Positions 1 through 64,000 of a stretch of 64,000 nt of DNA are shown in pieces. The notes beneath the pieces were generated by a model that made no database searches, was not told the DNA's origin, and saw nothing but the letters and a program-made list of their open reading frames with translations. Location of the stretch: NCBI RefSeq assembly GCF_963921235.1, contig NC_086107.1, forward strand, positions 102,922,001 through 102,986,000, written 5' to 3'. Source of the DNA: Mobula hypostoma (Eukaryota). The position numbers were made by a program, and so were the translations under genes. How positions within the stretch are numbered: the first letter of the stretch is position 1; each line of letters begins with the position of its first letter.

Positions 1-440
1 CAGGGACCCCCACGACCCAGGACATGCTCTCTTCTCACTCCTGTCATCAACAGCCTGAGGGCTCACCCCACCAGGTTCATGAACAGTTACTACCCATCAG
101 CCACCAGGCTCTTGAACAAAGGAGATAACTTCACTCAACTTCCCTTGCCCCACCGTTGAAATGTTCTCACAACCAATGGACTCACTTTCAAAGACTCGTC
201 ATCTCATGCTCTCAATATTTATTGCTTATTTATTTATATTGTTGTTTCTTCTTTTTGCATTTGCTCAATTTTGTTGTCTTCTGTATTCTGGTTGAACGCC
301 TTAGTTGGACGGTTTTTCATTGAATCTGTTATAGTTACTATTCTATAGATGTGTCAAGTACATCCACAGGAAAATTAATTTCAGGGTTGTATATGTCACA
401 TATATGCACTTTGATAATAAATTTACTTTGTACTTTGAAC
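1..440 (+). mobile_element. Rex1/Babar-type LINE 3' fragment
   Basis: Decayed DPHDPGHALFSLLSS...TRFMNSYYPSATRLLN C-terminus plus a 3' UTR ending ...aataaaatttactttgtactttgaac. Same family recurs at 41480-41900. Confidence 0.6.
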
Positions 441-549
441 TTCATTAGTTTCTCTCACAATATTCCTTTAGTGGTGCTAATTTCTTTTACTTTCTTCTTT
501 ACCCTGAACCATTGGTCCTTCTGTACTTCTGGGACTATGTTATGACTTC

Positions 550-960
550 CGTGAATACAGTCCTCCAAGAGGACCTCAATGACCCGGAGAGCTGTTGGCT
601 GGAGTCAGGGCCTTGTGCTTTGGCTCTTGGTAGGGTCACCCATGCCAAACAAGTCAAAGGGTGACAGACTGACAGTAGTCCACTGGTCATCCGGGTTCGG
701 AGGTCCAACTCAGGGCTACCAACCCCAACTGCTCAAACAAAATTGTTCTGGGAACAGTAATGGGGAATTGTTCTGCATCTGAGTGTGACGGTATTCCTGA
801 GTCTCCACCTGGGACTTGCATGACTGACAGTAGTGAAAACCGAGATGAAGCTGACACAATGAAGGAAGCCCTGAATACTGCCAGAGATGGACGATCTTCA
901 CTGCTGCCTGAAACGCCAGCAGTGTAACAGGCAGCAGAGTGAGTACAGTAACAAAGTGTG
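550..960 (+). mobile_element. RTE-related non-autonomous element (5'UTR-like)
   Basis: aatgaccc..gagagct...ggtagggtcacccatgccaaaca..gtc motif, as in RTE/Expander 5' regions. Related to 7260-7645(-). Confidence 0.45.
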
Positions 961-1231
961 AGCTTAGCCCCTCACTCACTCACTTCCCATTATAAATTCT
1001 CCAGTCTCTGCCTGCAAGAAGCCCACATTTACCCTGCATTTTCTTCTCCCCCTTTTTACTTAACTATAGGAGCCCCAATAAACTTTTTTATGTTTCTCAT
1101 TAATTGTATTGTAATACAACGCTTGTTAAATTATGGACTATCTGTCCGATTTCTGGACCATTTATTCAAAGAGTTGAGATTGAATCCCACTCTGGCAGTT
1201 GGGGAGTCTCAATTCAAGTAATTAATTTAAA

Positions 1232-1590
1232 CCAACTTTCATTTATATATCAACTTCCACATCCTCGGGGCATCCCAAGCAATTGCATTTCTCTATAACC
1301 TTCCACATCCTCAGGATATCCCAAGTACTCTGCATTTATATATCTCCTTTCTCAGCCTCGGGATGTTTCAAGCAACTTGGATTTACAGTACATATCCTCT
1401 ATCACTTCATCAGGGTGTCCCAAATAACTTGCATTTATTTATCACCTTTCACAACCTTAGGATTGCCCAGCAACTTACTTTTATACGTCACCTTTTTTAA
1501 CATGAGGATTGTAACACCTTGCATTCATATATCACCTTCCACATCCTTGGGCTATCCCAGGCAACTTGTATTTAATCCATGGCTTTCACA
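1232..1590. repeat. Degenerate ~46-bp minisatellite, ~8 units
   Basis: Repeating caacttgcatttatatatcaccttccacatcctcaggatatcccaag. Confidence 0.85.
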
Positions 1591-1829
1591 CACTCAAACC
1601 AAGCAAAGCATTTTACATTGCTGTAGAAAGAAAGTGTTACATTTTCAGGACACTCAATGGAATTCACTTTTCTTGTTTCGTAAGAAAGCAAAGAAGTCAG
1701 TTTGCACAGGGAAGTTTCCATGGGCAAAAAAAATGGAGCATTTCCACAAAGAGTGTGAAGTTTATGGGCATTGAGAACTTTTATTTGGTATTCCAATTAA
1801 GTTTCTTTCTTGGCTCATTTAAAAGGGAA

Positions 1830-2750
1830 AAACAAGAGACTGCAGACATTGGAATTTACTTCTTTTTCTTCCTCCACCCATTCTATCCGCCCTCAATCTC
1901 TGACTGGGTCCCCTCCCCCACTGCCCCCACCTGCCCTCTCCCACTTGATTCCTCTCTCCACCTTCCTTCCCTATCAGATCCCGTCACCTTCGGCCTTTTA
2001 TTTGCCTCTGCCTATCAGCTGCCAGCTCCTGTTACTATTAAACACACTACCCTCCTCCATCAGCCTATCTCCCTCCTCACCTGGATCCACCTATCACTTG
2101 CCTCACCTGGATCCACCTATCACCTGTTGCTATTAAACACACTACCCTCTTCCATCAGCCTATTACTCTCCTCACCTGGATCCACCTATCACCTGTTGCT
2201 ATTAAACACACTACCCTCTTCCATCAGCCTATTACTCTCCTCACCTGGATCCACCTATCACCTGCCTCATCTGGATCCACCTATCACCCCTCCTCACCTG
2301 GATCCACCTATCACCTGCCAGCTCGAATGGTTCAATTTAACATCAGAGAATGTATACAGTGTACAACCTGAAATTCTTACTCTTCACAGACATCCACAAA
2401 ACAGAAAAGAAAAACCCAGAGTGAATGACAGAAAACGTTAGAACCCCAAAGCCCCCTCCCACGCACACACAGCAGCAAAATCATCAACTCTCCTTCCTCC
2501 CCCTCCCCCATTTTCTCCAGAAAAAAGCATCAAACCCTCCCCCCCACTACCTCCTGTTACTATTAAACACACTATCCCTCCTCACCTGGATCCACCTATC
2601 ACCCGCCAGCTCTCGCTCCACTCCTTACCTCTACCATTTTATACTGGCTATCTCCCCAGTAACTTTCAGTTCAGGTGAAGGGTCTTGATCTGTAACACTA
2701 AATGTCCACTTCCTTCCTTCTACAAAGCGCTGCCTGAGTTCCTCCAGTTT
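1830..2750 (+). mobile_element. PLE 3'UTR/pLTR remnant with internal tandem expansion, interrupted by another repeat (~2326-2550)
   Basis: Pyrimidine-rich UTR with cctcacctggatccacctatcacc, and a decayed tcaggtgaagggtcttg pLTR near 2670. Confidence 0.6.
2030..2320. repeat. Compound tandem repeat (~68-bp unit containing a ~24-bp subunit)
   Basis: ctattaaacacactaccctc..catcagcctat x3, and cctcacctggatccacctatcac x6 or more. Explains the spurious 291-aa ORF. Confidence 0.9.
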
Positions 2751-2769
2751 TGTTTTCGAAGTGCAAAGC

Positions 2770-3610
2770 AAATTTTAGTATCAGAGTACATATATGTACA
2801 AAGACAACCCTGAGATTCATTTTCCTCTGGACAGGCTCAGCAAACCTGTAGACTAGTAACTATAACAGGATCATGTAGAGCACAGAAGACATCAAACTGT
2901 GCAAGTGCAAATATAAATAAATAGCAATAAATAACGAGAGCGTGAAATAACAAGATAAAGAGTCCTTAAAGTGAGATCGTTGGTTGTGGGAACATCTCAA
3001 TAGGTGAGTGTAGTTACACCCTTTTGTTCAGGTGCCTGACGGTTGAGGGGTAGTAACTGGTCTTGAACCTGCTGGCATGAATCCTGAGGCTCTTGTACCT
3101 TCTACCTGATGGCAGCGGTGAGAACAGAGCACGGCCTGGGTGGTGAGGATCTCTGATGATGGATGCTGTTTTCCTGCGACAGTGTTTCATGTAGATGTGC
3201 TCAGTGGTTGGGAGGGCTTTACCCGGGCCGAATCCACTACCTTTTGTAGGATCACACACAAAATGATGGAGGCACTCAGCAGGGCAGGCAGCATCTACGG
3301 AAAAAAGTAACTGTCCTTGAACCTGGTGGTACGAGTCCTGAGACACATGTACCTTCTACCTGGCGGCAGCAGGGAGAAGAGAGAAGGGCTCGTGTACTTC
3401 TTTCCACAGCTGCTGCCCGGCTTGCTGATACCCCAGCATTTTGTGTGAGTTGCTCGGATTTCCAGCATCTGTAGATTTTCTCTTGTTTTGACCTTTCGTA
3501 GCATTTTCTCTTCAAAGGCATTTGTGTCTCCATACCAGACCGTGATGCAGCCAGAAAAATAGACAACTACAGACGTTTGTCAAAGTTTTTGAGGTCATGC
3601 CGTTTGTCGT
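2770..3610 (-). mobile_element. Rex1/Babar LINE 3' fragment (hosts an inverted-pLTR insertion at 3250-3490)
   Basis: ORF 3014-3346(-): KTASIIRDPHHPGRALFSPLPSGRRYKSLRIHASRFKTSYYP. Confidence 0.75.
3250..3490. mobile_element. Inverted-pLTR mini-insertion with a captured LINE segment
   Basis: Opposed pLTR arms flanked by accttttgtag (3239-3249) and acctttcgtag (3491-3501). Confidence 0.65.
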
Positions 3611-6044
3611 GATGTCATGATGTTTCGAGCGTTGCTCAATTAAAAGGGACACTATTTTTTTTTTGGAGGTTCTTGAGAACCGAGTATCTCGCTGCGTACC
3701 AGAACAGAGATTTTGCGGCTGGATCCTCTGCCAGCCACACACAAAAAAGTTTACAAAATACAAACAAAGTAATAAATGAGTAATTGATAGTTTCAGATCA
3801 ACCCTGTAGGGCAGTAATCTTTCAGTACTGCACTGGGATGTTGTGCTAGATTATACGCCTAACCTTCTGAAACAGCACCACACCCAGTAATTCAGAGCCA
3901 AGGGTTCCGCCATGGAGGAAAGAATGAAACTAAAACAAAAACCAAGTAAAGGAATTGAAATGCAGTTTATGCCCGAATAGATACTTACCCATGTCCTTGT
4001 CTGTTTTCGGGTGGGTCTCTTCACTTGTGGCTTTTTCCCAATTTGGAGATCGGTTCAAATGTGTAATGTCGAGAGAAATTAGTTAAATGCTGACCAGTTT
4101 AGGTTAAAATCTATCTTAATGTTCTAGTAACGTTGGGTTGACTAGGCCAATGTTCATTAGAGTTCAAAGTTCAAAGTACATTCTTATCAAAGTATGTATA
4201 CATTATACAACTTTGAGATTAACCTCCCGACAGGCAGCTGCGAAACAAAGAAACCCAAAAGAACTCATGTATATATTAAAAAAGACCGTCAAACACCCAA
4301 TGTGCAGAGAAAAAAAAACACATCGTGCAATCAAACAGCATTCTGAACTGAAGTCCGCAAAGGAAGTCCCATATTTTTAGCACAGAGCCGAGTCTGAACT
4401 GGCCTGCCCGTACAACATGTCCAAATTACCAAACAAGCCCTTTCACTTACAATGTCTACATCAAACACCGTGTCAAATTAAACTAAGTATCTCTGCCTCC
4501 ATATGATTCCTATCCCTCCATATGTCTATCTAAAAACATCTCAAACATCACTATTTTATAGAGTGTAGATTGAGAGGGAACCTCAAAGAACTCCAAAAAG
4601 ACATAGTGGGCTAAATACAGCCAGGCCGTGCGTAATGGCTGAGTTTACATGGATACTTTGTTCATTAGGTGCCCTGTTGTGTGATGCAGGCAATCATGGT
4701 CTCCCCATCACCCTGATTGTTCTTGGCAAACTTTTTTGCAGAAGTGGTTTGCCATTGTCTTCTTCCGGACAGAGTCTTTACATTTATTTCATTTAGGTCT
4801 GTGAAGCATTGCTTTGGACAAACTGGTTTGCTGTAGTTTCTGCATCGCTATATCGACTACACCAACTTCAAGTGAGTTCTGAAGAGGACTTAAGGAACCC
4901 CGCGAGAGATATAGATAGGTTAATTGAGAGGGCAAAAAAATTTGGCAGATGGAGTATAATCAAAGTGTGAAATCGTCCATTTTGGTAGGGGAAAAAAAAG
5001 AATCGTTTTATCAAAATCATGAAAGGATTTAGGGCTCTACGGCGCTGAGCAATCCAAGTGTCATGATTCACAGGATATTAGTATTAGGTCAAGCGAATAA
5101 TTAGGAAGGCTGACAAACATTGCTTATCATGACCAGGACAGAATACCGAAGTGGGGAGGTCATACTTCATACAGTGAACTGGTGAGGTCACAGTGTACTG
5201 AGGGTTTACTCGGCAGATACCTGGAGTGGGCCTGTTATCTCATGAGAAATGATCAGCTAGGCTATGTTTGTATCCACAGGAGGTTACAAGAGTTTCTTCC
5301 CCAGGCAGTTAACCTGATTAATAGTTCTAGTTGGGCCCCCACCCACCTCTGGCTATTACCTCAGTCCCTGTAAACACTTTAAACCGCTTTTTATAATGCT
5401 GTTTACATTGTAAATTCATGCTGGGATTTATGTGTATAAGCACATTTTTTTCAATGTCTGTACTTTAACTTCTAACTTATTTTTAAATTAACCCAAACTT
5501 ATTTTTATATAATTCTTTTTAAGTGTTGGACGTTGTTGTATTTTTGTTGCATGTCCTGCCAACACACCACGGCAAATTCCTAACACGTGTAAGTGTAAAT
5601 GACAAACAAGGTACATCCTGAATCCTTAAAGCGTGAGAGAGATCTTGATTGAAACGTATATGATCATGAGTGGATTGGCAAGGTGGACGTGGAGAGGATG
5701 TTTCCTCCTGTGGAAGAACCTAGACGAGGGGTCACTTTTTAAAAATAACGGGTTGCAGATTTAAGACCAAAATGAGATGTTTTTTTTCAGTCTCAGAGGA
5801 TCGTGAGTCTTTGGAACTCTCTGTCCTGAAACAGAGCCTTTGTATACCTCCGAGGTAAGGATGAATGGATAGTTGGTAAATGAGAGGTTGCTGAGAGATG
5901 GGCAGTGAATGGCTGAGCAGGCTTAAGGGACCAAGTGATTAACTCCTGCTCCTAATTTGTACGTATGTTTGTACTTGTGTTGGCGCTTCACCATAAAGTA
6001 TTCAGGGGACTTCAAGGCTGGGTAAGGCGCTTCATGTATGCAAG

Positions 6045-6570
6045 GCGAATTATAGGAAAGATGTCAATAAAATTGAGAGAGTACAGAGGAGGTTTACTAA
6101 AACGTTGCCTGGGTTTCATCTCCTAAGTTGCAGAGAAAGGTTGAACAAGTTAGGTCTTTATTCTTTGGAGCGTGGAAGGTTGAGGGGGGACTTGATGGAG
6201 GTGTTTAAAATTATGAGGGGGATTGATAGAGTTGACATGGACAGGCTTTTTCCATTGAGAGTGGGGGAGATTCAAACAAGAGGACATGAGTTGAGAGTTA
6301 AAGGACAAAAGTTTAGGGGTAACATGAGGGGGAACTTCTTTACTCAGAGAGTGGTAGCTGTGTGGAACGAGCTTCCAGCAGAAGTGGTTGAGGCAGGTTC
6401 GATGTTGTCGTTTAAAGTTAAATTGGATAGATATGTGGACAGGAAAGGAATGGAGGGTTATGGGCTGAGTGTAGGTCGGTGGGACTAGGTGAGAGTAAGA
6501 GTTCGGCACGGACTAGAAGGGCCAAGATGGCCTGTTTCCATGCTGCAATTGTTATATGATTACATGGTTA
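6045..6570 (+). mobile_element. CR1 LINE 3' end
   Basis: ERLNKLGLYSLERGRLRGDLMEVFKIMRG...TRGHELRV...FFTQRVVAVWNELP. Confidence 0.9.
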
Positions 6571-6571
6571 A

Positions 6572-7020
6572 GGCGGCGTGGTAGTTAGTGGTTAACATAA
6601 CCTTATTACAGCACTAGTGAGCTGGGTTCAACTCCTGCCGATATCTGTAAGGAGTTTGTATATTCTCCCCGTCAACGTGCATGTTTCTTCCTGGTACCCC
6701 GGTTTCCTCCCACATTCCAAAGACTTGCTGGTTAGGGTTAGTAAGTTGTGGGTTTGCTACGTTAGTGCTGGAAACATGGCACAATCCTCGGACTGTGTTG
6801 GCTGTTGATGCAAAATGATGTATTTTAGGGTAGTGTAACGCTCTAACAACAGTAGTGACCCAGGTTCAATTCCCGCCGCTGTCTATAAGGAGTTTGTACG
6901 TTCTCCCCATAACTGCCTGTGGTTTCCTCCCACATTCCAAAGACATACGGGTTAGTAGGTTGATTGGTCATATGGTGTAATCTTTGGGCCTGTTACTGTG
7001 CCATATCTCGAAATAAATAT
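6572..7020 (+). mobile_element. Two tandem tRNA-derived V-SINE (HE1-like) copies
   Basis: A-box/B-box (gggttcaactcc, ggttcaattcc) plus ggagtttgta..ttctcccc...ggtttcctcccacattccaaagac V-domain. Confidence 0.75.
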
Positions 7021-7259
7021 AAGTAACTTTTTCTTTCTATGATGGAGAAGGTATCTAGTTGAATAGATGATGTTACAGAAATAGATGATGCGAAATCAGA
7101 TCTGTTCCGATGTTACCGATGGTTCAAGTTTACCCTAAACTGCAATTCAACGCCATAAAAGAGGGAATATCTTAATCAGAGGATGTGGGAGTAACTCACA
7201 GACTACAATTGACTCAAAGGCTTCAGGTGGTTTCATATACTTCTAGAAGTCCATTCACT

Positions 7260-7645
7260 CGAGTTGAGTATGATGTTCTCCTGAGGGGTTATCCCTGAAT
7301 GGAGAACGCCTGGGCGTGACCTTGGGAAGACTGATGCACAGGCGGTAATCACATGGTCCTTGACGGATCGGGGTCAGGCTCCAGTGACATGGAGTGTAAG
7401 ACGACTCAGGATTCTTCACTGCCGTAGCCGTCCTTTGCCTTCACCGACGTTGTGAAGTGCCCTCGTCTTCTGCCAGCTCCACTGCTGAGGTCCTGGTTGG
7501 ATTGCTCTTTTTCTGGAACCTTCGCCTTGACCTCACCGCCACGGGTGACCCTAGCAGGAGCTGAGCTCTGGGCACCGTCGTTCTCAGGGTCTCACGTTTC
7601 ATAAGCCTCTCCGCCACGACAAACTGATAATCCTCAGGGAAGACA
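7260..7645 (-). mobile_element. RTE-related non-autonomous element
   Basis: Minus strand reads ttgtcgtggcggagaggctt...gaccctgaga...tagggtcacccgtggcgg, as in RTE 5'UTRs. Confidence 0.5.
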
Positions 7646-7844
7646 TACCTGTACACAGTAATAGGAGGCAATATGTATCTCGGAGTAAGTTGTAACCAAG
7701 ATATTGCGATTTTTTATAACAAGGCAAAGCAATATATATCATGAGTGAATCCGAATCTATTGAGAACCTGCACGATAATTAACAAGCAAGGGATTGACTA
7801 TGCACAACTCCGTGGAGTCACAGAGTTCAGTCTGGGATCCATCA

Positions 7845-8290
7845 CAGCTTGGTTGGAGGAACAACACCTTATATTCCGCTTGGGTAGCCTCCAACCTGAT
7901 GGCATGAACATCAATACCTCAAACTTCTGGTAATGCCTCCCACCTCCCCCATCCTTCACTATTTCCCATCCCCCTTTCCTTCTCTCACTTTATCTCCTTA
8001 CCTGCCCATCGCCTCCCTCTGGTGCTCCTCCCCCTTTTCTTTCTTCCATGGCCTTCTGTCTCTTTCACCAATCAACTTCCCAGCTCTTCACTTCATCCCT
8101 CCCCCTCCTGGTTTCACCTATCACCTGGCATTTCTCTCTCCCCTCCCCCCGCCCCCACCTTTTAAATCTACTCCTCAGCATTTTCTCTCCAGTCCTGCTG
8201 AAGGGTTTCGGCCCGAAGCATCGCCTGTGCTTTTTTCAATAGCTTCTGCCTGGCCTGCTGAGTTCCTCCGGCATTTTGTGTGTGTGTGTT
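7845..8290 (+). mobile_element. PLE 3' end (GIY-YIG C-terminus, UTR, pLTR with decayed hammerhead 8190-8227)
   Basis: LEEQHLIFRLGSLQPDGMNI; cagtcctgctgaagggtttcggcccgaagcatc. Confidence 0.85.
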
Positions 8291-8785
8291 GGAGCGGTAA
8301 CTGCTTTGCCCAAGACCGCAGGAAACTGCAGGGAGCTGTGAACATAGTCCAGTCCATCTCACACACCGGACTCTTCTCCATTGACTCTGCCTTGGCAAAG
8401 CAGCCATCAGAATCAAGGACCTCCCCTACTCAGGTCTTTCTCTCTTGTCGCCCCTTTTAGCGCGTAGAAGAGACTAAACCTGAGAACACATACACACCAT
8501 CAGGCTCAAGGAATGCTTCTACTGAACTGTGAAAAGCCTCCCATACACTGAAGTTTTGAACTGCAGATCTCCCAACCCCAGGCACTTTGTCTGCTCGCAA
8601 TGCTCCTCCTCTGTAAACGCAACACGGTATTCCACATTCTGGTTTTCTTTCAACTACCTTGATGAAATTATGTCTGATATAATCTATCTGGATGGCATGC
8701 AAAACAAAAGCTTGTCACGGTATCGCGGTTGTAATAATAAACCAATTCTAATTTGTATAGAACATTTTATGGAGGGCAAAGCTTA

Positions 8786-9590
8786 GGATGTTGGTGCCTA
8801 ACGGCAACTCCTTTGCTTGCATCTTCCAAAACAGCTCTATTTCCATCTTTAATATCTCTGTTTTTCCCTTTCAGGGTTCTTTTGAAGACCCTGACCTGGA
8901 GTTACACGCTGACTTTGGTTCTTTTTGGGAATGGGACCCCCTCTCAGGGCCTCACAACTGGCCTTGTTTTGATATGCCAAGGACGTGGCCCAGAAGACTA
9001 GCGTGCCTTCAGGGTGTCAGATTTTCATAGCCCTGGAGGTGGGTGGATTCGAGGTCGGTGCTGCTGCAGAAAACTGATGCGTTGTGGGAGTTTACGGAAG
9101 ATCGAAAACAGCGAGCTGGCTGCTGGCTGTGCGCCCAGAGACCCAAGTTCTTTGGGCACAGAGCTCGGAAGAAGGCAACGCACAGACATAAATCGGTGAG
9201 TTGTTTTGTTACGTCCCCCCTCTCACTGTGAAACGTAACACCTCTTTTTCACTTATTAGGGAGAGAGAGAGCCTGTGGTATGTCGAATTACCAAGTGAAC
9301 GAGTAGTCTATGGGGTACTGCAAGTCTGTCTTTATTTATGCTTTGCTGAATGCTTGAGTGCTCGGTGGGGTTGTTGATTTTTTTTGCTGGTGGGGAGGGG
9401 GGGTCGTCGCTTTGCTGCCGCTTATGTGTGTGGGGGGAGCTGGGGGGTGGCTTCAGGGCTCTAACATTTAACTGTCATTCATTCTTTGGGGCAATCCTCT
9501 GTTTTCGTGGATGTTTGTGAAGAAAAAGAATTTCGGGATGTATATTGTATAAATTTCTCTGACAATAAATGTACCTATTGAAACCTACCT
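8786..9590 (+). mobile_element. Non-autonomous retroelement (unclassified)
   Basis: 3' part matches 30226-30570 and, reversed, 12500-12700. Ends aataaatgtacctattgaaacct. Confidence 0.55.
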
Positions 9591-11002
9591 ACCTACATGG
9601 GCCCTCTGGCCTACCGAGTCCTTGTTGACCTTTATACTCAGCTATACTAATCCCTCAATCAAACCATTCCTTATTATGCCTTGCCTATTTAAGTGTCCAT
9701 CCAAATAAGTCAAAGTTCAAAGTACATTAACTATTGAAGTATGTATACATTACAGATTGTGTGTGAAATGGTTGTTGTGATGTATCTAGTGTGGTAGTGT
9801 CGTGGGTAGTGTTTGTCCCTTTTGCTTTCAGCTTCCACCGCTGACTAGCAGTCTTGCGAAAAGGGGAGCTGAATGTGTGAGTCTCTCCCTGCCAGTACGC
9901 AGCCTCTGCCACAACGAGCCTCGTGTAGTGTCTCCTCGCTGGCGACACACGGAAACTGAACTCCTTTCGGACTCAGGCTGAACTACAGAGGGCGGGGAGG
10001 AGGTCTGGCCCCTGCACACGTAGCACACAGGCCCACCGGTGTGTGGACACACCCCAGTGCCCACGAACCAGATCCCCAGCTAGGGGTAAACAGCCCCACT
10101 GCCTTGTGGGTAGCCTCAGGAGAGACAAAGGCTACGGGAGGAAACCCAGACAGAAAGTTGGAGTGGAGCCCCTAAGGCAGCTGGATGTCGTTGAACATCC
10201 TTCCAGCAGCTCCTGCTGCCAAGCTGGTGCCAACGTATTGCTCCATAAACTTTCCTTTGGACTACACCAGTGAGGCCGAGAGGGGGACCTTGATGACTGG
10301 GCATCTCAGGATCTTCAGACCTTCTGCCCAGGCTTGTGTGCTGGAGAGGTCACTCCAGTGCCACTATCCAATGTCCTTCGAGACAGACGGATGCCATCAT
10401 CGTCATTTCCTATATTACACAACTTTGAGATTCATCTCCTTACAGGCAGCTACGAAACAAAGAACCCATTTAAAAAAACTCTTCGATATAGTGGCATCTG
10501 ATTCCACCGCCTCCTCTTGTAGCACACTCCTAATATCCACTAGTCCTCGTGTAAGATAACCCGCAGATCCCCTTTAAAACTCCTTCCTGTCACCTTAAAC
10601 CTATGCTGTTTTGTTTTTGACTTACCCAGGCACTGTAGAAACCTGCCAAACAGAAAGAGGCCATTTGGCCCTTTGAGTTTGTACTAACTCGATGTGAGAA
10701 CAATCCATCTCACCCACTCTCCATGGCCCTGCAAGTTCTTTTATAATAGGGAGATAGTATTGAGACAAAAGATTAGCTATGATCTTATTAGATGGTGTAG
10801 AAGGTAGGAGGGGCTGAATGGCCTACTGTTATCCCTATTTCTTGTGCTTTATTCTGTGCAACTTTGTTGAACACTTTTTAGTGCGTGCATTCACTGGACT
10901 AACCAGTGAACAATGAGATATCAATTCCTGTCTGAATCTCATCATCTTAAATACAGAGTGTCAAAGCCAATGCAGTCTCTGGATTAAGAGCGGCCATTGA
11001 TG

Positions 11003-11660
11003 AGAACATAAGAACATAAGAACATAAGAAATAGGAGCAGAAGTAGGCCATCCGGCCCATCGACCCTGACCTGCCATTCAATAAGATCATGGCTGATCTG
11101 TCCGTAAACTCAGCTCCATCTACCTGCCTTTTCCCCATAACCCTTAATTCCCCTACTATGTAAAAATCTATCTAACTGTTTCTTAAATATATTTAGTGAG
11201 GAAGCTTCAGCTGCTTCCATGGGCAGAGAATTCCACAGATTCACTACTCTCTGGGAAAAACAGTTTCTCCTCTTCTCCATCCTAAATCTTCTCCCCTGAA
11301 TCTTGAGGCAATGTCCCCTAGTTCTAGTCTCACCTACCAATGGAAACAACTTGCCTACTTCTATCTTATCTATCCCTTTCAAAATTTTGTATGTTTCTAT
11401 AAGATCCCCTCTCATTCTTCTGAATTCCAGAGAATATAGTCCCAGGCGACTCAATCTCTCCTCATAGGTTAACCCCTTCATCCCTGGAATCAACCTGGTG
11501 AACCTCCTCTGCACTGTCTCCAAAGCCAGTATAGAGTATTCCTCAAGTATGGAGACCAGAACCGCACACAGTACTCCAGGTATGGCCTCACCAGTACCCT
11601 GTACAGTTGCAGCATAACCTCCCTGCTCTTGAATTCAATCCTTCTAGCAATGAAGGCCAC
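11003..11660 (-). mobile_element. CR1 LINE 3' end with (ttatgttc)n tail
   Basis: ORF 11110-11523 VQRRFTRLIPGMKGLTYEERLSRLGLYSLEFRRMRGDLIETYKI; gaacataa repeats. Confidence 0.92.
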
Positions 11661-11935
11661 ACTGATGATATTTCACTCCTCAATTTGTTATGCTTTCTTT
11701 CAGCTTTAAATATTTTCTGTTCATTTGCCAAAATGCTTAATGAGGGTTATTGATGTGGCTGTGGTTGTGACACTGCAACAGTTCTCAGATGGGGAGAGGG
11801 TCAGGTGCTGGTACAGTGGGAGAAATTTACATTTTATATACGTACATTTAGATAGACTTTAATATTAGAGGAAGTATGCAGAATACAACCTGAAATTCTT
11901 ACTCTTCACAGGCATCTACAGTAGCCTAGTGGTTA

Positions 11936-12244
11936 AAGGCATCCATTAGTCTTGCGAGACTATGGATCTGCGCCCGGAAAGTCTTCACTCTCCAGGGCGC
12001 AGGCCTGGACAAGGTTGTATGGAAGACCGGCTGTTGCCCATGCTGCAAGTCTCCCCTCTCCACGACACCGATGTTGTCCAAGGGAAGGGCATTAGGACCC
12101 ATACGGCTTGGCACCAGTGTCATCACAGAGCAATGTGTGATTAAGTGCCTTGCTCAAGGACACAACACGTTCCCTCGGCTGGGGCTCGAACTCACGACCT
12201 TCAGGTCGCTAGTCCAAAGCCTTAACCACTTGGCCACGTGCTCA
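11936..12244 (-). mobile_element. tRNA-head CORE-type SINE with 14-bp TSD, inserted in the head of a V-SINE
   Basis: Minus head gcacgtggccaagtggttaagg..gtgagttcgagcccc; tgtgtccttgagcaaggcacttaa core; TSD tagcctagtggtta (11922-11935) / tagcctaatggtta (12245-12258). Second copy at ~32930-33240. Confidence 0.8.
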
Positions 12245-13115
12245 TAGCCTAATGGTTAGCACGATGCTTTACAGTATGAGCGACGGGGGTTCGATTCCCG
12301 CCCCTGCCTGTATGTTCTCCCAGTGACCGTGTGGGTTTCCTCCAGGTGCTCCAGTTTCCTCCCACAATCCAAAGACGTACTGATTGGTAGGTTAGTTGGT
12401 CATTGTCAATTGTCCCATGATTAGGCTAGGATTAAATCAGGGGTTGCTGGGCAGCAAGGCTCAAAAGGCCTGAATGGCCTGTTCTAGGCTGTATCTCAAT
12501 AAATAAAGAGACCCCCATAGAACGAATGATAGAAACATCGAAACCCCAAACCCCACCCCCTTCCTCACCATCCTTCACAGCAGCAAAAGCACCAACACCC
12601 CCTCCCCCCCACTCACGCCAGCAAAAGCACTGACTCCCCCACACACACACTCACCATTCAAACAACGGCAACCCCCCCCCGAAGACACCTTGATCCAGAG
12701 TCTGTCAAAACTACGTAGGAACTTACAATCAAAAGTGCTGGTGCAAAGACAGAGAATTTGTCATCGTAACTCTAATAACACACGATAAATACCCATCATA
12801 AAGCAGACTTTCACAGTGGTGTAATAGAGTCCCAAAGAAAACATAACCAAAACAGGTTCTTCCACCTGTCATCCACACCAACCATCAACCACCATTCCAC
12901 CATTACATCTAAAGCTATTTTTAATCTCCACGCATTTTTACCATTCCCTCCAGCTTTCACTGCTCACCTACAAAGGTGGTAATACGGGTCGTTCAGGATG
13001 CGGGTGGTATGATAACCTCCATTGCCCAAGGATCTGAGCACAAGAGTTGGGGGTGTTTGGTTACAGTTTAACAAAACGTTGGTTGGACTGCACTGCACAA
13101 TCAGAATCAAGGTCA

Positions 13116-14087
13116 AAGCAACATGCACAACACGCTGGAGGAACTCAGCAGGTCAGGCAGCATCTGTGGAAACGAACGGTCAACTTTTCGGGCCGAGACC
13201 CTTTGTCAGGACTGTAGAGGGAAGGGGCAGAGGCCCTATAAAGAAGGTGGGGGGAGGGTGGGAAGGAGAAGGCTGGTAGGTTCCAGGTGAAAAACCAGTA
13301 AGGGGAAAGATACAGGGGTGAGGGAGGGGAGGCAGGGAGGTGATAGGCAGGAAAGGTGAAGAAGGAATAGGGGAAAACACAATGGGTAGTAGAAGGAGGC
13401 AGAACCATGAGGGAGGTGATAGGCAGCTGGGGGAGGGGACGGAATGAAATAGGGATAGGGAAAGGGAGGGGGAGGGAATTACCGGAAGTTGGAGAATTCT
13501 ATGTTCATACCAAGGGGCTGGAGACTACCTAGACGGTATATGAGGTGTTGCTCATCATGGCAGTGGAGGAGGCCATGTATGGACATATCTGAATGGGAGT
13601 GGGAAGCAGAGTTGAAGTGGGTGGCTACTGGGAGATCCTGTTTGTTTTGGCGGACGGAGTGGAGGTGCTCGAGCGGAGGTCCCCCAATCTGCGTCGGGTT
13701 TCACCGATGTAGAGGAGGCCACACGGGAGCACCGGATGCAATAGATGACCCCAACAGACTCACAAGTGAAGTGTTGCCTCACTTGGAAGGACTGTTTGGG
13801 GCCCTGAATGGTGGCAAGAGAGGAGGTGTAGGGACAAGTGTAGCACTTACGCTTACAGGGATAAGTGCCAGGTGGGAGATCCGTGGGGATGGACGTGCGG
13901 ATAAGTGAGTCGCGGAGGGATCGATCCCTGTGGAAAGCGGAGAAGGGTGGAGAGGGAAAGATGTGCTTAGTGGTGGGGTCCTGTTGAAGGCGGCGGAAGT
14001 TGTGGAGGATAATGTGCTGGATCCGGAGGCTGGTGGGGTGGTAGGTGAGGACAAGGTGAGGACCAGCATCTGCAGATTATTTTGTGT
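13116..14087 (-). mobile_element. 5'-truncated PLE with a ~25-bp inverted terminal fragment
   Basis: RQHFTCESVGVIYCIRCSR GIY-YIG relic; pLTR 13116-13215; inverted ccagcatctgcagattattttgtgt at 14063-14087; TSD-like tcagaatcaaggtca / tcagaatcagagtca. Confidence 0.85.
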
Positions 14088-14129
14088 TCAGAATCAGAGT
14101 CAGGTTTATTATTACTGGCAAATATCGTG

Positions 14130-14510
14130 AAATTATAAAAGGGATCGATAAGATAGAGGCAGGAAAGTTGTTTCCACTGGTAGGTGAGACTAGAGCTAGG
14201 GGACATGGCCTCAAGATTCAGGGGAGTAGTTTTAGGATGGAGATGAGGAGGAACTGCGTTTCCCAGAGAGTGGTGAATCTGTGGAATTCTCTGCCCAATG
14301 AAGCAGTGGAAGCTACCTCAGTAAATATATTTAAGACAAGGTTGGATAGATTTTTGCATAGTAGGGGGATTTAGGGTTATGGGGAAAAGGCAGGTAGGTG
14401 GAGATGAGTCCATGGCCAGATCAGCCATGATCTTATTGAATGACGGAGCAGGCTCGACGGGCCAGATGGCCGACTCCTGCTCCTATTTCTTATGTTCTTA
14501 CGTTCTTATG
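14130..14510 (+). mobile_element. CR1 LINE 3' end
   Basis: KGIDKIEAGKLFPLVGETRARGHGLKI...SQRVVNLWNSLP; ttatgttc tail. Confidence 0.9.
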
Positions 14511-17500
14511 TGAAGTTTGTAGTTTTGTGGCAGGAGTACCTTGCAAAGACATAAAAATACAATAAATAAATGAAGTGGGAAAGAGGAATCGTGAGGTAGC
14601 GTTCATGGACCGTTCAGAAATCTGATTGCGGAGGGGAAGAATCTGTCCCTGAGTGTGGGTCTTTGGACTCATGTCCCTCCTCCCTGATGGTGGTCATGAG
14701 AAGAGGGCATATCCTAGGTGGTGAGGTTCCTTCCTGGTGGATGAAGATATCCTCTAGGCTGGCAAGCAAGAGCCCATGATGGAACTGGCTGAATCGACAG
14801 CTCCCTGTACCTTTTTCCGATCATGTGCGTTGGCACTTCCACATGACTCGGTGATGCAGGTAGTCAGATTGTCCCTCACAGTTCATCTGTAGAAATTGGC
14901 AGGACTCTTTGGTGATATACCAAATCTCCTCAAAGACCTAATGAAGTGCACCTGCTGGCTTGTCTCCTTGGTGTCTGCATCGATACATTGGGCCCAAGGT
15001 GGATCCTATGAGATGTTGATGCTCAGGAATTTGAAGCTGCTCACCCTTTCCACAGTTGACTTGGAGTCCTTTTCTGCAGTTCTGGACAGATATGATTGAA
15101 TTGGAGAGGTTGCAGGAGAGATTCACGTGGATGGATTGGAGAGCTGGAGTTATAAGGGGGGGATTGGATCAGATGGGCTTGTTTTCCCTGGACCACAGGA
15201 GGTTGAGAGTTGACATTGGAGAAGTATTTAAAATTATGAGAGTCTTAGAAAGGATAGAGTCTTAAATGACAACTGAGAAAGTCTGCAAGTGCTGGAAATC
15301 CAAAGCAGCACACACAAAATGCTGGAGGAACTCAACAGGCCAGGCAGCATCTATGGAAAAGAGTAAACAGTCAACGTTTTGGGCTGAGGTGCTTCTTCAG
15401 GACTGAGAAGGAAGGGGGAAGATTCTAGGATAAAAAGGTTGGGGTGGGCGGGAGCAAACTATATGCCTTTAAACCTCATGTCTGAAAGACTGGAGAGCAG
15501 CAGAGATGACAGAGGGCGGAGCAGTGAGAGAGGGTTTTACCGAATTCCTGTCGAAGAGAAGATTTTAACTTCTCCAGGGTAGGCATCCCTCGAACAGACT
15601 CCTCAGTGGGGCAGCATCTATGGAAAAGAGTGAACAGTCTACGTTTTGGGCCGAGGCTCTTCAGGACTGAGAGGAATAAGAAGAAAGGGGGAAGGATAGA
15701 GTCTGGTTCCCAGGAAAGGGGAATCTAAAACTCTAGGGCACAGGCTTCTGCCGACATCCTGTGCATTTGTTTCTTGTGACTGTGTGGGTTTCCTCCAGGT
15801 GCTCCAGTTTCCTCCTGCGCCCATCCCAACGATACATTGGTTGGCAGATGAAGCGGCCGCTGTGAATTGCCCCTACTGTGAGCTGAGTGGTGGAATCTGG
15901 GGGTGAGGAGATGATAAAAATGTGGGAAGAATTCAAAATGGGGTTCGTGCAAATGGGTAGTCGATGGCCAGCATGGACACAGTGGGCTGAAGGGCCTGAA
16001 TCTCTTTATGACTCTTTGATAACAGTTTTATATCCCCTCACAAGGATATAACAACAGCAAAGAGGACCAGGGAAGGTTTATCGTGATTTTGAACCAGGAT
16101 AATGGGTTTTAAGTACGAAGAGGGAGAGGAGTAAAGGAGATTTAATTGAGGTGTATAACACCACGAAAGGCCTGGAGAGGTTTAACAGGGGAAAAGGAAC
16201 CTCATCTCTCAACAGAAGTACTGCAACAAGGAGGCATAATTAAAGTCAATTAGCAGAAGGCTGGAGAGGGAATCAGTCACCAAAGGGGGTCTGGAGCTTG
16301 CTGACTGAAAGGTTGGCGGAGGCGTTTAAAAAGTACCTGGAAGAGCAGATCCATGGATTAAAAGCTAGGAAGTGGGATTAAATTTAAGACCGTATGAAAT
16401 CAGGAAGGGGCTTCCGTGGTTTAAGTTTCAATAATCTTCTCAGATCGAAATAACTAATCCATTGTCTTTTATCTCAGCCAATAAGTTAGCAACCTTATGC
16501 GAGATCACGTCCCAGGCAGAGTGTGACGTCTATCTCCACACTTCTCTGGCTCTGGCCCTGGTGCTCTGCACTGCCTCCTTGGTAATCCACAGCTCCTTGT
16601 ATTTCACTTGACGCTGCGTCCCACAGAGCTGTTCAGTTCAGCGTGCCCTGTGTTATGTATGGTTATGTGTTTGTTTTCAATGCCTATTATAATGGGATTA
16701 GCTAACTGCTGACAGCGATGGTAAATTTCTTTAAACCACTAAACAGGCTTGCTCAGTTCAACCGCTCTGTTCTTGAAACAATGGCACAAACCTAACCATT
16801 ATAGTTTAGCAACGCGACGGCCACCTTCCAAAGTCAGGAGTCCTGATGAAGGTTCTCACCTCAAAGTCACAGACTGCCCGTTACACCGCTGGAGTTTAGG
16901 GCAGCAATGAAGGTCCTCCACCTCTGTCTGCCCTTGGCCATCTTCTCTACTGTGCCCCTGGTGTGGTTCAGGGACCTCATTTCTGCCTCTGTGGTACGGC
17001 GCCAAGTTGCCTTTGGTCTCCCGCGTTTCCTCTGCCCTTCAGGGCTCCTTGTTCTGTCTTGTTCGCCTCAAAATGTCAACTGTTTATTCCCCTTCATTGA
17101 AGGGAATTGCTGAGTTCCTTGCTCTGGATTTCCAGCATCCCTTGCGACTATGGGCATTTTGACCACTTTGCACTGAAATGGACTTTATTTTATTCTAATT
17201 GCATTAAACTGCGTATAATTTATATTTTTTTCTTGTGAATATTGATTATATGATGCCATGCACCTGTAATATTGCTGCAGATGAGTTTTACACGGCATCT
17301 GATCCTACGTGCACTTGTGCATCTGACAGTGAACTTGACTTTGTCTTTACTTAGCCGGCAGAAATGGTTCCTCCTCTCTGCCTCCAATGGATCTGTGGGC
17401 ACTTGCAATGTCCAGCTACTCTCTCAGAAATGTTGTTACTACTAACTGGTTTAATAAATATCCTTTCTGATGGCCGAGCTTCTTTGCATGCTGACCTATA

Positions 17501-17807
17501 ACTGCTTCCGTTCTACAGTATCCTGGTACGTGAGTGGACATGGAGATGTTTCCAGAAGCAGGAGAGTCCAGGACCAGAAAGCACAAACTCAGAATAGAAG
17601 GGTGTCCTTTTAGAACAGAGAATGGGAGGGATTTCTTTAGCCAGAGGCTGGAATTCTTTGCCATGTCAGCTGGGGAAGCCAATGTAGTAAGAGTTTCATT
17701 CATTTGTTTTGTACCGTGTCATATGACATCATTATTATGTGCCGGGTTGTATGACATCATCATTATGTGCTGTGTTGTATGACGTGGATGATCATGGTCT
17801 TGACCAT

Positions 17808-18041
17808 CACGCACAAAGTGCTGGAGGAACTCAGCAGGTCAGGTAGCATCTGTGGAAAAAAGTATAGTCAATGGGCCGAGCTCCTTCGGCAGAACAGACC
17901 CTTTGACAATCCTGCTGAAGGGTCTCGAAACATTGACTGTACTTTTTTTCCATAGTTGCTGCCTGACCAGCTGATTTCGTCCAGCAATTTGTGTGCGTGA
18001 TGCTTTGATTTCCAGCATCTGCAGATTTTCTCTTGGTTGTG
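17808..18041. mobile_element. ORF-less inverted-pLTR mini-insertion
   Basis: Opposed arms. TSD-like atggtcttgaccat (17794-17807) / atggtctacgaccat (18042-18056). Inserted in another repeat. Confidence 0.75.
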
Positions 18042-19044
18042 ATGGTCTACGACCATGACTGTTCTTGGCAAATTTTTCTACAGAAGTGGTTTGCCATCGG
18101 CTGTTTCTGGGCAGTGTCTTCACAAGACGGGTGACCCCAGCCATGATCGATACTCTTCAGAGATTGTCTGCCTGGCGTCAGTGGTCGCCTAACCAGGATT
18201 TGTGATACGCATCAGATGCTCGTACCACCTGCTCCCATGGCTTCACGTGACCCTGATCTGGGGGTGGCGGTGGGGGGCTAAGCGGGTGCTACACCTTGCC
18301 CAAGGGTGACCTGCAGGCTAGCGGAGGGGAGGAGCTCCTTAAAGCCTCCTTTGGTATGGATGAATCTCCACCCCGTCATCCAAAGTATCAAGTATATTGA
18401 TTAGTAAGAGTATCTAAGGATAGGAGTCTGAGGTTGAGGGCGAAAATAAGTCAATCATGATCGAATGGCAGAGCAGCGTCAATGGGCTGAATGGCCAATT
18501 TCTGCTCCTGTCTTATGGTCTGATGGTGTTCGACCGTCAACATCTCTGATCCCAGTCAGCACAACTTCTCCTGCCTGCTAAGTGTTATCTGCACACTCTA
18601 TCCAAGTTATTAACATATGGAATAAAATGCTGAGCCATCTGTACAGCACCACAGGGAACATTATTTACCATGTCCCACCAATCGGCAGCCTTCTCTTTTA
18701 TCACCTGTACCACCCATTGGCTTCAGTACGGTTCGTTTTCATTTTCAGTCTGTTGAAGTGAAAACTTACCAGGTTCTGATCACAAAAGGTTAACCTTGTT
18801 TTTCTCCGCAGGCACAGCCAGACCTGGCAGAAGCTTCCAGCATTTTCCATTTCATTTCAGATTGACAGCTGTCATTCGATTTTACGTGATGAAACGCCTT
18901 GTGGCAACCCATGCAGACTTTATCCAAATAAATAATAAATTAAATAAATCCCTTGGTGGGCGTCACCGTCGCAGGAATGGAGGTAGAGTGAAAACCTTCA
19001 TCCTTTGTGCCATCCACGCAGATCATTTGATTAAGATGGAAATT

Positions 19045-19870
19045 AAGGTTGAGCACCTCCACACCATTCGCCAGAAGTGGGACTTCCCAGTGGCCAAAAA
19101 TGTCAATTCCCATTCCGATATGTCGATCCATGGCCTCCTCTTGTGCCAAGATGAGGCCACCCTCAGGGTGGAGGGGAAACACCTTGTATTCCATCTGGAT
19201 AACATCCAACCTGATGGTATGAATAGCGATTTCTCCTTCCGGTAAGCAAACCCCACACCCCCTACCTTCCTCTATTCTCCACTCGGACCTTTCACTTCTT
19301 CTCACCTGCCTACTACTTCCCTGGGTCCCCTCCTCCTTCCCTTTCTCCTATGGTCCACTCTCCTCTCCTATCAGATTCCTTCTCCTCCAGCCCTTTACCT
19401 TTCACACCCACCTGACTTCATCTATCACTTTCCAGCTAGCCTCCTTCCCCTCCCAACTCCATCTCTTTATTCTGGCATCTTCCCCCTCCCCTTCTTCCTC
19501 CATCCTGAATAAGGGTCTCGGCCCACAACATAGTCATTGTCATAGTCATAGTCATGCTTTATTGATTCCGAGGGAAATTGGTTTTCGTTACAATTTGCAC
19601 CAACCAAGAATAGAGTATAAATATAGCAATATAAAACCATAAATAATTAAATAGTAATATGTAAATTATGCCAGGAAATAAATCCAGGACCAGCCTATTG
19701 GCTCAGGGTGTCTGACCCTCCAAGGGAGGAGTTGTAAAGTTTGATGGCCACAGGCATCAAATATCAACTGTTTATTCACTTCCACAGAGGCTGCCTGGCC
19801 TGCGGAGTTCCTCCAGCATTTTGTTTGTGTTGCTTTGGATTTCCAGAACCTGCAGACTTTCTCGTGTCTG
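19045..19870 (+). mobile_element. PLE 3' end interrupted in its pLTR by a Rex1 3' tail (19531-19757, minus)
   Basis: EHLHTIRQKWDFPVAK...QPDGMN; the Rex1 tail is near-identical to 28971-29176. Confidence 0.8.
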
Positions 19871-22106
19871 AGGTTAAGATTAGCGTGATTTGTCGTATGA
19901 ACATCGAAGCATACAGAGGAATGTGCCCCCTGCGTCAACGACCGACGCTGTCTGAGGACGTACAGGGGGCAGCCCGCCAGTGTCACCTTGCTTCTGGAGC
20001 CAGCGGAGCTTTTGCCAGCGACTCACTAAAACTAATCTGTACGTCTTTGGACGGTGGGAGGAAACCGGGACGCCCGGCGGGAAACCCACCGCGGTCACGG
20101 GGGGAACGTACAAACTCCTTACAGAGCATGATGGGAAGTGAACCCCGGTCGCTGGTGCTGTAACCCCTACGCACAGGGTAGCGGCTAGCGCGTCACTACT
20201 GCAACTCAAGGCGTGACGGAGTTCGGAGTTCAGAGTTCAATTCCTACACCATCTGTACGACCCTCCCGTGGTCGGTCAGGGCATGAAGGGATACGGGGAG
20301 AAGGCAGGAGACTGGGGCCTAGAGGGAAAATGGATCAACCATGATGAGTGAGAGAGCAGACTCGATGGGCCAAATGGCCTAATTCTGCTCCTATAATCTT
20401 ATGGCCCTCCCTGTGGAATGCAAGGGTTTCCCCCAGGTGCTCTGGTTTCTTCCCACAGTCCAAAGATGTACCAGGTAGGTTAAATGGTCATTGTAAATTG
20501 TACCGTGATTAGGTTAGGGTTAATCGGGTTTGTTGGGGGGGTGTTGTTGCTTCCTGATGTACTGTAAAATAAACAAACAAATAAGTAAATAATGCTGAAT
20601 AAAGTATACTTGCAGAGAAAGTACAGAGCTGTCAGACAACAAGGCCGTAATGAGATTGACAGTGAGGTCTGGGGTCTGTTACATCGTACTATGGAGCTGT
20701 TCAATAGTTTTATAATGGTGGATTAGAAACTGTTCTTTAGTTTGGTGGTATGTGCTTTTAGGCTTTGTCCAATGTTGAGGGGGGGGGCAGGGAGAGGATG
20801 GCCGGGGTGGCTGAGCTCTTTGATTTCATTGGCTGCTTTACCGAGGCAGCTCACTGGAAGGCAGGCCGGTTTCCATGGTGCCTAAACCGTGTCCACAGCT
20901 CTCTGCGTTTTCATGCAGTCACAGGCAGAGCGGTTGTCTCACTGAGCCGGGATACACCTAAACAGGGCACTCTTTACGGAGTATCAGTGGAAATTAGCCG
21001 GAGTCAAAGGATTTCTTTGGCCTCCTGAGGAAGTAGAGGGGCTGGTGACTTTCTCACCTATCTACAGACCCAGTTACCACTTTAAAAAAATCTAATAGGT
21101 TAGGCCCCAGAAGAAGACAATGGCAAAACACTTCTGCAGAAAAATTTGCCAAGAACAACCATAATCATGGAAAGACTACGATCGCCCACATCATATGACA
21201 CGGCACAAAACAAACGAACAAAGAAGTAGGTTCAGTAGCCACGGCCTTCCTTTCACTGGTGTCTGCTGACACTAATTAATTAATACTTGTCTATCATTGG
21301 TTAGAGTTCCAATAGGTTTACCTCAATGTTTCTCTGGCGACATTGAAGTTAACTCATTTCTACCTTTCTGCCTTTCTAAATAATCGATGATTACCAACCT
21401 TCATAATCCAAATGAAAATAGATGTGGACAATCATAAACCCATATGCGGTTTCCACTGATATTTTTAACACCTTCAGAATGAAACTGGGAAATATCAGAG
21501 GCTGGTCCTATTATTTTCACCATTTTTATTTTTATTTTATTTATCAAAACTATAAGTTTCCCCCTTGGCTTATTTTTAATTTCAATTTCTATTTATTTAT
21601 TTATCCATTTATTGACTGAAATACACGGCAAAACAGGCCACACCACCCAGCAGCCCCACTGATTTAACGGGACAATTTACACTGTCCAATTAACCTACCA
21701 ACCAGTAGGCCTTTGGACTGCGGAGGAAACCCACGGGGTCACTGGGAGAACATGCCCTTACAGGCAGCAGTGGGAATTGAACCCCGGTCAGATCCCTCCT
21801 GTACGCCTGGAACGTCGTCTCTGCACCCCACTGCCCACGGGAGGACTGCAGTGAGGAGGAGTCTGTGACCCACCTCTTTGCACACTGCCAGTTCGCAAAG
21901 AGGATGTGGAGGAGGATGGACAGGCTAGTGTCACCCTTCGTCCCCAGCAGCTGCGTAACAGAGGACTCTCTGATCTACGGGCTGTTCCCGGGGACGCACA
22001 CGGAGACCAACATCCGGTGATGCTGGCAGATCATCAGCTCGGTGAAGGACGTTCTTTGGTCAGCCCGAGACTTGATGATCTACCAGCACATGGAGATGTC
22101 CGTGAT

Positions 22107-22144
22107 CGGTCGACATTTCGGGCTGGAAGCCTTCATCAGGACTG
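22107..22144 (-). ncRNA. Minimal type-I hammerhead ribozyme motif
   Basis: Minus strand CAGTC-CTGATGA-AGGCTTCCAGCCC-GAAAT-GTC-GACCG. Confidence 0.65.
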
Positions 22145-23250
22145 TAGAGGGAAGGGGCAGAGGCCCTATAAAGAAGGTGGGGTAAGGTGGGAAGGAGAAG
22201 GCTGGTAGGTTCCAGGTGAAAAACCAGTAAGGGGAAAGATAAAGGGGTGAGGGAGGGGAGGCAGGGAGGTGATAGGCAGGAAAGGTGAAGAAAGAATAGG
22301 GAAAAACACAATGGGTAGCAGAAGGAGGCGGAACCATGAGGGAGGTGATAGGCAGCTGGGGGAGGGGTCAGAGTGAAATAGTGATAGGGGAAGGGAGGGG
22401 GAGGGAATTACCGGAAGTTGGAGAATTCTATGTTCATACCAAGGGGCTGGAGACTACCTAGACGGTATATGAGGTGTTGCTCCTCCAACCTGAGTTTAGC
22501 CTCATCATGGCAGTAGAGGAGGCCATGTATGGACATATCTGAATGGGAGTGGGAAGCGGAGTTGAAGTGGGTGGCTACTGGGAGGTCCTGTCTGTTTTGG
22601 CGGACGGAGCGGAGGTGCTTGACGAAGTGGTTCCCCAGTCTGCGTCGGGTTTTACCGATGTAGAGGAGGCCGCACCGGGAGCACCGGATGCAATAGATGA
22701 CCCCAACTGACTCACAAGTGAAGTGTTGCCTCACCTGGAAGGACTGTTTGGGACCCTGAATGGTGGCAAGAGAGGAGGTGTAGGGACAAGTGTAGCACTT
22801 GCGCTTACAGAGATAAGTGCTGGGTGGGAAATCAGTGGGGAGGGACGTGTGGACCAGGGAGTCGCGGAGGTTAGGATCCCTGTGGAAAGCGGAGAGAGGT
22901 GGAGAGGGAAAGATGTGCTTAGTGGTGGGGTCCTGTTGAAGGTGGCGGAAGTTGCGGGGGATAATGTGCTGGATCCGGAGGCTGGTGGGGTGGTAGCTAA
23001 AGACAAGGGGAACTCTGTCCCTGTTGTGGTGGCAGGAGGATGGGGTGAGAGCCGAAGTGCGGGAAATGGAGGAGATGTGGCTGAGGGCATCATTGATGAC
23101 GGCAGAAGGGAACCCATGATCCTTAAAGAAAGAGGACATTTGAGATGTCCTGGAATGGAGAACCTCATCCTGGGAGCAGATGCAGCGGAGACGGAGGAAC
23201 TGGGAATAGGGAATGGCATTTTTGCATGTGGCGGGGTGGGAAGAGGTATA
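22107..23250 (-). mobile_element. PLE fragment (Neptune-like): RT thumb, Cys linker, GIY-YIG open for ~280 aa, hammerhead at 22107-22144
   Basis: ORF 22408-23331: SHPATCKNAIPYSQFLRLRCICS...CKRKCYTCPY...VIYCIRCSRCGLLYIGKTRRRL...PVATHFNSASHSHSDM. Confidence 0.92.
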
Positions 23251-26200
23251 ACAACAGATTGCCACGTGGGTGGCCAAAGTATGGATATGTAGAGACCACA
23301 AGAGAAATGTATGTAGAGGATTGAGAGTCATTGAATGATTTATTGTATATAATTTTATTTTTGAATAAAGTATATTTTGAAATTTAAAAAAAATTTCTGG
23401 GGAAGAAGCCTTCAGCCATTAACCAGTTCAATTGGTACATGAATCCTACCTATGACCAATGACTGCACTGTCCCTCGCTGTGGCAAAGCAAGCCAAGGGT
23501 CCGAAAGCAGTTGAACTTCTTAAGGTAACTAGGGGTGGACAATAAACGACTCCCATGTCTCCCAAGAAGGAATGAACGATATGAAAGAGGGGTTGATCAG
23601 AGTCAGAATCCGGTTTAACATCATCGGCTTATGTTGTGAAGGGTCTCGGCCCGAAACGTTGACTGTACTCTTTTCCATAGATGCTGCCTGGCCTGCTGAG
23701 CTCCTCCAGCACGTTGTGTGTGTTGCTCGGATTTCCAGCATCTGCAGATTTTCTCCTGTTTGTTGTGAAGTTTGTTAACTTCACAGCAACAGTACAATAC
23801 ATGAAAAGAAACTGTCACACTAAGTATATTAAATAGTTAAGTTAAAATACTGTAAAAAAAACACAGAAATACAAAAAAGAGTATTGAGGTAGTGTTCACA
23901 GGTTCAATGTCCATTTAGGAATCGGATGGCAGAGGGGAAGAAGCTGTTCCTGAATCACTCAGTGTGTGCCTTCAGGCTTCTGTACCTCCTTCCTGACATG
24001 TACAGGGGTTATAAAATTTCAAGCTTTAAATTTTGGTTGATTTCTGGATTCTTGGAGCTTATTAAAAGTTGAAGGGAAATTGTTCAGAATTAGAACCAGA
24101 CTTACATACCATGTAATGTGTTGCTTTTGCCGCAGCCGTTGAACACCACAGCACAAAAGCAGGCCCTTCGGCCCATATACTGCGTGCCTGAACAACTAAT
24201 CTGCCTAGTCCCATAGACCCGCACTCGGACTGTTGCCCTCCATACCCCTCCAATCCGTGTACCTATCCAAACTTCTCTTAAACATTGAAATCGAACCCGG
24301 ATCCATTTGTAGCGCAGTGCAAAGGCACAAAACCACATAAAAATAAATACTGAGGTAGCGTTCATGGGCTGAAGAACCATTGAGGAAGCTGACGGTGGGG
24401 AAGAGGAAGCTGTTCCTAGCATTGAGGCTGAGTCCTATAATCTCCTCTCCAATGGTTGTAATGAGAAGAGGGCATGTCCTGGATGGTGATGGTCCTGAAT
24501 GATGGATTTAGTGGTTAATAAAAATTCAAGATCATATTAACTTAATAAAGTTTACTGCAGTCTTCCACGTCACTGTGGGGGGCGTTCTGATGTCCTCCCA
24601 CATATAAAGAGGCTCTGGTAGATTAATTGAATACTGTAAATTACCTCTTAGTGTGCACCAGTGGCAAAAGAAATCAAATGTTCAAAGTAAGTATAAATTA
24701 TATAACCTTGAGATTCATCTCCTTGCAGGGAGCCACAAAATAAGAAACTCAAAAGAACCCATTTAAAAAAAAGACTAGCAAACAGCCAATGTGCAGAGAG
24801 AGAGAGAGGAAAAAAAACACAAATTGTGCAAACAGTAAAGCAAGTGCACAACATTTCGAATGAAAGTGAGCCCATAGACAGGAAGCCCGGAGCAGACCCA
24901 CGGCCTCAGCTTCAGTTCATCACACAGCGGGTCAAGTTGCTGGAAATCTCGCTGACGCAAAGCCTGGAGTAGATGGAGCAGGTCCGCAGCCTCAGCGTCA
25001 GAGTCGCGGGGAGCGGAGTGAACGTCGCAGGGCAGTGGGCAGAACTGGCCCTCCCCTCCCCTCTGGTCCCGACACCCGGCCTTTTCAATCCATCCAGCCC
25101 GGCATTCGAATTGTCTAAACACTGGGTCATGGTCATCCCTCGCACCAGGACTTGGGCTCTGTCGCGAAGATACGATAAAATCGAATTGGTGAGCGTGTGT
25201 GCAGGAGAAATAAGACAGCAGGGAAATGGCACTGATGGAATTGCTCTGCTGAGAGATAGCATGGAATAAAAGGGCTGAATGTCCGTCTTTCCAATCATAG
25301 TAAGCAAGCAATGGCTGCCTTGCATATCTGAAAATCAAATGGGTTTGTCAGATGTTACATTCTGAAAGCTCATGTTGGATTTTTAAAGCAAAGAGGATCC
25401 AGATGTAGAATTTGCAAGGCCAACTTTTAATGCCAGCACAAAGCTTTATAGGTGGAAAAGAAATATTTTCTAAATAGACATTTATTTTTTGGTCAGAACA
25501 TAAAAGTCCAAAGTCGGGCAGATGGATTACTTCCTAGAATGAGTACTGGAGGGAAATCTATTGGGATAATTTACAATTGGATCCTGCATTCTGAGTGACG
25601 GAGGAGGGAGAGATTGGAAGCAAAACAGTGCAGATGTAGGAAGTTCAGAGCCAAATCAGAAAGCGGTAAAGATGCTCAGCAGGTCAAGCAGCATCTGTGG
25701 AGGAGTGATATAGAGCCAAGGTCTCAGATTAAGAAACCTCTATCAGAGAACTGAAAACGAGAGAAGACGGAAGTATTTTAAATTGAGGAGAGGAGGAAGT
25801 GTCCGGGATATGGAGCAGAGCAGCATGAATGTCACCTTAGCAACCCCGGTTGGATCTAATCACAGAAAGCAAAGGTAAATATACATTCTAACGCTCCACA
25901 ATCTCCATCTCTTCCTCGACCCCTGCCAACAATCCACAATCATTTTCTAATCCTGTCTGACTCAGAACATGCTATTCTTTCAGGAGGTAAATCAGCGCGG
26001 AGCATGTATCTGACCCTTAATATAACTGCCCGTTGCAGAGCCGAGCTGTAAAAATAATGCTGATTGCAGAATGCAAGATCGGGAGACAAATATTTATTTG
26101 TGCGTTTATCAGCACAAGGTACATTATAACTCAAGGCAATGAATATTCCTGCAGCTCATCGTTAAATGACCCAGAGCACTGCAGTTCTTAAACATCATAC

Positions 26201-26303
26201 CCAGTACACGTTCCACTGCTAAACCATAAAATTGATATACCTTCCAGTCTTGTGCCAGAGGAAGAAGGGAGAGGATTCAAAAGTCTACCCACAACCCTGC
26301 AAT

Positions 26304-26622
26304 CAATGTTCTCTCTAAGATGTGCATGTGCACATATCCTTTGCTACTAGAGCACAAAGGAATTTAAACTGCGCACGAAAGGTTGTCACCCTCCACCTCA
26401 TTGGCATGTTAGGTATATTTCACAATTGTACACAATCACATTCCCTTTCCCAGTTGACAACGTGGAGTTTGTGTCGATTTGTCTGCAGATTTTAGAACTG
26501 GGTTATTTATACTGTTTTTATTGAAGAAATTATTCAATGCGCACATGTTGTCACTGAGCAACAAATTGCACAGCACAAGATATTTTGCGCACGCTGGTCA
26601 TTACAAATTAGAGGGAACATTG
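26304..26622. mobile_element. hAT-family MITE
   Basis: TIRs caatgttctctctaa / ttagagggaacattg; 8-bp TSD cctgcaat / cctgcgat. Confidence 0.88.
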
Positions 26623-26715
26623 CCTGCGATCACCAGTCTAGAACATAGGTACATGAGCGCTTCCTCTCCAGTTTTAAGACATCAGTTAACAAATCCAATT
26701 GAATTAGCGTCAAAG

Positions 26716-26912
26716 TTTGAAAACGTGGCTGGGTGGAGTTATTCTCCAATCTTGGTGATTCACTTGCAAACGTTTTGTCACCATTAAGTGCTAAATCGAC
26801 AGCGCACTGGTGACGTCTTCTCGTATGGTGACGAAACGTTTGCAAGTGAATTGCCAAGATAGGGGAACAACTCAACCCGACCCATCTACCAGCCACGCTA
26901 CACATTTTCAGA
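26716..26912. mobile_element. Long inverted repeat from a second PLE pLTR family with a decayed hammerhead (26804-26843, +)
   Basis: Arms 26716-26784 and 26825-26912. GCA-CTGGTGA-cGTCttc..ggtGAC-GAAAC-GTT-TGC. Confidence 0.65.
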
Positions 26913-27299
26913 ACTGCTTGAAAATGTTCCTGTTTTCACCACGTTAGATCTATTGCTGTCGCTCTCCTTTGCTGTTCTGCTCATGTCTTAGTGCATTCAA
27001 AACAGAAGTAGGAAGATATCAAAGCAGTTATTCAGGAAAATCGAACAATAAAGACCAGCCAAGATGTCAGCAGCCTTTCAGTAGAGCTGTGTGTGCAGTC
27101 AGTATTAACCAGATCCATAACATGAAAGGAATGCACAGTTGCTCATTGCCGGCAGAATAATTTGATTGTGTGTGATATGATATTTATATAAACCAACATT
27201 ATATCAGTTAGTGGAGTGCTGCGCTGTCCAATATTCTGTCTTTAGGAAGAGATAACACATGAAGGCCTGACTGCCTTCTTGGCGACGAGCACAGAAAGA

Positions 27300-27850
27300 C
27301 ATGAACAGAAGAAAATCTGCAGATGCTGGAAGTCCAAAGCAACACAGACAAAATGCAGGAGGAACTCGGCAGGTCAGGCAGCATCCATGGAAAAGAGTTT
27401 CAGGCTGAGACCCTTCATCAAGACTTGGAGAGAAGAGGTCAGAGTAAGAAGGTGGGGGTAGGAGAGAAAGAAATACAAGGTGGCAGGTGATAGGTGAAAC
27501 CGGGAGAGGGGGAAGGGTGAAGTAAAGAGCTGGGGAGGTGATTGGTGAAAGAGGTAAAGGGGAATCTGATAGGGGAGGGCAGAAGACTATGGAAGGAAGG
27601 GGAGGAGGAGCACCAGAGGGAGATAATGGACAGGTAAGGAGAAAAGGTGTGAGAGGGAATTGAGAATGGGGAATGGTGTGGGTGGAGGGACAATTTTCCA
27701 GAAGTTTGAGAAATCGATGTTCATGCCATCAGTTTTGGGGGGCGGTACCCAGGTGGAATGTAAGGTGTTGCTCCTCCAACCTGAGTGCGGCCTCATCGCG
27801 ACAGTAGAGGAGGCCGTGGACTGACATCGGAATGGGAGTGGGAAAGATAT
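27300..27850 (-). mobile_element. PLE 3' end
   Basis: HGLLYCRDEAALRLEEQHL; DGMNIDFSNFW; pLTR at 27300-27428. Confidence 0.8.
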
Positions 27851-27970
27851 ATGCCAGGGCACACACTTGGCAAGAGATGCCAAGCTGGAAAAGCTGCAGG
27901 GCAGAGCCATGTGCACTGTGAGCAGTGAAAGCAGTAAACTTTGGACAGAGCAGTTCCTTAAGGTTGTCAT

Positions 27971-28540
27971 GGCTGTGGGGTGGTAATGGGAACAAGCTCC
28001 CACTATCTATCAATGCTCCCAAAGGTGTGCGACTCAGACAGCCTCTGACAACCAAGTCCATCTCCTGGCCTTCGTGTGTGGCTTAGCTACTGGGCCCAGC
28101 GGAACCATTTCTACTGACAGGAGAAGGGGTAAAGGCGGATTATTGGTGCCTTAAAAACAATCACTTCAGGGAGATGGGGTTTGTCAGCCATAGTTGGTGA
28201 AGGTAGGAAAAGGAAAACTCTAAGTTCAAACCTCCGCTGCCTTGTGGCTATACCCGCTCATGGAGAAGGCTTTGGGAGTAAACCCTGAGGGAAAAATGTG
28301 GAGCTGCAGTCCTTAAAGCAGTTTTACGTGAGTTCAACGCTGACTGGGAACTCCTACAGTGCTGCAGGTGTCAAACTGTATGGGTCTCTGCCGTTCCTCT
28401 GGGTTCATCAGATGTGTGGAGAGGGGGAGCTTGCTACATAGGCAACAGCTTGCTCTCCGTATCGTACTGCCCAGGCTGTCGTATCTAGACCACCAGGACG
28501 TGATATCTGTGGTCGATTCTGACCAACAGAAGCCTCAGCA
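27971..28540 (+). mobile_element. RTE-like non-autonomous element
   Basis: aaacctccgctgccttg...gggagtaaaccctgagggaaaa shared with 53640-53995 and partly with 10090-10240. Confidence 0.55.
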
Positions 28541-28970
28541 GGCACAGTGATGTGATCATGTGACCCCACAGCCGGCTAATCAGGTCAAGGTTCAGCAGCC
28601 TCGACACTTAATAGTGGTGGACGGCTAAAACCACAAACGTCAGGAGAAGGTTTCCGAGGACATCCCCAGCCTAGCCGGCAAGCGCTGAAGGAAAGCTGAA
28701 ACATCCCCAGCCATCTTCAGCTGGAAGTAGAATCCGTCCCCGCCTCCTCTTCAGGTCCCCGCCATCACAGAAGACAGCCAAAGTTCAAAGTAAGTTTACT
28801 ATCAACGTTCATCTACGTCACCAGATACAACCCTGAGATTCATTTCCTTGCCGGCATTCTCAGTAAAACCACAACTGAAGGATCACCTGATCAATGAAGG
28901 ACAACAATGAAGAAAACACGCTCAGCCAGTGCACAAAGAAAGAGAGAAATAAGCAACAAATATCGAGGAA

Positions 28971-29600
28971 GTCATAGTCATACTTTATTGATCCCGGGGG
29001 AAATTGGTTTTCGTTACAGTTGCACCATAAATAATAAATAGTAATAGAACCGTAAATAGTTAAATAGTAATATGTAAATTATGCCAGTAAATTATGAAAT
29101 AAGTCCAGGACCAGCCTATTGGCTCAGGGTGTCTGACCCTCCAAGGGAGGAGTTGTAAAGTTTGATGGCCACAGGCAGGAATGACTTCCTGTGACGCTCA
29201 GTGCTGCATCTCGGTGGAATGAGTCTCTGGCTGAATGTACTCCTGTGCCCACCCAGTACGTTAAGTAGTGGATGGGAGACATTGTCCAAGATGGCATGCA
29301 ACTTGGACAGCATCCTCTTTTCAGACACCACCGTCAGAGAGCCCAGTTCCATCCCCACAACATCACTGGCCTTACGAATGAGTTTGTTGATTCTGTTGGT
29401 GTCTGCTACCCTCAGCCTGCTGCCCCAGCACACAACAGCAAACATGATCGCACTGGCCACCACAGACTCGTAGAACATCCTCAGCGTCATCCGACAGATG
29501 TTAAAGGACCTCAGTCTCCTCAGGAAATAGAGACGGCTCTGACCCTTCTTGTAGACAGCCTCAGTGTTCTTTGACCAGTCCAGTTTATTGTCAATTCGTG
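28971..29600 (-). mobile_element. Rex1/Babar LINE 3' end, young
   Basis: ORF 29116-29490 LRMFYESVVASAIMFAVVCWG...HPLL...TERHRKSFLPVAIKLYN; (gactat)n tail. Confidence 0.9.
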
Positions 29601-30617
29601 AGATGAAGAGTCCTCAGTCTCCAGCCAATTCAATTTAGTGTCACGCAGCAGAGAAACGGGAACTGGGTCCGTGCTAACCACTAACCTCCCTCCTCTGCTA
29701 ATTCTACATTAAAAGAGGCTGCACCAGGGTTGTAGATTCAGCCAGATCCATCGCAGCCACAAACCCCCCCCCTCCAGGGTCAAGGGCAGCTTCAAAAGGC
29801 GATGCCTCAGAAAGGTGGCATCCATCACTAAGGACCCTGACCATCCAGGACATGCCTTCTGCGCTCATTTCTACTCTCAGGTACACCGGAGCCTGAAGGT
29901 CCACATGGCGACCAATCACATCAAGAGAGAACCAAGTACGCTTGATAAAGCAAAGGCTCTGGGAGGAGACAACATCTCACCTCAGGACCGAAGACCCGTG
30001 CTGTGGAACTAGCTGTACCTCCAGCCACGTGCTCCAGTACAAATTGCCATGGTTCACCCCATCCAAGAAAAAAGCCAATGTGACTCTCATTGCCACCTTG
30101 TTGGTCTATTCAAGATGCTCCCCCTGCCCCCCCCCAGAGCCTCTGAAGTGGAGTTGACCAGCAAGAAGAACAGTTGCATGAGAACAACACCCCAACTTGC
30201 ACTCCATCCTAACTGGAAATATATTCACTGTGAAACGGAGAGACTGCTTTCTCCCTCATTGGGGGGAGAGAGAGAGAGCCTGTGGTATGTCAAATACTGG
30301 GTGAACAAGTAGTCTTTGGGGTACTGCAAGTCTGTGTCTTTGGCTGATGTTTTGCTGCATGCTTGAGTGCTTGGTGGGGGGGTTTCATTGCTTTTTTTTG
30401 CTGGTGGGGGAGGGGGAGCTGGGGGGGGTCGGCTTTGGGGTTCTAACATTTAACTGTCATTCATTCTTTGGGGCACTCCTCTGTTTTCATGGATGTTTGC
30501 AAAGAAAAAGTATTTCAGGATGTATATTGTATGCATTTCTCTGACATTAAATGCAACTTTGAAACCTTTGCTTCTTGGGTAATTCCCTACCCAATTCAGA
30601 TTCAAATTTATTTATCA

Positions 30618-30975
30618 CTGGACAGGCTAGATGCGGGAAGATTGTTCCCGATGTTGGGGAGGTCCAGAACGAGGGGTCACAGTTTGAGGATAGAGGGGAA
30701 GCCTTTTAGGACCGAGATTAGGAAAAACTTCTTCACACAGAGAGTGGTGAATCTGTGGAATTCTCTGCCACAGCAAACTGTTGAGGCCAGTTCATTGGCT
30801 ATGTTTAAGAGGGAGTTAGATATGGCCCTTGTGGCTACAGGGGTCAGGGGGTATGGAGGGAAGGCTGGGTTCTGAGTTGGATGATCAGCCATAATCATAA
30901 TAAATGGTGGTGCAGGCTTGAAGGGCCGAATGGCCTACTCCTGCACCTATTTTCTATGTTTCTATGTTTCTATGT
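30618..30975 (+). mobile_element. CR1 LINE 3' end
   Basis: LDRLDAGRLFPMLGRSRTRGHSLRI...FFTQRVVNLWNSLP; (tttctatg)n tail. Confidence 0.9.
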
Positions 30976-32034
30976 GTACATTGAAACACTCTGTGAAATG
31001 CGTCAGCAACCAACACAACCTAAGGGTACGCTGGGGGCAGCCCGCGAATGCCCCCACACATTCCGCCACCAGCATAGCAGTGTCCCCAAGGCCCAGCAGA
31101 ACAGCAGAGAAAACAGCAAAACGTAACGCAACAAGCAACGAAACAGCAACAGCAAAACAAGCCCCTTTCCTCCCTCCCTCCCACCCGTACACCAGGAGTC
31201 CTCCAACTTCAGGAGAGGCCTCTGGGCCTCCAGACTCCAGGCTTCGGCCTTCAGGAACCGAGGTAAAGCTGGCGGTTTACCACCTCTACGCACAAGACCT
31301 CTGGCACCTTGTCTCCTTCGAGTTGTCTCCATCAACTTCCCGAGTTTCCTAGCATCTGTGTCCCCATGTGTGAGAGACGGGGAGGCTGATCTGTTCCTTG
31401 TGCCTCGGCTGGAGGGAGCATCAGGGCTTATTGAAGTCTTTCCTCCATGTTCCAGGCCTGGTCCTAGACGATACCATGGAGTGAGTACCATCGCCAGTAT
31501 CCCCCCACCACCTCTGCCCCAAGGCTGATTAGGGATGTGTTTTAAATGCTGGCCTTGCCGCATCCTAGGAACCAATACAAAGCAGCTGGAATTAGTGAGT
31601 GATATTGCTCACATTCCAGAGGAGTAAAGTGCTTTCCTGTGAGGAGACTCCTGTAAATATTGACACATTCCAAAGCATAGCTTCTGCAAGACAGCTTCAG
31701 ATATTAAAAGCAGTGCAAGCTTCGTCCTCACTGCAGTGTCTAACATTAGCGTAAAGCAGTAAAATATTGCTGGAATATGATAACACAGAAAGATACTGTA
31801 ATGATAGCAGGAGCCCATATTCACTACTAAGATAGGATAAGACTATTTTGAAAACCAGAATAATTTTAAGTGAATCAGACATCGTCTCTGTTTCCGATCA
31901 CGTTAAAATCTTTTGAATTTAGCTCAAGAGCAGCCAATTCTTAGATCTCAGTGTCTTACCGGCATTAAGGTACCATGGCGTCAAACAATAAGAATACTGG
32001 AGGAAGTAGTCAAGTCAGGTACAATGATAAGTAG

Positions 32035-32256
32035 CACACACAAAATGCCGGAGGAATTCAGCAGGCCGAACAGCATCTAGGAGAAAGAGTAAACAGTCGA
32101 TGTTTCGGTCCGAGACCCTTCTCCAGGACTGATTAAGGGTCCGAAACGTCAACTGTTAACTTTTTCTCATAGATGCTGCCTGGCCTGCTGAGTTCCACCA
32201 GCATTTTGTGTGTGTTGCTTTGGGCTTCCAGTATCTGCAGATTTTCTCGTGTTTGT
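32035..32256. mobile_element. ORF-less inverted-pLTR mini-insertion
   Basis: Minus arm 32035-32131 and plus arm ~32129-32256, each carrying a gaaac-Rtc-Ractg hammerhead remnant. Confidence 0.75.
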
Positions 32257-34061
32257 GACAATAATTAGTCGTTGGTCCTGGGTGTCGTGTCTATGGACTT
32301 ACTGCTGTTCTGAGTGTTGCCACTTGCTTTACTCTTTGCATGATTTGTGTTTTTTTTTCTCTCTCCCTGTGCATTGGGTGTTAGTCAGTCTTTTTTTAAA
32401 TGGGTTCCTTTGTTTTGTGGCTGCCTGTAAGGAGACAAATCTTAAGGTTGTATAATTCATAGAAACATAGAAACATAGAAAAAATTCATATATACTTTGA
32501 TAATAAATGTACTTTGAACTTCTGGTTTATTATTGTTAAACATGCAATTATTTCAAACATAAGTAAAATATTGAAGTAAAATCATAACAGAATACTGTGT
32601 GACAGTTAATTGACAATTGGTTTAATCTCGTCACACACGCCAAGCAACAGTGAATTATTATTTTCACCTTTGCCCACGTAGACAGATTGATCCAAATGTA
32701 AGAACGTTGAGGTCGTACAAAGGCAAAAGTAAAGATCAAAATGCAGAATATAGTAGAACAGTTATAGAGAAAGTAAAGAAGGGCAGATAGGTGCAAGGAA
32801 GAGTTGAGAGATTAAGGGTTTGTATTTATTGTATAAGAGATCTATTCAAGAGTCTTACAAAAGTGAGATTAAAGCTGTCTTTGAGCCTGGTGGAATCTAT
32901 TGTATAAGGGATCTGTCTTTGAGCCTGGTTTTAAGGCATCCGTTAGTCTTGCGAGACCATGGATCTGCGCCTGGAAAGTCTTCACTCTCCAGGGCGCAGG
33001 CCTGGGCAAGGTTGTATGGAAGACCAGCAGTTGCCTATGCTGCAAGTCTCCCCTCACCACGACACCAGTGTTGTCCAAGGGAAGGGCATTAGGACCCATA
33101 CAGCTTGGCACCAATGTCGTCGCTGAGCATTGTGTGGTTAAGTGCGTTGCTCAAGGACACAACTCGTTCCCTCGGCTGGGGCTCGAACTCATGACCTTCA
33201 GGTAGCTAGTCCAATGCCTTAACCACTTGGCCACATGTCCACACCTGGTAGTGCCTATTTTATAAGAGATCTGTTCAAGAGTCTTACAAAATTGGGATAA
33301 ACACTGTCTTTGAGCCTGGTTCTGTGTATTTTCAAACTTCGCTAACTTTTCTGCTCGAGGGAAGGGAAGAAAGAATGACTGATGTTGGAGGGGTCTTTAG
33401 TTGTGTTGGCTGCTTTCCTGAGGCAGCGAGACAGGTAGACGGAGTCAGTTGAGGGGAGGCTGGTCTCCATGATGGGTTAGGCTGCATTGATAGCTGGCTG
33501 CAACTTCTTGGAGTCTTGGGCAGAGCAGTTGCCATGTCGAGCTGTGATGGTATCCGGATAGAAAGCTCTCAATGTACATCAATACCAATTGGTGACAGCA
33601 GTAGGGCATGCTGAATTCTGTTAGTCTGAGGAAGTAGACGTGTTGGTGTGCTTTTTTGGCCATAACATTCATGTGGTTGGACCAGGACAATCTTTTGGTA
33701 ACTAGGTAGTTCCTATACCTAGGAACTTTGAAGCTCCCAACCATCTTCCCCTCAGCACCATTGAAACATACGGGGTGGGGCATGTACTCTATCCCACTTC
33801 CTAAAGTCAACTACTGGATTTCACCTTCCAGTAAACATATTTCCACCCCCCCCACACTTCCTCTATTCCCCACTCTGCCCTTTCACCTCTTCTCACCTGC
33901 CTATTACTACCTACTGGGTACTTCCCTTTCTCCTGTGATCCGCTCTCCTCTCCTATCAGATTCCTTCCTCTCCAGCCCTTGACCTTTCCCACCCACCTGT
34001 CACCTTCCAGCTAGCCTGCTTCCCCTCCCCCAACCTTGTTAATCTGGCCTCTTCCCCCTTC

Positions 34062-34551
34062 AGCCTGATTTATACTTCTGCATCAATCTACGCCGTAGGT
34101 ACCTCGTACCCTACGCCATACCTACGCCGTACACTACGCCGTAGGGTGACGTGCACCTCCCCAAAAAAAGTAACTCACGCATCGCAGTGACGCAGACGCA
34201 ACAACTGTGATTGGTCTGCTTGGTAGCATCGCATTTCCTCCTACGCATTTCCGGTTGCTTTTCTCTGCCATGTACGTACACTGATGTGAAATAAATGGTT
34301 GGAGACGATGAACCAATTCGTCAAGCCTACCTGCCGACATCCCAAAATAATTGAAATGCATTTCCTCGTCCATGTCTCTCACGAAGAAACTCAACACAGT
34401 GGCATAGAAACCCCCACCACCAACTAGCGTTTTGGCGGTGAATTGCAGAGCGACGCAGACACAACAACGCATGCTCGCTACGGCGTAGAGCTACGCAGAA
34501 GTATAAATCAGGCTTGCAGCGTAGATTTGACGCAGAAGCATAAATCAGGCT
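34062..34551 (-). mobile_element. Non-autonomous PIF/Harbinger transposon with a transposase relic and duplicated right TIR, inside a PLE UTR (33800-34670)
   Basis: TIR agcctgatttatacttctgc; right copies end at 34514 and 34551. Minus [37 protein letters not shown]. Confidence 0.8.
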
Positions 34552-35129
34552 TTTCCTTCTCGAAGGGTGGTCTCCCGGCCCTTCTTTTCCACAGATGCTG
34601 CCTGACCTGCTGAGCTCCTCCAACATCTTGTGTGTGTCACTTTGGACTTCCAGTGTCCTGCAGACCCTCCCCAGTTTGTGTTACCAGTCCTTTGATTTTG
34701 CAGACGTTGAGGGCAATGGGGTTGTCATGACACTATTCCAGTAGGGTCTCCAGCTCCTTCCTGCACTCCAGCTTGTCACTGTTTGAGATCCAGACACTAC
34801 GCTTGTGTCATCTGCAGACCTTCAGAGTTGGAGTTCAGCCTGGACACACCACTTTGAGATCCATAACAACATCCCTGCCGCCATATGTAAAGAGTTCGTA
34901 CGTTCTTCCCTGTGGACCGCATGGGTTTCTTCTGGGCGTTTCCTACAGTCCAAGGATGTACCGGTTGGTAGGTTAATTGGTCATTGTAAATTGTCCTGTG
35001 ATAGGCTGGATTAAATCGGGGGTTGCTAGGCAGCCATGGCTCGAGGAGCTGAAAGGGCCTGTTCTATGCTGTACCTCTGAATAGATAGATAGATAGAAAA
35101 ATAAATGATTAGGTAGATACATAAATAGA

Positions 35130-37750
35130 TAAAATCAAGGTTAGAGGTGGAATCGGATGTGCATCAACTCTGACAGAGTCTGCAGGCCGTTAATTTCTAC
35201 AAAGCAAAACCCAACGTCATGGATGGCAATAATGCCTCTCTCCCAGATGAGCTCAATGTCCTTCAGGTCTGTTTTGAAAGGGAGAATACAACTACAGCTC
35301 TGAGGACCCCTGCAGCACCCGGTGACCCTGTGATCCCTGTCTTGGAGGCCGATGTCAGGCTACCTTTCAAGAGGGTGAACCCTTCGCAAGAAGACAGACC
35401 TCGATGGAATGCCAACCAGCTGGCCGGAGGGTTCAAAGCCATTTTCAATCTTCTCATTGCTTCAGTCAGAAATTCCAAACCTGCTTTAAAAGTGCAACGA
35501 TTATACCAGTGCCCGAGTAGAGCAGGGTAAGCTGCCTTAACAACTATTGTCCAGTAGCCCTCACGTCTACAGTGATGAAGTGCTTTGAGAGGTTGGTTAT
35601 GGGCCATATTATGGCTAGAATTTGTGGCTGGGTCCAGGTCCTGTCTCAGCAAGGACCTGGACCCAGTGCAATTTGCCTATCTCCTCAACAGGTCTAGTCA
35701 CCTTTTCGGGTTGGCTGCTGGTGACTAGTGGTGTTCCACGGTGGTCTGTGTTGGGACTGTTTCTTTTTACGTTACGTGTCAATACTCTGGATGACTCTGT
35801 TGCAAAGTTCGCAGATGATGAGAAGATAAATGGGGGGGCAAGTGGTTTTGAAGAAATAGAAAGGCTGCAGAAGGACTTTGATTAGGAGAATGGGCAAAAA
35901 AGTGGCAGATGGAATATAATGTCGGGAAATGTATGGTCATGCACTTTGGTAGAAGAAATCAAAGGGTAAACTATATACTAAATGGAAAGAAAATACAAAG
36001 AAACTGAGGCACAAAGAGACTTGGGAGTCCTTGTGCGGGACTCCCTAAAGATTAATTTGCAGGTTGAGTCTGTGGGAGGAAAGGAAATGCAATGTTCGCA
36101 TTCATTTCAAGAGGACTAGAATATAAAAGCAAGGATGTAATGTTGAGACTTTATAAAGGACTGGTAAGTACTGTGTGCAGTTTTGGGCCCCTTATCTTAG
36201 AAAGGATGTGCTGAAACAGGAGAGAGTTCAAAGGAGGTTCACAAAAATGTTTCCAGGACTGAACGGCTTGTCATATGAAGAGTGTTTGATGGTTCACTAG
36301 AATTCAGAAGAATGCGGGGTGACCTCATTGAAACCTATCGAATGGTGAAAGGCCTTGATAGTGTCGATGTGGAGAGGATGTTTCCTATGATGGGAGAGTC
36401 TAAGACCAGAGGAGAGGAGCATCCTTTTAGAATGAAGATCAGGTGGAATTTATTTTAACCAGAGAGTGGTGAATCTGTGGAAGTCATTGCCATAAGCTTT
36501 TATGTATATTTAAGGCAGTGGTTGATAGATTCTTGATTAGTCAGGGCATGAAGGGATATGGGAGAAGGCAGGACACTGGGGCTGAGAAGAAAAATGGATC
36601 AGCCGTGGTGAAATATTGGAGCGGATTCGATGGGCCAGATGGCTTAATTCAACTCCTATATCTTATGGTGTTATGGTCTACAGTGGACGCAATCTTTTTG
36701 GTTCCTCATGTGGGCTTGGAACACCTGGAAAATACAAATATCAGATTGTTGTTTATTGACTATAGCTAAGCATTTAACACCAGCAGTCCTACAGCTCTGA
36801 TTGAAAATCTCCAGAACCTGGGCCTCTGTACATCCCTCTGCAATTGGATCTCTACCTTCCTAACCGGAAGACCACAATCTGGAATTGGAAACAACATCTC
36901 CTCCTTGCTGACAATCAACACTGGTGCACCTCAGGGATGTGTGCTTAGCCCACTGCTCTACTCTATACCCACGACTGTGTGGCTAGGCACAGCTCAAATG
37001 CCATCTGTAAATTTGCTGATGATACAACCATTGCTGGCAGAAGTTCCGATGTTGATGAGAGGGCATACAGGAGCGAGATAGATCAGCTCATTGGGTGCTG
37101 CAGTGCCAAACTTGCACTCAATGTCAGTAAGACCAAAGAGCCGATTGTGGACTTCACAAAGGGTAAGACGAAGGAAGACACACCAATTCTGACCAATAGA
37201 TAGATTAGAAGTGGAAAGAGTGAGCAATTTCAAGTTCCTGGGTGTCAATATTTCTGAGGACTTAACCTGAACACAACATATAAAGAAGGCACAACAGCAG
37301 CTATATTTCATTAGGAGTTTGAGGAGGTTTTGTATGTCACCAAAGGCACACTCAAACTTCTAAAGGTGTACTGTGGAGAGCATTTTGACAGGCTGCTTCA
37401 GCACCTGGTATGGGGGGGGGGTTGCTACTGCACAGGATCTAAGTAAGCTGCAGAGATTTGCAAAATTAGTCAGCTCCATCATGGCCACTAACCTCTGTGG
37501 TATCCAGGACAACTTCAAGGAGAGATTCCTCAAGAAGGCGGCGTCCATCATTAAGGACTCCCATCACCCAGGACGTGCCCTTTTCTCACTGTTACCATCA
37601 GGGAGGAGGTACAGAAGCCTGAAGGCACACACTCAACGATTCAGGAACAGCTTCTTCCCCTCTGCCATCAAATTTCTAAATGGACATTGAACCCATGAAC
37701 ATTATCTCACTACTTTTTATTTTGATATGTGCACTATTACTTATTTTAAC
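35130..37750 (+). mobile_element. Decayed Rex1/Babar LINE RT region with a nested CR1 (35697-36674)
   Basis: DPVQFAY..NRS|TVDAI...[53 protein letters not shown]. The reading resumes across the ggtcta duplication. Confidence 0.85.
35697..36674 (+). mobile_element. CR1 LINE, RT C-terminal half to 3' tail
   Basis: VTSGVPRWSVLGLFLF...VAKFADD; ttatggt tail. Confidence 0.88.
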
Positions 37751-37765
37751 TATCTAATATAGATA

Positions 37766-38400
37766 TGTAATGCCCTGGTTCACATTTTTACTGCTGTGCT
37801 GTAGGTATTTCATTTCAGCAGCTCTGTAAGAGCAGTCTGTTGTGCTTTCAGCCTGTTTGGGTTATTGTTGAAGATAAGGGATGCTGAGGAATGTGTGTCG
37901 TCCAGTTAGGATGGTGGAACTGGGAGAAGGTCTGAGAGAACATTGGGGGGAGAGGTTTTGTGAGGGACACTAAGGCTGGTCTTGTTTTTTTCTTTTGTTC
38001 AGCAGGAGAGGAAGAGAAAAGATGGAGAGAACCGGTTCAGGATTTGGCCCGGGGTGGGGGGGGGGGGGACACGCTGAGATCGACTGAAGATCAGTGAGTA
38101 AGAATTTTGGGAAGATTTGAGTTCCAAATTGTGTATGTTTGACTGTTCAGTTATAGTGGGCGCTTCTTTTGGGTTTTTTTCTTTCTTTTCTTTACTAACC
38201 CTTCAGTTAAGTTAAGAGTCATAAATATAATTCCTTCAATTGTACGCTGTGCGCTGTCTGTTGTTTCAGGGTAGCAAAGTACACGGCATCCACACAAACC
38301 GGGGTTTGAGGTGGGAGAGTCGTCTCAACCTCACAGGTTTAGCGGGACTGGAGTGTGTCTTCCCTAGACTCATGCAGCCAAGGAAACCAGCAGGGTTTAG
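37766..38400 (+). mobile_element. Possible solo LTR
   Basis: Starts TGTAA and interrupts a LINE tail. The 3' terminus is degenerate and no clear TSD is visible. Confidence 0.35.
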
Positions 38401-38495
38401 TATACACAGCATATGTACTATAATTCAGAGGGTTTTTTTCTATTATTATGTATTGCAATATACTGCTGCCTCAAAGTCAACAAATTTCACGACAT

Positions 38496-39155
38496 ATTAG
38501 ATTAGATTACATTAGATTATGAGGACACGCAGTCCTCTTTTATTGTCATTTAGTAATGCACGCATTAAGAAATTGTACAATGTTTTTCCAGAATGATATC
38601 ACAGAAACACATGACAAACCGACTGAAAAACTGACAAAAACCACACAATTATAACATATAGTTACAACAATGCAAAGCAATACCGTAATTTGATAAAGAA
38701 CAGACCATGGGCACGGTAGAAGTCTCAAAGTCTCTCGAAAGTCCCATCATCTCACGCAGACAGTAAACCTCCAGCGCCGCAAACTTGCCGATGCAGCATC
38801 CTGGAAGCACCCAACCACAGCCTGACTCCGAGTCCATCCGAAAACTCCGAGCCTCTGACCAGCTCTCCAACGCTGAGCACCGAGCACCATTTCTGCCGAG
38901 CACTTCGACTCCCGACCCCGGCAACAGGCAATAGGCAAAGCTGAGGATCTGGGGCCTTCCCCTCCGGAGATTCTCAATCACACAGTAGCAGCAGCAGCGA
39001 AGCAGCATTTCAGAAGTTTCTCCAGGCGTTCCTGCGTGCTTCTCACGGCTGTCTCCATCAAATCAGGATTGTGCACAGCCCCCCTAGTTAACACATATCG
39101 ATATCATTCGGAACGGCTTCGTGCGTTGCGTCGCGCCGCCATCTTCTCCTCCCTT
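38496..39155 (-). mobile_element. Non-autonomous LINE-dependent element with (tctaa)n tail
   Basis: Minus 5' end ggaggagaagatggcggcgcgacg. Splits the LINE tail caaatttcacgacat|atgccggtgat. Confidence 0.6.
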
Positions 39156-40429
39156 TATGCCGGTGATATTAAACCTGATTCTGGTTCTGAAAGAAGTAAA
39201 TAGATAGATAGATGATAGATAAATAAATAAATAAATGTTTGCCAGATAGATGGATAGAAAAGTTTTAGGGGGATAGAAGCAAAATGCAGGCAAATGGGTC
39301 TGGCTTAGATGGGCATCTTGGTTTGTAGGGACTAGTTGGGCTAAAGGTCTTATTTTATGCTGTATAACTCTATGTCTCTAAGTGATGGTAACATCTTGCA
39401 TATAATACCGAACTGAAATATCAATAACATAATATAATTTGTGTGGAAACTGCAGTAAGTTGAGAAGATTGAAGAACCAGCCAGCCATTAGAGGCTGTGG
39501 GTTCTTGACATACGGTTAAAATAATTTTTAGTGTGGTAATTTGATACGCCTGCACTGTACTGCTGCCACAGAATGACATATTTCATGATTCATGTCAGTG
39601 CCAATAAACCTGATTCTGAAATGGCAAGGCAGTCAGCGGAGAGCAAGTGTAGGTTTGTGATGGCCACAGGGGTGGGAAATGGGGAATGGATTTCTGGCAT
39701 TCTCTCTGGCACAGGACTGCAGGAATCCCAAGCTATACGGTCCATGATCAACACCTGAGTGGGAAAGGATCCAGGAATGAGTCTGGGTGAAGTATAATTT
39801 GTGGTTATGTGTGTGTGCCTGCAAAGGCTAGCTGAGTCACGGCATCATGGAAAGACATAGGGATCAACGGCATTATTTTTTCCCTTCTGACCTTCAGCTC
39901 AATGGATCAATGCCCAGAGCAATCCTGCTTTCCACCGATGCTGCCCGACCTGCTGAGTTCCTCTGGCATTATGTGCGTGCTGCCCAGGTGTCCAGCATCC
40001 GCAGATTTTCTCTCGTTCGCAGTCCCACTTACACCTGATTGGATGAGAATGGCCACCCCTGGCTCCTTCATTAAAATGCACCCTCACTTCCAGCCGGTGG
40101 AATGTGCTCCTTTGTCCCAGGACAGGAGACTGCTCCTGATGTGTCACCTCTGCTAATGCCCTTTCCCTGTCTTACTCTCATACCTGTCTCTGGCTCCTCT
40201 TTTTGGCTCTACTCAAGCCCACATTTTTCATGAGTTCAATCACCAACTGCGTTGCCCTCATCCACAGTAAGCGGCCAGTTTTCCGGGCTCCTGTTTATAA
40301 AATATACTTGACAATTTTTGCATACTGTACTTGACAGTTCTTTCTCCTCGCGTGATGTTATTTACCTCCATATCCAATGTTAACTCGGTTTTTCTCTGTC
40401 TCTTCCAGAAGTGCCAATGATGCAGTTCC

Positions 40430-40641
40430 AGGCAGGAGAAGATCTGCAGACGCTGCAAGTCCGAGCAACAAACACAAAATGCTGGAGGAACTCAGCAGGC
40501 CGGGCAGCATCTGTGGAAAACAGTGCAGTCGACGTTTCAGGCCGAGAGGGTCCTGCCGAAGGCTCTCGGCCCGAAATGTCGACGGTACTCTTTTCCGCAG
40601 ATGTTGCCCGGCCTGCCGAGTTCCTCCAGCATTTTGTGAAG
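40430..40641. mobile_element. ORF-less inverted-pLTR mini-insertion
   Basis: Opposed arms. Flanks gatgcagttcc (40419-40429) / gaagcagttcc (40642-40652). Confidence 0.75.
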
Positions 40642-40894
40642 GAAGCAGTTCCTTTGCATTTCACAGCTGGAATGCCAACCTTACTGTATTCTCCCTCTCT
40701 TTGTCTAATTAAACAAAATGTCTTATAACACATCAGAGATATTCTCCTTGTCCTATCCACTTCACACCCACCTCACACACCACCACCCGTCTGCAACCTA
40801 AAACTAGTCCCGCTTCTCTACCCTCCCAGCTCTTTCAGGTTCCCCTTATCTACTTTATGAGGTACATCCGCCCCAGAGCAACACACATACACAC

Positions 40895-41390
40895 AGACAC
40901 ACAAAATCCTGGAGGAACTCAGCAGGTCAGGCAGCATCTATGGAAGTGAATAAACAGTCGGCGTTTCGGGCCGAGACACTCCAGGAAGGGGGAAGACGTC
41001 AGAATAAAAAGGCGGGGTGGGGTGTGAGAAAGAGGACTAGCCAGAGGTGATCGGTGAAGCCAGGTGGGTGGGAAAGCTCAAGGGTTGGAGAAGAAGGAAT
41101 CTGATAGGAGAGGAGAGTGGACCGTAGGAGAACGGGAAGGAGGAGGGGACGCAGGGGGGAGAGATAGGCAGGTGAAAACAGGCAAAGGGTCAGAGTGGGG
41201 AATAGAGGAAGAGGAGAGGGGGGAGGGACTTTTTTTATCAGAAGGAGAAATCGGTATTCATGGCATCAGGTTGGAGGCTACTCAGACGGAATATGAGGTG
41301 TTGCTCCTCCACCCTGAGGGTGGCCTCATCTTGGCACAAGAGGAGGCCGTGGACCGACATGGCGGAAAGGGCATGGGAATTGGAATTACC
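40895..41390 (-). mobile_element. PLE 3' end
   Basis: pLTR, purine-rich UTR and GIY-YIG C-terminal relic. Confidence 0.75.
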
Positions 41391-43726
41391 AATCGGAAGC
41401 ACCAGTAGTCACATCCTAGGGGCAGACCACAACACTTTTAAAAATGCTTCCAATTTGCTTTATTACCTCGAAGGCACCCCTTCATGAAGCACTGTCGTAG
41501 AAAAGCAGCATCCATCATCAGAGATTCTCACCACCTGGGCCGTGCTCTTTTCTCGCTGCTGCCGTCGGGTAGAAGGTACAGGAGCCACAGGACTCGCACC
41601 ACCAGGTTCAAGAACAGTTACTACCCCTCAACCGTCAAGCTCTTGAACAAAAGGATTAACTAGACATACTTGCACCATCATTGAGATGTTTCCCAACCAG
41701 AGGTCTCACTTTAAGGACTCTTCATCCCATGTTCTTGATAGTTGTTGCTATTAATTTATATTTGCATTTGCACAGTTTGCTGTTCTCTGCACTCTGGTTG
41801 ATCTTTCATTGATCCTGTTATAGTCACTATTCTATAGATTTGTTACGTATGCCTACAGGAAAATGAATCTCAGGGTTGTATATTGTGATTTATATGTACT
41901 TTGAACCTTATGACATATACTGGAGCTTGTTAACATTGGACTGAATAATACACGTCAGGACAGGATTTGGTTCACAGCACTTAAACCAAATCTTGTCGCC
42001 TTGGACTCGATGACAAAGGAAATATAAAAATGAAAAAACATTTTATTTTATTTTGAATTTTTCAGGAGAAATGTTTTACAACCACTTAGAGAGTAATAGA
42101 GAGATGCAAGTGGTTTTTCCCTTCGGCCCACTAAACCTGTGCTAGCCATTTACTGCCAAACTACATTAATCCTAAATTTAACCCAATTTTTACTCAAAGG
42201 TTTCAAAGGTACATTTAATGTCAGAGAAATGTATATAATATACATCCTGAGATGTTTTTTCTTCACAAACATCCACAAAAACAGAGGAGTGTCCCAAAGA
42301 ATGAATGACAGTTAAATGTTCTCATCTTCTCTCTCCCAGACCCTGCCCCCCTGGTATTTTACCACTCAGCTACATACAAGGAACAATTTACGGTGAGGTA
42401 ACCGACTGACCTGCCTGTCGTTTGAACGTGCGGGAGGAAACCGAAGCACTTAGAGGCAACCCATGCAGCCACAAGGCAAACGTGCAAACCCCACGCAGAC
42501 AGCCGGGAGGTGACGACTGAAACTTGGTCTCTGGTGGTGTGAGGGGACAGCTCTGTTAACTGCACCACTTAGGGTCCTGGAAAAGTCCAGCACAGAAACA
42601 GGCCCTTCAGCCCATCTGGTCCACGCTGAAACGTTTAATCTGCCTATTTCCATTGACCTGTACCTGGACCATAGCCCTCCATTCCCCTACCATTCATGTG
42701 CCTATCCAAACGTTGAAAACAAGTTCATATGCGCCGCACTCATACCCCTCATGACCCTCTGAGTGAAGAAGTTTCCCCTCATGTTCCCTTAAAACTTCTC
42801 ACCTTTCAACCCTTAACCCATGTCCTCTGTCTGTAGTCCCACCCAACCTCAGCGGAAAAAACCTGCTTGCATTTATCCTGTCTGTACCCTCGTAATTATG
42901 TATAGTTGATGTAAAGCCACTATTATACTGTATATTGGGAAACGTGCCAATTTAGGCTAAACAAGCTCGCAAACAGTACTGAGATAATGACCATAATCAT
43001 CTGTTTTAATGTACGCCCGGGGAACAGGGCTACTAACTCTACACAATGCTGAATTCAGACAGTTAGCATTCCCAACATTTTTATTCCTGATTTCAACATC
43101 TTTGGCAATTTAATCTGATGAATCAGCTTCTCTCAGTCGTGGTGTCACAAGGACAATTGTTTGTTTCTTCACTTTTCTCGGTGACCTCTGAGCCACGCCA
43201 CCCAGCAATCCCCCAATTTAATCCTATCCCAATCAAAGGACAATTTACAATGACCAATTAGCCTATCAACCAGTAGGTCTTTGGACTGCGGAGGAAACGC
43301 ACACGGTCACGGGGAGAACATACAAACTCCTTACAGGCTGCGGCGGGAATTGAACCCGCGTCGCCTGCACGGTAAACCATTGTGCTGACCACTATGCTAC
43401 GGTGTCAGCCTCCTCCGTCTCACATCATCATGCCCTCTGGTCTGCCACCCCTGCGCAGAAACTCCTGTCGTTCCGTCTTTTGGTTTCTCCTTTCTCTGCG
43501 TCTTAATATTGGTTCCTCATTGATTTTTTTTTTGCAGGAGTGGTGAAGCTCGTCAACCTGAATTATTAGCTGTAGATTGTTCTGCATAGATGCTGTTCAT
43601 GCTAATGGGTATTTCTGGTGTCTTCTCATTTAATGATGCACTGACATGGGGCGGTGGAGGAGGGGGGAGGTTGCAAAATGTGGGAGAAACTCCCCCTACT
43701 CCTTCCCATCCACCTGAGAGAGCAGA

Positions 43727-44146
43727 TGTCACAACTATGGATTTGGCAGTGCAGCAGATACGGCAACTGCGCTCATGAATATGCACGTATCAGCTAATTA
43801 TTATTTCATTGTGATGGTACTTAACTCCATTCTTTTTGTCATAGCACTTGTTGAGACTTGAGCAAAGCACAGCAATGCTTCGCTGCCTGTTTGCATTCGG
43901 CCTTGCCTGAGAAATTGGACTGTCGAGTCAACTGACTCTGAAGGCTAGCGGTATTCGTTTTCTATTTAGTTATTCCTTTCAGCCGCAGTGTTGGCTTTGT
44001 TTTCCATTTGAGAGTTTTCATTAATGGTCCTGTTTGGCCTAGAGTTTATTGTTTTCTTTAACTCTGTCTGCATTAAAGTCTGTGAACTATCAACCTACTT
44101 CAGTGTCTCTCGCTCCGCACTTGGGCCATAATTGAACGTAGTGACA
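43727..44146 (+). mobile_element. Solo LTR (420 bp)
   Basis: TGTCACAAC...GTAGTGACA termini; ATTAAA near 44072; 5-bp TSD gcaga / gcagg. Confidence 0.8.
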
Positions 44147-44654
44147 GCAGGTGAGCTCTCAGTTGAGACCTCTCCCATCCACCTGAGAGTACAGGTCAGC
44201 TCTGAGTTGAGACTTTCCTCATCCACCTGAGAGAGCAGGGGAGATCTCAGTTGAATGTTGCATCCAGGAGAAAGCACCCAATGACAAATTAGCTTGGCTA
44301 CTGGAGCCACTGCTTCGCACCTGCAGTCTCCTGGTGTTGACCCTGACCTCCGGGGCTCTCTGTGTGGAGTTTGCATGCTCTCTTGTTTGACTGCCTGAGT
44401 TTCCTCGGGGTTGTCTGGTGCTCTCCCTCATCCCAAGTACGTGTCAGCTGGCTCGCCAGATGGCAACTGAAAACTGCCCATCTGTGTAGAGAGGTGGCAG
44501 AACCTGGAGAGAGCTGATAGGAATGTCAGAAAAATAAAACCTGTTGGTGTAAAAACAGGCCTTCACGGATGGCACAGACTCAGCAGGTCAAAAGGCGAAT
44601 CTTCTTACGACTCAGTGAGTATTTCACTAGACAGTACGCCCTAGGTTCAGCTTT

Positions 44655-45095
44655 CAAGCAACGCGCACAAAATGCTGGAGGAACTCAGCAGGCCAGGAAA
44701 CAGTATGGAAAAAAAGTACAGTCGACATTTCAGGCGGAGACCCTTTGGCCGGACTGGAGGAAAAAAGAAAGACGAGGAATAGATTTAAAGGGTGGGGGGA
44801 AGAGGAGGGATGAAGTAAAGAGCTGGGAAGTTGGTGAAAGAAATAGAGGGCAGGAGAAGGGGGAGTCTAGTAGGAGAGGACAGAAGGCCATGGAAGAAAG
44901 AAAGGTGGGGGGAGGAGCACTAAAGGGAAGCGATGGGTGGGCAAGGGGGTAAGGTGAGAGAGGGTAAAGGGCATGGGTAATGGTGAAGGAGAGGGGGTGG
45001 GGGCATTAACAGAAGATTGAGAAATCAATGTTCATTGTTATCAGATTGGAGGCTACCCAGTCTACCCAGATATAAGGTGCTGTTCCTCCAACCTG
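44655..45095 (-). mobile_element. PLE 3' end
   Basis: pLTR with decayed hammerhead near 44720, UTR, and endonuclease tail. Confidence 0.75.
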
Positions 45096-45165
45096 CATGC
45101 CATCCACTTTCAGTTCAGTGGCAAAGCTGGGATCGACTCAATGGTTCTTTTGCTACTTGTACATA

Positions 45166-45792
45166 CACTCACTGGCCACTTTATTAGGTACACCAGCTCG
45201 TCGATGCAAATGTCGAATCAGTCAACCATGTGGCAGCAACGCAATGCATAAAAGAATGCTGACACGGTCAAGAAGTTCAGTTGTTGTTCATACCAAACAT
45301 CAAAATGGGATCCAAGTGATTTTGACCGTGGAATGATTATTGGTGCCAGATGGGGTGGTTTGAGTATCTTGGAAACTGCTCTGGGAATTTCACGCATTAC
45401 AGTTTCTAGAATTTAAGAGAATGGCCTGAAAATAAGAAAAATATCCAGTAGGTGAAAATGCCTTGTTAATGAGAGAGGTCATGGGAGAATGGCCAGACAA
45501 TTTCAAGCTGACAGGAAGGTGACAGTAACTCAAATAAGCAAATGCTACAGCAGTGGTGTGCGGAAGAGCATCTCTGAACACACAACCTGTCGAACCTTGG
45601 AGTGGACAGTCTACAGCAGCAGAAGTCCATGGCCAAGTCCAAGGTCCACTGTATTAGGTACAAAAGGTACTTAGTAAAGTGACCATTGAGTATATCTCAC
45701 AATGCATCCACGGTACAAGTATGGAAGGAAAGAGTGCATAGAATGTGAATAGTTGCTACTTAGGAAGTACTTAATAAAGTGGCCACTAAGTG
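45166..45792 (+). mobile_element. Tc1/mariner non-autonomous element with a transposase N-terminal relic
   Basis: TA|cactcactggccactttattaggtac ... gtacttaataaagtggccactaagtg|TA; DFDRGMIIGARWGGLSILETA and ADRKVTVTQI...SISEHTTCRTL. Confidence 0.85.
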
Positions 45793-45976
45793 TAAGTCTG
45801 GCTTACTGGAACTCACATATCTCAAGAGGTGGAACCCAGTAGAATGTGTTAATCTGATCCTTGTATGTGTGGAGATCTGTGGGACTGTTGTTTGGTAACT
45901 GCATGCAGTGATATGACTGCAGCCAGAAACTTGGTGTGCAATGTCAGAAGCCCAAACTTACATCCTATTACGTTAA

Positions 45977-46206
45977 CAACAGGAATTCTGCAGATGCTGG
46001 AAATTCAAGCAACACACATCAAAGTTGCTGGTGAACGCAACAGGCCAGGCAGCATATCTAGGAAGAGGTACAGTCGACGTTTCAGGCCGAGACCCTTCGC
46101 AGTTAGTCCTGACGAAGGGTCTCGGCCTGAAACGTCGACTGTACCTCTTCCTAGAGATGCTGCCTGGCCTGCTGCGTTCACCAGCAACTTTGATGTGTGT
46201 TGCTTG
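45977..46206. mobile_element. 230-bp ORF-less palindromic pLTR insertion with a perfect 15-bp TSD
   Basis: TSD atcctattacgttaa at 45962-45976 and 46207-46221. 94-bp stem 46006-46099 / 46113-46206 with 2 mismatches. Confidence 0.92.
46104..46141 (+). ncRNA. Minimal type-I hammerhead ribozyme motif
   Basis: TAGTC-CTGACGA-AGGGTCTCGGCCT-GAAAC-GTC-GACTG; predicted cleavage after 46136. Confidence 0.78.
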
Positions 46207-46375
46207 ATCCTATTACGTTAAATATGTTGTATTTCTGCATAGTGAGACTGAACACTGGAAAAGAGGTGTGTGGAAAAATCGTGGCCCTCAAGAAAACTAA
46301 TATTCAGCAATAGGCAACACACATCAAAGTTGCTGGTGAACGCAGCAGGCCAGGCAGCATCTCTAGGAAGAGGCG

Positions 46376-46413
46376 CAGTCGACATTTCAGGCCGACACCC
46401 TTCGTCAGGACTA
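46376..46413 (-). ncRNA. Minimal hammerhead ribozyme motif
   Basis: Minus strand TAGTC-CTGACGA-AGGGTGTCGGCCT-GAAAT-GTC-GACTG. Confidence 0.7.
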
Positions 46414-47573
46414 ACTGAAGGAAGAGTTAGTAAGAGATTTGAAAGTGGGAGGGGGAGGGGGAGATCCAAAGTGATAGGAGAAGACAGGAGGGGGAGGGAT
46501 GGAGCCAAGAGCTGGACAGGTGATTGGCAAAAGGGATATGAGAGGATCATGGGACAGGAGGTCCGGGGAGAAAGACAAGTGGGGGGGGGGGAACCAGAGG
46601 ATGGGCAAGGGGTATATTCAGAGGGACAGAGGGAGAAAAAGGAGAGTGAGAGAAAGAATGTGTGTATAAAAATAAATAACGGATGGGGTACGAGGGGGAG
46701 GTGGGGCATTAGCGGAAGTTAGAGAAGTCGATGTTCATGCCATCAGGTTGGAGGCTACCCAGACGGAATATAAGGTGTAGTTCCTCCAACCTGAGTGTGG
46801 CTTCATCTTTACAGTAGAGGAGGCCATGGATAGACATGTCAGAATGGGAATGGGATGTGGAATTAAAATGTGTGGCCACTGGGAGATCCTGCTTTCTCTG
46901 GCAAAGCGGTCTCCCAGTCTGCGTCGGGTCTCGCTGATATATAAAAGGCCACATCGGGAGCACTGGATGCAGTATGTCACCCCAGCCGACTCACAGGTGA
47001 AGTGTCGCCTCACCTGGAAGGACTGTTTGGGGCCCTGAATGGTAGTAAGGGAGGAAGTGTAAAGGCATGTGTAGCACTTGTTCCGCTTACACGGATAAGT
47101 GCCAGGAGGGAGATCAGTGGGGAGGGATGGTGGGGACGAATGGACAAGGGAGTTGCATAGGGAGCGATCCCTGCGGAATGCAGGGGGGGGGAGGGAAAGA
47201 TGTACTTAGTGGCGGGATCCCGTTGGAGGTGGCGGAAGTTACGGAGAATAATATGTTGGACCCCGAGGCTGGTGGGGTGGTAGGTGAGGACCGGGGAACC
47301 CTATTCCTAGCGGGGTGGCAGGAGGATGGAGTGAGAGCAGATGTGCGTGAAATGGGGGAGATGCATTTGAGAGCAGAGTTGATGGTGGAGGAAGGGAAGC
47401 CCCCTTTCTTTAAAAAAGGAGGACATCTCCCTCGTCCTGGAATGAAAAGCCTCATCCTGAGAGCAGGTGCGGCGGAGATGGAGGAATTGCGAGAAGGGGA
47501 TGGCATTTTTGCAAGAGACAGGGTGAGAAGAGGAATAGTTCACTTTCTAACTCTTACTAACTCTTCCTTCAGT

Positions 47574-47611
47574 TAGTCCTGACGAAGGGTCTCGGCCTGA
47601 AACATCGACTG
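47574..47611 (+). ncRNA. Minimal hammerhead ribozyme motif (AUC site)
   Basis: TAGTC-CTGACGA-AGGGTCTCGGCCT-GAAAC-ATC-GACTG. Confidence 0.65.
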
Positions 47612-48349
47612 TACCTTTTCCTGGAGATGCTGCCTGGCCTGCTGCGTTCACCAGCAACTTTGATGTGTGTTGCCTGAATTTCCAGCATCTGCAGAATTCC
47701 TGTTGTTTGCATTCAGCAATAGAGCTGCATTGGGTTAAAGCATCCTGTGTGTGTAACACACCACATTCAGAACTTTAAGGCCCTAACCTCCATATTTGCT
47801 TCACTTTCTAAACAAAAACACATGCCTATCTGCTGTAAATCCTGGTGCTGTTGTCTGTTGCTCTGAAGAGATCTGCTTTCAGCACTCTGTACTAACCAAA
47901 AACAATGAAGTACTTTGTGAAACCTTATGCAACCTGTGGCATAAAATAACAACTTATTAGGTTTTGTAGCGTTATTTGTCTTGGCACGATGTAGATGTGA
48001 TTTTGCAAAATTGTATTAGAGAGTTGAAGGCACTTTTGAAGCAATTTGGTGTCAGCTTACCCCTCCGGGTTTCTGTGACATCACAGTGGCCTGCAAGACA
48101 ATTTAGAACTTCAGTCGTTTTGTAACTCTGTCTTAAAGGTTACATGGAGTTCACAGCATTGACGCGGTGGTTGAAGGGTGGTTAACGCCCGAGTCAAGAC
48201 ACCTTGAACAGGCTGGGGCAGCGCCATTTAGGAGAGGGATGACTGAAAGTCTCAAGATTGGCTCGGACAGAGGTGAAAATGTCTCCACTTGCGGGGAATT
48301 GGGAACAAGCAGCACAAATTCTGTTGCTGATTATTTAAATTTGGCCTGT

Positions 48350-48945
48350 CCCCTAAAACCCTCACTAATTTTTATAGATGCACCGTAGAAAGCATTCTTC
48401 TAGGGTGCATCACAACCTGGTATGGAAGTTGTCCTGTCCAAGACCGGAAGAAGCTGCAGAAGATCGTGAACATGGCACAGCACATCACACAAACCAATCT
48501 TCCATCCTTGGACTCACTTTATACTGCATGCTGTCGGAGCAGTGCTGCCAAGATAATCAAGGACACAACCCACCCAGCCAACACACTTTTCGTCCCTCTT
48601 CCCTCCGGGAGAAGGCTCAGGAGCTTGAAGACTCGTACTGCCAGATTTGGGAATAGCTTCTTCCCAACTGTGATAAGACTGCTGAACGGATCTTGACCCG
48701 GATCTGGGCCGTACCCTCCAAATATCCGGACCTGCCTCTCAGTATTTTTTTTGCACTACCTTACTTTCCATTTTTCTATTTTCTATTTATGATTTATAAT
48801 TCAAATTTTTAATATTTACTAACTTTTACTATTTTTAATATTTAATATTTGTAATCCAGGGAGCGGGAAGCGCAGAATCAAATATCGCTGTGATGATTGT
48901 ACGTTCTAGTATCAATTGTTTGGCGACAATAAAGTATAAAGTATT
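48350..48945 (+). mobile_element. Rex1/Babar LINE 3' end
   Basis: AAKIIKDTTHPANTLFVPLPSGRRLRSLKTRTARFGNSFFP; aataaagtataaagta tail. Confidence 0.85.
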
Positions 48946-49787
48946 TGTACTTACACAGTTTGTTGATCATTGATCCCGTTTACAGTTACTGTTCTATAGG
49001 TTTGCTAGGCACACCCGCAGGAAAAAGAATCTCTGGGTTGTATGTGGTGACCCGTATGTACCCTGACAATAAATTTTACCTTGAACTTTGAAATGTCTTT
49101 AATTAAGGTTTGGGAACTCCCATCACAAAGTACAAAAGAAGTCAGGAATGAATGGAATGGGAGAACAACAGGTTAGTAAAGGTTGTACACACTTCCTTGG
49201 TTGAAGGGATGAAGGGATGGCACTTCACGGAGAATGTTTCACCACCATTTACAAATGGTGGGCACTGGTCAATCAGCAAGTGTGTGGGTGTTGCTGCCAA
49301 TTCCCTCACTAGTGGAAGCAGCTTCAGCTCTGTCCAAACCTGAAGTACCTTGAGTCTTCGAGTAAGCCGTTTCTCAGCCATCTATTCTCTAACGCTGGGT
49401 GACTCCTGTTCAAGTTTAACTGCCATTGAATCATACACGTGTATATGGCTAAATGAAACTTGGGGCACCAGCGGTACATATAGTCACACACAGCACATAT
49501 AGTTACAATCTAGCACATACAGTCACACAATAATATTAACACAAGTCCCTGAGTGGCAGGGCCTGAAGACCCAATGCCCAGTTGAGCATCCTGTTCCCTT
49601 TCCCCACCCTCCCATCCCCCTTTTTGTCCCCCATCCTCATTCCTATTAGAATCCACTTCCTGCAGTCGGATCACCTCTTTCCGATTTCAGTTCCTTCTGG
49701 TCTCTCTCTTGCTTGATCTCTTCCATCCGCATGGGTCACTGGAATAACCCTTCTGGTCGATGTGATAGAGAAGGGGAGTTGTCCCCT

Positions 49788-50670
49788 AAGAACATAAGAA
49801 ATATGAGCAAGATTTGGCCATCTGGCCCATCGAGCCTGCTCCACCATTCAGTAAGATCATGGCTGATCTGGCCATGGACTCATCTCCACCTACATCCCTT
49901 TTCCCCATAACCCTTAATTCCCCCCACTATGCAAAAATCTATCCAACCTTGTCTTAAAGATATTTACTGAGGAAGCCTCCACTGCTTCATTAGCAGAGGA
50001 TTCCACAGAGTCTTCACTGTCTGGGAAAAGCAGTTCCTCCTCATCTTCATCCTAAATCTACTCCCCTGAATTTTGAGGCTGTGTCCCTTAGTTCTAGTCT
50101 CACATACCAGTGGAAGCAACTTTCCTGCCTCTATCTTATCTATCCCTTTCATAATTTTATATGTTTCTATAAGATCTCCTCTTATCCTTCTGAATTCCAG
50201 CGAGTACAGTCCCAGGCGATTCAATCCCTCCTCATGTTCTAACCCTCTCATCTCTGGAATCAACCTGGTGAACCTCCTCTGCATCGCCTCCAAAGCCAGT
50301 ATATCCTTCCTCAAGTAGGGAGACCAGAACTGCACACAGTACTCCAGGTGTGGCCTCACCAGTACCCTGTACAGTTGCAGCATAACCTCCCTGCTCTTAA
50401 ATTCAATCCTTCTAGCAAAGAAGGCCAACATCCCATTTGCCTTCTTGATAGCCTGCTGCACCTGCAAACCAACCTTTTGTGATTCATGCACAAGCACTCC
50501 CAAGTCCCTCTGCACACCAGCATGCTGCTATTTTTTAATATTTAAATCATAATCTGCTCTTCCATTTTTCCTTCCAAAGTGGACGACCTTGCATTTACCA
50601 CATTTTATTCCATCTGTCAGACCCTCGCCCACTCACTTAACCTATCTATATCTCTCTGCAGACTCTCCGT
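49788..50670 (-). mobile_element. CR1 LINE 3' portion
   Basis: ORF 49964-50515 QRDLGVLV...LYRVLVRPHLEYCVQFWSP. Confidence 0.92.
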
Positions 50671-51734
50671 ATCTTCCGAGCATGTTCTCCCAGACCAAAA
50701 CTTTCCCTTCAGTCAATAATATTCAGGTTATGTAGTTGTCATTTCAGAGAGCTTGCCGTGCATCACCTAATCTCTAAGTCAACACTCTTCAAATTGCGTG
50801 CCGTTGACCATAAAGTGCTTGTGCGACCAGGGTGGCACCATACACCTCTACTTCCTTAACCTTCCTCACTCTCTGTTTCTCAGTTCTCCATCCTCCCCAC
50901 CTAATCACCCCCATTTCCAGCCCCCTCCCCCACAACTCTGACAGCCCCTCTCTCAAATCTAGCCTCCTGGGGACTGCACACTAACAGTGACACATACAGC
51001 GGTTTGGGTAATGCCAAGGGAGAGAGCAATATTGATTGAATGAGCAGCTCCTGAGGCCTAGAAACACCAATGAGGCCTTACCAGCCTGATTCAGCACTAT
51101 ACCCCCTTTATCAAATGAACTCTTTGAATTGTCGATTGCAGGAGGTAAGCACTGCTCCCACACCCCCCCAAACACCCCTGCTGGCTTATTCTAATAAATA
51201 AATGTCTGCTGCACAATATAACTGTATTTCACAACACAAGCACTGGGCTGGAATCCATAAATCACGGCCTGGGCAGAGGAATTTGGAAAAGAACGTTGCT
51301 GGAGATCAGTAATGTTTATTGTGTCTGGAGCCGTGTCCTTTGATGAATGTGTCCTGATTCCATAATTTATCGGGCCAGTACAATTTCTGCCACAGTCTCC
51401 CCTGCTGATATTAGATACACGGTCCTCTGGTGAATAGAAATGATGACGCTCTGAGGGCAAAACTATAGAGGACTTTGGTGTGAGCAGCCCTGAAGTAATC
51501 CGTACTGTTTTTCCCTTCTTAAGGATGTATGGGGTTGGAGGCAGTTCAGAGGCAGCTCACTAAATTGACTGCAGGTATGGAAATGCCTTTTATTTTTTTT
51601 TAAACATAAGTGAGAGGTGATCTCACTGAAACATATGTTAATACACAGCAGTTACACCAACAGCACCTCCCGAAGCTGCAAGAAGGATAATGGCAGCAAG
51701 TATACCACTGCCTTCTCGTTCCCCTGCAACTCAC

Positions 51735-52195
51735 ATAAGATATAGGAGCAGAGCTAGGCTGTTCGGCCCATCAAGTCTATCCCACCATTTCATCATGGTT
51801 GTTGCAATCTTCCTCTCAGCCCCAGTCTCCTGCCTTTTCCCCATATCCCTTCATGCCCTGACCAACCCAGAATCTATCAACTCTTAAATAAACATAAAGA
51901 CTTGGCCTCCACGGCTGCCTGTGGCAAAGAATCCCCCAGATTCTCCACTCTCTGGCTAAAGAAATTCCTCCTCATTTCCATCCTAAAGGGGTGCCCCTCT
52001 ATTCTGAGGCTGTGTCCTCTGGTCTTAGACTCTCCCATCATAGGAAACATCCTCTCCATATTGACTCTATCAAGGCCTTTCACCATTCGATAGATTTCAA
52101 TGAGGCCACCCCTCATTCTTCTGGATTCTGGTGAATACAGGCCCAGAGCCATCAAATGCTCTTCATATGTCAAACTGTTCAAACCTGGAATCGTC
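51735..52195 (-). mobile_element. CR1 LINE 3' end
   Basis: ORF 51877-52197 ALGLYSPESRRMRGGLIEIY...TRGHSLRI. Confidence 0.88.
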
Positions 52196-52243
52196 ATGCT
52201 ATTTTGGAAAAATGTGTAGTTCCTTTATTACCATGGTCTAAAT

Positions 52244-52816
52244 CAATGGTCCCCAACCTCCGGGCCGCGGACTGATACATTGCTGCGAAGAATGCCTGGC
52301 ACGTAATTAATTAGCTTGTTTATTTTGGCTTTTTTAAAAAAAGATGTGCTGGGTGCGTTCTGATTACTGCTGCACCACTGCATCCTTCTAGGGTCTTAGG
52401 GTCTTCATTGAAAGCCTCAATACGGTGGTTGTGCAGAGGATGTTTCCTATCTGGGAGAATCTAAGACCAGTGGAGGCAGCTCAGAGTAGAAGGGCATCCT
52501 TTCAGAATGGAGTTGGAGAGGAGGAATGGCCTCATTAGACAGAGACTGATTAATCTGTGGAATTCGTTAGCACAGGTGGTTGTGGAGGCCAAGTTATTGG
52601 TTGTATTTAAGGCAGAGATTGATAGATTCTTGATTAGTCTGGGCATGAAGGGATACAGGGAGAAGGAAGGAGATGGTGGGCTGAGAGGGGAAATGGATTG
52701 GCCATGATGAAATGGCGGAGCAGACTCGATGGGCCAAATAGCCTAATTCTTTTCCTATATCTTATGGTCCTTCGCGGCGATGTATCGGTCCGCGGCCCGG
52801 AGGTTGTGGACCACTA
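52244..52816. mobile_element. hAT (Charlie-like) MITE containing a nested CR1 3' fragment (~52390-52770)
   Basis: ~47-bp TIRs caatggtccccaacctccgggccgcggac.. / ..gtccgcggcccggaggttgtggaccacta; 8-bp TSD gtctaaat / gtttaaat. Confidence 0.88.
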
Positions 52817-53639
52817 GTTTAAATCATGGATCTCACAATCAACAGGGGTAGTGGGGGGCACCTTGAACCAGGCAACAACAGGCTGGAGAGGCACGGTTAG
52901 CATCGCGCCTTGCAGTGCCAGTAACTGGAGTTCAAATCCCGTCGCTGCCTGTGGGGAGTTTGCACGTTCTGCCCGTGACCGCGTGGGTTTCCTCCAGGGG
53001 CTCGGGCTTCCCCCCACAGTCCAAAGATGTAGGTTGATTAGTCACATGGGTGTAATTGGGCAGTGCGTGCCCTTTCGGCCGAAAGGGCCTGTTACTGAGC
53101 TGTATCTCCAAATAAGGGGCTCGTCATTCTTTTCTCAAGGGCAGCAAACGCTGGTATCATCAGCAACACTCACATCCCGAAAAAAGAAGTTTTTGATAAT
53201 CCAGAGAAGAATTGGCGCAAGGACATTTCCCCCCACATGGGACAATCTAGAATTAAGCTGAATCATTTCAGAAGAAGGCTGTCCCTCCTGGAGACGAGGA
53301 AGATTTTTTTTCCTCTCTCAATGGGTTACTTATTTTTGAAACTTTTGCCAGAGAACTTTGAAATCCAACTTGTCGTTGCCAAGTCATTACATACGTTCTA
53401 AATATTGGGAAATTGATCGACATGGGAGAGGGTGGGAAAATGGAGCTGAGAACGAGATCAGAGCAGCCAAGATCTTATTGAAAGCCAAAAGAAATTTTAG
53501 GGGGGCACGTGGCTACTCCTACCCCTTCGTCTGTTAATAAAATGATGGGTTTGATTGTGGAAACTGCTTGCTATCAGTAAGGACACTAAATTCACCAGGA
53601 CTCTGGCATTTTTGCGGTATTTTTGGGAGGGGATGTTTG

Positions 53640-53995
53640 ATGTTGCAAGGGAGCAGAGGTTTGAGATCAAGGGCTTCCCTTCTCCTAGATGAGCTGCCAA
53701 CCGCGGCTGACTAGACCCATCTGCCCGTTCATGGGGAAGGCTTTGGGAGCAAGCCCGAAGGAAAATTCTGGAACTGGAGTCCCTAAGGCAGTCCTACGTT
53801 GAGTTCAGTGCTGGCCAGCAACTCTTGTGACGTCGCTGGTGCCGAACTGTACCAGTCTCAGCCGTTGCTTTGGAATCATCAGCTGTGCGGAGAGGGTGGG
53901 CCTACTGCAATGGCAGTGGCTTGCTCCCCATATTGTCTGGCTCTGGCTTGCGTACTAACTTGCATTGGACAACCTTGGCCAACGGAGGCCTCAGT
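53640..53995 (+). mobile_element. RTE-like element copy with 5' inversion
   Basis: 53640-53728 is the reverse complement of 28168-28248; the remainder is colinear with 28258-28540. Confidence 0.65.
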
Positions 53996-54732
53996 CTCCC
54001 TCTGTTTGATGTCAGCCATCCCAGCCTGACCATTTGTTAATGGCCATGGGTATAGGCTTGGTCTTGCACAGTATTCTCCTAACTCACATAGCCTTTAAAC
54101 GTTAAGACTGCTGATGATCTAATTTCCTGTGCTGTGATGGTGGAGTGCTAATTTCTTTTCTAACATGCTCCTGGGACAGGGCTGTTTCTGCCAAGCACAG
54201 CATTTAACGCACATCCATAATTGCACCTAAATTGAAGACCTTGCCTGGCCATTTAAGGGAACATTAAAAGCCAACCAAATTAGTGGGCCTGTGGTTACAT
54301 AAAAACCCGAAGTGGTAAAGATGAGAAATTTCCTTCTCTGAAGGACATTAGTGAACATCAATCTGGTGATTTCTAATTTAAAAAATCAAATTTAACACAA
54401 AAGATGTGAAGTGGTACATTTCAGTAGGAAAAGTAGAGGAAAGGCAAGAGAAATAGGGCTCACTTCTAAAAGGAGAAGAGGAATATAGAGATCTGGGGAT
54501 TTCTGTGCACAAAGTAAGGGGCAGGGCAGATTGAGAAACCATATGGGATCCTGGGCATTTTCAAACAGCAATGAAGAGCATTTTTTAAGATACTGGGTTT
54601 AGCCACAGATGGACTGAGTGCCACACTTTAGGAAAGGCACAGAGGCCTTAAAGATTTTTACTAGACTGATAGAGAAGCATAAACTGCAAGTGCTGGAAAT
54701 CCCCCCAAAAAAAAGGCTATGTAAAGGAATCA

Positions 54733-54952
54733 CACGCAAGAGAAAATCTGTAGACGCTTGAAATTCGAACAACACTCACAAAATGCTGGAGGAACTCAGC
54801 AGACCAGGCAGCATCCCAGCCCTACTGAAGGGTCTCTACCCAAGACTCCGACTCTTTATTCATCTCCATAGATGCTGCCTGACCTGTTGAGTTCCACCCG
54901 CATTTTGCAGGTGTTACTCTGGACTTCCAGCGTCTGCAGAATCTCTCGTGTT
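54733..54952. mobile_element. Old inverted-pLTR mini-insertion
   Basis: Opposed pLTR arms with a decayed hammerhead near 54820. Confidence 0.65.
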
Positions 54953-55335
54953 AACGCTGGAAATATTCAGGTCAGGCGGCACCTGTGGGGAGGAGGTTCA
55001 CTGACAGACATATATTTTTTAAGTCTCTCCGAGTACTTTTAGCCTATCTTGTTTCTGATTTACTTATGAGAATGACAAAGAAATTTAATTATGTGGCTTG
55101 AATGGAGAAGCCAGTGTCACTCTGCTTGGGAAAAGAAGACGGAGGGTGATGAGTTGGAGATCTTCCAAACCATGAAGTGTTTAGATTACTGACAGAGAGA
55201 TCTTCTTCCCCGAGAGTTGATCATCAACCAGACGATATAGAATGAGGTCAACTGCCAGAGTTGTTGCTGATTGCTAAACTCCCTGCTCTGAGGAGAGGGA
55301 TGAGCTGGATTGATCAGCCAAACCCTGAATTCTAC

Positions 55336-55420
55336 ATACAATATTGTGCAAAAGTCATACCTGTCATGTACACGCGCATATATGTAGTGGGGGTGCCCAA
55401 GACTTTTGCACAATGCTGTA
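55336..55420. mobile_element. Tc1-type mini-MITE
   Basis: tacaatattgtgcaaaagtc / gacttttgcacaatgctgta. A similar truncated copy lies at 55793-55848. Confidence 0.6.
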
Positions 55421-55909
55421 TTTGTCATCGTGGAGAGGAGAGTGAGCTGGCAGGAGTAGAGGATTCTGGGTACGGTGAGGATGGAGCACCACGGGAGGGG
55501 TGTGGGACGGGTGGCAGAGAAGGAGTGCCGGGAGCAGGTGATGGCATGGGTGCAGATACACCCAGCCCCAGGACACCAGGCAAGGCCATTTGATTCCAAA
55601 TAATTGGATTAGTGATCATTACAGAATGTCTCTCTGGTACTTCCCTCTCTCTTCCCCTTTTCCCAACCACAATTCCCCTCTCCCTGCTCCCTTCCCAATC
55701 TCAGTCCATAACAGAGACCCATATCATCACTCACACGTCATGAAATTTGCTTTTCTTTTGCGACAGCAGTACAGTGCAATACATAAAATTACTACAGCAC
55801 TGGGCAAAAGTCTTAGGTAACCTAGCTATATATATGTGCCTAAGACTGTACATTCTGTCAAAGTTGCTGGTAAAAGCAGCAGGCCAGGCAGCATCTCTAG
55901 GAAGAGGTA

Positions 55910-55947
55910 CAGTTGACGTTTCGGGCCGAGACCCTTCATCAGGACTA
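55910..55947 (-). ncRNA. Minimal hammerhead ribozyme motif
   Basis: Minus strand TAGTC-CTGATGA-AGGGTCTCGGCCC-GAAAC-GTC-AACTG (one helix-I mismatch). Confidence 0.7.
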
Positions 55948-56245
55948 ACTGAAGGAAGAGCTAGTAAGAGATTTGAAAGTGGGAGGCGGAGGGGGAGATC
56001 CAAAATGATAGGAGAAGACTGGAGAGGGAGGGATGGAGCCAAGAACTGGACAGGTGATTGGCAAAAGGGATACGAGAGGATCATGGGATAGGAGGCCCAG
56101 GGAGAAGGAAAAGGGGGAGGGGGGGAAAACCCAGAGGATGGGCAAGGGGTATAGTCAGAGGAACAGAGGGAGAAAAAGGAGAGAGAGATAAAGAATGTGT
56201 GTATATAAATAAATAACGGATGGGGTACGAGGTGGAGGTGGGGTA

Positions 56246-57824
56246 TTAGCGGAAGTTAGAGAAGTCAGCGTTCATGCCATCAGGTTGGAGGCCACCCAGA
56301 CGGAATATAAGGTGTTGTTCCTCCAACTTGAGTGTGGCTTCATCTTTACAGTAGAGGAGGCCGTGGATAGACATATCAGAATGGGAATGGGATGTGGAAT
56401 TAAAATGTGTGGCCACTGGGAGATTCTGCTTTCTCTAGCGGACAGAGCGTAGGTGTTCAGCAAAACGATCTCCCAGTCTGCATCGGGTCTCGCTAATATA
56501 TAGGAGGCCATATCGGGAGCACCGGACGCAGTATATCACCCCAGCCGACTCACAGGTGAAGTGTTGCCTCACCTGGAAGGACTGACTGGGGCCCTAAATG
56601 GTGGTAAGGGAGGAAGTGTAAGGGCATGTGTAGCACTTGTTCGGCTTACAAGGATAACTGCCAGGAGGGAGATCAGTGGGGAGGGATGGTGGGGATGAAT
56701 GGACAAGGGAGTCGCGTAGGGAGCGATCCCAGCAGAAAGCCAGGGGGAGGGAAAAATGTGCTTAGTGGTGGGATCCCGTTGGAGGTGGCGGAAGTTACGG
56801 AGAATAATATGTTGGACCCTGAGGCTGGTGGGGTGGTAGGTGAGGACCAGGGGAACCCTATTCCTAGTGGGGTGACGGGAAGATGGAGTGAGATCAGATG
56901 TACGTGAAATGGGGGAGATGCGTTTGAGAGCAGAGTTAATGGTGGAGGAAGGGAAGCCCCTTTCTTTAAAAAAGGAGAACATCTCCCTTGTCCTGGAATG
57001 AAAAGCCTCATCCTGAGAGCAGATGTGGCGGAGATGGAGGAATTGCGAGAAGGGGATGGCATTTTTGCAAGAGACAGGGTAAGAAGGGGAATAGTCCAGA
57101 TAGCTGTGAAAGTCTGTAGGCTTATAGTAGACATCAGTAGATAAGCTGTCTTCAGAGATAGAGACAGAAAGATCTAGAAAGGGGAGGGAGGTGTCGGAAA
57201 TGGACCAGGTAAACTTGAGGGCAGGATGATAGTTGGAGGCAAAGTTAATGAAGTCAACGAGCTCAGTATGCGTGCAGGAAGAAGTGCCATTGCAGTCGTC
57301 GATGTAGCGAAGGAAAAGTGGGGGACAGATACCAGTATAGGTTTGGAACATAGATTGTTCCACAAAGCCAACAAAAAGGCAGGCATAGCTCGGACCCATG
57401 TGGGTGCCCATAGCTACACCTTTAGTTTGGAGGAAGTGGGAGGAGCCAAAGGAGAAATTATTAAGAGTAGGGACTAATTCCGCTAGACAGAGCAGAGTGG
57501 TGGTAGAGGGGAACTGATTAGGTCTGGAATCCAAAAAGAAGCGGAGAGCTTCTGATGGGGGATGGAAGTATATAGGGACTGGACATCCATGGTGAAAATA
57601 AAGTGGTGGGGGCCAGGGAACTTAAAATCATCGAAAAGTTTAAGAGCGTGGGAAGTGTTACGAACATAGGTAGGAAGGGATTGAACAAGGGGGGATAAAA
57701 CTGTGTCGAGGTATGCAGAAATGAGTTCGGTGGGGCAGGAGCAAGCTGAGACAATAGGTCTGCCAGGACAGGCAGGTTTGTGGATCTTGGGTAGGAGGTA
57801 GAAACGGGAAGTGCGAGGTGCGGG
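56246..57824 (-). pseudogene. Frameshifted PLE reverse transcriptase / GIY-YIG endonuclease
   Basis: FYLLPKIHK..GRPIVS; TMDVQSLYTSIPH; QTKGVAMGTHMGPSYACLFVG; FLRYIDDC; FLDL..TDVYYKPTD. Confidence 0.93.
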
Positions 57825-58018
57825 CATCCTCTGGGTTTTTCCCCCCCTCCCCCTTTTCCTTCTCCCTGGGCCTCCTGTCCCATGATCCTCTCATATCCCC
57901 TTTGTCAATCACCTGTCCAGCTCTTGGCTCCATCCCTCCCCCTCCTGTCTTCTCCTATCATTTTGGATCTCCCTCTCCCCCTCCCACTTTCAAATCTCTT
58001 ACTAGCTCTTCTTTCAGT

Positions 58019-58056
58019 TAGTCCTGACGAAGGGTCTCGGCCCGAAACGTCGACTG
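58019..58056 (+). ncRNA. Minimal type-I hammerhead ribozyme motif, best-preserved copy
   Basis: TAGTC-CTGACGA-A-GGGT(CTCG)GCCC-GAAAC-GTC-GACTG; helix I AGTC/GACT; predicted cleavage after 58051. Confidence 0.82.
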
Positions 58057-60326
58057 TACCTCTTCCTAGAGATGCTATCTGGCCTGCTGCATTCACCAGC
58101 AACTTTGATGTGTGTTGCTTGAATTTCCAGCAGCTGCAGAATTCCTCGTGTTTACTGTACATTCTGTGCCTCAGACTTGGACGTACAGTTATCTTTCATC
58201 CACTGATATGGTGAAAGGTTGAGGCCCCAGGCCAGCTTAATGGAGAACACAGTTCATCAGTCCAATTGTGAAACATTAGCAAAGCCAATCCAGATAACAA
58301 TTCCTTATCCACCATGTTAATAATTTAGTAATGCAGTTCCTTTAAGAGTTAATTAAAACTCACAGTTCAATCTTTTCAAGTCATGCTGGCACTTGCAGTC
58401 ATCACAGGCAGGAGCATGTAGGAAAAAGAATCGTTTATTAAAAAATAAATGAAAAGGGAACAATATCGTTCAATAATTAAAACATTCCAACAGTCTTCAA
58501 CTATAAATGAAGGTGGGGACTCTTCACTCAAAATTGCTGATCATGCAATCAATCATTCATGTGTTGCTCAGAATCTTTTAACTTTATCGTGGCAGGATGA
58601 ACTAGTTACAAGGAGCAGCAATCAGAGAGTGACAATTTCTCACATCCCCAAAATACCAGGATTAGAAACAAATTCTAAAGGAAACTTCCCTGTTTAAGTA
58701 ACTTCTGTTCTGTATCTTACTCTGGATCACATTTCCTTCAAATGAGCAAAGTATAATTTACTTTCTTGAAATTAAAACAAAACAGAGAAAGAGGAACAAG
58801 ATTAAATGCAGACTTGTAGCTTCCAATAATTTACCAAATTTGAAGAGTTGTCAGGGTGAGGTTCTATACTGAACTATGACCACTACTTTCTGGAAATAAC
58901 CTAAATCCTTTTTCTTCCAAAGAGACCCATCAGCAAATTTGCCCTAATGGCACTTAATTCTGCACCGAACCAGGAAATGAGATGTTGAGGTCATTCACCA
59001 GTATGGCATCAGGAAGAGGAACAAGCTTGGAGCCAAAGTAAAGCACAGATTTAAAAACCCTCTCTTCCTCTAGTTCTCTGCATAGGAAGCAAGACACTCT
59101 GTGGTAGAGTGAGCATTATATAGGGCGAGGGATTACTGGAGGAAGAGATGCTTTAAATCTCAAGGATGTTACTCATCAGTATGTTTTTACTTGACTTGAC
59201 TAAGAATTCTTAATTAATAAGCCATGTCATGACCAAATGATTTGCCCCAGTAAAGCATTAAACCAGGGAAATACAACTAATACTCCACCAGCTGTTTCAG
59301 AAACTAAAATACTTTGCTTAGGTGTTTTAAACTGGAGAGGCACAGTACACACTGGATTATCTTCATCTTATGGAGTAGTGGTTCTCTCGATGTTAAACAT
59401 CACATTTCAAGTCTGATACTTTCCTTCAATATTGGTCAAAAAGGTGGCAATGTTGTCCACAGATGTTAAGACTGCACTTTTCACCCAGAACAATGCTGAC
59501 ACACTCGCATAGTGCAAAGCTCACGTGAGCGAGGGTCGTTGCATCCAAAGCTCATCCCTCTGGTAACTCCTCCATAACAGCACCTAGCTGCAGCTGGAAT
59601 ATCCCAAACATTTTTGCACAGACTGGCTTGCCAGGGAATGTATTGGGGAGAAGAATGAAGCTTAGACATCTACCTTTGGAATGCTACTTGACCATGTGCT
59701 GAATGAAACTAAATTTCAAGGGAGTGTCGTCCTGTCTCAGCACACACATTTCCATCAATTATTAAAGCAGAAGGTGGCTACCCAGAGTTTTATTCTCATT
59801 GGTGGTGCACCTCAACCAAACTTTGACTCAACTTTGGACTTTGTACAGGCCAAACAGCCTGGTGACCCAATGGACAATGGATATTTTTGCAACTGCATGA
59901 GTAGAAATCTTATGGCAAGAGAAACACAAAAAGTATTTGCAGAATGTGGTCAGCTAACTGTTTGGAAGGGGGTTCCTGAAAGTAAATGTTTGGCGGGCTG
60001 CCTAGCAGACAGTTCTATCACACCACAAGTCACAGCTCAAGGGTAATTCATGAATAGAGATCAATCCAAATATGAAATCCAAGATAAAAATTAAACACCC
60101 AACCATCTGTCCAGAGTGAAATAATAGGGAGAGGAGGAGGAAGCAGTCATCTGCTTCTGGTACATAAATGTGAAACAGAGAGTAAATTATTAACAGCTAC
60201 TGATTCAAAATCTCCAGTTACTAATCTCGCATCTTATTCAAGATTGCAAAAGTGTTACCCAACTGGCGATTGTAGCTTGTTCCTGCTCAGGAAGAGACCT
60301 CAAAGTTCCATTGACTGAAATACATT

Positions 60327-63300
60327 TGTAGGTTTTTGCAAATAAAACAAAGTGAGGTGTTTTATGCTTAATAAAAACCCATAACACATTTTATTGAACT
60401 CCAAAACCCAAACACAAAAGTGTGCTAAAAATCTTCATGTAATAACGTCATCATGTCAAACCAGCCTCTTAAATTGAAACCCCAACTCAATATCGGTGGT
60501 TATGAATTACCATAAGACATAAGAGCAGAATTAGGCCATTCAGCCCATCCAGTCTGCTCTGCCATTCCATCATGGCTGATTCCGGATCCCACTCAAACCC
60601 ATACACCTGCCTTCTCGCCATATCCTTTGATGCCCTGACTGATCAGGAAACGATCAACTTCAGCCTTAAATATACACACGGACTTGGCCTACACCACAGT
60701 CTGTGGCAGAGCATTCCACAGATTCACTACTCTCTGGCTAAAAATATTCCTCCTTACCTCTGTTCTGAAGGGTCGCCCCTCAATTTTGAGGCTGTGCCCT
60801 CTAGTTCTGGATCCCCCCACCACAGGAAACATCCTCTCCACATCCACCCTATCTAGACCTTTCAACATTTGGTATGTTTCAATGAGATGCCCCTCCATTC
60901 TTCTAAATTTCAGTGAGTACAGGCCCAAAGCTGCCAAATGCTCCTCATATGTTAACCCCTTAATTCCCATAATCGTCCTCATGAACCTCCTCTGGACTCT
61001 CTCCTGTATGTACATTTCTCCCAATTATGTTACCCTACACAGGCCTTCCACAGAGTTCACTAAAACCGCACTGAGCCTGGCTCGGGTCCTGTGTTCCATG
61101 GATGGAGGAACTGCAGTTGCCTCTGGCTTGTCCAGAGGTGTGTTGATGTGCTCATGTCATGATAGCAGCGGAATACTCCAAATCTTGGTGGGTCAATTTA
61201 AGGCAGTCTACTGAAATACGTTCAGGTTTACTCCCGTCATCTATGATGGAAGTCTTTTCTCCCCCAGACCAAAACGCAGAACGGGCCATCGTAAGGGGGC
61301 TGAAGGGGATGTTGGTGTGCATCATGGCGGGTGAAAACAAACGAGACAGAACATAGGTCAACAGCAGCCAAAAGTGCCGTATCCCATGATGGAAGGTAGG
61401 AATAGTTGAAAAGGAATTTACTGTGGAGGGTGAAACACCGCTGAGAGGCTGACCAGGAGGTCAATGCATTGGAAATTAAATCACCTGGCACTCTGTATAC
61501 GGGCAGCTGTTACAACACAGCCACAGACGACTGCAGGTCTTCATTTGGAGCTGATCCGAGCCCCAGCAGGATCCATGGGAGACGATCACGCCAACACTCA
61601 TCAGTCATAGGAGCCCTCGGAGCAGCCTTTAAGGAGTGGTGAGACCACTCGCAGAGGCCATCGGACTGCAGGTGATATGTCGTGGTGGGATCTAGCTGAT
61701 GTTCTTGGCCATCGCAGCCCAGAAGTCTGAAATGAACTGGGGACCGCAGTCAGAGAAAATATCAGATGGCATGCAAAACCGAGCAACCCAGGTGCTGATG
61801 AACGCCTGAGTCACATCTGCGTTGCTAAAAGGACAACCCTTGGCCACCTGGTAGTATTGTACACCATGGTAAAGTGTGTGAAACTGCTGGGGGTGGGGGA
61901 ACATTGACACAGTCAAATCGTTGCTCAAGGACCTCAAAAGATGCCAACTGTGCCTGAACATGATGGTTAATTTTTTACCTGCTGGCACTCCACATAGGCT
62001 GCAGTTCAATCACACATGCCCTTTTGGAGGCCGTGCCAAATGAATTTTAGGGCAACCTGTTTTTGTGAGGCCTTTCAGCCCAGATGCGAGAGGCCACGTA
62101 CGGAGTTGAAAACAGACCGTTTCCAGGTTGTGGACATGATGAGGTGAGAGCGACTGGTTGAGACATCATATAGGAGAGAAACCCCAGCTTCCCTGAACTT
62201 AATGTCAGCCAACCGCAGGCCCGTAACTACGGTTTGGCAAGCCTGGACTTCTGGGTCAGTAGCTTGGTTGCCTGCATAGTCAATCCCTGCATGTATGGCC
62301 TCCATGGCTGGCTGTGAGAGGTAATCGGCCACAGATTATTTTTCCCTTTGATATATTGTATATCCGTTGTGAACTAGGTTATGTAGGCCAGGTGGCGGTG
62401 CTGCTATGAAGACCAAAGTTCTGATAATTTGGCTATTGCGTGCACGAGAGGTCTGTGTCCAACAAACGCTGCAAAATGGCCACTCTAGAGGAAAATGAAA
62501 GTGGCGGACAGCCAGATAGGGATCGAGAAGCTCACAATCAAACGTGCTGTACTTCCTTTTTGGGGGGTACAGAGCAGCCGGCTGAAGGCGGCGAGGGGCT
62601 GCCACGCACCTCTGACCAACTGTTTGTGCACAGAACCCACAGCACAGTCTGAGGCATCAGTAGTAATGGCTACGGATGTGTTGGGGAGTGGGAGCGCCAG
62701 TAGGGTCCTGTTAGAAAGAGCTTGTTTAGTATCACCGAATGCCTTGGTCGTATCCACTGATCGGTCAAGCACTTCATTAGAGGCATTGCCTTTAAGTGCA
62801 CTCTACAGTGGAAGCATAAGTTGAGCAGCTTGCAGAATGAAGCTTTAGTAGAAATTTATCACACCCAAAAATTCCTGTAGTTTTTTTTTGTAGTGAGGGG
62901 CGGTGGACATCCATAATAGCAGCTAATTTTGCTGAGAGGGGTTTCACACCTTCTGCAGAGATGCAATGGCCGAGAAAGTCAATGGTTGATAATCAAACTG
63001 GCACTTAAGAGTTAATAATCAACCCGTGTTGGCTTAAGTGCCCGAGAAGTCTGAGATGTGTTTGGATTTGGATGCACTGGCGACAAGTATGTTATCCGGG
63101 TAAACAAAAATAAAATCTAAGTCTTTTTAATACAGAATCCATCAGCTATTAGAAAGTCAGTGCTGCCTTTTTCAGTCCAAATGACATGCACAAAAACTCA
63201 AAAGGGCCAAATGGGGTTATCACAGCTGTTTTGGGAATATCCTCCAAGCACACATGGTAGCCCCTAATTAGATCGACTTTAGAAAAAATTAACTTTTTGG

Positions 63301-64000
63301 CTAAACGTGCTGAAAAGTCTTGTATGTGAGGGACCAGGCAATGATCAGAGGTGGTGGCCTTGTTAAGGCATCAGTAATCATATGGGCAGCAACCACCATC
63401 GGACCTAGGGACTGTATGGAGCAGTGGAGCCAAGGGGCTATTCGACTGGCATACAATGCTGAGTCTTTCCACGATGGCAAACTCAGCCTTCTCAGTTGCC
63501 AGCTTTGCTGGGTCCAATCTACGCACATGGGCATGGACCGGCGGGCCAATTGTGGGAATGTGGCGCTCAACCCCATGTTTTGTGATTGTAGTGGAGAATG
63601 TGGGCTTGGTGAGGTTTGGGAATTCACCCAGCAGCTGAGTAAACTCACATGCGGTGGTGCACGTGCTTGACAGCGTCGTTGTGAGGAACTTGCTGGGTGG
63701 GGGAGCAGGGTAACAACCCTGACCTTGACACCCACAGCCGACAGTTCTTAAGATCGAATCCTTGGGCACAGAGGACACCTTCAACAAGCAGAGTTCTAGC
63801 CACTTCAGCCAAGACAAAATTCCATGTGTAATGTCACCCTCTCAAGCAGCATCACCCATCGTGTCCAGCAAGGCTGAATCTTGTTTCCATTGGCAGCACA
63901 CTCAGTTGAGTACTTGTGTCACTCAGGAAATGTCACCCTGAAAGGGTAGCTGTAATAAACAATGGGCGGCCCTGGCAGCTGGAACCCACAGTGTTCACAG
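60327..64000 (-). mobile_element. Decayed Gypsy/Ty3 LTR retrotransposon (3' LTR 60327-61039; PR-RT-RH-IN relics run off the window)
   Basis: LTR termini TGTAGG/CCTACA; LQPPYDGPF; SDCGPQF; TTDASDCAVG..WQPLAAFSR; FVYPDNILV (decayed YLDD); FLSDTST (decayed protease motif). Confidence 0.92.
60509..61004 (-). mobile_element. CR1 3' end inserted in the Gypsy LTR
   Basis: ORF 60689-61024 ERVQRRFMR..GLTYEEHLAALGLYSL..TRGHSLKI. Confidence 0.9.

Follow-up and report, generated by a model that had tools for sequence, protein, structure and literature searches.

A 230-bp head-to-head pLTR insertion, very probably a one-off product of Penelope-like element integration

Two pLTRs of a Penelope-like element (PLE), joined head to head within one TSD, make up a 230-bp hairpin insertion at positions 45977–46206 of the 64-kb window (the whole stretch of DNA analysed, 64,000 nucleotides). 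This insertion is an ordinary minimal product of PLE integration. It is very probably a one-off PLE insertion, and its layout suggests that it was probably formed by two target-primed cDNAs, a route that we read from the product. Inverted pLTRs, a tail on one side only, a TSD and palindromes at the junction have all been published before as PLE traits.

Results

Structure of the insertion

Reading of the sequence and self-comparison place the 230 bp between two exact copies of a 15-mer. A direct-repeat search identified these copies as the TSD, with the left one at 45962–45976 (plus strand, 73% A+T) and the right one at 46207–46221 (plus strand); the rough probability of such a repeat by chance is 1e-7. 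The composition of the insertion was determined by arm alignment, using an element numbering in which the C of CUGA is +1 and the preceding base is 0. Both arms correspond to the 3′ end (pLTR) of a PLE of putative Neptune/Nematis type, and they are arranged head to head. The leftmost segment (45977–46005, minus strand) is the 29-nt PLE tail, element positions +99..+127, as the tail is defined in the relevant parts of PMC8557442 and PMC11167929; it is present on the left arm only. The left arm follows at 46006–46099 (minus strand, pLTR +5..+98), with private substitutions at +48 and +64. The 13-nt spacer at 46100–46112 (plus strand) was shown by arm alignment and junction comparison to be element −8..+4 in sense, and hence a part of the right arm, whose tailless pLTR (+5..+98) occupies 46113–46206 on the plus strand. 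With its spacer, the right arm therefore covers element −8..+98 (plus strand); the left arm with its tail covers +5..+127 (minus strand).

The two arms form an inverted repeat of 94 bp in which 2 positions are mismatched. The inverted repeat reaches 95 nt if the first base of the TSD is counted, as that base pairs too. Within the spacer, three extra pairs around a bulged A leave a loop of 6 nt. The predicted fold of the insertion has an energy of −197.6 kcal/mol (z −28.5), and none of 200 shuffled sequences folded equally well. A sequence-only reading of this DNA had described the stem with its 2 mismatches, the 13-nt loop and a perfect 15-bp TSD, and arm comparison, folding and repeat search recovered all of them. 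The same reading had called the 230 bp palindromic and ORF-less. The first term fits the 94-bp arms, which do pair, but not the insertion as a whole: the 29-nt tail has no partner, the inverted repeat is offset by 29 nt from the left end, and the unit is thus not a symmetric palindrome. The second term is correct in that the insertion lacks RT and EN sequence, but an ATG-started frame of 75 codons spans 45994–46221, with no sign of use.

Parent element and neighbouring insertions

BLAST comparison of the insertion with the window gave about 40 local matches. The closest ones (91–96%) are the ends of two neighbours, at 46314–47710 and 55859–58153, and these neighbours continue into ORF remnants. 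Both neighbours are young insertions of the same subfamily, built as head-to-head pairs with their 3′ ends outward and one TSD each. The first has a tailless arm of about 1227 nt with a GIY-YIG remnant and a tailed arm of 170 nt, enclosed by a 12-bp TSD (46302–46313/47711–47722). In the second, a tailless arm of about 1968 nt carries an RT remnant and is opposed to a tailed arm of 329 nt, with a TSD of 13–14 bp. The RT and the C-terminal GIY-YIG domain that characterize an EN+ PLE were found through the ORF remnants of these neighbours, and the 230-bp insertion itself displays the usual marks of an EN+ PLE insertion, i.e. an inverted 5′-truncated copy, a one-sided tail (29 nt) and a TSD of variable length around the unit.

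Out of 1331 candidate proteins, 82 matched the RT remnant (56572–57621) at E ≤ 0.001. RVT_1 was present in most of these and GIY-YIG in several, and the best match was a Chiloscyllium shark protein (67% identity), a hint that the host is a cartilaginous fish. An Atlas search with this remnant retrieved the same kind of cluster as the protein search, and a PDB sequence search with it gave nothing useful. The EN remnant of an older copy at 22 kb aligned (46%) to the C-terminus of one RT/GIY-YIG protein; the Pfam GIY-YIG match on this copy was weak (E 0.003, below the cut-off). A CX2-5CxxC linker was seen in the translations at 22408–23418 (the 22 kb copy) and 46735–47205 (the first young neighbour), and at both places the cysteines of the CCHH configuration of PLE EN lie between the GIY and YIG equivalents. 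This linker is described as a mark of Neptune/Nematis that is absent in Penelope/Poseidon (PMC8557442, in part). On the linker motif alone the present family is classified as putatively Neptune/Nematis-type, and a Penelope/Poseidon-type label was dropped.

The domains found in the ORF scan were of retroelement type only (RVT_1, zf-RVT, RT_RNaseH, GIY-YIG, and ALKBH8_N in a LINE-like frame). No host gene domain was detected in the window among 233 ORFs of at least 55 aa in mostly non-repeated sequence, a scan by which short exons would be missed. The arm patterns had no match in metagenome contigs or genome contigs and one short match in a viral contig, and the junction pattern had none in metagenome contigs; DNA of this animal is not expected in these collections, and their blanks carry no weight. 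Other elements are present in the window. To the left of the 230-bp insertion, a high-copy sequence at 45161–45797 carries 31-nt inverted repeats (87%) that are 575 nt apart, presumably the relic of a non-autonomous Tc1-type DNA transposon, and at 62488–63841 (minus strand) there is a remnant whose RT-RNase H domain is of the LTR-retrotransposon type. The gap between the 230-bp insertion and its nearest young neighbour measures 80 bp from TSD end to TSD start (46222–46301), and the three near-identical arms around it could pair in alternative ways.

Age of the insertion

Over 80 shared bases, the arms of the 230-bp insertion differ at 2 positions and those of the two neighbours at 7 and 6, with 3–9 differences between insertions. 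Sequencing runs of two species labels contain 40–59% of the locus words. A 429-base contig over 45570–45998 showed no difference in run X2, possibly the source sample, and 4 differences in run X5, which bears the second label. Beyond the left junction this contig covers another 22 letters, fewer than the 31 that our rule for bridging demands, and these letters are tail and not right flank. Since the left flank is joined to the tail in contigs of both labels, the insertion probably predates the split of the two species labels. No empty-site joint occurs among the 15 joints listed, beyond which there are 707 more, and none of the contigs listed covers the central junction, the right junction or the right flank. 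Run X9, from a third organism, and run X17, presumed to be RNA, have no contig on the unique flank, and 46232–46295 is bare in all four runs, gaps that carry no weight either way. The insertion is therefore recent, as initially proposed, only relative to its neighbours: it is the least mutated of the three, but its left junction is also found under the second species label.

Head-to-head layout across the window

We aligned 27 arms and scored 26 of them by hand, the arm at 22 kb being dropped as it ends near +35; the alignment did not include a 15.6 kb remnant or two ORF-end fragments lacking a pLTR. The arm ends are bimodal (n = 26), 11 lying near +85..+100 and 15 near +124..+132. Exactly one tail is present in 7 of 8 head-to-head pairs (p = 0.03). 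The exception is the pair at 54735–54955 (54.7 kb), which has a tail on both arms and where no TSD was found.

Pairs made of pLTRs only number five or six in 64 kb. Apart from the 230-bp insertion, older short palindromes are located at 17.8, 32.0, 40.4 and 54.7 kb, with an interrupted one at 3.3 kb, and weak degenerate TSD candidates (7–14 nt, at most 2 mismatches) occur at all of these others except the one at 54.7 kb. The five uninterrupted short palindromes, including the 230-bp insertion, have five different junctions, those at 40 kb and 54 kb being without a fold-back match. The junction of the 230-bp insertion occurs once in the 64-kb window, even with 3 mismatches allowed. Among the 15 joints listed from contigs of the sequencing runs (707 others lie beyond this listing), 10 are element-internal, and all of these are different. 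Two further arrangements were observed: an old short palindrome at 3250–3490 is split by an 84-bp piece of another repeat (3306–3389), and a single-arm insertion at 23635–23762 has its start near +6, and its 10-bp direct repeat extends into the first bases of the arm.

The hammerhead ribozyme

The minimal PLE hammerhead, as presented in PMC4209133, consists of the core, a short helix I and a palindrome in place of helix III, and requires a dimer; motif pairs on opposite strands, 100–700 bp apart, are also mentioned there. A motif scan located such a minimal type I hammerhead at 46104–46141 on the plus strand (motif type as in PMC4209133), with a predicted cut after 46136. The features of this type (CUGANGA, GAAA, NUH, helices I and II and a palindrome replacing helix III) are represented in the right arm by CUGACGA, helix II, GAAA, the palindromic ACGU, a GUC triplet and helix I. 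It is the minimal, dimer-type form, with a helix II region of 13 nt. The left arm begins at +5; CUGA is absent from it and from the minus transcript of the insertion. Motif scan and alignment hence agree with the previous description of a complete hammerhead in the plus arm and of a minus arm without CUGA. A flexible hammerhead scan of the 64-kb window returned 8 motif matches, 6 of them in the same PLE family; Rfam at gathering score returned none in the whole window.

In a plus transcript the antisense arm precedes the sense arm, and pairing is predicted for all hammerhead bases except 46103–46108 and 46112. The stem is thus predicted to sequester the ribozyme, and as a structure prediction this part of the sequence-only reading is upheld. 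Cleavage of the hairpin by the hammerhead appears unlikely in this model, because the hammerhead bases would be paired and the insertion offers no partner on the same strand.

Arm stop points near the hammerhead

Eighteen arms begin within −60..+50, and 11 of the 18 begin within −10..+12 (p = 2e-4 per arm; counted by event, 7/12, p = 0.03), p values that are optimistic since this interval was picked after the data had been seen. For the five uninterrupted short palindromes, 9 out of 10 arms begin between −8 and +11. The element-internal joints among those listed enter the right arm at 46102–46115 in 8 of 10 cases, a count limited by the start of the reference at 46100 and by the 707 joints beyond this listing.

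The sequence upstream of CUGA is a pyrimidine run with YAG at −4..−2 in 9 of the 11 copies checked, and an initiator-like YYANWYY precedes CUGA in 7 of the 11, one copy being read one base off register. We take YAG and YYANWYY before CUGA to be consensus motifs of a splice acceptor and of an initiator, respectively. At 47551–47578 (plus strand), at 46409–46436 (minus strand) and in older copies, TACTAAC, a pyrimidine run and YAG lie directly before helix I; we assume this TACTAAC to be branch-point-like and the overlapping motif at −5..+1 to be initiator-like. For Penelope of Drosophila virilis, the end of an intron is placed at the 5′ end of helix I (PMC4209133, in part). A transcript start or a splice acceptor before helix I could explain the arm stops near −8..+11. 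Conservation before CUGA proves nothing in this respect, as helix I depends on these bases too.

Discussion

Formation of the insertion

The layout of the 230-bp insertion matches that of its longer neighbours. The initial suggestions that it is a single retrotransposition product and an extreme truncation of a PLE are both supported by this match.

In vitro, the protein of an anole element cuts and extends both strands of its target and begins reverse transcription at two internal sites, one on each side of the tail; it works mainly from uncleaved RNA and does not need hammerhead cleavage (PMC11167929, in part). In the route that we consider probable for the 230-bp insertion, the element protein would cut both target strands and start two cDNAs inside one 15-bp TSD. 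Synthesis primed from the top strand would begin at the +127 start and run to about +5; primed from the bottom strand, it would begin at the +98 start and run to about −8. The 3′ ends of the two cDNAs would then anneal, either through TCAG/CTGA minus one base or through a 1-nt match, and repair would fill in the remainder. The element has TCAG at −9..−6 and CTGA at +1..+4, a natural 4-nt inverted match, and the junction 46099/46100 lies on this match but lacks one base of a perfect 4-nt microhomology join. The two outer ends of the insertion coincide with the two canonical end points; a new event with two starts would give this pattern, and recopying of a hairpin would not be expected to. The spacer is sense-oriented on the top strand and so must have arisen together with the tailless arm. 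Since each arm contains sequence from upstream of the predicted cut (+28/+29), the template must have been uncleaved RNA. The missing junction base and the 54.7 kb pair with its two tails count against the two-cDNA route. The product would be a dead end, its sole complete hammerhead being of dimer type, predicted to be paired, and without a partner on the same strand in the insertion.

Two other schemes were rejected. Hammerhead cleavage was discarded as the cause of truncation because both arms run past the cut site. Snap-back of a single target-primed cDNA was discarded because a start at +98 gives no tail and a start at +127 on the top strand reverses the loop.

It is unlikely, though it too would amount to a one-off PLE insertion, that the hairpin arose by self-priming, with an antisense template that folds back at the small palindrome beside CUGA and is extended into a hairpin, which the endonuclease would then trim and insert. 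Arkhipova et al. 2013 (PMC3846280, in part) report palindromes at inverted junctions and propose such priming from an antisense template. The present junction folds back almost perfectly, leaving a 6-nt loop, and an antisense template longer than +127 would agree with the orientation of the loop. However, a separate trimming step would be required to set the ends on two known RT start sites, and the same layout is seen in insertions with very unequal arms (1227 vs 170, 1968 vs 329) and at the 40 kb and 54 kb junctions, which have no fold-back match. Direct extension of both target strands has moreover been shown in vitro (PMC11167929, in part).

We give distinctly less credit to a non-autonomous hairpin element, in which the fold-back unit would be transcribed and recopied by PLE protein with its junction intact, giving rise to a family of its own. 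The variant in which some pLTR-only fold-backs, this junction included, are recopied by PLE protein from the single-stranded tail, as a 'retro-MITE', seems equally doubtful. The duplex predicted for the minus-strand transcript does not include the tail, from which RT would set out, and pLTRs can act in trans (PMC3846280, in part). A form three letters shorter at 46099 has a depth of 124 in run X2, 2067 in run X5 and 41 in run X9, compared with a single-copy depth of about 5–6 in X2 and X5; this form might represent a recurrent related junction or, equally, an ordinary copy with a small deletion. The same junction could also recur independently, because it lies on the natural 4-nt inverted match. 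Against a hairpin family stand the single occurrence of the junction in the window at up to 3 mismatches and the differences among junctions in all five uninterrupted short palindromes. Furthermore, the right end is placed at the canonical second start site, without older flank or TSD, and the 94-bp duplex is predicted to cover the template. The proposal of a retrozyme-like, self-propagating hairpin contained in the sequence-only reading finds no support, given the single occurrence of the junction in the window, the differing junctions of the other short palindromes, the head-to-head units and the presence of only one complete hammerhead.

Long palindromes are unstable, and a longer inverted PLE insertion could have lost its centre later on. 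The missing base at the junction does indicate some processing, and long head-to-head copies adjoin. A central deletion nevertheless leaves the clustering of 9 of 10 arm starts between −8 and +11 unexplained, and a single-arm copy at 23.6 kb with its own TSD also starts at +6, so that we hold this origin to be very improbable. Finally, a MITE-like DNA transposon or an assembly artefact is hardly conceivable: size and hairpin shape are MITE-like and no contig among those listed spans the whole element, but the left inverted repeat is offset by 29 nt from the end, the sequence comes from the 3′ end of a retroelement, the TSD varies in length (15 bp here against 12 and 13–14 bp in the sister insertions), and the left junction is present in contigs of two runs. 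The MITE category was also rejected by definition (terminal inverted repeats from a DNA transposon, PMC8969392), the repeat being 29 nt inside and derived from a retroelement.

Significance of minimal pairs

Taken singly, this locus is of little importance. Minimal pairs as a class are clean records of PLE integration, which is poorly understood: the one-sided tail, the orientation of the loop and the stop points constrain the mechanism, and they favour two opposite-strand cDNAs on uncleaved RNA. If transcribed, a stem of 94 bp would be a suitable substrate for ADAR or Dicer, but the ORF scan detected no host gene domain in the window. At five or six per 64 kb, minimal pairs might yield hairpin RNA in quantity wherever transcripts include them. 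Should the doubtful 'retro-MITE' scheme prove true, a pure hairpin retroelement would seed dsRNA stems of about 95 bp that silence the parent element.

Comparison with known systems

Our literature search, whose scope left most subscription papers (e.g. Arkhipova 2006) outside, found no paper devoted to a pLTR-only pair. The insertion resembles non-LTR retrozymes (PMC7761336; bioRxiv 10.64898/2026.07.22.740005; both in part) in being short, non-coding and pLTR-derived and in having a type I hammerhead. As characterized there, a retrozyme is a tandem of head-to-tail units that has two or more complete hammerheads on one strand and yields circular RNA, whereas the units here are head to head, with one complete hammerhead. 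The retrozyme category was rejected by definition, because the units are opposed and only one motif is complete, while the criterion given in the 2026 preprint is two consecutive complete motifs on one strand. The core, the short helix I, the palindromic positions and the dimer requirement are those of metazoan PLE hammerheads as covered in PMC4209133. In contrast to the hammerhead pairs mentioned there, one motif lacks CUGA in the present case, and the 94-bp stem is predicted to trap the other.

The Poseidon element PAc of Anolis carolinensis (Frangieh et al. 2024, PMC11167929, in part) likewise has a pLTR hammerhead and an AT-rich target, with two RT starts about 100–130 nt downstream that bracket the tail and with uncleaved RNA being used. 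The in vitro data were obtained with a Poseidon element, whereas the element described here has a Neptune/Nematis linker. An inverted 5′-truncated copy at the 5′ end and a tail of 30–40 nt, often at one end only, are among the general traits of PLEs listed in PMC8557442. The closest parallels are the EN+ PLE pairs Pen2a_Av and Pen2_Av of Adineta vaga, for which the portion of PMC3846280 concerned describes inverted pLTRs inside TSDs of 8–10 bp with a tail of 30–40 nt on one pLTR and a palindrome or overlap where the two copies meet, as here. The 230-bp insertion differs from them in that both copies are reduced to the pLTR, with no ORF left, and in its TSD of 15 bp; it shares with them the arrangement of head-to-head, 5′-truncated copies within one TSD.

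What the first reader, a model, noticed from the sequence alone, without database searches (positions are those of the whole stretch)
58019..58056. Minimal hammerhead ribozyme built into the Penelope-like terminal repeat, ~15-20 copies in 64 kb
Seen: helix I (AGTC/GACT), core CUGAYGA plus one extra A, a 4-bp helix II with a CUCG loop, GAAA, and a near-absent helix III (ACGU palindrome) before a GUC site. Intact-core copies are at 58019+, 46104+, 46376-, 47574+, 55910- and 22107-. Decayed copies lie near 8190, 13180, 15370, 15640, 16840, 17910, 19500, 23635, 27400, 32100, 40550, 40960, 44720 and 54820. Established: PLE pLTRs in many animals carry minimal type-I hammerheads, thought to cleave as dimers through a palindromic helix III. 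Inference: this genome holds a very large load of self-cleaving motifs, possibly inside host pre-mRNA introns.
Basis: partly seen in the sequence, partly recalled or inferred. Interest (0 to 1): 0.8.

Follow-up and report, generated by a model that had tools for sequence, protein, structure and literature searches.

The report
Penelope-element minimal hammerhead, huge copy number
The motif is a real copy of the small hammerhead ribozyme motif that Penelope-like jumping genes carry, a kind already described, present here in tens of thousands of copies, with no sign in the genome that the cut is used to shape the RNA that gets copied back into DNA.

Summary
Window 58020-58055 (+) reads helix I, CUGACGA, one unpaired A, a 4-bp helix II, GAAA, the ACGU palindrome and GUC, with the cut expected at 58051/58052. 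This matches the published consensus for minimal hammerheads of Penelope-like elements (PLEs).

The motif lies about 300 nt after the RT/GIY-YIG reading frame of a PLE, in the short arm of a head-to-head double insertion (55858-58152) flanked by a 14-bp target duplication.

The window holds 26 pieces with at least part of the motif. Six keep both catalytic boxes and two keep every feature. The own genome (3.48 Gb) holds 55,586 exact 28-mers and 98,092 CpG-tolerant 31-mers, against 0 for the reversed controls.

Evidence for activity is weak:
- Rfam finds no hammerhead.
- There is no covariation among copies.
- The active fold is far from the energy minimum.
- 82 of 100 sampled copies have G10.1-U11.1.
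- An older lineage carries CUGCCGA.
- Copy 5' ends pile up at the start of helix I, not at the cut site.
- Direct repeats (pLTRs) were not seen.
- No RNA data could be had.

Verdict: a new member of a known kind. This scan noted the same kind before on other genomes.

The parts
58020..58055 (+). Minimal type-I hammerhead motif. Helix I 58020-23 pairs with 58052-55. CUGACGA is 58024-30. The unpaired A is 58031. Helix II is 58032-35 with 58040-43, loop CUCG. GAAA is 58044-47. The ACGU palindrome is 58047-50. C17 is 58051, so the cut is expected at 58051/58052.
   Evidence: Read directly; pattern excess; fits the published consensus seen.
57826..58152 (+). Short arm of the composite insertion. 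It holds only the PLE 3' module and includes the roughly 30-nt 'tail' extension at its outer end.
   Evidence: BLAST and nhmmer, (profile positions 2-308).
55858..57825 (-). Long arm of the same insertion. It is a 5'-truncated PLE with RT and GIY-YIG frame pieces at 57890-56249, followed by the 3' module at 56120-55858, which ends without the tail.
   Evidence: ORFs; tblastn; relatives; nhmmer.
55911..55946 (-). Partner hammerhead motif in the long arm (CUGAUGA, G1.1 changed to A).
55845..55858 (.). Left copy of the 14-bp target-site duplication ACTGTACATTCTGT.
58154..58167 (.). Right copy of the same target-site duplication.
45975..46208 (.). A 234-bp palindromic insertion made of two 3' modules head to head, with the junction at 46099/46100. 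The right arm has a fully intact motif at 46105-46140 (+). The left arm starts inside CUGA|CGA. It is flanked by a 15-bp duplication, ATCCTATTACGTTAA.
46312..47707 (.). A composite insertion: a minus-strand truncated PLE (motif at 46377-46412) joined to a plus-strand 3' module (motif at 47575-47610). It has a 12-bp duplication, ATTCAGCAATAG.
22106..23760 (.). A composite: a minus-strand PLE with a GIY-YIG frame and motif at 22115-22139, joined to a plus-strand 3' module that starts inside the motif at 23637. No duplication was found.
17802..18036 (.). An old head-to-head pair. Both arms carry the CUGCYGA form (C at position 6).
40433..40641 (.). An old head-to-head pair. The right arm carries CUGCCGA.
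32027..32253 (.). An old head-to-head pair with decayed motifs.
54737..54952 (.). An old head-to-head pair with decayed motifs.
8028..8302 (+). An older PLE 3' module with CUGCUGA, placed after an endonuclease frame remnant at 7853-7927.

Best explanation
This is the minimal type-I hammerhead motif carried in the 3' untranslated module of an endonuclease-bearing Penelope-like retroelement. The element is Neptune-like, judged by the C-x3-C-x2-C linker in front of the GIY-YIG domain. The host is a large vertebrate genome, probably a cartilaginous fish.

The reported copy is a fossil. It sits in the short arm of a head-to-head double insertion made in one event. Both cut DNA ends primed reverse transcription of the element's 3' module (inferred), and the two cDNAs met in the middle.

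On RNA the motif could cut after C58051 only if helices I and III form between two sense copies (a double hammerhead). Most likely this needs the element's own protein and is inefficient. The genomic record indicates that the RNAs that were reverse-transcribed still carried the whole motif, so cutting did not define the template ends.

Shown here: motif anatomy, PLE context, single-event composites with target duplications, copy numbers, and the distribution of copy ends. Inferred: priming on both strands, and weak protein-assisted cleavage.
For: Anatomy is read. It fits the published consensus 'NNN CUGANGAH G...C GAAAN palindrome NU H NNN' (supplement of PMC4209133), including the unpaired base after A9.

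PLE context: frame pieces with YIDD and with GVIY...LLYIG. There are 110 relatives at E<=1e-5, typically 800-930 aa. P0007 has RVT_1 at 291-479 and GIY-YIG at 708-751. The frame ends about 120 nt before the 3' module in 10 or more copies.

Single-event composites: target duplications of 12-15 bp flank 6 head-to-head composites, including 55858-58152. One arm carries the roughly 30-nt tail in 9 of the 10 composites I could judge. This agrees with passages of PMC8557442. The Anolis PLE protein cuts and extends both strands in vitro (PMC11167929).

Load: 55,586 exact 28-mers and 98,092 CpG-tolerant 31-mers, with reversed controls at 0.

Modest excess conservation: non-CpG columns of the motif average 0.879 majority identity, against 0.737 for the 40 nt upstream and 0.821 for the 40 nt downstream.

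Uncleaved templates: 68 copies reach past the motif. 31 run on upstream, 4 start 12-25 nt before helix I (58009-58024 excluded), 15 start at 58009-58024, 8 start inside the motif, and 3 start within 4 nt of the cut site. Only one of those 3 (3315-) truly starts at GAC. Contig depth in 4 runs does not rise after 58052.
Against: No hammerhead family of Rfam matches. This holds at gathering score, at E<=10 on the whole window, and on 57990-58090 alone.

There is no covariation among 43 copies: 83.5% of cells are paired against 83.9% in shuffles, and there is 1 double change against 3.1.

By secondary-structure energy, the double-hammerhead fold (-17.9 kcal/mol) loses to two monomer hairpins (2 x -14.1) and to an extended duplex (-36.5). 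The monomer optimum pairs GACG of the core with CGUC at the cut site.

82 of the first 100 exact copies have U at 11.1.

An older lineage with C at the essential position 6 also multiplied.

In head-to-head composites a read-through RNA would fold into a long hairpin that buries the motif (-200 kcal/mol for 45975-46208).

Other blocks of the module (58074-85 at 0.919; 58134-45 at 0.903) are as conserved as the motif.

Direct pLTRs were not found.

No cleavage assay and no RNA data were available.
Confidence: 0.62

Rival explanations
1. The sequence has the same descent (a PLE hammerhead relic) but no longer cuts in vivo. [quoted passage not shown]
For: A lineage with CUGCCGA multiplied: 12 of 57 local copies and 69 of the first 100 non-A variants genome-wide. 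The commonest form has G10.1-U11.1. Copy ends cluster at the first base of helix I and not at the cut site. The monomer optimum is a rod-like hairpin. In vitro, hammerhead mutants of the Anolis PLE did not change insertion, and no RNA-seq ends were seen at the cut site (PMC11167929).
Against: The young, most numerous lineage keeps every invariant core base and the palindrome, which a mere hairpin would not need. G-U at 10.1/11.1 also occurs in published family representatives. The Anolis motif does cut when the protein is present.
Confidence: 0.28
2. It is a non-LTR retrozyme: a non-autonomous tandem repeat with hammerheads that is expressed as small circular RNA.
For: Short units of about 135 nt without a reading frame are common. 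A 2026 preprint derives vertebrate retrozymes from PLE pLTRs (abstract and passages).
Against: There is no tandem array of the unit in the window. Among the first 100 exact copies, only 1 of 14 close neighbour pairs is direct. The units are 5'-truncated or head-to-head pieces of the PLE 3' module with target duplications. The unit boundaries are not at the cut site.
Confidence: 0.04
3. It is a chance resemblance to a hammerhead inside an abundant repeat.
For: All copies are one family, so the motif arose once. There is no Rfam hit and no covariation.
Against: Five separate features of the published consensus are met at once. The motif lies where PLEs of many phyla carry it (PMC4209133). It is shared by two PLE lineages of this genome whose flanks differ.
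Confidence: 0.03

Closest known systems
Minimal hammerheads (min-HHR) of metazoan Penelope-like elements (Cervera and De la Pena 2014, PMC4209133)
   Same: Type-I order, CUGANGA plus one unpaired base, a G at 10.1 closing helix II, GAAA followed by 'C G U C' with no helix III loop, and a short helix I. They are associated with an RT/GIY-YIG element. Many copies are single or in opposite-strand pairs 100-700 bp apart. Activity as a monomer is expected to be low.
   Different: Helix II has only 4 bp, where most published examples have 5-8. The load is at least 10 times that paper's largest counts (about 4,000 in coelacanth and about 9,000 in Xenopus). No cartilaginous fish appears in their alignment. 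A lineage with C at position 6 is outside their range. Direct flanking repeats were not seen here.
Poseidon PLE of Anolis carolinensis, PAc (Frangieh et al. 2024, PMC11167929)
   Same: A hammerhead lies next to the roughly 150-nt RNA module needed for reverse transcription. Both target strands are cut and extended. There is a 'tail' signature. Uncleaved RNA is the main template.
   Different: In PAc the motif overlaps the start of the reading frame. Here it lies about 300 nt after the stop and about 100-135 nt before the insertion's 3' end. PAc belongs to a different PLE clade. Nothing was tested at the bench here.
Non-LTR retrozymes and amphibian satellite hammerheads (PMC7229834)
   Same: Type-I hammerheads with a weak helix III that need dimers. 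Copy numbers are very high: 126,247 motifs in axolotl.
   Different: Those are tandem arrays with canonical helices and loop contacts, and they are expressed as circular RNA. Here the copies are dispersed or head to head, and the motif is minimal. The density here (about 28 per Mb) is higher than in axolotl (about 4.5 per Mb, using the 28.21-Gb genome size quoted in the 2026 preprint).

Membership tests
PLE minimal hammerhead (min-HHR) | CUGANGA and GAAA boxes and an NUH cut triplet in type-I order | tested here: met
   CUGACGA at 58024-30, GAAA at 58044-47, GUC at 58049-51.
PLE minimal hammerhead (min-HHR) | One unpaired base between A9 and 10.1 (CUGANGAH) | tested here: met
   A58031. The consensus is in the supplement of PMC4209133.
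PLE minimal hammerhead (min-HHR) | G10.1-C11.1 closing pair of helix II | tested here: met
   G58032-C58043 in this copy. However, 82 of the first 100 exact genomic copies have U at 11.1. G-U also occurs in published representatives.
PLE minimal hammerhead (min-HHR) | No helix III loop; palindromic bases around 15.1/16.1 that allow a dimer | tested here: met
   ACGU at 58047-50. The palindrome is kept as a standard pair in 79.5% of cells across 43 copies.
PLE minimal hammerhead (min-HHR) | Lies in the repeats flanking a PLE (RT plus GIY-YIG) | tested here: inconclusive
   It is linked to a PLE frame. It was seen only downstream of the frame and in inverted arms. There was no direct upstream repeat in 3 of the 3 longest copies.
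PLE minimal hammerhead (min-HHR) | Compensatory changes in the helices among family members | tested here: inconclusive
   the covariation score is 0.123 against 0.145 in shuffles. The copies are too alike, and differ mostly by CpG decay.
PLE minimal hammerhead (min-HHR) | Self-cleavage, as a dimer | not testable with these tools
   This needs a bench assay. The energies disfavour the active fold.
Canonical type-I hammerhead (Rfam hammerhead families) | Match to the covariance model, with helix III and loop contacts | tested here: not met
   No hit at gathering score, at E<=10, or on 101 bases alone.
Endonuclease-bearing Penelope-like element | One frame with RT followed by a C-terminal GIY-YIG domain | tested here: met
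   The window pieces match 800-930-aa proteins. P0007 has RVT_1 then GIY-YIG. The window's own GIY-YIG hit is weak (E 0.0033, below the cut-off).
Endonuclease-bearing Penelope-like element | Insertion anatomy: 5' truncation, an adjacent inverted truncated copy, and a 30-40-bp tail at one end | tested here: met
   The feature is as described in passages of PMC8557442.
Non-LTR retrozyme | Head-to-tail tandem arrays of 150-450-bp units, each with a hammerhead | tested here: not met

The most novel reading that the evidence does not exclude
The roughly 135-nt 'hammerhead plus tail' module is itself the main retrotransposed RNA of this genome. It begins at the first base of helix I, from its own start site or by an unknown processing step, and it is copied uncleaved. 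The motif's conserved job would then be to pair two template RNAs through its palindromes, or to load the dimeric RT/endonuclease. Both cut DNA ends would be primed at once, giving the head-to-head double insertions. Under this reading the ribozyme core would be a by-product or a regulator.
Probability: 0.15. Interest if true: 0.65.

Novelty: new member of a known kind. Interest (0 to 1): 0.3.

Why it matters
This family gives one of the densest loads of hammerhead motifs seen in a vertebrate, about 28 near-intact motifs per Mb. It also leaves a large fossil record of where reverse transcription stopped.

That record speaks to an open question about Penelope-like elements: is the hammerhead used to cut the template RNA? 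Here the ends of the copies say mostly not. A lineage with a core change that should disable cutting also spread. Both points fit the in vitro result from the Anolis element.

The family would be a convenient system for testing protein-assisted or dimer cleavage and the origin of head-to-head insertions. As an identification, though, it is expected biology.

Tried and rejected
Rfam scans found no hammerhead. The weak hits at 17867-17937, 32066-32183 and 54790-54897 to unrelated families are the long hairpins formed by head-to-head pairs.

ARAGORN found no tRNA.

RNA evidence: no RNA holder is listed. The four runs I laid are contigs of unrecorded kind, so they cannot show RNA ends. They served only for depth and variants across copies.

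A cluster of nhmmer starts near the cut site (profile positions 203-218) was inspected and mostly rejected. Decayed motif remains lie upstream in most of these cases.

A search for a full-length element with a direct upstream repeat found none in 11 loci. The partial tails upstream in L024 and L027 are unrelated older insertions.

A snap-back (self-primed) origin of the palindromes was considered and set aside. Direct target duplications and the one-sided tail fit priming on both strands better.

An intron ending at helix I, as in Drosophila virilis, was considered. No spliced joint was seen, and I found no convincing donor site by eye.

A solved-structure search with the RT piece gave only chance hits.

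A literal search of papers for the motif sequence found nothing.

Copy statistics therefore rest on 300,769 bases.

Full report
**What is at the site.** On the + strand, 58020-58055 reads AGTC, CTGACGA, A, GGGT-CTCG-GCCC, GAAA, CG, TC, GACT. As RNA this is a type-I hammerhead without a helix III loop.
- Helix I has 4 bp, plus a possible U58019-G58056 pair.
- The CUGANGA box comes next, then one unpaired A.
- Helix II has 4 bp.
- GAAA follows, then the palindrome ACGU in place of helix III, then GUC.
- The expected cut lies between 58051 and 58052.

A box pattern (CTGAYGA, 13 bases, GAAAC, up to 1 mismatch) has 7 sites in the window against 0.65 expected. None of 100 shuffles reached 7.

**Copies in the window.** The motif lies in a repeat of about 330 bp (57826-58155). 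Self-BLAST gives 21 pieces. An iterated nhmmer profile gives 31 pieces in the window, 26 of them with at least part of the motif.
Only 58019+ and 46104+ keep all features. The others have lost the palindrome or a helix pair, mostly at CpG sites.
- All 14 'decayed' places hold remnants. The one at 16840 was missed by nhmmer and confirmed by reading.
- All copies belong to one family, so the many copies are one origin of the motif, not independent support.

**The element is a Penelope-like element.**
- Frames on the minus strand at 57890-56249 carry RT and GIY-YIG signatures.
- A database search with the 350-aa RT piece gave 110 proteins at E<=1e-5, typically 800-930 aa. The best named one is from a bamboo shark, at 67% identity.
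- A full-length relative (P0007) has Pfam RVT_1 at 291-479 and GIY-YIG at 708-751.
- The window's own Pfam hits are weak: GIY-YIG at E 0.0033, below the cut-off.
- A C-x3-C-x2-C linker precedes the GIY-YIG part. This form is quoted for Neptune PLEs in PMC8557442 (passage).
- In ten or more copies the frame ends about 120 nt before the 3' module, and the motif lies about 300 nt after the stop.

**The reported copy sits in a head-to-head double insertion.**
- 55858-57825 is a 5'-truncated PLE on the minus strand. 57826-58152 is a second copy of just the 3' module on the plus strand.
- The whole unit is flanked by a 14-bp duplication, ACTGTACATTCTGT.
- Five more young composites have duplications of 12-15 bp. 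One is the 234-bp palindrome 45975-46208.
- In 9 of the 10 composites I could judge, one arm ends about 30 nt further out than the other.
- An inverted truncated copy and a one-sided 30-40-bp 'tail' are described features of PLE insertions (PMC8557442, passages).
- The purified Anolis PLE protein cuts and extends both target strands (PMC11167929, section 3 part 1).
- Priming on both strands is therefore my inference for these composites.
- Direct flanking repeats (pLTRs) were not seen. The window has none. The three longest copies fetched (L023, L024, L030) have none in front.
- Among the first 100 exact motif copies on contig C1, the 14 neighbour pairs within 5 kb are 10 minus/plus, 3 plus/minus, 1 plus/plus and 0 minus/minus.
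- There is no tandem array of the unit in the window.

**Genome-wide load.** The window's own assembly has 3.48 Gb.
- It holds 27,736 + 27,850 exact matches to a 28-letter form of the motif, with 0 for the reversed control.
- It holds 48,971 + 49,121 matches to a 31-letter form that tolerates CpG decay, again with control 0.
- That is about 28 per Mb.
- For scale, PMC4209133 gives about 4,000 for coelacanth and about 9,000 for Xenopus (main text). PMC7229834 gives 126,247 canonical type-I motifs in axolotl (passages).
- An unselected 200-kb stretch of C1 holds 28 pieces with at least part of the motif. The total number of remnants is therefore likely several hundred thousand, but that rests on a single sample.
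- Contigs of runs from several coded organisms also hold the module.

**Comparison with the published kind.** The supplement of PMC4209133 (file 2, part 2) aligns about 55 representatives. Its consensus is NNN CUGANGAH G...C GAAAN, a palindrome, NU H, NNN.
- The copy here fits every term, including the extra base and the 'C G U C' after GAAA.
- Its 4-bp helix II is at the short end of the range.
- No cartilaginous fish is listed there.
- A literal search of the paper library for the motif sequence found nothing.
- This scan's earlier notes record the same kind on other genomes.

**Tests bearing on activity.**
- *Rfam:* no hammerhead match at gathering score, at E<=10, or on 101 bases alone. 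This is expected for a motif without helix III.
- *Covariation:* I aligned 43 of the 47 copies that span the motif. I dropped L005:4456-4503, L019:6329-6385, window:2664-2714 and window:25706-25756 because of long insertions or poor alignment. The alignment shows no covariation: 83.5% of cells are paired against 83.9% in shuffles, with one double change against 3.1. This neither supports nor refutes the fold, because the copies differ mainly by neutral decay.
- *Conservation:* non-CpG columns of the motif average 0.879 majority identity. The 40 nt upstream average 0.737, the 40 nt downstream 0.821, and the regions further out 0.84-0.85. Two other blocks of the module are equally conserved.
- *Folding:* the monomer optimum (-14.1 kcal/mol) pairs GACG of the core with CGUC at the cut site. 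The hammerhead secondary structure scores -9.5. For two copies, the double hammerhead scores -17.9 against -36.5 for an extended duplex. A transcript through a head-to-head composite would form a near-perfect hairpin (-200 kcal/mol for 45975-46208).

**Lineages.**
- Of the first 100 exact copies, 82 have U at 11.1 while keeping the other CpGs. In the laid contigs, T at 58043 makes up 43-63% of depth. The most prolific lineage therefore had a G-U pair closing helix II. That also occurs in several published representatives.
- A second, older lineage has C at position 6 (CUGCCGA). It accounts for 12 of 57 local copies.
- Genome-wide, 5,542 copies of the CpG-tolerant pattern have a non-A at that position. 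By my count, the first 100 listed are 69 C, 19 G and 12 T. This points to a lineage and not to scattered mutation.
- Some of these copies follow PLE frame remnants.
- That A6 is essential for catalysis is recalled knowledge, not tested here.

**Where the copies end.**
- 68 copies reach well past the motif. Of these, 31 continue upstream, 4 start 12-25 nt before helix I, 15 start within 58009-58024, 8 start inside the motif, 3 start within 4 nt of the cut site and 7 start further down.
- On inspection, only one copy (3315, minus strand) truly starts at GAC.
- In contigs of four runs, summed depth rises about sevenfold between 57994-58005 and 58030-41. It does not rise after 58052. Many contigs have unrelated sequence just before 58020/58021.
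- Part of that rise may reflect the variable stretch upstream, which has the lowest identity.
- The RNAs that were copied thus usually still carried the whole motif, and many ended at its first bases.
- This agrees with the in vitro finding that unprocessed RNA is the main template and that no RNA-seq ends were seen at the cut site in Anolis (PMC11167929, passages).

**Most likely mechanism.** The motif is inherited PLE equipment in the 3' module that the reverse transcriptase uses. Cutting, if it happens, needs two sense RNAs or the element's protein. It is slow and does not define the template ends. The genomic copies, including 58019, are fossils. A purely structural role is the main rival. 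The claim about host introns was not tested.

**Limits.**
- No RNA run was available.
- Supplements of the bioRxiv preprint are closed and may list this group of animals.

Noticed in passing
window 8188-8231, 17861-17943, 40548-40589, 44715-44759; loci L006, L010, L011, L012, L013: An older lineage of the same 3' module carries CUGCCGA/CUGCUGA (C at core position 6). It still multiplied: 12 of 57 local copies. Genome-wide, 5,542 copies have a non-A at this position, and 69 of the first 100 listed have C.
   Followed up: partly
58043 and genome-wide: The commonest form of the motif has U at 11.1 (a G-U pair closing helix II). This holds for 82 of the first 100 exact copies, and T makes up 43-63% of contig depth at 58043.
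   Followed up: partly
58009-58024 and equivalents: Copy 5' ends and head-to-head junctions pile up at the first bases of helix I. Two old copies begin G+AGTCC (L006:8767, L011:1965). This could be a transcript start, but it is unexplained.
   Followed up: partly
57998-58019: A pyrimidine run ending in CAG lies just before helix I in both lineages. It resembles a 3' splice site or an initiator. In Drosophila virilis the PLE intron is reported to end at helix I (PMC4209133). No spliced joint was seen.
   Followed up: partly
58095-58152: The two alternative 3' ends of copies (about 58120-58124 and 58152) flank a conserved GU-rich hairpin. In composites only one arm has the longer end, which is the PLE 'tail'.
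   Followed up: partly
5997-6488, 11110-11634, 30447-30875, 49964-50527: There are frame remnants of another retroelement family, sharing a motif like RLGLYSLE-RR-RGDLIE. They are probably 3' ends of a LINE. They were not searched.
   Followed up: no
29116-29613, 33445-33810, 48331-48696: These are further open frames of a third repeat family, with similar C-terminal peptides. They were not searched.
   Followed up: no
43342-43381 and 43652-43696 (-): Two short matches to the T-arm end of the Rfam tmRNA model (E 0.00066 and 0.47, far below gathering score). ARAGORN finds no tRNA. They may be remnants of a tRNA-derived SINE.
   Followed up: partly
35624-35671 (+): A GC-rich hairpin weakly resembles mir-378 (28.5 bits against a gathering score of 80, E 0.12). 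It is probably a chance match.
   Followed up: no
2064-2316: Tandem repeats of 26-27 and 69 bp, 97% matching for the 69-bp period, unrelated to the finding.
   Followed up: no
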